A program made the position numbers and the translations under genes. Below the pieces are notes generated by a model that had not been told where the DNA came from, did no database searches, and saw only the letters and a list, made by a program, of their open reading frames with translations. A stretch of 62,018 nucleotides of DNA, filler included, from Kipferlia bialata (taxonomy: Eukaryota), in NCBI GenBank assembly GCA_003568945.1. It is 4 parts of 4 records of this genome, joined end to end, with 100 filler letters (N's around TTAATTAATTAA, not from the genome) between each part and the next. Parts side by side here need not be neighbours in the genome. Positions count along the whole stretch, not along the records: positions 1 to 22,887 come from BDIP01000274.1; 3 more parts are not named here. One strand, written 5' to 3'. This document shows positions 1 through 62,018 of the stretch, in pieces. Positions within the stretch are counted from its first letter, which is position 1, and every line of letters begins with the position of its first letter.

Positions 1-119
1 GCATGGGGTTTGTTGTTGGCTTCGTCCCCCCCCCCCCCCCACCCCCCTCTCCCTCTCCCTCCTTCACCTATATGTACAGACACCTCTCTCCATCTCTCTC
101 CATCTCTCTCTCACCTCAG

Positions 120-499
120 GTATCAGGGCGTCCCCAAGGCTGCACCTCAGGTATGGGAAGAAGCACTTGAACAATTGGTATTAGTGCATATGTGTTTGGC
201 TGTGTTCTCTAGCATATGTGTGTTTCATGTATTTCCAGTGTCAGTCCAAGAAGCTCAGTAGCTCCCTCTTCTCTCTCCCCCTCTTTCCTTCGCAAATATA
301 TTCGTTCCACCTCTCCTCATCAATCTCCTGTGGCTCTTGGTGCGGCATGCGAGTAGACCACCTGTCTATTTGTCTCTCTTTTATTGACATCTATACTATT
401 CACCTCTTTCTCCCATCATCTATTAGCTTCAGAGTAGTCATGTGCTTGTGCTCACTCATGTCCATCTCATTCTCACCAGGCCCTGGCCCCTTACCCAAA

Positions 500-549
<50 letters not shown>

Positions 550-3500
550 TGTCTCACCAATCAGGCACTGGCCCCGACCTGTAGCGTGTCCATCAGCCAC
601 CGTACGTGCCTTCACACTTCTCTGCCCCCCCCCCCGATTCTCATTCTATTTGTGGTATCTCTTTCTAAATCGTACTCTCTCTCATTCCGTCAATCTATAT
701 GTACATATCTATTCCTCACCCTGATGCTGGATTACTTACACACACATACATGTTCATATATATATGTATATGTACATGTGTATATGGGAATTAGAAGAAT
801 ATACACTAAGGCCCACATACATGTACATCTGTGGAGTCTCACCCCCACGTGACATTGTTCATATATACATATACATAAAGAATTGTATATACTATAAGAA
901 TTTTGTACAGTAAATATATCACCTCACCCCCAGGTGATGGTGACCCACACTTCAGACAGGTCGTGGAGACACAGGTATGTAAGAGATGTGTATATTATGT
1001 ATATCACTACACACCACTACCTCTACACCCCTTAACACCCAGTCCGGTCTCAAGCAGTACCAGAGGTTCTTTATGTACTCTCTATATATATGTTCTTTAT
1101 GTACTCTCTCTCCCTCTACACCCCTAGTTATCTCCCTCTACACCCTTACCACCCAGTCTGGTCTCAAGCAGTACCAGGTCAAGGGCAGAGAGTACACAAT
1201 GTACATTGTGGTGGTACGTATAAATATGCATATATACAAGTATGCATTTGCATATATATCCCTAACTCATATTCCTCTCTACACCCTTGAGAGAGAGTAC
1301 ACATTGTACATTGTGGTGGTACGTATACAAGTACATATATACAAGTGTGTATTTGCATATATACCCCACATTCCTCTCAACACCCTTGAGAGAGAGTACA
1401 CAATGTACATTGTGGTGGTACGTATACCCATAAGTATCCCTACACCCATATAGTCCCTATATACACAATTCATATCATTGTGGTGGTACGCCTCTCTCTC
1501 TCTCTCTCTCCCTGCCTCCTAATTCCCTCCCTGTCATTTATCATTCTGTACGTACGCCCTTATTGCCCTCTACACCCTTAATCCCCAGGTCCCTGATGTC
1601 ACCTCACCAGCCACCATCCAGGCACTCGACGCCATGCACCACAGGTATAACACTCTTTCTCTCTATTGTGGTATTTATATGAATTTTTGTATACATGCGT
1701 AAATATCTTACCCGTAGCCCCCATCCTGATTACCCTATTCTCTCTCCCGTTCCTTTTGTATCTACCTCCTATCAATGTATGTCATATATATATACAGTGT
1801 TCATCCCTAGGCTCCCCCCCCCCCATAATGATGACCCTGTATTTTGATAATACTATTCTGTCTCTCTCTCTCCTTCTATATCTATCTTCCTATCAGTATT
1901 TATACATCTCATCCCTAGGTTCCTCCCCCCCATCATGATGACCCTGTTCACAGACGACAAGGATATGGCCGGGATGCAGGTATCACTATATATGAATTAG
2001 TATATATATATATATATATATAGTATCTAGAGCATGTGCATGAAATGTATATGTACTTTTAGTTACTAATACCTGTTCACAGAGGACAAGGACATGGCTG
2101 GGATGCAGGTACAGTTCTTGCTCTCTCTCTCTCTCTCCCCCTCTACACCCTTAATACCAGGACCATGTGACCACCCACCTTCTTGTGGTGCCTGACACAC
2201 TGGCAGTCACACAGAGGACATTCAGTGCACTGCAGGTAGAGCATATTAATGCATAGTATAGTACATCCATCGTATGTATTAGAAACTGGTGATTAGTTAA
2301 GTATTATCCATTGAAGATAGTTATTATGCTCTAACACTAGTCCATCGCAAGCATCACTATCTATTTATATACTAGGCCTAGTATTATCGAATCTGTTCAT
2401 CCAGTCCATCACCAACAAGTTCCGGTCTTGTATATATTCTAGTATACCTATATATGTGTGTACATATTACATACTGTATGTACAATATATCCTCTGACCC
2501 CCAGTCCATCACCAACAAGTTCTGGTTCGGAGGCATCACCTTCCTTCAGGCCAGGGTGCACAGAGGTATGGATATATGCTAGTATATATACATTTCTATA
2601 GAATACACATGTATGTCATTCATTATATAATTGTTAATAATAATATGGCATTGATACAGATGTGTAAATTCAAGCCTCACCTTCCTACAGGCCAGGGTGC
2701 ACAGAGGTATGTATGGGTATATTTACTATACATAGCACTAGTATAGTATCATATCATGTCGATATATGTATAGTATAGTATTGATAATATGTATTGAGAA
2801 TCTATCACATTCTTACAGGCCAGGGTGCACATTCATACAATGTATATTGTTTATCATAATACTCAGTATACTATTGATGTGTGTGTGAATACTAGTCGGT
2901 GTCAATACATATCTGCACCCTAATTCCAGGCATTCCCTTCTGCCTGGGCATCCCCAACATACTCGCTTACCTCTTCGAGAGCCAGCAGGTATGGATAGGA
3001 TACATCACATCTGCTTAACTCTGTATATATTCACATGTGAGTTCTTACAACCAGGCTGATCTAGGCCGAGACATGCACCATAGTATACAACATTTACACA
3101 CACACACATATATATATACGTACATATATGTATATAAATATGATATACTAATATCCAGGCTGACCTTGCCCGAGACATGCACCAGCGCATTGGCATGTAC
3201 TACAGTGCAGACACACACGCAGCGGCATTCAAGGTATAGATATAAACCTTCTTCTAATATGTACTGGATATAATTGTGCTCTCTATTCTTACGCCCCAGT
3301 ATGCAGCTGATGCACTGAGTGTGTTTCAACAACTATGTACTTATACTTATACATTGTTGTATTACTAGCTATGGCTCTATTGAATCGTGCCTCACCCCAG
3401 TATGCAGGTGATGCCCTGAGTGTCTTCTGTGACACGTGGAACAAGTCGCAGGTAGGATATATATATGTCTATCTATATATAAGTGTAACTATATGTATGA

Positions 3501-6361
3501 AAATGCTCTATGCTACTAGTTTCTTCTGTGACACATGGAACAAGTCGCAGGTATTGAATATATATACATATATGTATATTCTATGTACACCAGTACGTTA
3601 CGTATGTTACGCCTGGAGCAAGTCGTAGGTATTGGGTGTTCACATTCATGAAACATTACTGTTTTGTTAATGAATATAATGATTAATCTGTATATCCATA
3701 TATGTATATTGGTATATCTTACCCCAGGCCTACACCCGCCTTGGTGTGTCACTGGATGCCAAGACACTCCTCAAGGAGGTAAGAATGTGCATGATGTACA
3801 TTAAGAGTTTGAATTCTATGTATACTATGTATACTGTGTATACTAGGTACGACCATTTCTATATGAGTACCATGTATGTATTACCAAATGATATATTCGT
3901 ATCTGACCCTCCCAGCAGCTGCTCGTCTACAAGTATGTACTTAATACCTCTTGTACACTACTGGTATCTTCATCGCTTCATCGCTACTCTCTTTGTATCG
4001 TGTAGGAGTCTCACCCCAGCAGCTGCTCGTCTACAAGCTCACAGGGACACCACTCATCCCAATCGGAGGTACATACAAGTATACCTGCTGTGGATTTCCT
4101 TGGTTCTTCACCAGAATTTGAGTTCTAATCTCCAGAATATGATGTTTGTTCCCATGCATTTCGGTCTCTTTCTCTAATCCCCAGAGTCCCCTGCGCAGAA
4201 GAGAGAGCGGGAGGAGAAGGAGAGAGAGATGAGAGAGAGAGAGAGAGTGCAGCAGGAGGAGAGGCAGAGGAAGGCCTTTGTGGCACTCACACCGGTGGAC
4301 CTGACACCAGAGATTGTGCTGGGTAATCTATCTCTCTACTATACTCTCGTTCCTCCGCACATAACCAGCCCATAACCGGCCCATAATCACCACATTCATC
4401 TCTCTACATATCATTTTTCCCTAGTGTATATATATTAAGAATAATTGTTTATGTTACCCCCAGGTGTCCTCCGTGCTAGGTTGGTACCAATTACTATTAG
4501 TGTACTTAGTAGATTATACATTAATATACATTAGAGCATTCCTTGAAGTAGTAAATAGTAAATTAGTTTGTATATACCTCACCCCCATGTGTCCTCCGTG
4601 CCCACAATCACCACTCGGTCAGGGCACCAGTCACACGGGCACTGCAAGGTATAATTCTTACTGTGTATAGTAATTTTCTAAACTGTGTGTGTATATGTAT
4701 TATTTCTAAACTTTGTATATGTATTAAAATATCTTATATCGTGTAATATATGGTCCATGTCAACCACTCGGTCACCAGTGAGAAGGACACTGCAAGGTAT
4801 ATATATGGTATTATGCCTGACCCTGTTGTATGTACACAAGGACACTGCAAGGTATCATACATTCTGTAATATGGAGTGTTTATCTCCCCGTCTATCCCTC
4901 TTTTTCCCTTATTGCCAGACGTGCTGTCCTCCCGCCGTCCCACCGCCCCCATCCCCGGTCATGCCATGCTCATACTGTGGGGGGCAGAGAGCCAGGTAAA
5001 TGTGTACTATATACACATGTAGATATATATATATATAGTATAGTATAGTAACGTATGGTATACCCCATCCCCGGTCATGCCATGCTCATACTGTGGGGGG
5101 CAGAGAGCCAGGTGTGTATAGTATACATGTATATATAATGTACTATTGTATACTCCATACCGTGTGTAGTAATACACCCTTGCATCAGGTCGGCGTGTCC
5201 CACCTGTATGGCCATGTCCCGATCATTGTTACTATCATATATATCTATCTAAATATATATCTATATACCTACTAGTGTATATATACCTTAACCCTCAGGT
5301 CGGTGTGTCCCACCTGTATGGCCATGTCCACAACAGTGGGGTCACGGCATCAAGTCTCATGGCTGAGGTACTGTATGTGTTCATGTATATATATATATAG
5401 TATATGCTGTTGTATGTGTATAGTGTCATATACAAGTATGTGTCCACAACAGTGGGGTCACTGTATATGTATATATATTAGTGTAAGGATTAATATATAT
5501 ATATATATATATATATACTATATGTCCACAACAGTGGGGTCACGGCATCAAGCTTAATGGCTGAGGTACTGTATGTGTGTATGTATATCCCTTCTCTCTA
5601 GTATACTTGGATATATGTATTCCAAAATACTCTCTCACAATATATATCTCCCTCTAGCCCCCCACATGCCCTTATTACCTTCTCTCCCCCCTCCCCCTCT
5701 ATATATATACAATTGTATATACACATATACATTTCTATATATATGTATACGACCTCACTCCAGCCCACCCCCCATGCCCGAGTTGCCTTCTCTCTCTCTC
5801 TCTCTCCATCTCTCTATATAGTATACCCTTCTTACACTAGCCCACCCCCCATGCCCGAGTTGCCTTATCTCTCTCTCTCTCTCTCCCACTCTCTCTAATA
5901 CCAGCCCACCCCCCATGCCCGTGTTGCCTTCTCCTCTGCTGCTGTCATGGACATGGACAAGGTGGCACTCAAGAAGGTATGGAGTATATGTATTATAGGT
6001 ATATTATATATATATATAGTATATATCATTAATGAATTATATATAGTTGTATATACTGCCTTCTCCTCTGCTGCTGTCATGGACATGGACAAGGTGGCAA
6101 CAAAGAAGGTATGATATACATATTCTAACTAAGGTATATATTTGTATAGTATTATACTATATGTATATTACTCCTCTGCTGCAGTCATGAACATGGACAA
6201 GGTTGCGATGAAGAAGGTTTGATATATGATATATATAGAAATATATGGCTCCTGTAACGTATACATCCTTACCCTCAGAACGCCCTTGCCGCTGAGCCCT
6301 ATGCAACCATGGCCAGACGGATAGGAGAAGTACTCACAGAGGTAACATTATATATACACGC

Positions 6362-6392
<31 letters not shown>

Positions 6393-9300
6393 GAGAGAGA
6401 AAGAGGGAGAATCTATGCCCCCATGGTCGCGTAGGAGATGTACTGACGGAGATATATATTGTATATATAATAATCATGTCTTCCAGATATTTCTCTTTAT
6501 CAGTAGAATTGCACTTACCACTGGAAATTTTTAGTATACTTTTGGCTCACCCTTCCAGTGGGCATCTGCCTCTCTCAAGGTGTCATTGATATCTCTCCCA
6601 TCAGATACGGGTATATATATCGATATCTTTACTCTTCTAACCCCCAGTGGGCCTCTGCCTCCCTCAAGATATCCTTCATATCATCTGCCACATCGTATAT
6701 GCATGTGTATTTATGTATATATCCGTCGTCTCACCCTTCCAGTGGGCCTCTGCATCCCTCAAGGTGTCTGTGGTTATAGCTGGCACCATGGCAGACAGTG
6801 CAAAGTGAGTATTTATACAGGAAATACGATAGAATTTATATGGAACATATAGTATACAGTATAGAGAGAGATAAGTGTCATAGCTGGCAAGATGGCAGAC
6901 AGTCCAAAGTGAGTATATAATAGTAGTATATAGTATATATAGTGAATATAGTACATATAGTACATATAGTACATATTGGTAATATATACAATAATATGTA
7001 TGAATACGCACTGGCCTTGGGATGCACTTCAACATAGCCTCTCTCTCTCTCTCTCGCTTCCATTATAATAATAATATGCTGGGTATCCTCTGACCCCAGC
7101 TGGCGCACTGGCCTTGGGATGCTGCTGCAGCCCTTTGGCAGTGCATGTGCACACGACATCACAGACGAGGTGTGTATACAAATGTATATATGTATTAGTA
7201 TACATTGGTATTTCCTTTACTCCGAGGATTTGTTCTCATCTTTGGACGTTCCCATCATTGCTCAATACTGAGTATTTGCATTTTCTATAACATTAAGATG
7301 TATATATATATGACTTGTTTACATCTGATTATCAGGACCTCCTCCCCTTCCTTGGCCGTGCCGCTGACTACATATCTGGCATGGACCTGCCCACATTCCA
7401 CACAGACAGTAGGGTGGCTAAAGGTACGTTATATGGTGTGTTATGCATTTGCAGTGTGTTACACCTCCTTCTAGCTCTAGCGAGCCCCTAAACCTCTCTC
7501 AGTATGAGGTTATAGTGGTATTTGTTCCATCTCTATAATCACTTTCCCTTTCCGCCAGTCACCTCCTCTGCCCTGACAGAGCAGATTTCTGTCTCTCTTT
7601 CTCTCTCTCGCACCAGACCATGCTGTCGGAGTCACTGGGGAGACTGGCCATACTGCAGGTGTGTGTATAGTATATATACTCTAGTAATAGTTGTGTGTCA
7701 TAGTGTGTTTTGCTATTAGAAACATGCTGTGTGAGTCACTGGGCAGACTGGCCATACTGCAGGTATTTGCAGTAAGTATCATGTGTTATATACTCTATAT
7801 AGAGCAAGACAACGATATGTGTTACCAGACGATGCTGTTAGAGTCACTCGGCAGTAAATATATATAGATTATACATATAGTATTACATATCTAGGTGTTA
7901 TATATCTAGTATGTTCATTCATTTTGTAGAAAATAGAGTCTATACAAAACCCAAATGCCCCACCTCAGGCCCAGTCTACCAGGGCTAATACAGTATATTG
8001 TCATACATTATATAGAGATGATAGAATATGCTCCCTATTAGTGCTGACCCCAGGCCCAGTCTGCTGCGAGGGCCAAGGCTGACAGCCAGAAGAAGAGAGA
8101 GGAGGAGAGGGAGAGAGAGAGAGAGGAGGAGAAGAGAGAGAGAGAGAGAGAGGCGCAGGTGGCAGCTGAGAGGGAGGCCAAGGCTGCCCAGAAGGTGTGT
8201 AGTAGTGTACATTTATACATGCTATGTACTCCTATATGTATAGCAGTACTGATACCGGCAATATCCCAACACTATATTTGTGTGTATGGACAGATATATG
8301 GGTTTATACTGACCACAGGCGAAGGCCAAGGCCGCCCTCCTGGAGAGGGAGAGAGACACTGAGGGAGAGTATGGCGAGACCGACTACATTGAGGACTTCA
8401 TCGACATGCTCTTTGATGCATTTCCACAGGTATCTACGATATATATAGTATATACACTACATCGAAAGTTGGTAGATAGGTTGTCATGTTATTCGTGTTT
8501 ACATATTAATTAGACTTCATCGACATGCTCTTTGATGCATTCCGACAGGTACTATAAGTTTAGAGTATATATACTAAATTGACGAATCTTTATCTACAGT
8601 TCTATTTGTGTTATATAGGACTTCATCGACATACTCTTTGATGCATTCCCACAAGTATCTAATGTACTGTGGTTGGTAGATGTGCAGTTGTGCTAGTCGT
8701 GTATATATTGTACTAACCGATTGTCGATGCATTCCACAGGTACAAGTAGTAAACGTACAATTGAGGGTTTGCTGAGAGTACATAGACGATTTGTATGGTA
8801 TCTTCGTTGATGCCTCTATATATCTTGGAATATCACTCTAGGCCAGCGACAGATATGGGCGATGTTTAGTATGCATCTGTTTCGTATTGTAATATTTGCA
8901 CACATTTTTGTATATACCTTTTATGGATCTCATTCTAGGCCACCGACAGATACCCCCCTGATCCCTTCCCCCAGGAGGTCGTCATACCAAAGTGAGTCTG
9001 TGTGCATATACTGTCAACGTATGTATACCTACTTCCTCTTTCTTTCCACAGGCCCTTATATCAGGTCCACCCTCTATCTTGTTGTGGGTGCCAGATACAA
9101 CGACCAGGAGGCACTCACGGACAACCTGACCGGAGTCGGAATCAGGTATTCCATATATATAAAAAGTATTGTAATATATGGATGTATCATGTATATTATA
9201 TATATACATATATTATGTACGATGATCAGGAGGGACTCAGAAACAACCAAACAGGGGTTGACATTAGGTAATGTACATGCAATATTTCAGTATTATACTA

Positions 9301-11317
9301 CTTCATATTCTGGGGCTCGAAGCATTACCCTCCAGTGCTATATATCCACACCCATAAGAAGGTATGTATACCCTAGTTGTGACGTCTAAACCTAACATCA
9401 GCGTGAGGCATGTCCGTGCGAGTGGTGGCCAGATTGAGAAGATTAGCCAGGGCACAATCAACAGGGCTCAGTGCATAGGTATATATATACATATATATAT
9501 CTATATAATGCTATTATTCTATATTACTCTATATACAATATATACATACTTACATACATACATATGTATACACAATCCTCTCTCCTTCTCTCTCTCTCTC
9601 TCTCCCCCTCTACACCCTTAATGTCAGTCCTGAGTGTGGCTGGTCTGTCCGGGTATGGGGTGGATGCTCTGATAGCTGGTCTCATCAAGACACAGATGGA
9701 AGGGAGGGTACGACATATATACATACATCTATATATATTCAGAAGTATGTATCTCTGAATTTTTGTATACTTTGACTGGTCTCACCAGGACACAGATGGA
9801 GGGCAGGGTATGTACCCTCTCTCTCTCTCTCTCTCTTCAATCTCTACACTCTTTTACCCTGTAGACCATGCACCTCTTTGCCTCTAGGGGTGTAGTGCTC
9901 ACAAAGCCAGAGATCACACCTCTGCACTCGTTCATCGCTAGAGGTACCTAGTCGTTAGTCTTTCTCCCGTCACCTTGTCAAATTCTATTTTCTCTCTCTC
10001 ATTCATGTTTCTAACCCTCCAGCTACCGTGTCCAATGACCATTTCCACCTATTCTCTCTCTCTCTCTCTCTCTCACTCTCTCACTCTCTCTCTCTATATA
10101 TATATAACTCACATCAGCCACCGTGTCCAATGACCATGTACACCTTCTCAACGACATGCACCAGTGCAAGGAGATTGTGGCCAGACAGGTACATAGATGT
10201 ATATATATTGATGTATTATTTACACGAGTGTCAGTATGGTATAGTGTGTATATATAACTATGTATCTTCTGAATGACATGCACCAGTGCAAGGAGTTAGT
10301 CGCAAGACAGGTATACATATATACATAGTGGCATATCTATATCCTGTGTTGGTGTATATATATAATAGTATATTATTATATATATATATATACCTTTTTG
10401 TTTGTTATATGTATATTGTGTTATATTTAGTATATATATATTTAGTATTGGCTAATACATATATATTGTGTGGCCAGACAGGTATGTATAGTACTTAGAG
10501 ATGCATCATATATATTCAGTGATACAGATGATGCTAGATGTAGAATGTTACTAGACAAGTTAGTACTGTATCTGTATACGAAAGAATGAGGGACTCAATG
10601 GGAACCTGTGTTTCTGTCTCTCTTTACGGTATTTTCACTATTTTAGGTGTATCTTCATGCCCTAATCTGTATCGTTACTGACATTCAGCTCATTGACGAG
10701 GTCCGCATAGAGGCAACCCACACCGACCCCAACCTGAGGTACTGTGTATACTTTGTATGTGAATTTATATATATTGTATATTATGTATATTTTTTATACT
10801 GTATATATTTATACTTAGTATGTAATGTTTCTTGTCAATTGTTCTTTCATACGAACACTGAATGTAGTGTATATACACGATAACATATTTAATCGGGCCC
10901 CTCTAACTTCAGGATGTCAACACACACATATCTTGGTATTTAAGTAATTGTTCATTGCACGGTTTTCTAATAACCACAGGACCATTGTCAACAGGCACAT
11001 TGCCCAGCAGAGGCAGAGAGAAGAGGAAAGAGAGCAGAGGCGCATTGCTGAGCTTGCAGAGACTGGTTCCAAGGCTGACTTTGTCGGTCTACCTCTACCC
11101 ACCACTGCAGCTAGGTATACACGCACCCATTATATATATCTCTCTCTATATATATAGATAGAGATACACTCTGCCCACCACTGCAGCTAGGTATGGTCTC
11201 TCTCCCTCCCTCTGTTTCTCAATCTACCCACTAACCCCAGCCCCTCCCCCCCCCAAGTCCCTGCCCCTCCCTGTCATATATTGATTATATCCTTAATACA
11301 TATATATACATACATAT

Positions 11318-11354
<37 letters not shown>

Positions 11355-12346
11355 TGTATACATATACATATACATATCTAACCCCAGCCCCTCCCCTCCC
11401 AAGTCCCTCCCCCTCCCTGTGAATGGAGTGCTCAAGAGGAGTGCCAATCCCCCTCTCTCCTTACCCATACCCGGACTGGCATCTACAACATCTACCTCAG
11501 CTGCATCTACCTCAGCTGCTGTGTCGAAGCCTCTACCCCTACCTGGCACTGGTGCAACACCTAGTACAAGTGGTGCTGTAGCTAGTCCCTCCCTCCCTCT
11601 ACCCACTGGGACACCAGCATCTACAGCTGCCACTGCACCTCTGCCCCTGCCAGTGTCCACATCAATTAGTAGTGCTACTGCTACTCCAGCTGCTGGTGTT
11701 GCAGCAGCTGCAGCATCACTTACTAGGTTAGTCATCTACCAGTGTCCACCCCCAATGTATATGTTGTTACTGCTACTGCTCCAGCTGCTGGTGTATCTCT
11801 CACTAGGTTAGGTAGTGTAGTTTCAAGTACTGCAGCTGTATCCCTTACACGGTCAATCATACTAGTATACATGGAGAACATTCTAGTATTAGTATCAGTC
11901 TAGAGGTCTACACAGATAGTACAATACTGCATGTTGTCTCACCCCAGCAGCGTCCCCACCCTTCCTGTCTATGTCTCCCTATACACTGTGCATATATATA
12001 TATACATACTCATACTCGATATCTTTAGCTATACATAACACACTTCTAACGTCAGCAGCGTCCCCACCCTCCCTGGCTCTGTCTCCCTGTATGGCGGTGC
12101 AGCACTGCGCTTCCTGAACAAAGTGAGGGAGTCCACAACTAAGGAGGGAGAGAGAGAGGGAGAGAGAGAGGGAGAGGTTGTGGCACTTGTCGTGGTACCA
12201 GATTGTATTAAGGGTGCAGCCGAAGAGAATAAGGGTGCAGCTGAGTATGTACAGAGAGACATCTTGGACATGCTGGGTGTGATGGCAGTGGAGGTGGACG
12301 TCAGGCTAGGTAATGTACCATACCATATATATACTCTATATGTATG

Positions 12347-12377
<31 letters not shown>

Positions 12378-15300
12378 GTGATGGCAGTGGGGGTGGACGT
12401 CAGGCCAGGTATGTGCTCTGCCCTAACCCCCCACGCCACCTCTCTCTCTCTTCCTCGCTATATAGGTATATGTATATGTATGTGTGTGTGTATGTTCCTT
12501 ACCAAAGGTCTCTCCACCGTCCTGGGTCCCAAGACTTCTCTTGACTCCCCCTGTGTCCTTGTTCTGCCCCAGTCAGACGTGGAGGGACTCGACAACGGGG
12601 GGACAGAAGCAGGTATGAGGAATATATATATTGAAATATCTCATTATATACATACGTACAATATGAATATTTTGTATTCCTTACTCAAGGCCACTCCCTT
12701 CGTGCTGTCTCCGAGTGCCTGTCCTCTGTGTCATCTGTTCTGGCACCCACAAGTGTGTCAAGGGGGGTATACGCAGGTATTGTTAGTATATATGTAAATG
12801 GTGAGTATACTCCAAGTGTGTCTTCTGTGCTGGTACCTGTCACTAAGGGGGTATATGCAGGTATATATGGCGTGTAGGCTAGCACGCAGTACTAATACGT
12901 GTATATATATTTGTCTCACTCTTCTCACTCTTCAGCCCTCCACCGAGTGGACATGCGCTCTCTGCACCTATGTCTGTTCAGTTCCTTCAGACCCCTTACC
13001 CACTCTGCTACCCAGTCTGACGGGTGTGACAAGCCGTGTGACAAGCAGTCTGAGGGGGTCATTCTACAGCAGTGGACAGCCGCATGCCTCACCAGCTACA
13101 CTCCTGAGGTATGTATAAGAGTGTATATATAGTTCTTATATATATATATATGATATGTATACATTGAGGTAAGAGTATGTGTGTGTCTGCATATATATGT
13201 ACTACTGTGATTGTTGTTATGGTTGTAATATATGTATACTTACAGTAGGAGGAGCCCTGTGACATGACGCCCTCTGCCCTGTGGCCCAAGAAGACACAGC
13301 CACTCCCACTGCCAAAGGTATATATGAAAGTATCAATACAAGTACTGGAATATATATTATGTACATATAATACCCTCTGCCATAATAGTATACATATATA
13401 GGCATGTGTAGTATATGTATATATATATATATATATATATAATACCCTCTGCCCTGTGGCCCAAGAAGACACAGCCACTGCCACTGCCTAAGGTGTGTGC
13501 AATAGTATACACATATATACATGAAAATATGTAATATATATTATGCTGTCTACCTATATACTTACTATCAGGCCCTCTCCCTGCCCTCTGCCCCCTCCAA
13601 GATATATATGAACATCCTCCTATTGATATGACTATAGTACCTACTGACTCCTGATACCACCTGCTTCTCTCTAATCATTAGGCCCTCCCCCTGCCCTCTG
13701 CCCCCTCTCCATAGTGTTGTTACTCATATTCTGTATTTCTCTTTTGTAATGAATTACATATCATATATCTATAATTACTTACTGTCAGGCCCTCCCCCTG
13801 CCCTCTGCCCCCTCCCCTTCCAAGGCACCACTCCCACGCAGCAAGGTATGTATACGGAGTAGTAGTTGTAGTTCAAGAATGACATTAGACTGTCATCTAT
13901 CCAGTGACCCAGGTCCCCTCGCCCAATATTCATATTCTGTTACGTATATTATACACTCACCCCTAGGTCACCTCCCCCCTTGCCCAGTCCGTGTCACTGG
14001 CAGAGGACATACAGCCACAGGTATATACGTATGTATGTGTATAACCGTCGGCTCTATATGTATGGCTCTTGTTAGTATTTGTTACTCACCCCTCAGGTCT
14101 GGGAGGCATTTGAGATGACATTAGCTAGTAAATGGTTTTTTAAAATATAGAAAATGTGTATAGTAATGTACCCCCTTATCTGTAGGTCTGGGAGGCATTT
14201 GAGATGCCACTGGCTACTGTTATGTAATTGAGTCAATACACTATATATATATATATGTATTACATGTATATACATAAGTTCACTCACCCCTTAGGTGTGG
14301 GAGGCCTTTGAGATGCCAGGCTCAGCCTCCATGTTCGATGTCAGGTGTGTACATGTGTACAATTGTGTACATTCATTGTGTATATTAATATGGTATTAAC
14401 TATGGTATTTCGACGTCAGGTATGAAGTCATCTAAATTTGTGTGTATACTATTTGTATACTTCCTATTGACTATGTAAAAGTGACATATTGTATATCTAC
14501 ATCCCGTTAACCCTCCAGGGACGTCTCCTCCCGCATCGACCAGGACCAGGATATACTATTTACTGCCTATATATATACTCTCTCTATATATTACACCCTA
14601 TAACCCCTAGGGACGTCTCGTCCCGTATAGAGCAGGACCAGGAGATCAGCAACCAACCAGTACCTGCACCCGGCAGAATGGCAGGTTGGACCCTTATTAT
14701 ACACAGACTACACCCTTAACACATATACTAGACCCTTTTGTCATGTTTACTAAACCCTTCACATTCCAGACAAGACTGAGTCCTCCCCTGCCTCCGAGGC
14801 AGAGTCTGATAATTTCATTTCTTATAATACTGTATCTTTAATATTGTGTTATGCTATACCCTTACTTTCAGACAAGACTGAGTCCTCCCCTGCCTCAGAT
14901 ACTGAGTCTGAGTCAGTAGAGGAGGAGGAGGAGGATGTGCCTCTCATGCCCAGGGAGCCATACAGGTATCATATCTTTATGTGTATGTTATATACTCATA
15001 TATACATAATACTCCATAATACAGTAAGCTTATATACATGTGCAAATTACTATCAATATCATGCCCAGGGAGCCATACAGGTATTTTAAGACATTTCATG
15101 TGTTATATACTATATGCATAATACTCCACCACCCAAGAGCCTCTCATGCCAAGGGAGCCATATAGGTGTCTTAACATGTTATATACGTTACACACATATT
15201 ATACTATTATATATGAGTATATATGAGTATACTACCAGGGTTCTCTGATGCTAAGGCCCAACCCCTAGCTGAGAGGGATGTCCTCAGCATCAATACACAC

Positions 15301-16312
15301 TCATAGTATATACTATACTGTATATGTATGTATGTATTGTGTATGTGTGACCCTAATTGCTAGGCCCAACTGCGTCCCCCTGTCTGAGAGGGATGTCCTC
15401 AGCATTGATGCCACGGACAAGAAGGACAGGGCAAGGCTGGCCATAGCTAAGGTAGTTTATATATACATATCTGTATCTTTATCTATATATACATTATGTA
15501 GTAGTATATGTGTATAAGTATCGATGCCACGGACAAGAAGGACAGGGCTAGGCTGGCCATAGCTAAGGTAGTATATATATATATATAGTATGTATAGTGA
15601 TATATGGTATATANNNNNNNNNNNNNNNNNNNNNNNNNNNNNNNNNNNNNNNNNNNNNNNNNNNNNNNNNNNNNNNNNNNNNNNNNNNNNNNNNNNNNNN
15701 NNNNNNNNNNNNNCACAGGTATATAACTGTTATATATAAATGTAGTATAATATTGTATATATATATATATGGTATCCATGGTGCAATGAGTGACAGATTG
15801 ACAGGGGGAGGCAGCAGAATACCTAATTGTTACAATACAGGTATTTGTGTAGTATATGTGAGTATGTGTTACATGTATGTTTTTCAGTATTTTGCATGTT
15901 CTATATCCATGAGTGCTAGAGTCACAGGGGGCGATACCATGATACCCCCGCAGTATAGTACATTATATATACACATTTGAATAGTAAGTACTCGCATAAT
16001 CGTCTATCCTCATTCCAGGCTCTGCCACCCCCCAGCATGCCACGGTGTGTGACAAGGAGCACAACATGCTGACTGACTGCCCAGTGCTATTCGTGCACGA
16101 GGAGGATGGGGATTGTACGTATAGTAGTATGTACACAATCACTCACTCAATTGTATATGTAATTAGTAATTGCATGGATATGCACATATTTGTATATATA
16201 TATTTGCTGCCCTGTTTGTACATGAAGTAGGTGGAGGTTGTACGTATATATATATACGTATATATAGATATATATAGATATATTAGTATTTGTAATTGGT
16301 CCATCCCCGCAT

Positions 16313-16347
<35 letters not shown>

Positions 16348-19300
16348 TGCACTCCATATATATAGCAGACTCCTTCCATATCTCACCTCACCATCAGCCC
16401 CATCCCTAGTCGAGTCCCTCAAGTACAAGTACCATGAACATATATGAGTGTATAGATGTTAATGCATTTTAAATGTATATACACTATGTATATACCCTTA
16501 ACCCCCAGCCCCCTCTCTAGTCGAGTCCCTCAAGTACAAGTACACAGGACACCTCAGCCAGACTCTCCTGAAGGTATGGATCAATATATAGATCCTTGAT
16601 AGTTCATCATCACTAAATCAACTGCTATATATTAATATACACATATTTGTTTGTATACATATATGTACGGGGCGACTCAACCAGACCCTCCTGATAGTAA
16701 GAGACAATGTGTTGACTCTGAACATAACCAATCAATTGATGACCATTCATCAAATACCAAATGATCAAGCAGGAAATTGATTTCTCTACTTTCACAATCA
16801 ATCAATTGATGAATATTCATCAATTAATCACTCAGGAGATGGTCCAGACTGGCAGGGTGAGCCCTGTCCTCAACAGACAGACGGGGCAGTACACAGTGCA
16901 CGATAGCAAGCTGAGGTCATATGGATATATAGCTACTGCAATATTACATATACATAGCATACACATATATTGTATGGGACAGACAGGCCGGACAGTACAC
17001 AGTACATGACTCAAAGCTCAGGTATATATATATATGCATGTATACTATATGACATATATACTTGAGTATTAGTATTGTTTGTATTGAACAGACAGACAGG
17101 GCAGTACACAGTCATGGACTCTAAGCTAATGTAATTGTACTCTCTCTCTCGCTCTCTCTCTATATATATCCCTCTACATCCTTAATACCAGGGTGCGTGC
17201 CCTCCCCCTAGGCAGAGGTGTCAGCTCAGTGCTCTATGACAGTCCTCTACCTGTATCTCCAGATGGAGAGGGAGGTGGTGTCAAGGACCCCGAGCCCTCT
17301 CCCATGCCCAACGACTCGCCATTCGACCTGAGGTATTAGTGCACTAATTGTATATACTCTATATTTGTGCTGGGGTATTCTTATATGTGTGTACCCCATG
17401 CCCAACGACTCAGGTAGTCTCTCTCTTTTATCTTTTCTCTCTCTATAATAGTATTGTGATATCTTACCCCGGCCACCTGGCTGATATGGACAAGGAGAGA
17501 GAGAGCATTCATATATGTATATATTACACTCATATACATATCTATAGAAACGCATACATGTATATATTTTGTGGCTAACTCCAGCCACCTGGGTGACATG
17601 GACAAGGACAGGGAGAGCATTCACCTATATATATATATATATATATATGTAAATATACACGCGGGTGTATCTATATGAATACAGATGTCTCACTCCAGCC
17701 ACCGTGGTATTGTATATTTAGATGTATATATATATCAACACCTAACCCCAGCCACCTGGGTGACATGGACAAGGAGAGGGACAAGGAGGCTGAGACTGAG
17801 ACCTGTGAGTGCATGGATGACATTGTACTGGTTGTAGTAGAGAGGGAGATGATGTCAAGGCTGTCACCTATGGTTAAGGTACATATGTATTATGTATATA
17901 TATACATATTCATATATTATTATATGCATGGATGACATTGTACTGGTGGTGGTGGAGAGGGAGATGATGACACGGCTCAGCCCTATGGTCAAGGTATATT
18001 CTGAGATATATATCATACATATCCTATATATAGAGTAATACATCTATATATCGATGACATTGTACTGGTTGTAGTAGAGAGATGATGGGTAGACTCTCTC
18101 CCATGGTCAAGGTAGACTAACCTATAATGACAAAGCTCAGTCCAATAGTATAGGTTTACCAAAACATTCTTATATATGTATAGACCATCGCACGTATGGT
18201 TCTAACTCTAGGCCTGCCTGTCCCGCCCTGTCGTGTCTCTGCTCTGTATATATACACACACAATCATATGTATAGACCTGAATATATTAGTATATGTATA
18301 CATTAAGTGTTGTCTAACGCTAGGCCTGTCTGTCCCGCCCTGGTGTGTCTCTGCTCTGTATCGATAGGGCACCCATTGTCAGCAAGACAGTGTCCAAGGA
18401 GGACAGGGAGAGAGGCGTCGCCTCAGAGGTATGTATCGATACAATTCATATATATGTATATATATGTATACACACACACACATATATAAAAATATATATA
18501 TATATATACACAATATATATTTATACGTCCATGCAATGAGAGCTTCAAAGAAGGACTGAGAGAGACAGGTTGCCTAAGAGGTACCATTTCTTGACGATAT
18601 GTCTACATACCTACTGCATATGCTCTATCTGTACTCACCATCAGGTCCTGTCCCTGCTGACCTCTGTGCATATATACCTCTGTCGATGCTATATATACTT
18701 TAGACTGTATATATCAGTATCTAACTTGTAGGTCCTGTCCCTGCTGACCTCTGTCATCTGTAGTATACAACTTTTGTATATATATATATACCCTGGAATA
18801 TAGTATACAATAACTACTATGTGTCTTCTGACCATCAGGTCCTGTCCCTGCTGACCTCTGTACATAGATATATATACTATCGACTGTATATATCACTATC
18901 TAACATGTAGGTTCTGTCCCTGCTGACCTCTGTGCATAGGTACAGGGAGGGTAAGGCGGCAGACCCCTGGGTGGACAGATGCGTGGTGGCACTGCCTAGG
19001 GTGGATGCAGAGGTATGGGTATTGTGTATACAATACAGTTTGATATGTCTTACCCCAAGATCTCTCCCTGAGGTATATGCCATATATATATATATATGTA
19101 TATCATATGTATAATCAATGAGCAAGTATCTTATCAACAGGACCTGCCCCTGAGGTCAGTGGCTGAGGCAGTGGCAGAGGACAAGGGCGCTAAGGTATAG
19201 TATACAGTGTGTGTAGCATATATGAGTATATGATATAGATGTGATATTCTATGTTATGTGTATATGTATGGCAGAGGCAGTCGCAGAGGACAAGGAGGCT

Positions 19301-20485
19301 AAGGTAATGTATTGCATATATTGCATCTTCACTTGACCTCTATTGACCTTCCTTGACCAATATTGACCCCCCAGGCCCTCCAGCCCTCCTTCATCAGTCG
19401 TGTCGACAGTCTCCCCGGACGTACTAAGCCTAGTAGGAAGAGGAGGATATACACCATAGAGCAGATGCTGGAGTGGGGTGAGTAATGTATATATAATATA
19501 TGTATGGGGGAGGGGGGGGGGAGAGAGAGAGGAGGATATACTCTGTGGCACCTATGCTCTGGGAGTAGTTGTTGTATGTCTACGTATATATATGTGCTAT
19601 TCATAGTGCCTCACCCCAAGGTGCCATGCCCGAGAGCTGGAGACCGCCCACTGTGGCATCACCGCTAGGTACAGTCTGTCTCTCTCTGTCTCTAAATACA
19701 TCACTATATATTTACATTACTATATATACATTGCCACACCTCTCTTACCCCGATAAGTATGTGTATTATTTCTATATACGTTATACCCTTCCTCTCACAG
19801 ATACATATATATTACAACATCATCCATCTCACCCCCCAGGCATGGATGGTGAGCTAGAGGTTGTTGCTGACGGAGAGGGAGAGAGAGAGGGCGACATCCT
19901 CCAGAGATTTGTGGTACGTGGCTCTTCTTCTACACCCTCAATTCCTCTCCTACACCCTTATATCAGGTTCCCGATACTGAGGAGAGCTACAGAATGCTCT
20001 ATCTGGCCCAGGTCGCCAACAAGTACGAGTAGTAACTATTTCATATTTATATTATATATTATATATATTTTCTACATACATATAGATATGTAATATCACA
20101 TTGGTTTGACCCTGGTGTAGATAGTGTATTAGGTATACTTTTATGCATCTCTTATCTTAGGTCCGGTCCCCTCCTCGCCAAGGGTGCCTCCATCCCTTTG
20201 CAATAACTATCCAATTGCATATATACATTAATATAGTATAGTATATCTCTTACTGCTAGGTCCGGTCCCCTGCTTGCCAAGGGTGCCTACCTTATTACCC
20301 AATAACATAGTACATATTAATAATAGTAGAATGTATACATCGGTGTATATATATCTCTTATCCTAGGTCTGGTCCCCCTTGTTATATTTTCTTTCTATAG
20401 TAATAGTATATACATTAATCCTAGGTCCGGTCCCCTACTGGCCAAGGGTGCATCCATCCCAAAGCCACCCAGGCACAAGAGGTAG
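120..20485 (+). CDS. Large multi-exon (~60 short exons) hypothetical protein, 5'-partial, with Glu/Arg-rich and Pro/Ser/Thr-rich segments
   Basis: Hand-spliced GT-AG exons are mostly phase-consistent, e.g. 934-974 (RDGDPHFRQVVETQ), 2505-2565 (SITNKFWFGGITFLQARVHR), 8319-8429 (...DFIDMLFDAFPQ), 17752-17878 (...MMSRLSPMVK), last exon 20425-20485 (SGPLLAKGASIPKPPRHKR*). It crosses an N gap at 15614-15713 and a few junctions (near 240, 4589, 7559) are uncertain. No domain recognised. Confidence 0.75.
1040..1490 (+). repeat. Half-exon echo cluster around exon SGLKQYQVKGREYTMYIVV (1157-1213)
   Basis: Upstream cag|tccggtctcaagcagtaccag at ~1040-1063; downstream agagagtacacaWtgtacattgtggtg|gtacgt at ~1292 and ~1391; cattgtggtg|gtacg at ~1476. 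Confidence 0.95.
15614..15713. other. Assembly gap (100 N) inside the large orphan gene
   Basis: Run of N without the linker motif. Confidence 0.95.
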
Positions 20486-20816
20486 AGGTATAGGTAGAGA
20501 TATGCTCTATACTCTTAGGGAGAGGGAGAGAGAGGAAGTCTTTTAGAGAGAGAGCCACCCAGGCACAAGAGATAGAGAGGGAGAGAGAGAGAGACAGAGA
20601 CAGAGTCAATCCACCCAGACACAAGATGTAGAGAGGGAGAGAATTCAAGACTCTTGTCTATAAGATTGTTGAGGTCTGGGGACTCTCAGTGTGTAGTAGT
20701 GATCGTCATATATGGTTTTTAGAGAGAATGGTACGAATAGATTAGTTAGTTTAATGTGTCTAATCATCAGATTCTATTGAGCTTGATGGGCTTTGTGCTC
20801 TATTATATCTAGCATT

Positions 20817-21843
20817 TCAGTGGAAACAAGACTTCATCAGATCCTCCACACTTGGTCTCTGTTCTATAGGTCCTAGACACCTATCAACAAGAGCAGTCTC
20901 GGCACCAGACAGTGATGTCTCGTCCAAGGTCTAGTGTCAGTCATGAAAGTAGCATGAGAGACTATACAGCAACCCTGGCTCAAACAATATTGCTTAAACT
21001 GTGTGAAGCCTAGTATTACTAGGCTAGTAAGTGACTAGGCTTGTACTAGTAAGCAAGACGTGCCTATAACACAGTGGGTATTGAAACTACACTGTGTAAC
21101 CGAACTGAAGTCTCCCGCTAAGAGATACACACTCTTCATACCTGTAACTCGAGATAAGAGTATCTCACTCTTTCTCTCTCATATATATAGTGAGATGGGA
21201 CTCAACACTGTAAGTTACACTGCAGAGTATATACATATACTATACTAACACATACCTGTAAGTCTGAGCCTGGATCCAGTGAGTCATCACCTGGAAATAG
21301 CCTAAGCACTATCCTGCCATACCCATAGACATCAGCTGCCACATCCACTGGATCTACACCCTTCGTGCCGGACTCTACAGACACATCAAAGTCAGTAAAC
21401 ACTACACGAGGCACATTACCATCTCCATCATGAGATACCAGTATGTTCTCAGGCTTGATATCCATGTGACATACTCCCCGTGTATGCATATCTGCTAAGG
21501 TCTCTAACACACGTCTTGCTATCCCTCTCCTTACACTCACACATGGCCTATACTCTGTCAGATACTGGTCTAGATCTGAGTCTAGTCTCTCAAGCACAAG
21601 ATACGCTCTATGGCTACCATCCTCACTCTCTTCTAGTAGGTACCCGTGACAATATACAGTGTAACGACTGCCCTGCATTATTGAGTGGACTAAGAGCTCC
21701 CTCTGTAGCTTGAGAGACTGCTGAGGTTGTGACAAGTCATACTCCTTGAGCATGACATGTCCATATGCAGGGTGGGTACCAGTGTGAATGGTTGCCCTAC
21801 CAGTGGAGTGGTGTGGATGGGGGGCAAAGTCACTCAGTGACAT
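20817..21843 (-). CDS. Divergent Ser/Thr-type protein kinase, 2 exons (21843-21256, 20930-20817)
   Basis: VMLKEY (beta3 Lys), YLVLERLDSDL, HMDIKPENILV catalytic loop, DFD, ADVYGYG. The second exon follows acceptor ctgacactag and encodes LVDRCLGPIEQRPSVEDLMKSCFH*, matching subdomain XI. An upstream exon is possible. Confidence 0.85.
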
Positions 21844-22826
21844 GTTCAGCTGATACCTATCACACTCAAAACCAAGGGTAGGCGGAGAGTCAACCAGACC
21901 TGGCGCTGCGAATGTGAGTTAATTGATTTCTTGTATATAATCTATGTTGAAACACATGCTATAAATGTCTAAAGTAGTGAGAGCGAGAGAGAGAGAGAGA
22001 GGGTAGGGGGGAGGGTGGGGGGGGGGGGTCTCAATAAACAAAAGAGTTCGGAATTAGTGGCTTTCTAAATAGTATATACTTCGGAGATACATTAGCTCGG
22101 AAATACAGAATGTGATTGTGTCACTATACTTGTCACATTGATATGTATGGTACCTTCTGACTCAGAATATGCGCTTTGCACCGTCGGAACAGACCAGAAT
22201 TCCTCTTCCTCACACAACTCATGGTCTATCCTGTACTGTTCCATTCATGTTCTCCCCAGATATATATGACTGGTAGATAAAGCGTGCTTCGACGAAGCCC
22301 GTCGTGACAGTTAACAGTGAGTGAGAAAGGGTGCAGTACATAACGATAAACATTGTTTTCACGTTTTTGAGTGAGGGGTTCAGTCACTCTACAGCTCGTC
22401 TGGTAGCGGAGAGTGGTGGCGTTCCTTTCACCCTCTCACTGTGTCACCTTAGCCCTATCTGAAAGAGAGAGATGTCCTGCACGGCAGTAGCTGGCCAGGA
22501 GCCCGAGGATGCAGAGGTGTGTAGCAGTGTGCGTGTGTGTGTAGGGAGTGAGCGGTTGATTAGCGTGTCTACTGTGTGGGACACTAAGTGGTTGAATGAG
22601 AGGGAGGGGGACACTGTGTGTGTTCACTATTTACCGTTTATGCTTCTTTGAACTACCCTTGGATAGGATGTTGTGTAGTAGTGTAGTAGTGTTGGAGCCA
22701 GACCAGTCTGTCCTACTTACTCTCTACACAATCACTTTCCATACATGTACCGCTGTCTTAATCTTCATCTTACACCCTATCAGAGTGTGTTTCTAGTTTC
22801 TGGGTTAGTGGAGAAGTCCGGGATAT

Positions 22827-22882
<56 letters not shown>

Positions 22883-22887
22883 CCCCC

Positions 22888-22987
22888 NNNNNNNNNNNNN
22901 NNNNNNNNNNNNNNNNNNNNNNNNNNNNNNNTTAATTAATTAANNNNNNNNNNNNNNNNNNNNNNNNNNNNNNNNNNNNNNNNNNNN
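22888..22987. other. Artificial scaffold linker (44 N + TTAATTAATTAA + 44 N)
   Basis: An identical 100-nt construct with stops in all six frames occurs three times in the window. Confidence 0.97.
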
Positions 22988-23229
22988 AGATACCGATGTT
23001 GGTTTAAAGTACATATTTGGAGGTTTTACACCACACCAGTGCTATAACTGACACCAATAGGGTGTGTAGGCACCTCCAAAGTGTATATATAATTATATAA
23101 TTTTTATATATTCTCAATTTTTATATATATAAAAAATATATAGCTCGCCCAGCCCTAAAGCCCACCCAGTACTGCTATACACCTCTGTCAGCTAGTTATC
23201 AGTAGAGACCCTTTACTGACACCCACACC

Positions 23230-24165
23230 ATGTCCAGTATCGATGTACACATATCCAACCTCCCCCAACAAGTAGATGCTCTTGTGCGCATAGGTGACGA
23301 CCAAGCACTGGTGATAGGAAAGAACCCGGACCCACACATAGAGGGAGAGTGGATATATGTCTCAGTGGTGCTCACACTCCTATGTGATGGTACCATAGAG
23401 AGTGAGGCACCAGTGCTCTGCCCTATTCCCGGATCTACTGAGCAAGTCTCTGCATGTGCTCTGGGCAACGATGTGTATGTGTTTGGTGTACTATATACAC
23501 CAGAGAGAACATATATCAACGACATGTATCTGTACACCACAGACATGGGAGAGTGGAGTGTGGTACCTAAGGTAGGTTCTTGCCCACCTGGTGTGTTTCA
23601 GCTATCAACCTTCTCCATTGACGGTATCATATACCTGCGCGGACACACACCCACCCCTCCCTATAGAGTTGAATTCTGGAGGTATACGTCAGATACCAGT
23701 TGGGAAAGAGTCATGCTGTCAGAAAGGAGCGGCGTAGATGAATTCTGCTGTTGTGTCACGGTGCAAAACAGAGCATACCTGATTCACATAGTATTTGGGG
23801 GAGTGAGCATGTTCACACCTCCTGCGTCCTTGCAAACTGAACATACGAACCTGAGAGCAAGCATTCTGGCAGCAGTGGTGTATGGGAGGTGTGTAGTTGC
23901 TACAATACGGCATCTGTGGCACAATGCACCAACAGAGTACATTGACCATGTGTATGATACTGTATCAGGTGAATGGGTACACTCTCAAGAGTCGGGGTGG
24001 ATGGACATATGTAACCTGACTGACTATGGCTGGCACATATGTATGATAGGGCCTAGCACTATGCTCGTATCTGCCTCATGTTACGGAGTGGTATTTGATA
24101 TGGATTTGACACTGGGGGAGAAAGAGAACACAGAGATGGACGTATGGTTTGAGTTGACGATATAG
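23230..24165 (+). CDS. Intronless kelch-type beta-propeller-like protein (311 aa)
   Basis: Clean ORF with kelch-like blades: VSACALGNDVYVFG, MYLYTTDMGEWSVV, FWRYTSDTSWE, HVYDTVSGEW. Confidence 0.8.
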   Translation: MSSIDVHISNLPQQVDALVRIGDDQALVIGKNPDPHIEGEWIYVSVVLTLLCDGTIESEAPVLCPIPGSTEQVSACALGNDVYVFGVLYTPERTYINDMYLYTTDMGEWSVVPKVGSCPPGVFQLSTFSIDGIIYLRGHTPTPPYRVEFWRYTSDTSWERVMLSERSGVDEFCCCVTVQNRAYLIHIVFGGVSMFTPPASLQTEHTNLRASILAAVVYGRCVVATIRHLWHNAPTEYIDHVYDTVSGEWVHSQESGWMDICNLTDYGWHICMIGPSTMLVSASCYGVVFDMDLTLGEKENTEMDVWFELTI

Positions 24166-24754
24166 TAAGCCGAACTTACTGGTGCATATCAATCACGATA
24201 ATTGAAAGTACACCACACTATACCGAATTCCGAATCTTGTCTGTACTATATGAGATTGAGATGACTACTAAACACTAAATGTGTTCCGCACTTGATATTT
24301 ATGAACACATGCTAGTAATTGTATTGGTGAATGGAAAAGATAGAACCCTCACTATGGGGTATAGGCATGCATCTCCTCCAAAGGCCCTAGAGAGCATGTA
24401 TGTAGGATACCTGTTAGTATCAGGCTGTTACTCATCTCATCTTTGATCAGAGGCCGTTACTATATACCATATGTAGTCTAAGACAGACTCTAATAGAGTC
24501 ATATACAATGTATACTATATATACCACATACGCTGCATAGAGTGACTCTATGCAATACAGAAAGTCTATGTAGAGACACTCAGCGCCCAAATATCTAACA
24601 CCAGTCGTCTCAGACGGTAAGAACCTCAAATTAGTGTTGGCGCATTTAGGCCTTCCAGGTGTTTTAGTATCGAGTAACATGATGTATAGAGAGGACCTGC
24701 AATCTCTATTGTGTGGGAATGTGCGATAGTATCTGATGTTCTTTGGACATCGTC

Positions 24755-27700
24755 TTAAGGCAGAGGCATAAACACATCGTCCATGCATTCAAAGTTGTCG
24801 CCCTGTTGGAACAGGAGCACACTTCTGATGTCACTCTGCAGTCTATCCTCCACCGCTACACTGTCCTTTACATCAAGTGCCCCAGAACGGATGTCGTCGG
24901 CAATCTGGTCAGTGGCGTTCTGTAAGGAGAGACCAAGTGCGTTCACCTGCGCAACGACGTTGTTCTGGTTGACATTGAGACCGAAATCAAACTGAACGTC
25001 AAAGGACAAGTCATCTCCACACTCGCACCAGCCAACGAGGAAGGTAACGTAGACGTTCTCAAGCTGGCAGCTGGCAAGACCGTTGCCTGAGGCCCCGACC
25101 TGTATGGTAGCAGAAGCAGCAACACTAGAAGTTAGGGTGTCCGGGAGGGTCTCCACCATCGAGACCTGGTTGCAGCTAACACCACCCCCTACAACAACCT
25201 CGTCGTTTAGACCCTCACGCTTGTAGACGACGTTAGACCGTGACTTGGCCGAGGCTGTCTTACTACCCACAGTCACAATCTCCTGTCCTTGTATGTCGGC
25301 GTAGGTGTTGCTAGTGGGGCTTGTTATCTCATCGACTACGTCAGTAAGGGCCTGGTCAAGACCAGTTGGGACAGGGACTCCAAAGTCTACAGCTACGTCC
25401 TCGATTGCGTCGAGTGCTAGGATGAAGAGATCGTGGTCATCGATGCGGTTGTATGCCATTGACTGTGTCTGGATCACTGAGACTGCGGCACCTGTGACTG
25501 CCGCAGTGCACTCAGGTGGGTGGGTCCACGTCATTGTGTGCACACCATACCCAGAGACAGACTCTTCGAGAGGCTCATTGCCCCACACCCACTCATCGTC
25601 GTTGTCCTTGAGGTACACGTTCTTGGCGAAGGCGGAGCCCTTGCCACCGATAAAGTCGTGGTCTGTGAAGAGTATCACAGAGGCTGGTGGGGCGACAGTG
25701 AGGAAGTCATTGCGAGCAATCAGTTCCTGGGAGATACCCGCCTCTATCGTCTCCCTGTCAGTCTCTGTGCCATAGCTCTCAGCAACGGTTACATCGAGCT
25801 GACCGACAGAGTGACCGTCAGGTCTGATCACACTCTCGGCACAGCCTCCAGTCTCTCCGCACTGACACAGATCCTCGTTCACCACCTGTCCGTCTACGAA
25901 GCTGTTACCCTCAACATCGGTGGCCTCATATACTCTCACAGTAACCTCGGGCGTTCCCACTACAAATAGTAGAGAACCGTCTATACCGCAGGGAGACGAC
26001 TCAGGGTAGAGTTCCTGTATGACGATGGGATCCACAGGGAACTCTCCAGTACAAGCGCTGCTTGCTGTCACTGGGAGGAGAGGCACCTCTACGCTACAAG
26101 CTGTCACGACCCTAGTCTCGGGTGTTAGGCCAGTGAGTGTGATATCGTCGAGGGCTACTGCATGGGCCGTCTGATGGACAGCAGCAACACGACCAAAGGC
26201 ATCTGTGCACTTGTAGGTACGGACAACGAGGTTGAAGGGGTACATGGTCTGAGACTCGACCACATCCAGAGATGTGCCCTGTCCGTCTGTACAGGTGACA
26301 TCGGTGGGTGGCAGGGGAGAGGGTATCTCGCAAGGGAACTCTAGAGGTGAAAGTATGTCGGGTATGATTGTCGGGGCAGGGTAGGGGAGGACGAGCTCAA
26401 GGTTGGTGTCTTCACAGCTAGGGAAGAGTCCATGGAATGACTGATCCTCTACACCCTCATCGTGCTGCACCACGATAGTAAAGGGACCGCCGCACAGAGG
26501 GGGGAACGTGTAGTACCCGAACTCGTTTGAGACGGTTGTGTCACCAGTCTCAATTACTCTGACAACGGCGCCAGAGACCGGCAGCAGACCTGCCTCGGCA
26601 ACTACAAAGCCCTCGATTGTCTTGTCGTCACAGTCTGTGGTAGGGGTGCAGGTCAACACAGCGTCTACGTTCTCGACAAGACCACACTCGGGCACGTCGA
26701 CCTCAACATCCTCGGTGATGTAGGCAGGGTGGGTGAACTCGACGCGTAGGTTGGTAAACTCACCCGCAAATGGAGTGAGATCGATGAGGTGCTTACCCTG
26801 AGGGTCATTCGGGAAGTAGCTGGATATTTGACTAACTATTAAAAGTACAATCTGTAACCACTTACATTGGTATCGGTGATGGTACACTCGAGTGGGTCGG
26901 TGGCCGCAGGAGCATAGACACAGACGGTGACACTTGGCAGAAGCTGACCTGGCGGTAAGGCTCAAAACATACAGACTGAAACTGACATACAGGGTGTAAT
27001 GTGCACTATTCCTACCTGTTCTCTCTGCCGTCACCTGACCACTAATACCAAAGAACTCACAGGGTATGTCAATAGGAGTCAGGACAGCATCAATGTTCTC
27101 GACAAGGCCACACTCGGGCACTGAGACCTCAACATCCTCGGTGATGTAGGATGGGTGGGTGAACTCAACGCGTAGGTTGGTGAACTCACCGGCGAAGGGG
27201 GTGAGGTCGATGACATACTCTCCCTGAGAGTCAATCGCATAATGTGTATGTAGATGAGATACTGAGGGAGAACCTAAGGAAAACACTTACACTGGCGGTG
27301 GTGATGGTACACTCAAGTGGGTCGATGGATGCAGGAGCATAGACACAGGCGTCAGCATTTGGTATCGGCTGACCTGGGATGAGACTCAGCATTCAATTGA
27401 GAGTCACATATATGTATCAGACCATTGGTCTGAGACCAATACATAATTCGAGACCTGAAGTAGCTGACAACAATAGTAAGTAATATACCTGTCATCTCAT
27501 CCTGGACCTGGCCACTGACCCCAAAGAACTCACAGGGGACATTGATAGGAGTCAGGACAGCATCAATGTTCTCGACGATACCACACTCAGGTACGGAGAC
27601 CTCAACATCCTCAGTGAGGTAGACAGGGTGAGTGAACTCGACGCGTAGGTTGGTGAACTCTCCAGCGAAGGGGGTGAGGTCGATGGTATAGTCGCCCTGA

Positions 27701-28953
27701 GAGTGAGTGGTAGAGACATATACAGTGACACCCAAATATACTCAGGTGTATCTACATAACCACATGAACGCATAGTGATACTTATGTTGCAACAAGAGGA
27801 GGCTTGAACATGTATACCACTCACACTGATGTCGGTAACTGTACAGGCGAGTGGGTCAGTTGATGTCGGAGCATAGGCACAGACGTCGGCATCTGGGATA
27901 GGCTGACCTACAGTTAGACTCTAGTGTTGAACAGATCAAATAGACCATCCCAAATAGCTATACATATACGATATAGGCATATACACTCCTACCTGTCATT
28001 TCATCACGTACACTGCCACTGACACCGAGGGAGTCACAGGGGGTATCACGTAGGAAGTAGGGACCGCACTCCTCGACCTCAATGAAGGCTGGGGTGAGAG
28101 TGAGATGATACACTCATAGTAGTTGCGAAGAGGTGTGGGAACACAGTACTCATATAGCACAATACACTGTATCATAACAATCATATACTTCATATACCTG
28201 GGTACTCTGAATGGGCGATGACAGTAAATATAGTATACTGCATACAATGTTATTTATAGACTAGTATAATATACTAAATACCTGGGCACTCAGTAGGGGT
28301 AGGAGTACCCGTGCCAAGAGAGCAGGCCTCTTCGCAAGTGTCGGTCCCACATAGAAGTGTGGTATCGGGTGATACAGTGTGAGGATCAGGACACTCAAGA
28401 TCGAAGTTACAGCGGAGCTGGGGTGAGAGGCCAGCGACCAATGCAAGTATATGTCTGCAATGACACTATATTATATGTATATATGCAATGGTAAGTACGT
28501 AGGTATATATGGACGTCAGCGTTGTGGACGTCATCAGTATAAACATATCTACACACACACTTATATACATTCGAAGACAGACGCTAGAGTACCTGGACGT
28601 CTGCGACGCTGCCACTGGTGAGACCGGTGGGAATGGTACCCTGAACATAAGAAGAGAGAGAAAGTATAATAGTGTAACTCATAATATAGTAATGTGTAGA
28701 GTACATTACTGTACTATAGAGAGAAAGTACAGTACATAGTATATAGTAGAGAAATGTATAGAGTATACATACCTGTACATAGGAGCACTCTGCCATGAAG
28801 TGGTCAAGGATGGACTCATTGTATAGTATTGTGTAGAATACATTACTAATGTGTATATACATATATATATAGAGAGAGAGAATATATATACCTGTACATA
28901 GGAGCACTCTGCCATGAAGTGGTATATAGAATATGATACATAAAGAAAGAGGA

Positions 28954-28988
<35 letters not shown>

Positions 28989-30270
28989 GTATTGCTATAT
29001 ATATAGTATATATACCTGTACATATGAGCACTCTGCCATGAATTGGTCAAGGATGGGGTCGGTACCGAGGCAGGAGGGGAGTGCAGACTCTAGGTAGTTT
29101 CTGGAGTAGGTGTATGCCCATGGAAACGAGATGGATGCATTAAACCGGCACAGTGTGAGATATAGAGAGACAAGGTGTACCCATTGAGCAGAAGAGTGTG
29201 CAGACTGGGCATGGTGCACACACACTCAGGGAGAGGCCCAACGACACTGGCACCGTTGAGGTCAAGGATGCTGGGGTCAGAAAGAGTGTTGGTAAATAGA
29301 ATAACGTCGCTTGATGAACGATGACCCTAGTTGACAGAAAAGGAGAAGAGCGATAAGAGGTACCGCAGAAGGGAAAGGTCGCATATCTCCTCTGGGAATG
29401 GAGTGCGCATGTTGTTGTCGGGCATGACCTTGGGTGAGAGGCCAGTCGTTAGAGAGTGAGATGTGTTGCTACCCGGTGTCTAGAAGAGGGAGCAGTATGA
29501 CGGGAGGTCCAGAAAGAGAGTGGGACGGACCAGTGTTTGGAGGTGGGCGAGACAGCCGATCTCTGGTGGGAGCTGACCAGACATACCGAAGGAAGATAGA
29601 TCTAGGGAGGCCACGTGACCTGCAGCGGTACAACCCACGCCCTCCTGAGAGTGAGGCAGGGGGAGTGAGGAGGAGTGGGATAGTGATAGTGATAATTATA
29701 CCCTCCTGCCAGTCTGAGAGGGGGGGGTGAGAGGGAGAGGGAGAGAAAGGTCAGGTGAGAATAACAGCTGTGGATGAGGAAGAAGACCCCAGAAATATGA
29801 GAGAGAGCTTGGGCCGAGGAATGTGACAGAAAGAGAGACTGGGATTAGCGAGGCCCTCGCTGCGAGGGAAACAGCAAAAATATATGAGGGAGGCCCAACA
29901 CGTATGGGAGTGAGGGTTGAGTAGCCGGGAAGATCTCATTCTGACTAAGGATCGCGATGTATTTAAGAGATAGGTGGTACCAAGCCTTACACTGTAGAGA
30001 GAGAGAGAGACTCACCCATGTGCAGTGGTCAGGGTAGGACAGCCATCCAAGGCCCTGAGTCCACTCAGGCCCACCTGGAGATAAGGGGTAGAGCCATATT
30101 GGTAAGATATATGTATATGTTACGCTAGCGTAGGTGACGTGTGTACCTGTGGCCATGTAGATTGCCTCCAGAGCATCTCTCTCATTCGTCCCCTCACACG
30201 TGAACCCAGCACTCACTGGCATAGCGCACATCGCGCTGTAGAGCAACAACACACTCAGAAGGAGTATCAT
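24755..30270 (-). CDS. Secreted/surface protein: signal peptide, LRR N-cap and LRRs, Cys-rich linker, 4 carboxypeptidase-regulatory-like beta-sandwich repeats, HYR-like segments, unknown C-terminal domain
   Basis: ATG 30270 MILLLSVLLLYSAMCAMPVSA. Spliced ERDALEAIYMATG|GPEWTQGLGWLSYPDHCTW|EGVGCTAAGHVASLDLSSFGMSGQLPPEIGCLAHLQTL|VMPDNNMRTPFPEEICDLSLLR|ILDLNGASVVGPLPECVC. Repeats of the form GVSGQVxDEMTG|QPIPxAxVC...|GxYxIDLTPFAGEFTNLRVEFTHP. Long last exon ends at TAA 24755. Confidence 0.85.
26660..28040 (-). repeat. Three tandem copies of a two-exon domain module with conserved intron positions
   Basis: IDLTPFAGEFTNLRVEFTHPxYxTEDVEVxVPECG recurs near 27690, 27215 and 26790, each preceded by an exon GQxxPxxxxCxYAPxxxDPLxCT. 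The introns differ in sequence. Confidence 0.9.
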
Positions 30271-30840
30271 ATATCTAGGGTGTATGTAAAAGAGTGTTGC
30301 CGCCAAGTCGGTCAAACGCTTGACTGTTGAGGGGTATCTGCGTCCTGTAGAGAGAGAGAGAGAGAGAGAGAGGGAGATGGCATCCGAAGGTGTGAACAGT
30401 AAAACGTCTTCCCGTTGTCGATACAGACCGTATCATACAGTTGAGACTATCAACTGGACAGACATTACACTTAAGCCTGAAGTGTTTGTGAGAAGTGTCT
30501 GGACCCGAGATTGAGTATTCTATAAATCCAAGGTACTAGGCCAGCTAGTATGACTTGATGCTGCTTTGGTCATGTCTTGGACTGAAGCATGAGTGGACTG
30601 CTAACAGCAGTGCTGCCAGGATATATCGAATGACTCTTCAATTCTATTATCTAATCAAACTATAAACTCAAATTCTCCCGCACACGTATCAGGAACGCAA
30701 ACGGATTCAACACAAAACAACACATCCAAACACTGATCTCGTAACAACCGCAACGGACAAGCACAGTCCTACTGACTCATCTCCCCTCTAAGTCACAGTC
30801 TAAGACCCATAGACAGTGACACCTCGGTGTAGACTGGTGT

Positions 30841-33800
30841 CTATGAGAACGTGATGTGGCGGAACACGGCCGGGTTGTAACTCACACGCTGAAAATGAGA
30901 AAGTGACTTCACCAACAAACTAGCCTATAACATAGATACAAAGAAACTCGATACAGAGACCTGAACACTCTCAGAATAATATGAGATACACGACCATACC
31001 TGGCTCTGTATGACCTGGGGGGCCTTGTTGCGGCCCTTGAAACGGCACAGACGGATCTAGAGGTGAGAGGCATCCAAACAGTGATATGAATACACACACT
31101 TTCTTATATATATGAATATTTAGGGGTGAGTGGCATCCGCCCTGTGACAGTATATATAGATATACATACCTCCACTGGTAGCACCAGTGTCTCTGAGTCG
31201 GGGTAGGCCTAAACAGCCATCTCTCTCTCTCTTTCTCTAAAAATGTGTATATATATATATATAGTATATACACAGCTATTACCTCTACAGTCACCACCTG
31301 CAGAGCCTCCACTCTCTCTCTCTGTATATACATATAGCATATATACAAGTGTGTATGATAGTGTATATACCTCCACTGGTAGCACTAGTGTTTCTGAGTC
31401 GGGGTGCCTGGACAGCCACCTCTCTCTCTCTGCCAATATATATACATATGGCATATATATATATATATGGTATATATAGTATATACATAACGATTACCTC
31501 CACTGGCAGTACGAGTGTCTCTGAGTCAGGGTATGCCTGGACAGGAGAGGGTCGGAGAGGCCCCACAACAGTACCATTGGCAGCAGTCAGAGCTTCGAGA
31601 ACCTATGTATAAGACAGTATCACGAGTGAGAGATCCAAATAGAATCACGGATGGGAGTACGTTGAAATAGTAGAATAGGGAATATGCACTCTCTCACCTG
31701 GGTACCGAATGTGTTTCTCTGCACCGCCACACCATCTCTCTCCCTCACACTATCTCTCTCTCGCTCTCTCTCTCTCTCCCTCACACTCTGCCCTTCCACT
31801 ATGCTATCACTACGGTCGGGTGTGTCGAGAGCAGCGACTGCGACTGCGTCCTCTCTCTCTCTCTCCCTTTCCTCGGCCTCTGCCTCTCCCTCTCCCTCTG
31901 TCACTATAGCGATAGAGACAGGCTCTACAGCTGGAGATGCATCTGCAGGTACAGACTCGACAGGAAGCATTGACACTCCCTCTAATGCTGCAAATGGAGG
32001 AACAGTGTCCAGAGGCTGGCTGGGAAGAGGAAGAGAAGAGAGAACAACATCTCCTTCTGTCTCCTCGGACACTGACAGTGCCACTGCCACATCTCTCTCT
32101 CCCTCTCTCTCTCCCTCTGACCCCTCAGAGACTGATAGTGCAGGTGGTGCCAACTCAGCATCAATAGGAACAGGGATGGACTGTCCGCCTACCTCTCCCT
32201 CAACACTCTCTCTGTCAGACTGGGTTGTAACCGATGTCTCAGCAGACGATGTTGAGAGAGTGGTTGTGCTCGATGGCTGACCCACACTCACTTGGACACC
32301 CACATCAGCCGCAGTGTCTCTCTCTCCCTCTCTCTCTGGGCTAGGAGTTCCACCCTCCTCAGGGACAGTGGTGCTCTCAACACTCTCTGCGGACTGCAGT
32401 CTATCCCCAGCACCTGGTCTTACTCTCCCGTCTCTCTCTCTCTCTCCTACTTGTACTCCTCTGACAGGTGTAGCGACACCTGGTATGGCTAGGGTGGACC
32501 CGAAAGTGAGGTCGGAGCTTACCATCCTAGGGGGTCAAAGAGAGTCAAACAGGTAGAGTCATAGAGGGTCAGAAACAAAGAATTAGAAACAAAGAGAGAG
32601 AGAAAAATTGTATAGCATGGCAGGGAGAATGAGAGAGGATTCAATCAGGGATAGAAAGAATCATGGTACGATGGTGGAGATAGATTAACTAGTGCAAAGT
32701 GTACCTGGCGACTGGCGAGTTGAGGGAGAGAGTGGAGGACTCTCCCTCTCCCTCTGCCTCTCTATCTGTGTCTGTCAGCTCAACAGTCTCCACGGGGTTG
32801 TCATCCATCTCTCTCTCCCCCTCTCCCCGTGTGGGAATAGTAGTAACTCCATCGTTGACGTCAGTCGCCTCCCTCTCCCTCTCTGTCTCTGCTCTCCCTC
32901 TCTCTCTCCCCCTGTCTGTCTCTGTCTGACCCACTCGGATGGGTAGGTGGCAGGCCTAGGAGTTAGACTATACAATATACAATATACAGAGTGTATAGCA
33001 CAACATATATATATGATAGAGAGAAGACACAGAAGGGAGACAGTTATATATGGGACACACGTGCCCACTCTGATGGGTATATAAAAGACACACATATATA
33101 TCACATATCGAAAGATAGACATACCCAATCCATTAAACAAATAATGCTGCCAAGTAAGATGTAGTGATAAACTACGGACAGGACACTCCCTTATACCCCG
33201 TATACCACATACCTCCGGTGCATGCTAAATACACATGGATATACTATATATACTGTCCTATACCTCCGGTGCATACAGCATAGAGGTGTCTATCTCCTTG
33301 GGCCCACCCTCAGAGATGGGGTCGTTGGTGAGAGAGGCGCAGGCCTAGGGGGTGAGGGTATTCACACTTACATATATGTGATTATATGTATATATATGTA
33401 TGTGACATATATGTAAACACTCAGAGATGGGGTCGTTGGTCAGGGAGGCACAGGCCTGAAGGTAAGTCAATTAGTACATATACATACACAATAATAACAC
33501 TGTGTATATACCAGTATATATAGTATATGTACACATAGTAGAGAGAGACAACACTCAGAGATGGGGTCATTGGTAAGGGACGCACAGGCCTAGTAGTGAG
33601 TATCTACATATACCAGTATGCATAAGTATACTAGTATGTGAGGGTATATGCAGTATTGAGGAATAACACTCACACATGGGGTCTTTGGTGAGAAGTACTA
33701 AGTGTTGGACACTAGAATGCACTATACCTCCACTACAGTACATACAGAGATCTATCATATAACACAGTTTAGTAGTATATATAGTAATAATATATATATT

Positions 33801-36800
33801 TAGCGTACCTCCACTACAGCATGGGGTGGCTGGAACATTGGTCTGTTAGGCCTGAGCCATGCCGGGTGGCCATCACCAAAGAGATAGCCGGGGAGGTAGT
33901 CGTGCCAGCCTAGGGTTAGAATACTAATACATTCGTACACACACACATATATATAGAGAAAGAGAGGTATATGCAGGATGACCATCACCAAAGAGATAGC
34001 CAGGGAGATAGTCGTGCCAGCCTAGAGTCAGTATTGAAATGTGTACATGTATATGTGTGTGGACACACAAAGAATGATATGACTTATGAGACCACCACAA
34101 ATGGAGGTAGTTGTGCCAGCCTAGGGTGAGTGCAGGTATGTATGGGAATCCGAGAGCGAGCGAAACTGACCATAAATGATTACTAGTGAGTATAGATGGT
34201 GAAAGTACCCGACGTATATGCCTGTCAAAGCGAATACTCCATTGTAAGTGTCAATCATTGTATATGTATATGAGAGAGAGAGGGGGGGGGCAGAGAGAGT
34301 ATATACCTATGGGTACTGTGTGGTGCAGGGGTACAGTGACTACATCCCATTATATGGATAGACAGTGTACATATCCTTGATACATATATTGCACACACGA
34401 ATGTATATTCATTACTATAGGTATACATATATACCAATTGGTACTGTGTGGTGCAGGGGTGCAGTCACTATGTATATATATACACACTCAGTGTCTCTAT
34501 ATATGGTATATATATACATATATATGTTCATATACACATGTACCTATGGATGCTGAGATAGAGAGAGAGAGAGAGAGTATATACCTATGGGTGCTGTGTG
34601 GTGCAGGGGTGCAGTGACTATGTCTACGAAGGTGGACTCCCCATTCACCCAGGAGCCACTGGGGGTGAGAGAGATATAATGAAGATAGTATGTGTACACA
34701 TTAGTGTGTATGTAAACAATACGATTGAAAACATATCCATTGACAGAGACGCCGCAAGGAGTAATTAAATATACTGTCCAGCCACCTATATGTCATGAGG
34801 TATATATTGAGACTATTGTTGTATATACCGAATATTTGATAAATAGAACTGGTGCACAATGGGACCTACTGCTGTTAGCTTATATGAGTGGACCAGTTAG
34901 ACAATATACACAAGTAGTGATACTGATTGTATCATCTAAACTACTGAATCTATTGGTACCTATATATATATATATATATGCATTGTATATTGTACATTAG
35001 CATAGTCATTTGTACCTGTTGGCGTATATGAGTGGACCTGTCATACGGGGACGCTCATCAAACACCTGAGGTGGGAGAGAGAGGGGGGTGGTGATAGATG
35101 ACTGACAGAAATGGTACTCAATACTGCTATTGATATGAATGTATAGGCAACCCAGATATGGTGTACAATACCTCCTTGATGTACATCAGTCCCCTCTCCT
35201 TCTCAAAGTAGGATATGTCCACACACACATATATAATACTGACTATACTATAGATATACTGCTGTGTCTATATGCATATACTCAATATACTACACTATAC
35301 CATGTACCTCCTTGATGTACAGCAGTCCCCTCTCCTTCTCAAAGTAGGAGATGTCCCCAGCCTTGTACAGCAACTTGACCTGGGGTCAGAGGGAATAGGC
35401 ATATATATATATATATGTGAACAGGGAATGCGTATAGCAAGTGCATACATGTATACAACAGAGATAATACAAAGTAGTGTTGAAGATGTGTCACCAGCCT
35501 TGTAGAGCAGCTTGACCTGGGGTAAGACTCGTCTACATATGTATTCTAATTTATATATAGTGCACGTATATACTAATATATATGACTATATACCTCCTTG
35601 ACCAGCTTTGTCTTGAGCACCTTCAGGTTGCAACACTCCCTATATATATATATATATGGCCACTATACTCAATTCAATATGTATATATATATACATATAT
35701 ATCTGTGTGTATATATACCTCCTTGACCAGCTTTGCCTTCAGCACCCTCAGGTTGTAGTCCTGCCGGGGCTTGTAGAGCCTATGGGTAAGATATGTATAT
35801 TGTATATAGTATATTGTAATGTATATGTGTATATATACGTATGTATGATACTGCAGTTTGTAGTCCTGTCTGGGCGTGTAAAGGCTAGAGAGTTAGATGT
35901 CTCTATATATGTTGGCAGTTAGTCATCGATATACATTTTGCCTGGTGATGTAATGTGCAACATGTAATGTATGAAATATGTTAACATACCGAGCTTGGCT
36001 CTTGAGTATGGGCATGTGGACACATAACATAGGGTATATGTATAGAGTAGTGTAAGTGTGTATTGTAAATATATATATATATACTATATACATACCATGC
36101 GTGGCTCTTGAGTATGGTCATGTGATCACATGATATAAAGTATATATATTTAGTAGTGTATAAGTGTAGTGTACATATATACTCACCGTGCGTGGCTCTT
36201 GAGTATGGGCATGTGGGTACAATACACAATGCATATAACGTATATGTATGTAGTGGTTACACTTTATGTATACATATGTATATATATAATCTACATACCG
36301 AGCGTGGCTCTTGAGTATGGGCATGTGGGTATAATGCACTATGTCTACATATGTATAAAGGTCTACAAAAGTATATATGTGTGTCTGATTTCAACGTATT
36401 ATTCATATATATAGCGTATATAGTATACATACCGAGCATGGCTCTTGAGTATGGGCATGTGGGTGTGACCGGCAATCTCACACAGCCTGGGGGTCAACAA
36501 TCATGGACCAAATATATATATATATGTATGTAGAAAGACATATATATAGGGGGAGAGAGAGACAGGATATCACGTCATATGGATGTGACCGGCAATCTCA
36601 CACAGCCTGGGGTGAGTATGATTATAGAGATTCTTACTAACTGTGGAACAGTTGTATGTCAGTATTGCTCTATATACTCAGACACTCACCATGGGCTCCT
36701 GTTGAGCCATGTACATAGAGTGTCTCTCCCTAATACATTACACAATTGCACTTATATGTATGTGTATGTACATACTATACTCACCATGGACTCCTGTTGA

Positions 36801-37443
36801 GCCAGTACCCGAAGCCACCCTTATATATATATATATGTATATATATATACATATTTACATATATGTATCATGTTAATATACTATATACACTATCAATAGA
36901 TGCTTGACTCACCATGGGCTCCTGTTGAGCCAGTACCCAAAGCCACCTTATCTATATATATATTAATATATACGTATTTATGTATGTACCATGATATATA
37001 TACTATATATACTATCAATACACATCCACTCACCATGGACTCCTGTTGAGCCAGTACCCAAAGCCACCCTGACATATATATTTATATATATATACATATA
37101 TTTATGTACCATGTAATATATACTATATATAAACTATATATACTATCAATAGATGCTTGACGCACCATGGACTCCTGTTGAGCCAGTACCCGAAGCCCTC
37201 TCTTTCTCTTCCTCTTTCTGACACCACAAACATATCCTATAAACATGTGTATATGCATACTATACTCACCATGGACTCCTGTTGAGCCAGTAACCAAAGC
37301 CACCCGTGATGGAGGACCTGGGGGTGAGAGAGTGGTACCAGTGCAAGTGATGGGAGAGAGAGAGAGAGAGAGAGAGATACCCGTGATGGAGGACCTAGGG
37401 GTGAGGGACGATAATGTATATACACACACACACATATATATAC

Positions 37444-37474
<31 letters not shown>

Positions 37475-38703
37475 CATAGCGAGAGAGAGAGAGAGAGAGA
37501 GAGATTCCCGTGATGGAGGACCTAGGGGTGAGAGCAGACACAACTGCAAAGAGAGACACTCTTAGAAATAGAGACAGCAACTAAGGACTATATATTGATA
37601 TATATACTTATATAGCGAGAGAGAGAGTAAGAGCGGAACCTCATCATGGCTGCTGTCTCAATCTGCGGAACCTCATCATGCCTGCAATACATATATATAT
37701 GTATCTATGCATCTATCTCCCTATCTATCTATCTATCTATCTATATCCATATATATCTATAGATATAGAGATATACCTCATCATGGCTGCTGTCTCAATC
37801 ATGCCAGTAATACTTATATATCTATATATCTATATCTCTCTATCTCTCTATCTATCTGCATATCTATCTATCTACCTATCTATATCTATATATACATATC
37901 TAGAATCTATATATATATATCAATATATACACGTATATCTATATACCTCATCATGGCCGCTGTCTCAATCATGCCCCGCTTGGCCTTGGACTCCTTGACC
38001 TGATGTCAGTGTGTATATAGTATACATATATAGTATGTACATCAGTATATACTATGTATACACATGTATATGTATACTAGGTGTATCGTATGTATATGCC
38101 CCGCTTGCCCTTGGACTCCTTGACCTGGGGATAGGGTCATACGCATCGATATATACATATGTTTACATCGATGTATATGGTACTCTTAATGGCTTCAACA
38201 TACCAGCTTCGAATATCGTCGCTTGATCTCAGGAAGTGTCTCTCTCTCTCTCTCTATACACTACTATTGTATTCACTATATACATTCACTCACCAGCTTG
38301 GAGTATCTCCTCTTGATCTCGGGAAGTGTCACGAGCTCTCCCTCCTCCATCACATAGGCACGGCTGGGGATGAGATACTCCTCTCAACATTGATGAATGA
38401 AGATCTTCTAAATGATACCTTCTGAGTCTCTGCCAGTCCCCCATGAAGAAATCTCTCTCTCATCATACATATATGTGTGTGGGTAAACATATGAATATGA
38501 TATATACGTATACAAATACCTTCTTAGGCTCTGCCAGTCACTCATGAAGGCAGACTCAAACAGCAGCTTGACAAAGTATGAGGAGAAGGCCTGTCTAGCA
38601 GTGGGCTTCAACAGGAGGGACATGAACCTAAAGGTGAGGCATACATATACTAGAAGGAGAGAGAGAGACAGGATGCGGAGAAGGCCTGACGGCTTCAGGA
38701 GTA

Positions 38704-38741
<38 letters not shown>

Positions 38742-39627
38742 GACATGAACCTGAGAGCCAGTGAATTGGCATAGGCATGTATGAATTCAGACCCACACAT
38801 ATGTATACCGTGCGCACTCTGACACTCTATACACCATACACTATATATAGTACAGGTTATCCGTTATAGTACACTATATCCATACCTGTCACTGGGCATG
38901 CTGAGTGCAGAGATGATTAATACATATAGTGCATATTCCCGTCTCGATGAGTACTCTGTACTCTCTATATACACACATGTATGTATGTAATATATATACA
39001 CTGCACCTGTCACTGGGCATGCTTGATGAGTGCTGATATGATTAATACATATCTCACGCATTTGTATGTACCATATTACATATGACGTATAATAGAAATA
39101 CTCCCTATGTAGTGTATACTCTGTATACCTGTCACTGGGCATGCTGAGTGCTGATAAACTTATACTTATAGAGTGCATATTTCTGTCAAGAGGAGTACTC
39201 TGTACTCTCTATATACACACATGTATGCATATATATATGTGTATATCTATCCATACCTGTCACTTGGCATGCTGAGTGCTGATATCAGACCCTCGGGGGC
39301 CTGGTCCTGGGGGTTAGATATATATAGACTACATATACTGTACTATATACAAATATAGATCTAGTATAATATGCGAGATATACGTGGCCCATGTACCTGG
39401 TCCGGGTAAGAGGTATCAGTAAGTGATATGGTTAAGTAGAGATGTGTACTACACTTGCGTATATATATATCCCATCATGAGTATGTACTAGATACAAGTC
39501 GTGAAGTATCATCACTCACATCAGTGTTCCCGACGTGTGCGTATGCCCTAGACACAAAGTACCCCAGGGCCTGGTGGGTGTGGCCGTCCTCGGGGTTGGG
39601 TCTGAGGGTTAGATATAGGAGTAGATT

Positions 39628-39673
<46 letters not shown>

Positions 39674-51532: not shown

Positions 51533-53448
51533 TCACTGCGCCCAACCATGCTGTGAGACCTGGTGACCCTCTCCCCCTTCCTCTCTGTCCTCTGAGGCAG
51601 TGCCTACCAGAGGCTCTATATCAAGGGCTGGATACCCCATGGCTAGGGGTGCCCCCATGTGAAGTGAGGCAGTCTGCCCCATACCCAGGCCTAGCCCCAG
51701 GGTATAACCCTGTGAGTCGGGGTCGGGAGTGTATATACTGGCCTCGCCGAGGCCCAGACCAGCTGTTGAGGGTGCAGGTACTGGCTGTAGGGGGTAGCCA
51801 GATACAGACTCTGAGACGGAAGAGGGGTGCCTGGGGTGGGCAAAACAACAGAGAAAAGGGAACAACTGACCTCCCTGTCCATCTCTTGAACCACTCTTGC
51901 CAAGTATATGAAGTATCTATAACATAGTATGTTAAACATACCTAGTAGGGGTGGCAAGGGGGGCACACACAGCTGGAGAACCAAATTGAGGCATGGATGT
52001 GACACTCTCAGCGAACCCTTGCAACACGGCAGACACCCCTCCAACCCCTGGGTCCCCCATGTATGAGCCCCGTCTCTTGGGGGAGGGGACAGGGGTGCTG
52101 ACCTGCTTGAAGGGAGGCGTGTGGGCTGCTCTCTTATGCACAGACCCAGGCCACTCAGAATCCTCACTGCCCTCTCTCTCTCTCTCTGTTTCTGTCTCTC
52201 CCTCACCGCCAACAGAGCTCTCTGTACTCCCACCCTCATCTGAGCTATACCCACTCTCCTCTATCGCCCTCTCACTCAATCTGTCCATGGTTTCCCTCAG
52301 CTTCAGGTCGAGCCTCCTGTTCCGATCCTTCAGCCTCTCTCCCTCCTTCTGCAGCCTCGCAATGTCTATACCGGCCCCCCTGAGCTGCCCCTTCAGTTCA
52401 GCTATCTGCGCATCCCTCTCGGCAATCAGGACGTCTCTCTTGTCCAGCTCCCCCTGTAGCGGCATCTCAGGCGGGGCCTCCCCAGCAAGCACCTTCCCAA
52501 ACTGTGTGTACATGTCAGCCATCCTCCCCTTCACGGAGTCCTTCTCAGCCTGTAGCTGCACCCTAATGCCCTCCCTCCCAGCCTCAGCCGCAGTCTTCTT
52601 AGCTACCATGTCCTTGTACAGACCACGCATACGCTCGTACTGCTGCTGCTTCTGCTTCAGGCCCTCTCTCTCTCCCTCTAACGCTACCTGTAGGTTGTGG
52701 GTCTCCTCTGCATGTCTCTTCTTGAGAGAGGCCTGCTCCGCTTTGTGCTCCTCCTCCCTATCTCGCAGAGTGGCACACAGTCTCTCCAGGTATGCCAGCC
52801 GGAGGCCCTCCCCCTCGGGCTTGGGGTCTCTGCCACTGCCACTCCCACTGCCATTGGTGTTGGAACTTGGATCAGAAGGTGTGTGCCGGGGGTAGAGCGG
52901 GTGGAGCGGCCCCACTGTTCCCCCTCCCCTCCACTCTATGCTGGCTGCAGTGTTCCTGAGAGAGGTGGATACAGAGAAGCCAGTGAGGGTCGTGTGCTGT
53001 AGGTCGTCGGGCACTACACCCCCCTCTCCACCCACCCCAGGGACATGTGACACATTCACAGAGACAGGACCCAGCGGGAGGAGAGAACGGGACCGAGAGG
53101 GCACAGGAAGGGTCCGCTCTAGGGCTGTGACGCGGTGGAGGTCCCGGAGAGAGTCGGGAGTGGGTCCACTAGAGAGAACAACTCGGGGAAAGGAGCCTGA
53201 ATGGAAGAGAGAGGGTGGAAATGATAGGGAGGGAGAGAGAGAGCGAGAGCGAGAGCGAGAGAGAGAGCGAAAGAGAGAGAGAGAGAGAATTCTTTTCTCT
53301 CTGAATCAATAATACATGTGGAAGTCCATTGCAGGATGCTAACACATACACATACACAAAGGGAATCATGTAGCAGAAGAGACAATCAGAATGGTCCCAT
53401 ACCTTGATCCAGGTTCCGGTCCCCGTCACTGTTTCTCTCCCTCTCCAT
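51533..53448 (-). CDS. Coiled-coil hypothetical protein, 3 exons (53448-53403, 53196-51942, 51830-51533)
   Basis: Phase-consistent GT-AG splicing. The central region is heptad-like and E/K/R/Q-rich (LRDREEEHKAEQASLKKRHAEE...IAERDAQIAELKGQL). Confidence 0.7.
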
Positions 53449-53663
53449 CTGCAATAGGTCTCAGATAAGGCGACCCCCCTACCTCTGACCCTAGCGACCT
53501 CAGAGTGGATCGAAGAAGGACGCTGACCCCAACGGATTTCACAGACCAGGAAAGGGTGTAGACGTGTTGTTGAGGAAAAAGCAATGACTATGTCAGACGG
53601 GGTCACTCTTTAGGCAAGACCAATACCCAAAGACAGTGCTATTTGCTTCCCCGAGTCCTTGAT

Positions 53664-54139
53664 ATGGTAGAGAATGAGGTGGGTTACCTCATTGTTACCC
53701 TGTTTCATTATGTGTGGTGTTGTTGGACTATATATGTCAACTTAATCCACACTGATATATGACATGGTGACTCTCTACTTCCATTACTCACCCAAGGCTG
53801 ATGCTAAGCTGGTCCGGAAGGATTTCGGTCAGCGTGTGCAGCTAGTGCATACCATCCAGGCCATCCTGCAGGTATGATACAGTGCTAGATACGATATGCT
53901 CTCTGACATGAATATATCCTTGACATATGTACTCTCAGTATCTCTTGTAATAACCTCTGCAGTATGTTATAAACCTGAGTTGTCACTAACCGAATCAGAA
54001 GTACCCCCTAGGCCCCCAAATCATACTGGAGCTGGCCCAGAACGCAGATGACGCCCGTGCTTCCGCCTTCGCGGTGTTTATAGACCACACCAGCTACGGG
54101 GACGAGAATATCTTGGAGCCCACGCTCAAGTGCCAGCAG
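53664..54139 (+). CDS. Sacsin-like (SRR/HSP90-like ATPase) N-terminal fragment; exons 53664-53678, 53797-53871, 53999-54139
   Basis: Spliced MVENE|ADAKLVRKDFGQRVQLVHTIQAILQ|KYPLGPQIILELAQNADDARASAFAVFIDHTSYGDENILEPTLKCQQ matches the sacsin repeat start FGQ...IL..YP.G.QI..EL.QNA.DA.A...D...YG. Interrupted by poly-C and an N gap at 54211-54284. Confidence 0.8.
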
Positions 54140-54151
54140 GTACATCATCTC

Positions 54152-54195
<44 letters not shown>

Positions 54196-54210
54196 CCCCT
54201 CCCCACCCCC

Positions 54211-54284
54211 NNNNNNNNNNNNNNNNNNNNNNNNNNNNNNNNNNNNNNNNNNNNNNNNNNNNNNNNNNNNNNNNNNNNNNNNNN
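54211..54284. other. Assembly gap (74 N) flanked by poly-C
   Basis: Run of N without the linker motif. Confidence 0.95.
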
Positions 54285-54302
54285 CATATTTTTACATCCC
54301 CC

Positions 54303-54333
<31 letters not shown>

Positions 54334-55808
54334 ACTCCTTCTCTTTCTAGTCTCATATATAGCCTGTATATGATATATAGGCTGAAGCCGACCAGTCTCT
54401 CTCTCTCCCCCTCCCCCTCACTTCAGACCCCCCCTACTGTGTCTGTATATAGATCTCTCTCTCTATATATGTAAACCCCTTCCCCTGCTGTCTATTCATA
54501 TTGATATCTCTCTCTATGTGTATATATATTGTATCTCACTCCAGACCCCCCCCCCCTCCCCCTGATATATTCTTCACATGTCGTCAGTATCCTATTCTCT
54601 CTCTGTATATATATGTACATATATATTTATATATATATACCTCTCACTCCAGACACCTGCTGTCTACTATTCAATACAGACTGACGCCGACCAGTGCCTG
54701 TTTGACTCAGGGCTAGCCAAGGTGTGTGTTGTACACTCTTTGACCCTACTATGTATAAATACCATCCTCACCCTCTCCCGTTCTGGTATGTGTAGTATCA
54801 AGCCTCTGTACGCTATGTCTATTCCCCATACCCTATGCAAAATTGATATATATATATATCTGTCTGCTCCTGCTATGAATGCACCCAATATCTCTCTCTC
54901 TCTCTATCACCTGGTACCTGCCAGGTATAGACTCCCTCCCCACACTCACACTCTGTGTAATTCCATATGCCTGCCGTGTATTCTCACCATACACTCTCTC
55001 TGTCTCTCCCCCGCTGTGGTCACTCCATACTCCTCCCAGTACGAAACCCGGCCTCTCTATCTCCCCCTTCCTCTCTCCCCCTCCCCCATACTGTCACTGA
55101 CTCCAGGTTGTACCCCCCCAATACATCCGGGGTACAGTCACGGTTGATCTAGGTAATAGAATGTATCTACTCCATGGTACTATGCACGAGTGGTGTGTCT
55201 CGCAACAGGAGAGACCACGCTCTAGCTCTAGTAGTCTCCCCCTTTCTCCACTCACCCTATGGCTCTTATTCTCCCCATACAATCTCCTCAGTGATGGTTA
55301 GATATACTCTATTGGGTACACTATCTCTTTCACCATATCCACCCCCCCTCTCCAGCCCCTCCCGACATATATATACATATATATATATATATACCAGCTG
55401 CGCAGCAGAACATCAGTCCATTCCTGTCTATCCTGCATATATTGCCGCCTCTCATATGCCCTCTTATATGTGTGAAGTGTGTTGTACTAAACGGTTTGGG
55501 TTTTTACTCCCATACATGTATATATGTTTGCACATGCTACCGCCTCTCCATTCTCCCCCATCCCCGCCCCACGGTCGCTGTATAGTGTCAGACTGTCATG
55601 CTGTAACAGATGAATTCCACTTGAATTTCCAAGAGATATTGCCACGCCTATGTAACTATTCTGTCATCACCCATCGCCCTGTCAGAGCCTCTGACCTATA
55701 CTCATGGCATCCCTCTAGTCTCTCTCTCTCATACCCAGGTGTCTTCAGAGATGGCAGCCCCACCCTCTTCCAGTTCAGGTACAGTTGACGTCCTTTGTGA
55801 GTGTTGTT

Positions 55809-57009
55809 ATGTGGCGGTATCACTTGATGATTGTGGATGTACCAGTCACAATTGCAGTCCTAATTCCAGCGTCAGTGGTCCCATTCTTCGAGTTGTCCCC
55901 GATTGTGGGGTCTGTACCACCTAGTATGCACACGGTTGGGAGCCTCAGCAAATATGTGGGACATGACGAGGTGAGTTCTCCTCTACTTTGACCATGAGCG
56001 TGACTCATCTACTAAAGGAATGTGTACTATGTAACTCTGTCACCACACTCTATACAAACATAGTTTGAACACGTCCCAACTGTCAACTGGCACTATTTTG
56101 CCTCCTGCTACTTCTGACTGAAAGGTGATGATGACTAATGGCATTTCGGATGAGTTTCTGTTGTGCAGGCTACATGCAGACATGTCTGTCTCAGCCGAGG
56201 CAGTCGCTGGGCGGTATTCCTTAATGGTAGGCCATGCTGCTCGGTTTTGCCATGGTGGGAAGGTGTACTTCTTCGAAGAGGATGAGTATAAGATGCGCAT
56301 TGTGTCCCTTGACAACCACACTCCTCTACTCTCTGATTGTCCTGACTGGTACCGCAACTCGGCATCAGAGGTGGAGGAGCTGGAAGAGATCTATCACCCG
56401 TGTGACCTGAATGCCTTTCAGCTATCTGGCTTCCTGGTCCTCATTGGGTCCGGCTGTTTCACTAGCGGCCATCGCACGTTTGTGTTCGACACAGACAACG
56501 AGAGTAGCGGATGGGTGGGTCTGCGAGGAGAGACGCCGGCATTGACAGTTGATGAGCACTGTGTGGCTGTCGTTAACGAGACTGCATACTGCTTCAGCGT
56601 AAATGGTCTCTTCCGGTTTTCCTTGAGAGAGGGATGGTCCGAGGTTGAGAGTGTTCCAGCCTTCTGCAGGAATGTAAGTGGTATGTGTCCGGTTGGTTCT
56701 CTCATTGTCGGACACACATACTCGCGCACCGCTTGGGCGCTGCCTCGGTGGGAGGTAGTGGCCTACGACACGATCAGTGGAGAGTGGCAGCAGTGGGGGG
56801 ATTTACATGGATATCGTGTGGACTGTCACATGGACCCTAGCCACACTTTGGTTCTGAGCAGACCTGATGAGACAGACGATTACTTCAACTCACTGATGCT
56901 AGCTGAGCTCGACCCTGCCCTTCTGTATCCCCATTGCGGCATGAGATGGGCAAGGGTGGCACCAGACATGGTGCTCGATACTACGTCAGAAGATGATGAG
57001 GTACAGTAG
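55809..57009 (+). CDS. Kelch-like beta-propeller protein (main exon 56125-57009; upstream exon ending 55970, start uncertain)
   Basis: RTFVFDTDNESSGW, CVAVVNETAYCF, LFRFSLREGW, VAYDTISGEW. Donor gag|gtgagt at 55970 and acceptor ctgactgaaag at 56124. Confidence 0.7.
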
Positions 57010-57465
57010 GAGATGGGAAATGTATATCGGAATAGTGATAACATAGCACCTGCCAAATAGATTTTTTTTGTATTACTGACTCACACTGACTGGTGAAGTC
57101 CCTTGATTATATATGGATATTTGTGTGTGTGACACATTTTGGATACATAGGCTTGACTATCCCTGGATATCGTCATTTGTACATAAATGACTTCATTGTA
57201 CTCAACTGGAGACATACTATCATCATTATGTCTTTGGGTTATGGTAGTACCATGATATCTCACGACTCTAGGCAAGACTGACTCTTGAACATCCCAGCGA
57301 CTTGTGTTCTATGAAGTGAGATACAATATCACCCTGAAGAGATTGTAGTGGATAGTCGATGTATAAGCATATACATGTGTCTTGAACAACATGAATATTG
57401 GTCTCTCTTGTGTTAAGCTAATGCTACACATACATATACTAATAGACTACACAACAACAAGGGTC

Positions 57466-58657
57466 TCATATATCACATGTCTTGGCAATTCCAAGTGTGA
57501 CCATCTTCTGCTCGTCCCACTCCAGTAGTCGCCCCCATCCCATCCCCACACTTGGGTAGAACAGAGAGTCGTTCAGGGTCAGTACTTCCGCATACAGTGT
57601 GTCGTTACATACTTCTGCATCGGAATAGAAGAAGAGCACAGTATTGTCTGCTACCCTCACTCCTATTCGGCCACAGCCACCGCCCTCTCCAAATGTGCAA
57701 ACATCCCCACTAACCAAGTCATAGAGGTGGTCACCAGAAGCAGCGCCAAAGAGAACCAGGCGTCCGAATATCTTATGTTAGTAGGACTCTGTTACAGAGT
57801 CACTCTGTACTAAGATGTGATTTGTTAGTAGTCTTAGGATGGCCAAGGTAACACCTATAGTGAGATAGCTTTACCTCTGCATGTTCAACCCCCTCTACTG
57901 TCTCAGGTATGCGGCAATGTTCTATCCAGCCGTTGCGAAATGTGTATGTCCAGTGTCTTACTCCTCCCGGACTGTTCTTGAAGAAGTGGAGGGTGTCGTG
58001 TTCAACCACATGGGCTACATGGCAGTTGAGAACAGGACATTGTCGACTGTCTTCCGTCCAGAGACCATATTGGGGGTCGTAGATCAGTGTACCGGTGAAT
58101 GACTCTCGTTTGTAATATCTGATGCTTCCATCCAATTTCTCGGTCCATGGGATGAACACAACATAGTCTCCCAGTACACAAGCGATGGGGTAGCACAGGT
58201 ACGGCATTGCCGATTGAGCACCGTTTCCATTAGCGTGGAATCTGTACAGAGGTGGGCGCTTCCAAGACCTAAGGGGTCTTGCACAGTCATGAAATGCAAT
58301 GACTGGGTCTTGCTTACCCTGAACTACATAACATACCACTAAGCCGTTGAGATAGGCCTTCACTATCTCCACCTCAGACACACGATAAGCACCCAGCTGA
58401 ATCCAGGCCACTGATCCATCCTCTATGTCACTACCATCGTGATAGAACTCCATGTCATCAGACAAATCATCTGATATTGTGAGCAGAAGCCCAGAAGACC
58501 CAAGGCCTAGTGCAGAGAACACATAACAGTCTTCTCCCCCATGTCCAGTGTCAGGAAGCCTCTGGATTTTGGCAAAGGGGAGATCAGGTATGGTTCTCAG
58601 GGTGACAGCTTGTGACACTGCAGCAGCATCATCATCGTAACTGTAGTCCTTTGACAT
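57466..58657 (-). CDS. Kelch-like beta-propeller protein, 2 exons (58657-57875, 57771-57466)
   Basis: IACVLGDYVVF, TLIYDPQYGLW, HWTYTFRNGW, HLYDLVSG. In-frame intron gtaaag...ctaacataag. Confidence 0.75.
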
Positions 58658-59653
58658 TGTGACACCGATGATCTTGGGTTAGTATCTTGAGGGAGGTGTT
58701 GCATCATTCTATTTACAATCATTTCCGACAGATGCAGCATTTGCTTTGGATGTATTCCGGTGAACCTCTGAGAGGGATCGCTCCTTTAGAATATAGTGAA
58801 AATCAGCGACTCTGGATAGCTACTCCTCAAAGGTGTACAGCGTAAGTACTACTTACTCAGTATGCTACTAATACATGGGCTAGTGAACATCTTGAATCAA
58901 GACAGAAGAGATACATACGATAGCTTACTTGGGGCATCTAGCATACCTGTCAAAGTGAAGGTATTAACGTGTCGACTGAGGACGATTGAGCTTGCCGTTA
59001 ATACAGGTCCATCGAAGTCTGGAATGTACAGTAGACCCACATAGTATACTTTACACTGTATACTATACAGTAACTGTATCACAGTTGATTAAGAAGAGCA
59101 CAGTGTTACCTGTGTGAGACTGTAAAGTGCCTGCTGTTCACTGGATCATGATGGTCATCAGTGAAAGTAGATACCGACAGTAATCCTTTCTCTACAGTGT
59201 CTGAGAGGTGGCAAGCTACAAGGCTCTCTTTAGGACTCCACTCAGTCTTTGATCCGGTGCATCGCACCAGTCGTGCCTGAAACCCAAGAGAATAGTTGTG
59301 AGCTGCCAACAGGATACAAGTATGTGTGCATGTATACCAATTTGTGTCATTGCATTTCCCCTTACAGGTTGATATCAGATCTATCACTCCTTTAATCCCT
59401 AATAGGAGCCCTATCTATTCACGATTCGTTCAATCTACGGCTACATAACAGCACTTATCACACCATTAGGTCACGTGTGCGCTAAGAATGTCACTACTCT
59501 TCATACCGTTGCATTAATTTCATGGTTCATTATATGGAGCTTCTGCCATACTGGTGCTGTAGACTAACAGAGTGGATGCTGTATACACCTATAGTAAGTG
59601 AAGGTCTCACCCCTCAGGTACCGTAGATGACAAGATCCAAGAGCCACACTCCC

Positions 59654-59753
59654 NNNNNNNNNNNNNNNNNNNNNNNNNNNNNNNNNNNNNNNNNNNNTTA
59701 ATTAATTAANNNNNNNNNNNNNNNNNNNNNNNNNNNNNNNNNNNNNNNNNNNN
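59654..59753. other. Artificial scaffold linker
   Basis: 44 N + TTAATTAATTAA + 44 N. Confidence 0.97.
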
Positions 59754-59797
<44 letters not shown>

Positions 59798-59912
59798 GAG
59801 AGAGAGGGTAGGGGGGAGGAGAGAGAAGTTAACTACTGCAAATAGGTACTGCTATGCGGTAAAGGGCGGGGACACACATACAGAGATACATGGAGAAAGC
59901 TGAAGCGGGTAC

Positions 59913-60649
59913 CTGTGCTGAGCTCGAAGACTGTGGTGGCCATGCTCCAGATGTCGATGGCTGTGGATATGGGCAGACCCAGCAGGCACTCGGGGGGGCG
60001 GTAGTACCTGGTATGAGTATATATATACATATGCATAGAGAGACAGAGATGAAGAATGGGAGAGAGAGCCAGGAGGCACTCGGGGGGGTATGGGGTAGGG
60101 AGAGAGAGAGAGAGAGAAAGTAGCAGGTACCTTGACACGAGCTCACACCCGCATGGCTTGGTGGTGCTGGGCTGGATGCATGACCCAAGGTCAGACACAA
60201 CCAGTCTGGGGGTGAGAGGTGAATCATACTGACAGTATATGATGATAGTATGTAGTACATCTATATACCTGTCCCCGGTGATGAGCATGTTGTCTGGCTT
60301 GATGTCACAGTGCGCATAGCCCCCATCGTGGTGCAGGGCCTTGAGGCCTAGAGGGTTAGTATGGAAAAGTACATATCGTGGCAGTATCTACACTTACAAT
60401 AATTACACGTACCCAGCAGCATCTGGTATGTGTATGACCTAAATATAGGAACACCCACACACCCACACCCAAATATATATATAAGTGACTATATATATAA
60501 GTGAGTGCATCATACGTACCCAGCAGCATCTGGTATGTGTATGACCTGATGACAGGCAGGGGCAGACCAACCCCACTGCCAGTCCGACGCAGGAGCTGCC
60601 TGGGGTGAGGACAGTTAAAGAGAGCGAGGGGGGGGGTAGGGAGAGAGAG

Positions 60650-60684
<35 letters not shown>

Positions 60685-61819
60685 ACCTGAGGTCACTGTG
60701 CATGTACTCAAACACCATGCACAGGTGCTGCATGTGGGTGAAGGAGTCCAGCAGCCTCACAATGTGGTAGTGGGTCTCATCAACGGAGGCGGCCTTGGAG
60801 TAAGTCTTGCGTACATACGAGAAACATGAAAGGAAAGGGGGGAGAGAGAGAGAGACACCCAGATGCCGCACCTGCACATTCTTGATGATCTTCATCTCCA
60901 TGTCGGCCACTGCCCTCATCTGCTCAGAGTTCCGGATGACCTGGGGTGAGGTATACACTGTATATATATATATATACAATGAGAGAGTGAGGTATGTATA
61001 TATATATCACTGCCCTCATCTGCTCAGAGTTCCTGATGACCTGGGGTTAATGAGATACATATCTTGTACTAATATGTGTGTACTAGGCCTAGAAAATAGA
61101 GTCAGAGACACATAGAGGTTCAGAGAGTACTATACATTCTATCCTCACCTTGACAGCCACCATCTTGTTTGATGCCTTGTCCTTGCACTTGGCAACAGAA
61201 CTGAAGGTACCATGGCCCAGAAGAGAGGTCACAGTGTACCTAAGGGGTCAGTATACTATCCTATACAATACAAGTTGTAGTAATAGGGGTTGGGGGGGGG
61301 GGGGTATTGAGAGTGAGTGTGACAAAACATTGGTGTCAATACCACAGCGTCCGATGGGAGACCACCGAATGAGGGGAAGAATCACAGAGCAGCTGGGGGG
61401 TCAGGGTATATGCATGCTCGTATAATAGTACAAAAGTACTACATGTACCAATAGTATCTCCCTCATTATATACAAAGCAACCCCCCCCCCCCCACAGAGG
61501 AAATACAAATAATGTGCAAAATATATATTTACATATTCTATATATACAACCGGTTGAACTCCCCCATCCTTCTCTTCTTTACCTCGTGTGCATCTCCTCG
61601 CCCAGGACAAGCTCTGAAGTGAGAAGAGAGGAAGTGTATTATACATAGAAAGCACATTGACTGGATATATAGGAGGGATACAAGAGGAATTGTGCACGTA
61701 CTGTAGTATCCGAGAGCATCGTCACAGTTGTGGCCACTCCTCTTCTCAGTGCCACCCTCCTTCTCAATCACCATGCTGTTGTCTGCCTCGGACTCAGAGG
61801 CAAACATGTCCAGAGAGTC
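59913..61819 (-). CDS. PRP4K: PRP4-like pre-mRNA splicing kinase (CMGC group), partial at both ends
   Basis: Spliced DMFA...NCDDALGYY|KLVLGEEMHTR|YTVTSLLGHGTFSSVAKC...VAVK|VIRNSEQMR...HIVRLLDSFTHMQHLCMVFEYMHSDLR|QLLRRTGSGVGLPLPVIRSYTYQMLL|...HCDIKPDNML...SDLGS...LVSR|YYRPPE...IDIWS. The N.xD.xGYY, G.xVGL....RSY and LVSR motifs are PRP4-typical. Confidence 0.85.
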
Positions 61820-61922
61820 CTGGGGTGAAGGGGAGAGAGAGAGAGAGAGAGAGAGAGGCAAACATGTCCAGAGTGTCCTGGGGTGAGATACATATGGAGA
61901 GAGAGGGGGGGGTGGAGATAGA

Positions 61923-61958
<36 letters not shown>

Positions 61959-61995
61959 CTCAGAGGCAAACATGTCCAGAGAGTCCTGGGGTGAG
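61793..61995 (-). repeat. Acceptor-side echoes of the PRP4K exon DSLDMFASE
   Basis: gaggcaaacatgtccagagWgtcctggggtga three times on the + strand (~61797, ~61855, ~61963). Confidence 0.9.
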
Positions 61996-62018
61996 GGGGG
62001 GGGGGGGGAGAGGGAGTG

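What the first reader, a model, noticed from the sequence alone, without database searches (positions are those of the whole stretch)
940..20640. Introns filled with polarised half-exon 'echoes' of their own flanking exons
Seen: most exons of this gene, and of the genes at 30841-45872 and 59913-61819, are flanked by 1-5 partial copies of themselves. Copies upstream keep branch site, AG and the exon's 5' part, then break off into (TA)n/(TC)n. Examples are 18645, 18732 and 18839 before exon 18911, and 20161, 20260 and 20367 before exon 20425. Copies downstream keep the exon's 3' part and the GT, e.g. ~2680 after exon 2505-2565 and ~6057, ~6171 after exon 5905-5976. Usually only one copy has both splice sites. 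Inference: a recurrent local duplication process across splice junctions, filtered so that only non-includable halves persist, builds much of the intron sequence. I do not recall this being described as a genome-wide architecture.
Basis: partly seen in the sequence, partly recalled or inferred. Interest (0 to 1): 0.92.

Follow-up and report, generated by a model that had tools for sequence, protein, structure and literature searches.

The report
Half-exon echoes archive lost alleles
In this free-living protist about two thirds of the exons examined are flanked by stacked half-copies of themselves that differ almost only at silent positions, so they were likely picked up from other working versions of the same gene by recombination, which would make one genome a record of hidden sex and very high diversity.

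Summary
Real, and more informative than reported. The window is Kipferlia bialata DNA. In three hand-built genes, 66 of 96 exons carry 145 half-copies in the adjacent intron. Upstream copies keep the 5' end (58 vs 0), downstream copies the 3' end (67 vs 0), 20 keep neither, none both; spacing is about 110 nt. DNA contigs run through 15 of 37 testable echo-exon pairs without mismatch, and a spliced contig fits one copy per exon. Polarity follows from tandem-duplication geometry; the filter shows only as missing whole-exon copies. The kind is known: amphioxus 'mirages', human F7 VNTR, CBS 844ins68; this scan met single arrays in other genomes. New: echoes differ from the exon, and from each other, mostly at synonymous sites (pN/pS 0.19; neutral self-copying gives 0.51-0.56). 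Their lineages therefore diverged while coding, on different chromosomes. Best reading (0.6): offset recombination between alleles about 25% diverged at silent sites seeds and extends the arrays, which account for roughly 60% of intron length. No second strain or long read was available.

The parts
120..20484 (+). Gene 1 (K. bialata KIPB_001825, hypothetical, 5'-partial): 58 modelled exons, 37 with echoes, 75 echoes
1043..1417 (+). Exon 1157-1213 with upstream echo 1043-1063 and downstream echoes 1292-1318, 1391-1417
1718..2108 (+). Exon 1919-1979 with upstream echoes 1718, 1815 and downstream echo 2072-2108
   Evidence: upstream pair inside X1 contig 2
2405..2831 (+). Exon 2505-2565 with upstream echo 2405-2426 and downstream echoes 2674-2706, 2804-2831
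   Evidence: all inside X1 contig 3 (2152-3088, 0 mismatches)
3055..3550 (+). Exons 3159-3233 and 3401-3451 with echoes 3055, 3300, 3518
3916..4068 (+). Exon 4020-4068 with upstream echo 3916-3933
   Evidence: X1 contig 4
4464..4796 (+). Exon 4589-4648, whose acceptor reads AT not AG, with AG-bearing upstream echo 4464-4476 and downstream echo 4763-4796
   Evidence: 60 nt required by X2 contig offsets; skipped in P0001
4919..5565 (+). Exons 4919-4995 and 5299-5367 with echoes 5063, 5189, 5441, 5522
5660..6451 (+). Exon 5905-5976 with upstream echoes 5660, 5764, 5841 and downstream 6057, 6171; exon 6279-6341 with echo 6413
6559..7169 (+). Exon 6743-6804 with echoes 6559, 6648, 6877; exon 7100-7169 with echo 7007
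   Evidence: inside X1 contig 5 (6413-7583)
7559..7854 (+). Exon 7559-7658 (23 nt longer than in X1 contig 6 and X2 contig 8; probably an echo and exon collapsed in the assembly) with downstream echoes 7723, 7824
   Evidence: collapse is inference
8319..9807 (+). Downstream echoes 8513, 8617 (exon 8319-8429), 9218 (exon 9065-9145), 9776 (exon 9628-9707)
10025..12860 (+). Echoes 10025, 10254, 10469, 11169, 11241, 11736, 11948, 12376, 12817 around exons 10118, 10980, 11388, 12056, 12690
13249..15567 (+). Echoes 13445, 13572, 13682, 14097, 14186, 14519, 14770, 15059, 15139, 15262, 15517 around exons 13249, 13789, 14295, 14611, 14872, 15364
16398..18580 (+). Echoes 16398, 16676, 16979, 17087, 17395, 17473, 17585, 17925, 18050, 18212, 18533 around exons 16509, 16836, 17192, 17752, 18324
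   Evidence: 17925 has 6.8 synonymous vs 3.2 nonsynonymous differences
18645..19012 (+). Exon 18911-19012 with upstream echoes 18645, 18732, 18839 (acceptor types alternate A-B-A-B)
19141..19541 (+). Downstream echoes 19269 and 19528 of exons 19141-19194 and 19375-19477
20161..20626 (+). Last coding exon from 20425 with upstream echoes 20161, 20260 (20367 below cut-off) and downstream copies 20553, 20608
31000..45520 (-). Gene 2: 29 modelled exons, open frame of 1059 codons, 25 exons with 65 echoes
35990..37521 (-). Largest arrays: exon 37317-37270 (2 upstream, 5 downstream echoes) and exon 36486-36433 (1 upstream, 4 downstream)
42385..43047 (-). Exon 42775-42695 with 3 upstream and 3 downstream echoes; 42527 has 8 synonymous and 0 nonsynonymous differences
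44157..44974 (-). Exon 44725-44644 with 2 upstream and 4 downstream echoes
59913..61985 (-). Gene 3 (protein kinase): 9 modelled exons, 4 with 5 echoes
28754..29056 (-). Two downstream echoes in a fourth gene, outside the three models

Best explanation
The introns hold tandem units of about 75 nt of intron plus about half an exon, spaced about 110 nt apart, which differ from the working exon and from each other mostly at silent sites and were likely captured from other functional alleles of the same exon by offset recombination. Shown: tandem arrangement, polarity, spacing, silent-site bias, one exon length per mRNA. Inferred step 1 (seeding): in a lineage whose alleles differ at about 25% of silent sites and far more in introns, exons are the only good homology. 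A break is repaired by copying from the homologue across a splice site and is finished by an off-register join (polymerase-theta-type), leaving half an exon. Inferred step 2 (growth): a later misaligned exchange between an echo and another allele's exon adds a unit. It inherits the old junction but brings fresh allelic sequence and a fresh splice site. Recombination after a same-allele duplication would give the same signature. Inferred step 3 (filter): splicing takes the first donor and last acceptor, so halves are harmless and whole-exon copies are purged. The echoes are likely tolerated by-products without a function of their own.
For: Echo vs exon (143 of 145 echoes; 2 dropped for unclear frame): differences at codon positions 1/2/3 are 72/59/256 of 1409 each; pN/pS 0.19, bootstrap 0.15-0.25; 4-fold sites 173/736. 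Simulated neutral self-duplication beside a constrained exon gives 0.51-0.56, against 0.18 observed on the same measure. Echo vs echo: 45/28/147 of 682. One pair per array, trimmed: 15/282, 10/289, 52/282, P=4e-9. One echo per exon: 24/505, 23/512, 89/501. Distinct variants: 179 synonymous, 97 nonsynonymous. The exon is not the fast lineage: the odd copy in triplets is exon 24, near echo 25, far echo 32, all three different 8; exon odd at 13 of 62 three-copy sites. Divergence is flat with rank (0.174, 0.180, 0.186) and not over-dispersed (chi2 154, df 142), while spread ages give >=183. Echo acceptors differ from their exon's at about half of positions -3 to -14 yet keep branch+AG. Break points agree within 3 nt in 31 of 52 neighbouring units vs 22%. 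Context from papers: metamonads lack Ku/DNA-PKcs and fornicates lack Rad51A (PMC8516963 section 8); its Supplementary Data 2 lists PolQ, Spo11, Hap2 and Msh2 for K. bialata; in hyperdiverse Schizophyllum crossovers favour exons (PMC4209137 abstract).
Against: No second allele or strain was found, so allelic origin is inferred. The implied silent divergence (0.24, JC 0.29) exceeds the 0.20 reported for Schizophyllum (PMC4576712 abstract). Intron-side homology is weak: above background (P about 1e-7), but only 12 of 58 and 13 of 67 flanks exceed the null's 95th percentile, and flank similarity does not track coding divergence (rho -0.10, P=0.28). Spacers are not typical intron halves: downstream spacers have 10% C vs 21% in intron cores. 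Single echoes are less biased (pos2/pos3 0.36; null median 0.62, 0.5th percentile 0.40). Zero-difference copies are in slight excess (33 vs 23 echo-exon; 16 vs 11 echo-echo). The score cut-off trims diverged copies and lowers dispersion. Junction microhomology was not demonstrated. Frequent accumulation of intron junk is odd for a very large population (own knowledge).
Confidence: 0.6

Rival explanations
1. Same capture, but from a few fixed homeologues (an old hybrid, polyploid or asexual line) by mitotic conversion, not from alleles of a sexual population.
For: Explains the silent bias and the uniform divergence equally well. Acceptor types alternate A-B-A-B at 18645-18911 and B-A-B at 6559, 13572, 14097 (by eye). 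Slight excess of zero-difference pairs.
Against: Two haplotypes predict that about half of echo-echo pairs are near-identical; 16 of 72 have zero third-position differences, 10.7 expected by chance. Echo-echo 4-fold divergence (0.233) equals echo-exon (0.235). Three alleles occur at 5 of 103 sites with four or more copies. Only one protein holds the tested exon.
Confidence: 0.2
2. Echoes are under protein-level selection now: they are used in minor isoforms, stepwise (recursive or nested) splicing or template-switched transcripts.
For: Echo splice sites score as well as real ones (donor >= real in 36 of 62, acceptor in 23 of 52). Exon 4589 lacks AG while its echo has one. Amino-acid changes are mildly conservative (P=0.01).
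Against: Half-exons lack the partner site, and 5 stop codons and 25 gaps, mostly not multiples of 3, occur in them. The RNA? contig fits one exon length each over 16 exons that carry 23 echoes. Exons with upstream echoes do not start with GT significantly more often (12 of 44 vs 11 of 52).
Confidence: 0.08
3. Ordinary mirage minisatellites: neutral self-duplication by slippage or sister exchange, with silent differences reflecting older states of the exon.
For: Same geometry, spacing and concordant junctions as amphioxus mirages. A few units have closely similar intron flanks (anchored scores 56-76). This is the reading of e1-7880682 for a sea-urchin array.
Against: Predicts pN/pS >= 0.5 for echo-exon and echo-echo; observed 0.18-0.19. 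Predicts the exon as the usual odd copy and older copies as more diverged; neither is seen.
Confidence: 0.07
4. Assembly artefact: alleles of a mixed or heterozygous culture stacked in tandem.
For: Allele-like differences are what stacking would show. The published K. bialata assembly is short-read only (PMC5874029 section 7). X1 may be the window's own source, so it is not an independent sample. One local discrepancy exists at 7559-7658.
Against: Seven X1 contigs of 477-1869 nt fit with 0 other letters at similar depth (334-420) and carry 15 echo-exon pairs through their non-homologous junctions. Only 16 of 145 echoes share an exact stretch of 31 nt or more with a family member, none 55 or more, so most could not be merged in a k-mer graph. 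The one discrepancy looks like a lost copy, not an added one.
Confidence: 0.04

Closest known systems
Amphioxus 'mirages' (Adh3, globins BflGb6 and BflGb9, troponin C, PGBD5); PMC3087553 passages, PMC3902484 passage; Canestro 2002 not held
   Same: Tandem duplications of exon-intron boundaries at both 5' and 3' edges, same polarity, units of 60-160 nt (10-72 at Adh3), 81-100% identity, many keep AG/GT, normal splicing, unequal crossing-over proposed.
   Different: Reported at a handful of loci, versus 66 of 96 exons here. Mirages show concerted evolution within clusters; here units are equidistant, 55 of 93 arrays have one unit, and spacers are barely alignable. The word 'synonymous' does not occur in the globin paper's main text.
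Human CBS c.844_845ins68 (PMC7490669 passages; PMC2630376 passages)
   Same: A single upstream echo: the last 52 nt of an intron plus the first 16 nt of an exon, a few divergent bases; splicing removes the upstream copy, and the two copies can carry different alleles (833C and 833T).
   Different: One polymorphic event in one gene, shorter unit, low-diversity species.
Human F7 intron 7 37-bp VNTR (PMC1557585 abstract)
   Same: Downstream copies of the exon end and donor; the most upstream donor is used although the pseudo-sites are functional.
   Different: Homogeneous short minisatellite with identical sites; no allelic signature.
Duplicated exons in Drosophila Y-linked genes (PMC8794474 passages)
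   Same: Intragenic exon duplicates attributed to end-joining by microhomology where Ku is scarce.
   Different: Whole exons or exon blocks, no homologue as template, no half-exon polarity described in the passages seen.
Intron gain by tandem genomic duplication (PMC3265369, PMC4974935; search listing only)
   Same: Local duplication involving splice signals.
   Different: There a duplication inside an exon creates a new intron; here existing introns lengthen and no intron gain was shown.

Membership tests
Mirage (splice-boundary minisatellite) | Tandem direct repeat whose unit spans an exon-intron boundary | tested here: met
   145 direct copies in adjacent introns, with splice dinucleotide and intron-side similarity above background
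Mirage (splice-boundary minisatellite) | Occurs at both 5' and 3' exon edges; many units keep AG/GT | tested here: met
   52 of 58 AG, 62 of 67 GT
Mirage (splice-boundary minisatellite) | Normal mRNA splicing is unaffected | tested here: met
   4 of 4 intervals on X2 contig 8 equal one-copy exon sums; X2 is only guessed to be RNA; minor isoforms not testable
Mirage (splice-boundary minisatellite) | Concerted evolution: units within a cluster more alike than to the boundary copy | tested here: not met
   Echo-echo 4-fold divergence 0.233 vs echo-exon 0.235; triplets star-like
Mirage (splice-boundary minisatellite) | Copy-number variation between haplotypes or cells | not testable with these tools
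   One sample, contigs only
Neutral pseudo-exon from self-duplication | Differences without codon-position bias (pN/pS >= 0.5 to the exon, >= 0.5 and usually near 1 between copies) | tested here: not met
   0.19 and 0.18
Tandem whole-exon duplication / mutually exclusive exons | Both copies have acceptor and donor | tested here: not met
   0 of 145
Recursive-splicing ratchet points | AG immediately followed by GT at the intronic site | tested here: not met
   12 of 44 exons with upstream echoes start with GT vs 11 of 52 without; lariats not testable
Capture from another allele or homeologue | Echo variants match functional alleles in other individuals | not testable with these tools
   No relative found
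Capture from another allele or homeologue | Microhomology or templated patch at the off-register junction | tested here: inconclusive
   Junctions listed; spacers too diverged to define the pre-event sequence

The most novel reading that the evidence does not exclude
K. bialata introns are a genome-wide archive of alleles. An ongoing repair route that uses exons as the only homology islands, in a cell without Ku and Rad51A, stacks halves of other individuals' working exons beside nearly every small exon and has built most of the intron mass. A single assembly then records several haplotypes per exon, silent diversity of about 0.25 (above any figure in the papers I saw) and recombination in a group where sex has never been observed.
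Probability: 0.4. Interest if true: 0.88.

Novelty: new variant of a known kind. Interest (0 to 1): 0.7.

Why it matters
It offers a concrete route of intron growth and an explanation for mirage repeats, whose mechanism PMC3087553 calls unclear. [quoted passage not shown] The organism is also a natural test of splice-site choice by position, since equally strong sites are ignored and one exon appears to be included behind AT instead of AG. It bears on using K. bialata intron content as a proxy for the ancestral fornicate state, and on annotation errors in such genomes.

Tried and rejected
No whole genome was held, so no genome-wide count. An automatic gene parser over-called tiny exons and was replaced by hand models. 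No run is on record as RNA; X2 is a guess. Reads were laid on 900-10340 only, and only 16 of 1129 contig pieces were listed. Searches for relatives found none: Kelch-like ORF, P0001 in metagenome contigs (30 pattern hits, none confirmed), g2 large exon; the g2 35-aa exon returned 2 repetitive proteins at 39-50% identity that I do not take as relatives. P0001 has no Pfam hit above cut-off. Not supported: break-off at (TA)n/(TC)n; ratchet points; depletion of strong donors in upstream spacers (1 in 3424 nt vs 10 in 6211 nt, P=0.11) or of acceptors in downstream spacers (P=1.0); base-composition bias as the cause of the third-position excess (all four bases show it). 'Old exon split by insertion of a new copy' was considered because upstream ends and downstream starts lie within 13 nt in 20 of 27 exons (null 13.5, P=0.002). 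It fails for the 7 others, mostly long exons, many exons have one side only, and by eye the overlap zones rarely share variants; left unexplained. Literature: ten searches listed no paper describing this in Kipferlia or a synonymous signature in such repeats; 'duplicat' and 'exon' occur 0 times in the main text of the genome paper. The library lacks most subscription papers, Canestro 2002 among them, and I did not read the genome paper's supplements.


Full report
Source and models. The window is eukaryotic, several scaffolds joined across N runs. One exon matches P0001, Kipferlia bialata KIPB_001825, at 100%. No genome was held. I modelled three genes by hand: g1 58 exons (120-20481, +), g2 29 exons (45520-31000, -), g3 9 exons (61819-59913, -). 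g2 (1059 codons) and g3 have no stop. 55 of 58 g1 exons are found whole in P0001; the misses are 4589, 7559 and 16019. g2 and g3 rest on the open frame alone, apart from a weak kinase hit for one g3 exon.

Exons match their adjacent intron at score >=26 in 91 of 186 pairs, unrelated introns in 0.6% of 1152, second-neighbour introns in 3 of 180. There are 145 echoes on 66 of 96 exons, median identity 94%. Upstream copies keep the 5' end in 58 cases and the 3' end in none; downstream copies keep the 3' end in 67 and the 5' end in none; 20 keep neither; none both. The period is 110 nt (IQR 99-125, minimum 56): about 75 nt of spacer plus 29-36 nt of exon. Introns gain 103 nt per echo (r = 0.88, 92 introns), and periods sum to 16.3 kb against 27.4 kb of intron. 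A separate scan found 58 such repeats in 930-15600 and none in 20700-24700, 45980-54200 or 54290-59650, which hold intergenic DNA, large exons and intron-poor genes. Break-off at dinucleotide repeats is at background level.

It is probably not an assembly artefact. On 900-10340, seven contigs of DNA run X1 fit with no other letters at depth 334-420, and 15 of the 37 echoes there lie with their exon inside one listed contig. Only 16 of 145 echoes share 31 identical letters with a family member. X1 may be the window's own source, and these are short-read contigs. Contig 8 of X2 (guessed RNA) lands on five exons at record positions that equal the one-copy sums in 4 of 4 intervals, across 16 exons bearing 23 echoes. 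This fixes lengths, not which copy supplies each letter.

Polarity is geometry; the filter is elsewhere. A tandem duplication with one end in an exon must leave the 5' half upstream or the 3' half downstream (argument, not a result). Random duplications of the observed lengths would contain a whole exon in 19-23% of the cases that carry a single site or a whole exon; 0 of 93 arrays do. That supports removal of includable copies, although a mechanism that stops inside exons would look the same. Echo splice sites are as strong as real ones, so position decides: first donor, last acceptor. This matches F7 (PMC1557585 abstract) and CBS 844ins68 (PMC7490669 passages).

The unexpected result. Echoes differ from the exon at codon positions 1/2/3 in 72/59/256 of 1409 codons; pN/pS is 0.19 (0.15-0.25), from 143 of 145 echoes. 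A neutral copy beside a constrained exon gives 0.51-0.56 in simulation. Echoes differ from each other in the same way: 45/28/147 of 682, and 15/282, 10/289, 52/282 with one trimmed pair per array. The exon is not the fast lineage (odd copy: exon 24, near 25, far 32, all different 8), and divergence does not rise with distance. So the reading given in e1-7880682 for a sea-urchin array, that copies preserve older exon states, fails here. One chromosome has one working position per exon, so two copies that both diverged under coding constraint must have done so on different chromosomes (inference). Echo acceptors fit this: about half of positions -3 to -14 differ, yet 49 of 58 keep branch site and AG.

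Mechanism (inferred). Alleles about 25% apart at silent sites and hardly alignable in introns pair only at exons, as reported for crossovers in Schizophyllum (PMC4209137 abstract). Repair that copies the homologue across a splice site and ends in an off-register join seeds an echo. Metamonads lack Ku and DNA-PKcs and fornicates lack Rad51A (PMC8516963 section 8); that paper's Supplementary Data 2 lists PolQ, Spo11, Hap2 and Msh2 for K. bialata. Misaligned exchange between an echo and another allele's exon then adds units, keeping the junction (31 of 52 neighbours within 3 nt vs 22%) and importing new allelic sequence; arrays show less nonsynonymous change than single echoes (0.026 vs 0.062 at position 2). 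A same-allele duplication followed by recombination with other alleles gives the same signature, so the data require exchange between diverged haplotypes but do not fix the first step. Against: no second allele was found, the implied diversity exceeds the 0.20 of Schizophyllum (PMC4576712 abstract), intron flanks are only weakly similar and do not track coding divergence, and spacer composition is unexplained. A few fixed homeologues remain the main rival (0.2).

Comparison. It works like an amphioxus mirage (PMC3087553 passages; PMC3902484 passage) and meets the structural features. It fails concerted evolution within clusters, and length variation was untestable. I file it as a variant of that kind. 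New here are the density and the allele signature. Ten literature searches listed no description for Kipferlia; the original mirage paper could not be read. PMC6679479, PMC2630376, PMC4888836 and PMC8794474 were seen as passages only. The lead to mirages came from e1-7880682; e1-9829660, e1-7810567 and e1-7276715 note similar single arrays in other genomes, unchecked by me.

Verdict. Real feature, known geometry, unusual scale, and a statistically firm sign that the copies come from other coding haplotypes. Interest 0.7; 0.88 if genome-wide allele stacking in a recombining, hyperdiverse population is confirmed.

Noticed in passing
window 4587-4648 (+): The complete exon has AT instead of AG at its acceptor (X1 contig 4 agrees), its upstream echo at 4464 has AG, the RNA? 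contig needs these 60 nt, and the annotation skips the exon. No convincing canonical 60-nt alternative was found.
   Followed up: partly
window 7559-7658 (+): The window is 23 nt longer here than both X1 contig 6 and X2 contig 8, and X1 contigs break at this point; probably an echo and its exon were collapsed in the assembly, and P0001 is mis-modelled here.
   Followed up: partly
spacers in g1-g3: Spacers after donors are C-poor (10%), spacers before acceptors G-poor (10%), against 21% C and 15% G in intron cores: a mirror-image strand bias, possibly from damage to exposed single strands or from selection against splice motifs.
   Followed up: partly
27 exons with echoes on both sides: The end of the upstream echo and the start of the downstream echo fall within 13 nt of each other in 20 of 27 exons (null 13.5, P=0.002).
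   Followed up: partly
window 26652-28042 (-): A gene with in-frame internal repeats of 426-534 nt that include whole exons and introns (76-84% identity): whole-exon duplication survives where it makes a protein repeat.
   Followed up: no
window 31000-45520 (-): The g2 translation shows calcineurin-like metallophosphoesterase motifs (recognised from recall, no family search on the spliced protein).
   Followed up: no
window 59913-61819 (-): g3 is a protein kinase (weak PF00069 hit); it resembles PRP4-type kinases (recall).
   Followed up: partly
window 23206-24162 (+), 56122-57006 (+), 57803-58678 (-), 21205-21918 (-): Intron-poor ORFs without echoes: 23230-24159 is Kelch-like and 21205-21918 kinase-like; the other two look Kelch-like by eye. 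The first has no relative at E<=0.001.
   Followed up: partly
window 54400-54640 (+): By eye, short repeated acceptor-like pieces precede an exon, possibly upstream echoes; they were below the threshold of the repeat scan.
   Followed up: no
window 22888-22987, 45873-45972, 59654-59753: N runs with a short AT linker mark joins between separate scaffolds, so the genes are not neighbours in the genome.
   Followed up: yes

What the first reader, a model, noticed from the sequence alone, without database searches (positions are those of the whole stretch)
5368..5904. Decoy donors and acceptors make nested ('matryoshka') introns
Seen: the real donor at 5368 (gctgag|gtactg) is followed by an identical-context decoy donor at 5566, then three decoy acceptors (AG at 5656-57, 5762-63, 5839-40, the last two with branch-like ctcac/cttac) before the real acceptor at 5903-04. 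The correct mRNA needs the outermost pair. Inference: either strict exon definition ignores well-formed inner sites, or inner pairs are spliced first and the intron is removed stepwise (nested or re-splicing).
Basis: partly seen in the sequence, partly recalled or inferred. Interest (0 to 1): 0.78.

Follow-up and report, generated by a model that had tools for sequence, protein, structure and literature searches.

The report
Introns stuffed with recoded exon edges
In the free-living protist Kipferlia bialata, 68 of 107 introns examined hold short copies of the neighbouring exon's edge, most with an intact splice signal that the one spliced RNA contig seen ignores; the copies differ from their exons mainly at silent codon positions, so they likely came from other working versions of the gene by unequal exchange rather than being nested introns.

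Summary
The sites are real and at the stated coordinates. They are not free-standing decoys: each is a partial copy of the flanking exon edge with its splice site. The window is Kipferlia bialata, gene KIPB_001825. An RNA-type contig joins the outermost pair. The pattern is window-wide: 146 copies in 68 of 107 introns, with strict polarity. Obligatory nested splicing is not supported: 44 of 60 introns with intact copies have one type only, and the two types co-occur at chance level. Outermost use fits a shortest-exon (exon definition) rule. The class is known: amphioxus 'mirages' and the human F7 intron 7 repeat; this scan has 34 such notes on other DNA. I found no report of one feature: copies differ from their exon at 23% of four-fold but 3.9% of zero-fold sites (ratio 5.9, 95% 4.6-7.6), where a neutral duplicate gives about 2. 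The likely source is unequal exchange with diverged working alleles, which are not visible in the sequenced DNA. No raw RNA reads were available.

The parts
5299..5367 (+). Real exon (69 nt, phase 0-0) of KIPB_001825, upstream of the intron
   Evidence: RNA-type contig X2 record 9 covers 5296-5365; peptide found in P0003
5368..5904 (+). GT-AG intron, 537 nt, removed between its outermost sites
5441..5461 (+). 21-nt exact copy of the middle of the upstream exon, without a donor
5522..5587 (+). Copy of the last 44 nt of the upstream exon (5522-5565) with unused donor GT at 5566-67 and about 20 nt of intron start; 3 differences in 2 codons, both codons synonymous
   Evidence: on DNA contig X1 record 2
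5656..5684 (+). Decayed acceptor copy: AG 5656-57 plus a 25-nt copy of the downstream exon start (4 differences, shifted register, no branch motif)
5754..5797 (+). Unused acceptor (CTCAC, AG 5762-63) plus 33 aligned nt of the downstream exon start; 1 synonymous difference
   Evidence: 5754-5780 on X1 record 2
5831..5874 (+). Unused acceptor (CTTAC, AG 5839-40) plus 33 aligned nt of the downstream exon start; 2 third-position differences (1 synonymous)
   Evidence: not shown by a listed contig (skipped repeat zone)
5905..5976 (+). Real exon (72 nt, phase 0-0) downstream of the intron
   Evidence: X2 record 9 covers 5903-5974; peptide in P0003
5977..6278 (+). Neighbouring intron with two donor-type copies only (GT at 6109 and 6217): no inner pair is possible
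   Evidence: copies on X1 records 3 and 4; crossed by X2 record 9
6342..6742 (+). Intron with two intact acceptor-type copies (exon-copy starts 6559 and 6648) and one donor-type copy that has lost its GT
   Evidence: on X1 record 5, 6413-7583, 0 other letters
120..20485 (+). Gene A = KIPB_001825 (1610-aa hypothetical protein, no Pfam family at cut-off); 74 copies in 41 of 56 introns examined
30841..45520 (-). Gene B, calcineurin-like metallophosphoesterase by recalled motifs (GNHDD, HGH, GHTH); 67 copies in 23 of 29 introns
   Evidence: ORF-continuous model; counts; family label recalled, not searched
42461..42757 (-). Young 115-nt head-to-tail array (spacer plus exon edge, 90% matches), showing that units expand as tandem repeats
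24755..30273 (-). Gene C (paralogue of KIPB_001317, 58% identity); 2 copies in 1 of 14 introns
59913..61819 (-). Gene D, CMGC kinase resembling PRP4 kinase (label recalled); 3 copies in 3 of 8 introns

Best explanation
The extra donor and acceptors in 5368-5904 are unused partial copies of the two flanking exon edges; the intron is likely removed in one step because the spliceosome likely pairs the closest acceptor and donor across each exon, and the copies were likely made and refreshed by unequal exchange with diverged working versions of the same gene. Steps: (1, shown) each copy is an exon edge plus its GT or AG, lying inside the intron on its own exon's side. (2, inferred) A roughly 110-nt duplication across one boundary survives because the outer site still borders a complete exon; other duplications of that size would change the mRNA. 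(3, partly shown) Once founded, a unit expands by misaligned exchange between exon and copy; sister copies share their far breakpoint. (4, inferred) The exchange partner is often another chromosome whose exon had been coding on its own, so the copy arrives with synonymous differences and an unalignable spacer, then decays slowly. (5, shown for mature RNA, mechanism inferred) Only the outermost pair is joined; using a copy would make an exon longer than nearly all real ones, and most such RNAs would carry a stop or a frameshift.
For: Polarity: 66 of 82 upstream-exon copies reach the exon's 3' end and 2 its 5' start; 56 of 64 downstream-exon copies reach the 5' start and 0 the 3' end; donor-type precedes acceptor-type in 64 of 66 pairs. 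Each copy adds about 103 nt to the intron. Sister copies end within 3 nt of each other in 26 of 49 pairs, against 20% in permutations, 0 of 5000 reaching the observed value. Six arrays of period 58-128 are still tandem repeats. Mismatches by codon position are 70/54/259. Zero-fold sites differ at 114 of 2928 and four-fold at 179 of 778, ratio 5.9, cluster bootstrap 4.6-7.6; 15 simulations of a neutral copy beside a constrained exon, with the same detection, give 1.8-2.1. Copy against copy: 52 of 1307 and 83 of 337. Changes private to the nearest copy are 23 synonymous and 12 not, where neutral change gives 24-28% synonymous; 10 of 184 four-fold sites show three states. Four-fold changes are GC/AT-balanced (60 and 57), zero-fold ones AT-biased (59 and 30), as for coding divergence plus some decay. 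Copied sites are nearly as strong as real ones (29 of 63 donors and 22 of 49 acceptors score at least as high as their own real site; 46 of 49 acceptors keep a branch-like motif), so site strength cannot choose. Real exons have median 75 nt, 8 of 113 reach 150 nt; using the nearest intact copy would give median 188 nt, only 3 of 75 under 150. Fornicates lack NHEJ and Rad51A and rely on homology-directed repair (PMC8516963, passages).
Against: The supposed donor alleles are not seen: laid at 85% likeness, run X1 lists other letters only at 8197-8297, from one other contig, so this DNA looks uniform here; table 8 of that call was cut (1230 rows not shown). No population data. Nearest copies are somewhat closer to the exon than farthest ones (16 against 7 of 37, p=0.037), which a simple time ladder also predicts. 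Amino-acid changes are only marginally conservative (p=0.05). Unalignable spacers could come from fast microsatellite change alone. Exon definition is inferred from geometry; a published presence table did not find U1-70K, U2AF1 or SF1 in K. bialata, though it found SR proteins, U2AF2, U1A, U1C and Luc7 (PMC6679479 supplement). Decay of mis-spliced RNA could hide use of the copies. RNA evidence is one contig of a run only guessed to be RNA; genes B-D have no RNA or annotation check.
Confidence: 0.55

Rival explanations
1. Obligatory nested (matryoshka) splicing: the inner donor and an inner acceptor are joined first, then the outer intron is removed.
For: In this intron the inner sites are well formed and define spans of 92, 198 or 275 nt, within the size range of copy-free introns (53-414 nt). 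Donor-type copies precede acceptor-type ones in 64 of 66 pairs.
Against: 44 of 60 introns with intact copies have one type only and co-occurrence is at chance; the RNA contig crosses three such introns. No GT-start or AG-end enrichment for re-splicing. The inner intron interrupts no splice element of the outer one. The order follows from duplication geometry.
Confidence: 0.05
2. Plain neutral 'mirage': tandem duplication within one chromosome lineage, then neutral decay.
For: Polarity, unit length and shared breakpoints fit; six arrays are still tandem repeats; nearer copies are slightly less diverged; AT-biased change at zero-fold sites shows decay.
Against: This model caps the four-fold/zero-fold ratio near 2 (1.8-2.1 simulated) against 5.9 observed, or 7.8 after trimming copy ends. 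Copy-private changes are also mostly synonymous.
Confidence: 0.08
3. The copies are themselves under selection to keep the protein code, as repair templates that are often converted back into the exon, or as parts of translated isoforms.
For: It would explain the synonymous bias without outside alleles, and no allele is seen in X1. 10 of 113 intact copies could be used without a stop or frameshift.
Against: 38 of 113 are in frame, as chance gives; 10 of 38 are stop-free against 90 of 515 for random intronic pieces (no formal test run). 5 copies carry stop codons and 19 of 23 indels are not multiples of 3. By my reasoning, conversion frequent enough to purge amino-acid changes would also erase the 23% synonymous difference. 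The RNA contig carries the real exons' letters, not the copies'.
Confidence: 0.14
4. The source was a since-lost second subgenome or paralogue set (old hybrid or polyploid), with mitotic exchange only and no sex.
For: Gives two coding lineages in one cell; X1 holds one contig matching 8163-8333 with 18 differences, so pieces of this gene exist elsewhere.
Against: Three states at 10 of 184 four-fold sites and equal exon-copy and copy-copy distances (23% and 25%) suggest more than two sources. The search with exon 12057-12308 found only the gene's own protein among 679 candidates.
Confidence: 0.15
5. Assembly artefact: alleles or reads stitched in tandem.
For: The draft has local faults: 23 letters in 7557-7655 are missing from both the DNA and the RNA contig. 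X1 may be the sample the window was assembled from. The 5840 copy is not shown by a listed contig.
Against: Separately assembled X1 contigs carry copies and real exons in one piece (6413-7583 with 0 other letters; 5528-5780; 6070-6346). Contig ends at 5084, 5353, 5938, 6070 and 6086 fall exactly where a 31-mer graph must branch if both copies of the 31-, 43- and 51-nt repeats exist.
Confidence: 0.03

Closest known systems
Amphioxus 'mirages' (Adh3, troponin C, globins BflGb6 and BflGb9, PGBD5; PMC3087553 and PMC3902484, passages read)
   Same: Copies spanning an exon-intron boundary, either boundary, many keeping AG or GT, with regular splicing unaffected; unit lengths overlap (10-160 bp there, about 64-175 nt here); unequal crossing-over proposed there too.
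   Different: Here 68 of 107 introns in four genes of a fornicate protist, not single animal loci. Units are mostly not minisatellite-like: intron-side identity falls to control level within about 13 nt (acceptor) or 28 nt (donor), and only 4 of 113 have near-identical 40-nt flanks. The synonymous bias is not mentioned in the passages read; the original Adh3 paper is not in the library and was not read.
Human F7 intron 7 37-bp repeat (PMC1557585; abstract and Discussion read)
   Same: Identical functional pseudo-donors downstream of the real donor stay silent; only the most upstream is used.
   Different: One locus, donors only, near-identical units. It does not explain choosing the last of several acceptors, which this window needs in 37 introns.
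Fungal stwintrons and nested introns (PMC6616335, PMC8469720; search listing and abstract starts only)
   Same: An inner GT-AG pair inside an outer one.
   Different: In stwintrons the inner intron interrupts the donor, branch point or acceptor of the outer one and must go first. Here all outer elements are intact and most introns have no inner pair.
Recursive splicing at AG|GT ratchet points (recalled; listing only)
   Same: Unused-looking acceptors inside an intron.
   Different: Needs a donor regenerated at the junction; the downstream exon here starts CCC and no GT enrichment exists. Introns here are 53-783 nt.
Intron gain by tandem duplication of an AG|GT proto-site (Rogers model, as cited in PMC3087553)
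   Same: Exon-like sequence inside an intron after duplication.
   Different: It predicts downstream-exon sequence first and upstream-exon sequence last; 64 of 66 pairs show the reverse.

Membership tests
Mirage (exon-intron boundary duplication) | Repeat spans an exon-intron boundary and lies in the adjacent intron | tested here: met
   122 of 146 copies reach the boundary end of their exon; 113 keep GT or AG
Mirage (exon-intron boundary duplication) | Copied splice signals do not disturb the mature mRNA | tested here: met
   One RNA-type contig crosses five copy-bearing introns at the outer sites; rare use not testable
Mirage (exon-intron boundary duplication) | Head-to-tail minisatellite-like units, similar over their whole length (81-100% in BflGb6) | tested here: inconclusive
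   Met by 6 arrays; not met by most copies, including the finding's donor copy, whose spacers are unalignable (4 of 113 near-identical flanks). Hence filed as a variant.
Mirage (exon-intron boundary duplication) | Copy-number instability between haplotypes or cells | not testable with these tools
   Only one sample is served (X1 = X2)
Stwintron / obligatory nested intron | Inner intron interrupts a donor, branch or acceptor of the outer intron | tested here: not met
   Outer donor 5368 and acceptor 5904 with CTAAT are intact in DNA
Stwintron / obligatory nested intron | An inner donor-acceptor pair is present wherever inner sites occur | tested here: not met
   44 of 60 introns have one type only
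Stwintron / obligatory nested intron | Splicing intermediate lacking the inner intron | not testable with these tools
   Only contigs could be laid; they drop rare forms
Recursive splicing | Junction regenerates a donor (AG|GT) | tested here: not met
   Exon 5905 starts CCC; GT start in 9 of 37 against 18 of 70
Mutually exclusive duplicated exons | Complete exon copies with both splice sites | tested here: not met
   0 of 64 acceptor-type copies reach the exon's 3' end; median 48% of the exon is copied

The most novel reading that the evidence does not exclude
Kipferlia introns are a genome-wide archive of former alleles: every splice boundary is a birth-and-death array fed by unequal recombination between working alleles about 20% apart at silent sites. 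A single haploid-looking genome would then record hyperdiversity and cryptic sex in a metamonad, and its reduced spliceosome would run on a strict shortest-exon rule that ignores tens of thousands of perfect inner sites.
Probability: 0.35. Interest if true: 0.85.

Novelty: new variant of a known kind. Interest (0 to 1): 0.6.

Why it matters
First, it offers a large natural test of splice-site choice. Copied sites as strong as the real ones sit 64-175 nt away in 60 of 107 introns, in short introns where pairing across the intron would be expected to pick the inner pair; existing K. bialata DNA and RNA reads could test exon definition in a deep-branching lineage with a reduced spliceosome. Second, non-coding copies that have diverged like coding sequence need two coding lineages at once, so one genome may report past allelic diversity and recombination in a group where sex is hard to show. 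Third, the same test can be run on amphioxus and sea urchin mirages, whose origin is called unclear in PMC3087553. Fourth, about 16% of intron bases here are exon-derived (4578 of 29471) and each copy adds about 100 nt, a route to intron growth. The headline claim of nested introns is not what matters.

Tried and rejected
No whole genome is held for this window, so no genome-wide census was possible. No RNA holder was listed on record; X2 is RNA by guess, though its record 9 skips introns. The second laying (X2 alone, 4380-7960, likeness 88) laid 1 record on two microsatellites and not the spliced contig, so it says nothing about inner junctions. In one search X2 has no cover in 5437-5603, which is no evidence of absence; 3 X2 joints at repeats were dropped by the tool and 15 joint rows were not shown. 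The first protein search (21202-21918) gave one weak unnamed hit. Pfam gave no family at cut-off for P0003, so gene A's function is unknown. The automatic gene finder took several copies for exons; I replaced its output by hand-curated models. Left out of all counts: introns around the N gap at 15614-15713, the stretch upstream of 45520, genes at about 21-24 kb and 46-59 kb, and 61820-62018. The exon at 7559-7658 was entered as two pieces because of the 23 extra letters. Weak copies under score 24 are missed. Rejected: re-splicing rescue, productive alternative splicing, decayed mutually exclusive exons, Rogers-type intron gain, cDNA origin (copies keep intron-side GT or AG). Literature searches that found no report of this pattern in Kipferlia or of synonymous bias in such copies; 'duplicat' occurs 0 times in the genome paper's main text. 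Scan look-ups by place were empty, as was one for synonymous mirages.

Full report
OBSERVATION. Every coordinate in the finding is right. The donor at 5566 shares 67 nt at 93% with the real exon end and donor at 5368. The three inner AGs are each followed by a copy of the start of exon 5905-5976. So the 'decoys' are partial exon copies that bring their splice site along. A sixth copy, 5441-5461, has no donor.

IDENTITY. Exon 12057-12308 matches KIPB_001825 of Kipferlia bialata at 100%; its longest contig is 22887 nt, and the window's N run after the first gene starts at 22888. I built exon models by hand for four genes, all with continuous frames. 56 of 58 exon peptides of gene A occur verbatim in the NCBI protein, including both exons around the finding. 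That annotation is AUGUSTUS with RNA hints (PMC5874029, methods section), so it is supporting, not experimental, evidence.

IS IT REAL DNA, AND WHAT IS SPLICED? In one search the DNA-type run X1 gives contigs over 5084-5353, 5528-5780, 5938-6086, 6070-6346 and 6413-7583 with 0-1 other letters. Five contig ends fall exactly where a 31-mer graph branches if both copies of three exact repeats exist. X1 may be the assembly's own sample, so this excludes an assembler fault, not a sample peculiarity. The 5840 copy lies in a skipped repeat zone. The RNA-type run X2 has one 1720-nt contig whose consecutive pieces are 4917-4992, 5296-5365, 5903-5974, a 63-nt unlisted piece matching exon 6279-6341 in length and bin depth, 6741-6804, 7100-7167, 7334-7421 and 7557-7655. 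The outermost pair is used. A second laying failed to place this contig, so rare inner junctions remain untested.

CENSUS. Local alignment of each exon against its two adjacent introns found 146 copies in 68 of 107 introns; 3 of 606 unrelated pairs reach the threshold. 113 copies keep GT or AG in register. Polarity is nearly strict: 66 of 82 upstream-exon copies reach the exon's 3' end (2 its start), 56 of 64 downstream-exon copies reach the 5' start (0 the end), and donor-type precedes acceptor-type in 64 of 66 pairs. Copy-free introns have median 121 nt and each copy adds about 103 nt. The nearest copied site lies 76-175 nt (donor) or 64-167 nt (acceptor) from the real one. Density differs by gene: 41 of 56, 23 of 29, 1 of 14 and 3 of 8 introns.

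NESTED SPLICING. It is not needed and shows no trace of selection. Of 60 introns with intact copied sites, 23 have donors only, 21 acceptors only and 16 both (Fisher p=0.30). The RNA contig crosses three one-type introns. Neither exon-initial GT nor exon-terminal AG is enriched. The inner pair interrupts no element of the outer intron, which is the defining feature of stwintrons (abstract starts). The nested look follows from geometry: when a boundary is duplicated, only the outer site still touches a whole exon.

HOW THE OUTER SITES WIN. Strength does not decide: mean 9.9 against 9.0 bits for donors and 10.3 against 9.3 for acceptors, with 29 of 63 and 22 of 49 copies scoring at least as high as their real site on a matrix trained on real sites; 46 of 49 copied acceptors keep a branch-like motif, against 95 of 106 real ones and 137 of 1181 other AGs. 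Pairing across the intron would pick the innermost span (median 115 nt, like copy-free introns). First-come choice explains donors, as in human F7 (PMC1557585, Discussion), but not the last acceptor. A shortest-exon rule explains both: real exons have median 75 nt with 8 of 113 at 150 nt or more, while the nearest intact copy would give median 188 nt, 3 of 75 under 150. This is inference. A published table finds SR proteins, U2AF2, U1A, U1C and Luc7 in K. bialata but not U1-70K, U2AF1, SF1 or Prp40 (PMC6679479, supplement file 10 read whole). Decay of mis-spliced RNA may contribute: 10 of 113 copies could be used without a stop or frameshift, none in the finding's intron.

THE UNEXPECTED PART. 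Copies differ from their exons like coding sequence. Mismatches by codon position are 70/54/259 over 1418 codons, pN/pS 0.18. Zero-fold sites differ at 114 of 2928 (3.9%), four-fold at 179 of 778 (23%); one copy per exon side gives the same (76 of 1890, 115 of 505). The ratio is 5.9 (bootstrap by exon side 4.6-7.6) and holds in the three parts of gene A and in gene B; genes C and D have too few sites. In one chromosome lineage only one of exon and copy is coding at any time, which caps the ratio near 2; 15 simulations with the same detection gave 1.8-2.1. Copy against copy gives 4.0% and 24.6%. Changes private to the nearest copy are 23 synonymous to 12 not; to the farthest, 24 to 24. Meanwhile intron-side similarity fades within 13-28 nt, even for the 8 copies at 97% or more identity over 25 nt or more. 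Sister copies share far breakpoints (26 of 49 pairs within 3 nt; 20% by permutation) and six arrays are still tandem repeats. The simplest reading is array growth by misaligned exchange between an exon and a copy, often across chromosomes carrying diverged working alleles. Fornicates lack NHEJ and Rad51A and keep two Dmc1 paralogues (PMC8516963, passages), which fits homology-driven repair but proves nothing here.

AGAINST THIS READING. No diverged allele shows in X1 over 3600-8600 (with a cut pieces table). Nearer copies are a little closer to the exon (16 against 7 of 37). Amino-acid changes are barely more conservative than random (p=0.05). A lost subgenome or selection on the copies could give the same bias. 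Genes B to D rest on my models alone.

KNOWN RELATIVES. An earlier scan note pointed to amphioxus 'mirages'; I checked the passages in PMC3087553 and PMC3902484. They describe boundary-spanning tandem repeats that keep AG or GT and do not disturb splicing, with unclear origin. The scan holds 34 such notes in at least 7 genomes, so the class is neither new nor new to the scan. The Kipferlia case works like a mirage and meets two defining features; whole-unit similarity is met by few copies and instability could not be tested, so I file it as a variant. My searches found no report of it in Kipferlia nor of the synonymous bias. The original Adh3 paper and the supplements of PMC3087553 were not seen and may bear on that.

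VERDICT. Observation confirmed; nested splicing unlikely (0.05 as the obligatory route); one-step removal between the outermost sites likely (about 0.8); allelic-exchange origin about 0.55. New variant of a known kind, interest 0.6, carried by the density and the codon signal, not by the matryoshka idea.

Noticed in passing
window 4323-4648 (+): In-frame 60-nt exon 4589-4648 has CAT instead of CAG at its acceptor, while a 13-nt copy upstream (4464-4476) has a normal CAG. X2 bin depths fit inclusion of 4589-4646 by arithmetic (13 and 45 letters); the NCBI model skips it. Either a GT-AT intron beating a canonical copy, or a base error in the draft.
   Followed up: partly
window 7557-7655: 23 letters of the window are missing from both the DNA contig and the RNA contig; without them one 77-nt exon keeps the frame. 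Likely a draft error, which the NCBI model works around.
   Followed up: partly
window 8163-8333: A second X1 contig at single-copy depth matches this exon end, intron and next exon start with 18 differences, the 11 listed all in the intron: a related segment elsewhere in the genome.
   Followed up: no
window 43912-44643 (-): Four donor-side copies all stop 10 nt before the present exon end and are followed by a GT in the shorter version, as if they record an exon 9 nt shorter than today's.
   Followed up: no
window 42461-42757 (-): In a young 115-nt array the spacers are nearly identical, but the second copy differs from the exon at 8 codons, all synonymous: a chimeric unit, as unequal exchange predicts.
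   Followed up: partly
window 24755-30273 (-): Gene C has short introns almost free of copies (1 of 14) and three tandem exon pairs of 83 and 208 nt coding a repeated domain; copy density differs strongly between genes.
   Followed up: no
window 59913-61819 (-): Kinase gene resembling the splicing kinase PRP4 (label recalled) also carries copies; two more acceptor copies lie at 61860-61990, outside the modelled introns.
   Followed up: no
window 22932-22943, 45917-45928, 59698-59709: Three scaffold joints are 44 N, a 12-nt spacer and 44 N; the two read directly (45917-45928, 59698-59709) are a TTAA repeat. A join marker, so neighbouring pieces may not be adjacent in the genome.
   Followed up: no
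all modelled acceptors: The branch-like motif sits very close to the acceptor: 81 of 95 at 6-7 nt from the intron end, with no long pyrimidine tract.
   Followed up: partly
window 15614-15713: An exon probably lies in this N gap: a donor follows at once and exon-like pieces lie at about 15780-15950.
   Followed up: no

What the first reader, a model, noticed from the sequence alone, without database searches (positions are those of the whole stretch)
16836..18115. Serine codon-family switches (AGY/TCN) between an exon and its echoes
Seen: in GQYTVHDSKL the intact exon reads ggg cag tac aca gtg cac gat AGC aag ctg. The echo at ~16990-17021 reads gga cag tac aca gta cat gac TCA aag ctc, and the echo at ~17100-17129 has gac TCT aag cta. 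In RLSPMVK the exon reads agg ctg TCA cct atg gtt aag, the echo at ~17973 reads cgg ctc AGC cct atg gtc aag, and the echo at ~18091 reads aga ctc TCT ccc atg gtc aag. Established: TCN/AGY exchange needs at least two substitutions. Inference: these copies diverged close to synonymous saturation under protein-level constraint, deeper than ordinary heterozygosity would give.
Basis: partly seen in the sequence, partly recalled or inferred. Interest (0 to 1): 0.82.

Follow-up and report, generated by a model that had tools for sequence, protein, structure and literature searches.

The report
Introns stacked with old exon ends
In the protist Kipferlia bialata, many introns hold stacked, spliced-out copies of the neighbouring exon's end that differ from it mostly at silent codon positions, and these are likely leftovers of other gene variants added by faulty DNA repair between diverged chromosomes.

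Summary
They give two independent serine-family switches, not four. The echoes are real DNA: single DNA contigs at even depth (368-420) span exon plus echoes, and an RNA contig splices across them. The gene is K. bialata KIPB_001825.

The feature is window-wide: 128 echoes at 61 of 101 exons. Upstream echoes are the exon's 5' end with its AG, and downstream echoes are its 3' end with its GT. Units are about 110 nt, and about half of this gene's intron DNA lies in them.

Echo-versus-exon pN/pS is 0.23-0.31. Copies simulated as dead from birth give 0.44-0.58, so echoes once coded. They no longer do: 15 of 128 carry stops or frameshifts. Similarity ends about 8 nt into the intron.

The four echoes in the finding are the deep tail (pS 0.52, window 0.24). 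Saturation is overstated in general.

Most likely mechanism (inferred, about 0.5): a break in an exon is repaired from a diverged allele, copying runs into its unrelated intron, annealing fails, and end-joining leaves the old exon end behind. No donor allele was found.

The parts
121..20482 (+). Host gene: K. bialata KIPB_001825 (hypothetical, partial, 1610 aa), 57 coding segments; no Pfam family passes its cut-off
   Evidence: 100% identity; tiled on the window, no echo used as an exon; Pfam
16836..16915 (+). Intact exon (EMVQ...GQYTVHDSKL), Ser = AGC
   Evidence: RNA contig piece; open frame; deposited protein
16916..17191 (+). 276-nt GT..AG intron holding two 3'-end echoes, each followed by an unused GT
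   Evidence: RNA joint 16913 to 17190, skips 276 (table 5)
16979..17021 (+). 3'-end echo 1; Ser = TCA; 6 of 13 codons differ silently, 1 differs in amino acid
17080..17130 (+). 3'-end echo 2; Ser = TCT; H read as M
17192..17332 (+). Intact exon (VRALP...PFDL)
17395..17411 (+). Short downstream echo of the 3' part of exon 17192-17332
17473..17502 (+). 5'-end echo of exon 17752, acceptor changed to CGG
17585..17614 (+). 5'-end echo of exon 17752 with an intact, skipped CAG acceptor
   Evidence: RNA contig pieces 17190-17330 and 17750-17876 are adjacent in the record (table 8)
17752..17878 (+). Intact exon (HLGD...RLSPMVK), Ser = TCA
17925..17993 (+). 3'-end echo; Ser = AGC; 22 of 23 residues unchanged, 7 codons differ silently
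18050..18111 (+). 3'-end echo with a 4-nt deletion; its first half matches the exon, its last codons are strongly diverged
18212..18254 (+). 5'-end echo of the next exon (18324-18428), in the same intron

Best explanation
The echoes are intronic copies of exon ends that are spliced out of the main transcript and were likely the working exon ends of earlier alleles, likely left behind when a break in an exon was repaired from a diverged allele and finished by end-joining. Inferred steps: (1) A break falls inside an exon. (2) One end invades the homologous exon of a diverged chromosome, the only place with enough homology. (3) About 110 nt are copied, running over the splice site into that allele's dissimilar intron. 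(4) The copied tip cannot anneal back and is joined to the other broken end, probably by polymerase theta. The product is: exon with a new end, a piece of foreign intron carrying the needed GT or AG, then the old exon end and its intron. The leftward version gives 5'-end echoes upstream. Repeated events push older echoes outward and lengthen the intron by about 100 nt each. The spliceosome keeps using the donor and acceptor nearest the intact exon (shown for this gene), so the products are tolerated. Shown: physical reality, skipping in RNA, polarity, unit size, silent-site excess, age gradient. Inferred: the donor alleles, the repair route and the enzymes.
For: Real DNA: contigs 16355-17129 (depth 399.6) and 17664-18442 (396.8) each span exon and echoes; all 8 listed DNA pieces have depth 368-420 and 0 other letters. 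Skipped in RNA: joint 16913 to 17190, and record-adjacent exon pieces; the spliced path is open over 11 exons. Polarity: 45 of 55 upstream echoes follow AG and 63 of 73 downstream echoes precede GT. Spacers are half-introns: 71 of 73 downstream spacers start GT, and 53 of 55 upstream spacers end AG while 1 starts GT. Formerly coding: 4-fold sites differ at 0.20-0.33 and non-degenerate sites at 0.04-0.07 for every base; ratio 0.23 against a simulated 0.44-0.58, lowest of 225 runs 0.29; the same 0.23 in the deposited-model gene alone. Now dead: 15 of 128 have a stop or frameshift, and amino-acid changes are no more conservative than random (229 of 1000 null draws as high). Intron flanks behave like those of diverged homologues: above background for about 8 nt (0 of 2000 permutations), near background beyond, even beside an echo with 0 differences in 42 nt. 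Unit length median 110 nt, IQR 99-125. Nearest echo more like the exon in 19 arrays, farthest in 5, 10 ties (p=0.007). Echoes leave at least 15 nt of exon uncovered in 121 of 128, 7 exceptions against about 35 expected, as a homology arm would. No nearby copies in 116 windows of six long open frames. Precedent: failed SDSA annealing plus polymerase-theta joining gives tandem duplications of about 100 bp to 10 kb in C. elegans (PMC8654963, passages). Metamonads lack Ku, fornicates lack Rad51A and use Dmc1, and K. bialata lists PolQ (PMC8516963, section 8 and supplement rows).
Against: No donor allele was seen. There is no second copy in protein searches, no relative in metagenome contigs, and no variant letters in the DNA contigs (which lays only matches of 95% or better and uses contigs that drop variants). 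Echoes nearly identical to the exon beside unrelated introns need exon-limited homogenisation or fast intron turnover, which is assumed. Some units are plain whole-unit tandem copies including the intron (8 of 127 flanks with z above 2.3). Echo-echo pN/pS is 0.38 with CI 0.23-0.65, which does not exclude 0.5. Third-rank and farther echoes give 0.79 (n=10, CI 0.21-3.16). Junction microhomology was not tested. K. bialata has XPF and Msh2, which could trim the unannealed tail. The DNA run may be the window's own source, so it is not an independent sample.
Confidence: 0.5

Rival explanations
1. The echoes come from diverged alleles by another route: unequal crossing-over at exon-only homology, or single-crossover integration of a small circle or fragment made of exon end plus intron piece. 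Arrays then grow by mispairing between units.
For: It explains the silent-site excess and unrelated flanks equally well. It fits the whole-unit copies seen in some arrays, such as 18676-18754 against 18854-18933 at 89%, and mosaic echoes such as 18050.
Against: Crossing-over needs a first echo to mispair with. It does not by itself predict a narrow 110-nt unit or the uncovered exon arm.
Confidence: 0.2
2. These are ordinary in-place tandem duplications across splice sites. Intron parts were then scrambled by dinucleotide slippage, and silent sites in the exon changed several times faster than the echo.
For: Polarity follows automatically from tandem duplication. Spacers are 30% GC and rich in TA repeats. 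The age gradient fits. The echo-echo ratio CI includes 0.5.
Against: With equal mutation rates the simulated ratio is 0.44-0.58 and never reached 0.23 in 225 runs. It needs the exon to change about three times faster than the echo while the echo's own intron flank becomes unalignable. Where a unit is clearly a whole duplicate, intron and exon parts diverge alike (18732 against 18911). Two serine switches are not expected.
Confidence: 0.14
3. The echoes are remnants of whole duplicated exons that were once used as alternatives (mutually exclusive exons), or are still used in minor transcripts, and later lost one end.
For: It explains silent-site excess and diverged introns without foreign alleles. 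Two echoes cover nearly a whole exon (uncovered 0 and 2 nt). One downstream copy at 7829 has an acceptor.
Against: The RNA contig skips the echoes. Only 8 of 128 could be reached by an in-register AG|GT. Exons of 254 and 341 nt have echoes of 33-36 nt. The lost end nearly always faces the intact exon. Alternative copies at 61 of 101 exons would be extreme.
Confidence: 0.1
4. Assembly artefact: haplotypes, paralogues or a second strain were laid in tandem by the assembler.
For: The genome paper reports two k-mer peaks read as diploidy (PMC5874029). The DNA run may be the source library.
Against: 0.99 of sampled 31-mers are in the run. Separately assembled contigs cross exon-to-echo junctions at the same depth as their neighbours. 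Up to five copies lie on one side of an exon. No full-length second copy was found.
Confidence: 0.04

Closest known systems
Tandem duplications from abortive SDSA finished by polymerase theta (C. elegans helq-1, brc-1; PMC8654963, passages seen) and aborted SDSA in Drosophila (PMC8951532, passages seen)
   Same: Direct repeat made from the stretch copied during repair; the smallest reported sizes are about 100 bp; needs alternative end-joining.
   Different: There the usual template is the sister chromatid, so copies would be identical; sizes centre on 1 kb and events arise in repair mutants. Here copies differ at silent sites, are tied to splice sites, have unrelated intron parts, are about 110 nt, and fill about half of a gene's intron DNA.
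Intron gain by tandem genomic duplication of AGGT (PMC3443670, passages seen)
   Same: Exon sequence ends up duplicated inside an intron without changing the protein.
   Different: No new intron is made. Existing splice sites are duplicated and introns lengthen. Only 8 of 128 echoes have an in-register AG|GT.
Direct repeats near splice sites and intron gain at repaired breaks (PMC11782384, abstract seen; PMC3443670)
   Same: Direct repeats at exon-intron borders attributed to break repair.
   Different: Those are 4-30 bp (mean 11.4) and lie at the two borders of an intron. Echoes are mostly 20-50 nt, stacked up to five on one side, and keep codon structure.
Mutually exclusive duplicated exons (e.g. 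SCN-alpha exon 5a/5b; bioRxiv 10.1101/2025.08.16.670673, search listing only)
   Same: Tandem exon-like copies under protein constraint with diverged introns.
   Different: Echoes are half exons with one splice site and are skipped.

Membership tests
Abortive-SDSA/TMEJ tandem duplication | Head-to-tail direct repeat in the genome | tested here: met
Abortive-SDSA/TMEJ tandem duplication | Both copies identical over the whole unit at birth (sister template) | tested here: not met
   Intron parts are at background beyond about 8 nt even for near-identical exon parts; about 8 of 127 units are exceptions
Abortive-SDSA/TMEJ tandem duplication | Microhomology or templated insertion at the junction | not tested
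   The donor intron is unknown, so overlap cannot be told from chance extension
Abortive-SDSA/TMEJ tandem duplication | Dependence on polymerase theta | not testable with these tools
   PolQ is listed for K. bialata in PMC8516963 Supplementary Data 2; dependence untested
Intron gain by tandem duplication of AGGT | New intron bounded by duplicated AG|GT | tested here: not met
   8 of 128 reachable in register; RNA uses the original sites
Mutually exclusive exons | Each copy has both acceptor and donor and is near full length | tested here: not met
   126 of 128 leave 12 nt or more of the exon uncovered; spacers carry one splice site
Mutually exclusive exons | Copies appear in transcripts | tested here: inconclusive
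   The main RNA contig skips them; contigs cannot show rare isoforms
Introner or transposon-derived introns | Family of near-identical intron sequences at unrelated sites | tested here: inconclusive
   Among 12,013 pairs of acceptor-side 30-mers the best unrelated pair shares 28 of 30 and the next share 24; only this window was available
Haplotype or paralogue concatenation artefact | Junctions absent from reads, or pieces at half or double depth | tested here: not met

The most novel reading that the evidence does not exclude
Kipferlia introns grow mainly by an undescribed, genome-wide process in which recombination between deeply diverged alleles swaps in new exon ends and stacks the old ones inside introns. 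Each intron is then a layered archive of extinct alleles, and direct evidence of genetic exchange between distant lineages in a free-living fornicate.
Probability: 0.4. Interest if true: 0.9.

Novelty: new variant of a known kind. Interest (0 to 1): 0.76.

Why it matters
It would give a concrete mechanism for intron length growth: about 97 nt per echo across 95 introns (r=0.75), and 53% of the intron DNA of this gene. It would record past alleles and recombination between lineages in one genome of a fornicate. It shows a reduced spliceosome (87 of 174 proteins, PMC6679479) choosing the exon-proximal sites among near-perfect decoys, which points to exon definition and offers thousands of natural test cases. 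It links the loss of Ku and Rad51A in fornicates to a visible genomic signature. It also warns that gene finders can mistake echoes for exons, as my low-penalty run did.

Tried and rejected
No whole genome is held for this window, so all counts come from 62 kb. A search with the Kelch-like ORF at 23227 found no homologue among 429 candidates, and exact look-ups of three ORF translations found none. Metagenome scans with P0001 and with a kinase stretch matched 30 and 92 patterns, none confirmed. P0002 (E 9e-5) is an unrelated tandem-repeat protein. No RNA holder is on record as RNA: X2 is a guess, although its contig shows GT..AG joints. RNA-run bins lying wholly over echoes had no cover; that is not used as evidence except where a contig joins across. 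Base composition was rejected as the cause of the third-position excess. A rise of silent differences toward the splice site was looked for and is unclear (pS 0.28, 0.30, 0.20, 0.21, 0.31 by distance). Rows dropped: 17 of 145 alignments before the codon counts, namely 9 at exons of unsure frame, 5 GA-repeat hits, 2 internal hits, and 1 whole-unit overlap. Frames for the 46 exons outside KIPB_001825 come from my own gene finder only. Earlier scan notes returned nothing. Literature searches found no description of this architecture; the library lacks most subscription papers, so absence from print is not established.

Full report
Setting. The window is intron-rich eukaryotic DNA. It consists of four segments joined by N44-TTAATTAATTAA-N44 linkers. 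An exon at 12057-12308 matches K. bialata KIPB_001825 (P0001, 1610 aa) at 100%. That protein tiles onto 121-20482 and agrees with all 55 exons I had modelled there, and with all 53 frames I had assigned; it uses no echo. It has no Pfam family above cut-off.

Observation. Three exon-echo pairs cross the serine families, which amounts to two independent switches. They are the only ones in 109 Ser-Ser pairs, against 0.00-0.08 expected per simulated data set. The four echoes have pS 0.52 and pN 0.07, while all echoes together have pS 0.24 and pN 0.055. The finding is therefore the deep tail of a general pattern. That a family switch can arise through a double-base mutation or a brief non-serine intermediate is recalled, not from a call.

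Is it real DNA? Run X1 holds 0.99 of sampled 31-mers of 16400-20500. On 15720-19900 its contigs cover 16355-17129 and 17664-18442 as single pieces, so they cross the exon-intron-echo junctions. All 8 listed pieces have depth 368-420, with no other letters or gaps. X1 may be the source library and contigs drop variants, so this rules out tandem placement by the assembler but not a hidden haplotype below 95% identity. One contig of X2 (RNA by guess) joins 16913 to 17190 across GT..AG, and its pieces at 17190-17330, 17750-17876 and 18322-18426 are adjacent in the record. The spliced path is open in one frame over 11 exons. The echoes are thus intronic and skipped in the main transcript, together with intact decoy GT and CAG sites.

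Anatomy. Aligning 101 exons to their flanking introns gave 145 hits; 11 of 987 unrelated controls reached the cut-off. After dropping 17, 128 remained at 61 exons, on three of the four segments: 70, 53 and 5. Upstream echoes are exon starts (45 of 55 after AG) and downstream echoes are exon ends (63 of 73 before GT), with median lengths 30 and 37 nt. My filter kept anchored hits, but the dropped ones were of unsure frame, low-complexity, internal or a whole-unit overlap; one downstream copy at 7829 has the opposite polarity. The spacer between copies is half an intron, with GT only downstream and AG only upstream. Units are 110 nt (IQR 99-125). Intron length rises by about 97 nt per echo, and 7,523 of 14,232 intron bases of this gene lie in echo units. 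The nearest echo is the most exon-like in 19 of 34 arrays, the farthest in 5, with 10 ties. Only 7 of 128 echoes leave under 15 nt of the exon uncovered, against about 35 if free ends were uniform. Six long open frames show no such copies in 116 windows.

History written in the differences. Four-fold sites differ about five times as often as non-degenerate ones, for each base. pN/pS is 0.23 (0.18-0.29), or 0.31 (0.25-0.38) with extension to the splice site, and 0.23 in the deposited-model gene alone. A copy dead from birth beside a perfectly constrained exon gives 0.44-0.58 with the same detector, lowest single run 0.29 of 225. So echo and exon diverged while both encoded protein. The echoes are dead now: 5 carry stops and 11 frameshifts (15 of 128 in all), and their amino-acid changes are no more conservative than random. 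Intron flanks are alike above background for about 8 nt and then fall to near background, including beside echoes with 0 or 1 difference in 40 nt. This is the profile of two diverged alleles or orthologues, not of a fresh tandem copy. Against this reading: echo-echo pN/pS is 0.38 (0.23-0.65), the ten outermost echoes give 0.79 with a wide interval, and 8 of 127 units are recognisable whole-unit copies.

Mechanism (inferred). A break inside an exon can pair with a diverged homologue only through exon sequence. Copying about 110 nt carries the end over the splice site into an intron with no match at home, so annealing fails and end-joining attaches the tip to the other broken end. This single route yields the polarity, the half-intron spacer, the unit size, the uncovered homology arm, the silent-site excess, the outward ageing, and the absence of copies in long exons, where annealing would succeed. 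Joining of an extended SDSA end by polymerase theta makes tandem duplications in C. elegans (PMC8654963, passages), and aborted SDSA ends in alternative end-joining in Drosophila (PMC8951532, passages). Metamonads lack Ku and fornicates replace Rad51A with Dmc1 (PMC8516963, section 8); K. bialata lists PolQ, Dmc1, Msh2 and XPF (supplement rows; one supplement file was unreadable). That Dmc1 tolerates mismatches is recalled. The weak point is that no donor allele was found. Donors would have to be other lineages, or a haplotype these tools could not see.

What is known. The genome paper reports 124,912 introns and k-mer evidence of diploidy, and has no occurrence of 'duplicat' or 'heterozyg' (PMC5874029: parts 1-3 of 6 read, whole text term-searched; supplements not seen). 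Intron gain by AGGT duplication (PMC3443670, passages) and short repeats at intron borders (PMC11782384, abstract) differ as listed. Eight searches found no account of such arrays, within an open-access library.

Verdict. A real and apparently undescribed intron architecture. That the echoes are real, intronic and formerly coding I put at about 0.85; the specific repair route at about 0.5. Interest 0.76.

Noticed in passing
window 22888-22987, 45873-45972, 59654-59753: N44-TTAATTAATTAA-N44 linkers: the window is four separate scaffolds joined, so gene order across them means nothing.
   Followed up: yes
window 2131-2160, 9598-9627, 17162-17191: Unrelated introns share near-identical 3' ends (28 of 30 and 24 of 30 bases), which may be ectopic spread of intron ends or a favoured motif.
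   Followed up: partly
window, 156 acceptor sites: A loose branch-point-like motif (Y-T-V-A-Y) starts 10-12 nt before the exon in 97 of 156 acceptors, so the branch point sits almost on the 3' splice site.
   Followed up: partly
window 33264-45520 (- strand): Intron-rich gene with 53 scored echoes in its segment, up to five on one side of an exon; motifs INGDF, CHGH and GHTH suggest a metallophosphoesterase (recalled, not tested).
   Followed up: partly
window 4464-4648 and 7559-7658: Exon-like pieces with odd splice sites: a CAT where an acceptor is expected near 4590, and a CT-repeat stretch near 7590. The deposited model skips or reads through them, so it may be wrong here.
   Followed up: no
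window 24755-28042 (- strand): 843-aa ORF with a carboxypeptidase-regulatory-like domain below cut-off and 150-300-nt internal repeats at 75-84% identity, unlike the echoes.
   Followed up: partly
window 21202-21918 (-), 59913-61819 (-): Two protein kinase genes: the first matches Pfam Pkinase; the second looks like a DYRK/PRP4-type kinase by recalled motifs and has few echoes.
   Followed up: partly
window 23206-24165 (+), 56122-57009 (+), 57800-58678 (-): Single-ORF genes of about 300 aa; the first is Kelch-like with no homologue found.
   Followed up: partly
window 53990-54120 (+): Reads ELAQNADDA, resembling the start of a sacsin-type ATPase (recalled).
   Followed up: no
window 16723-16826: A 34-nt intronic direct repeat (85%) unrelated to any exon, just upstream of the finding.
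   Followed up: no
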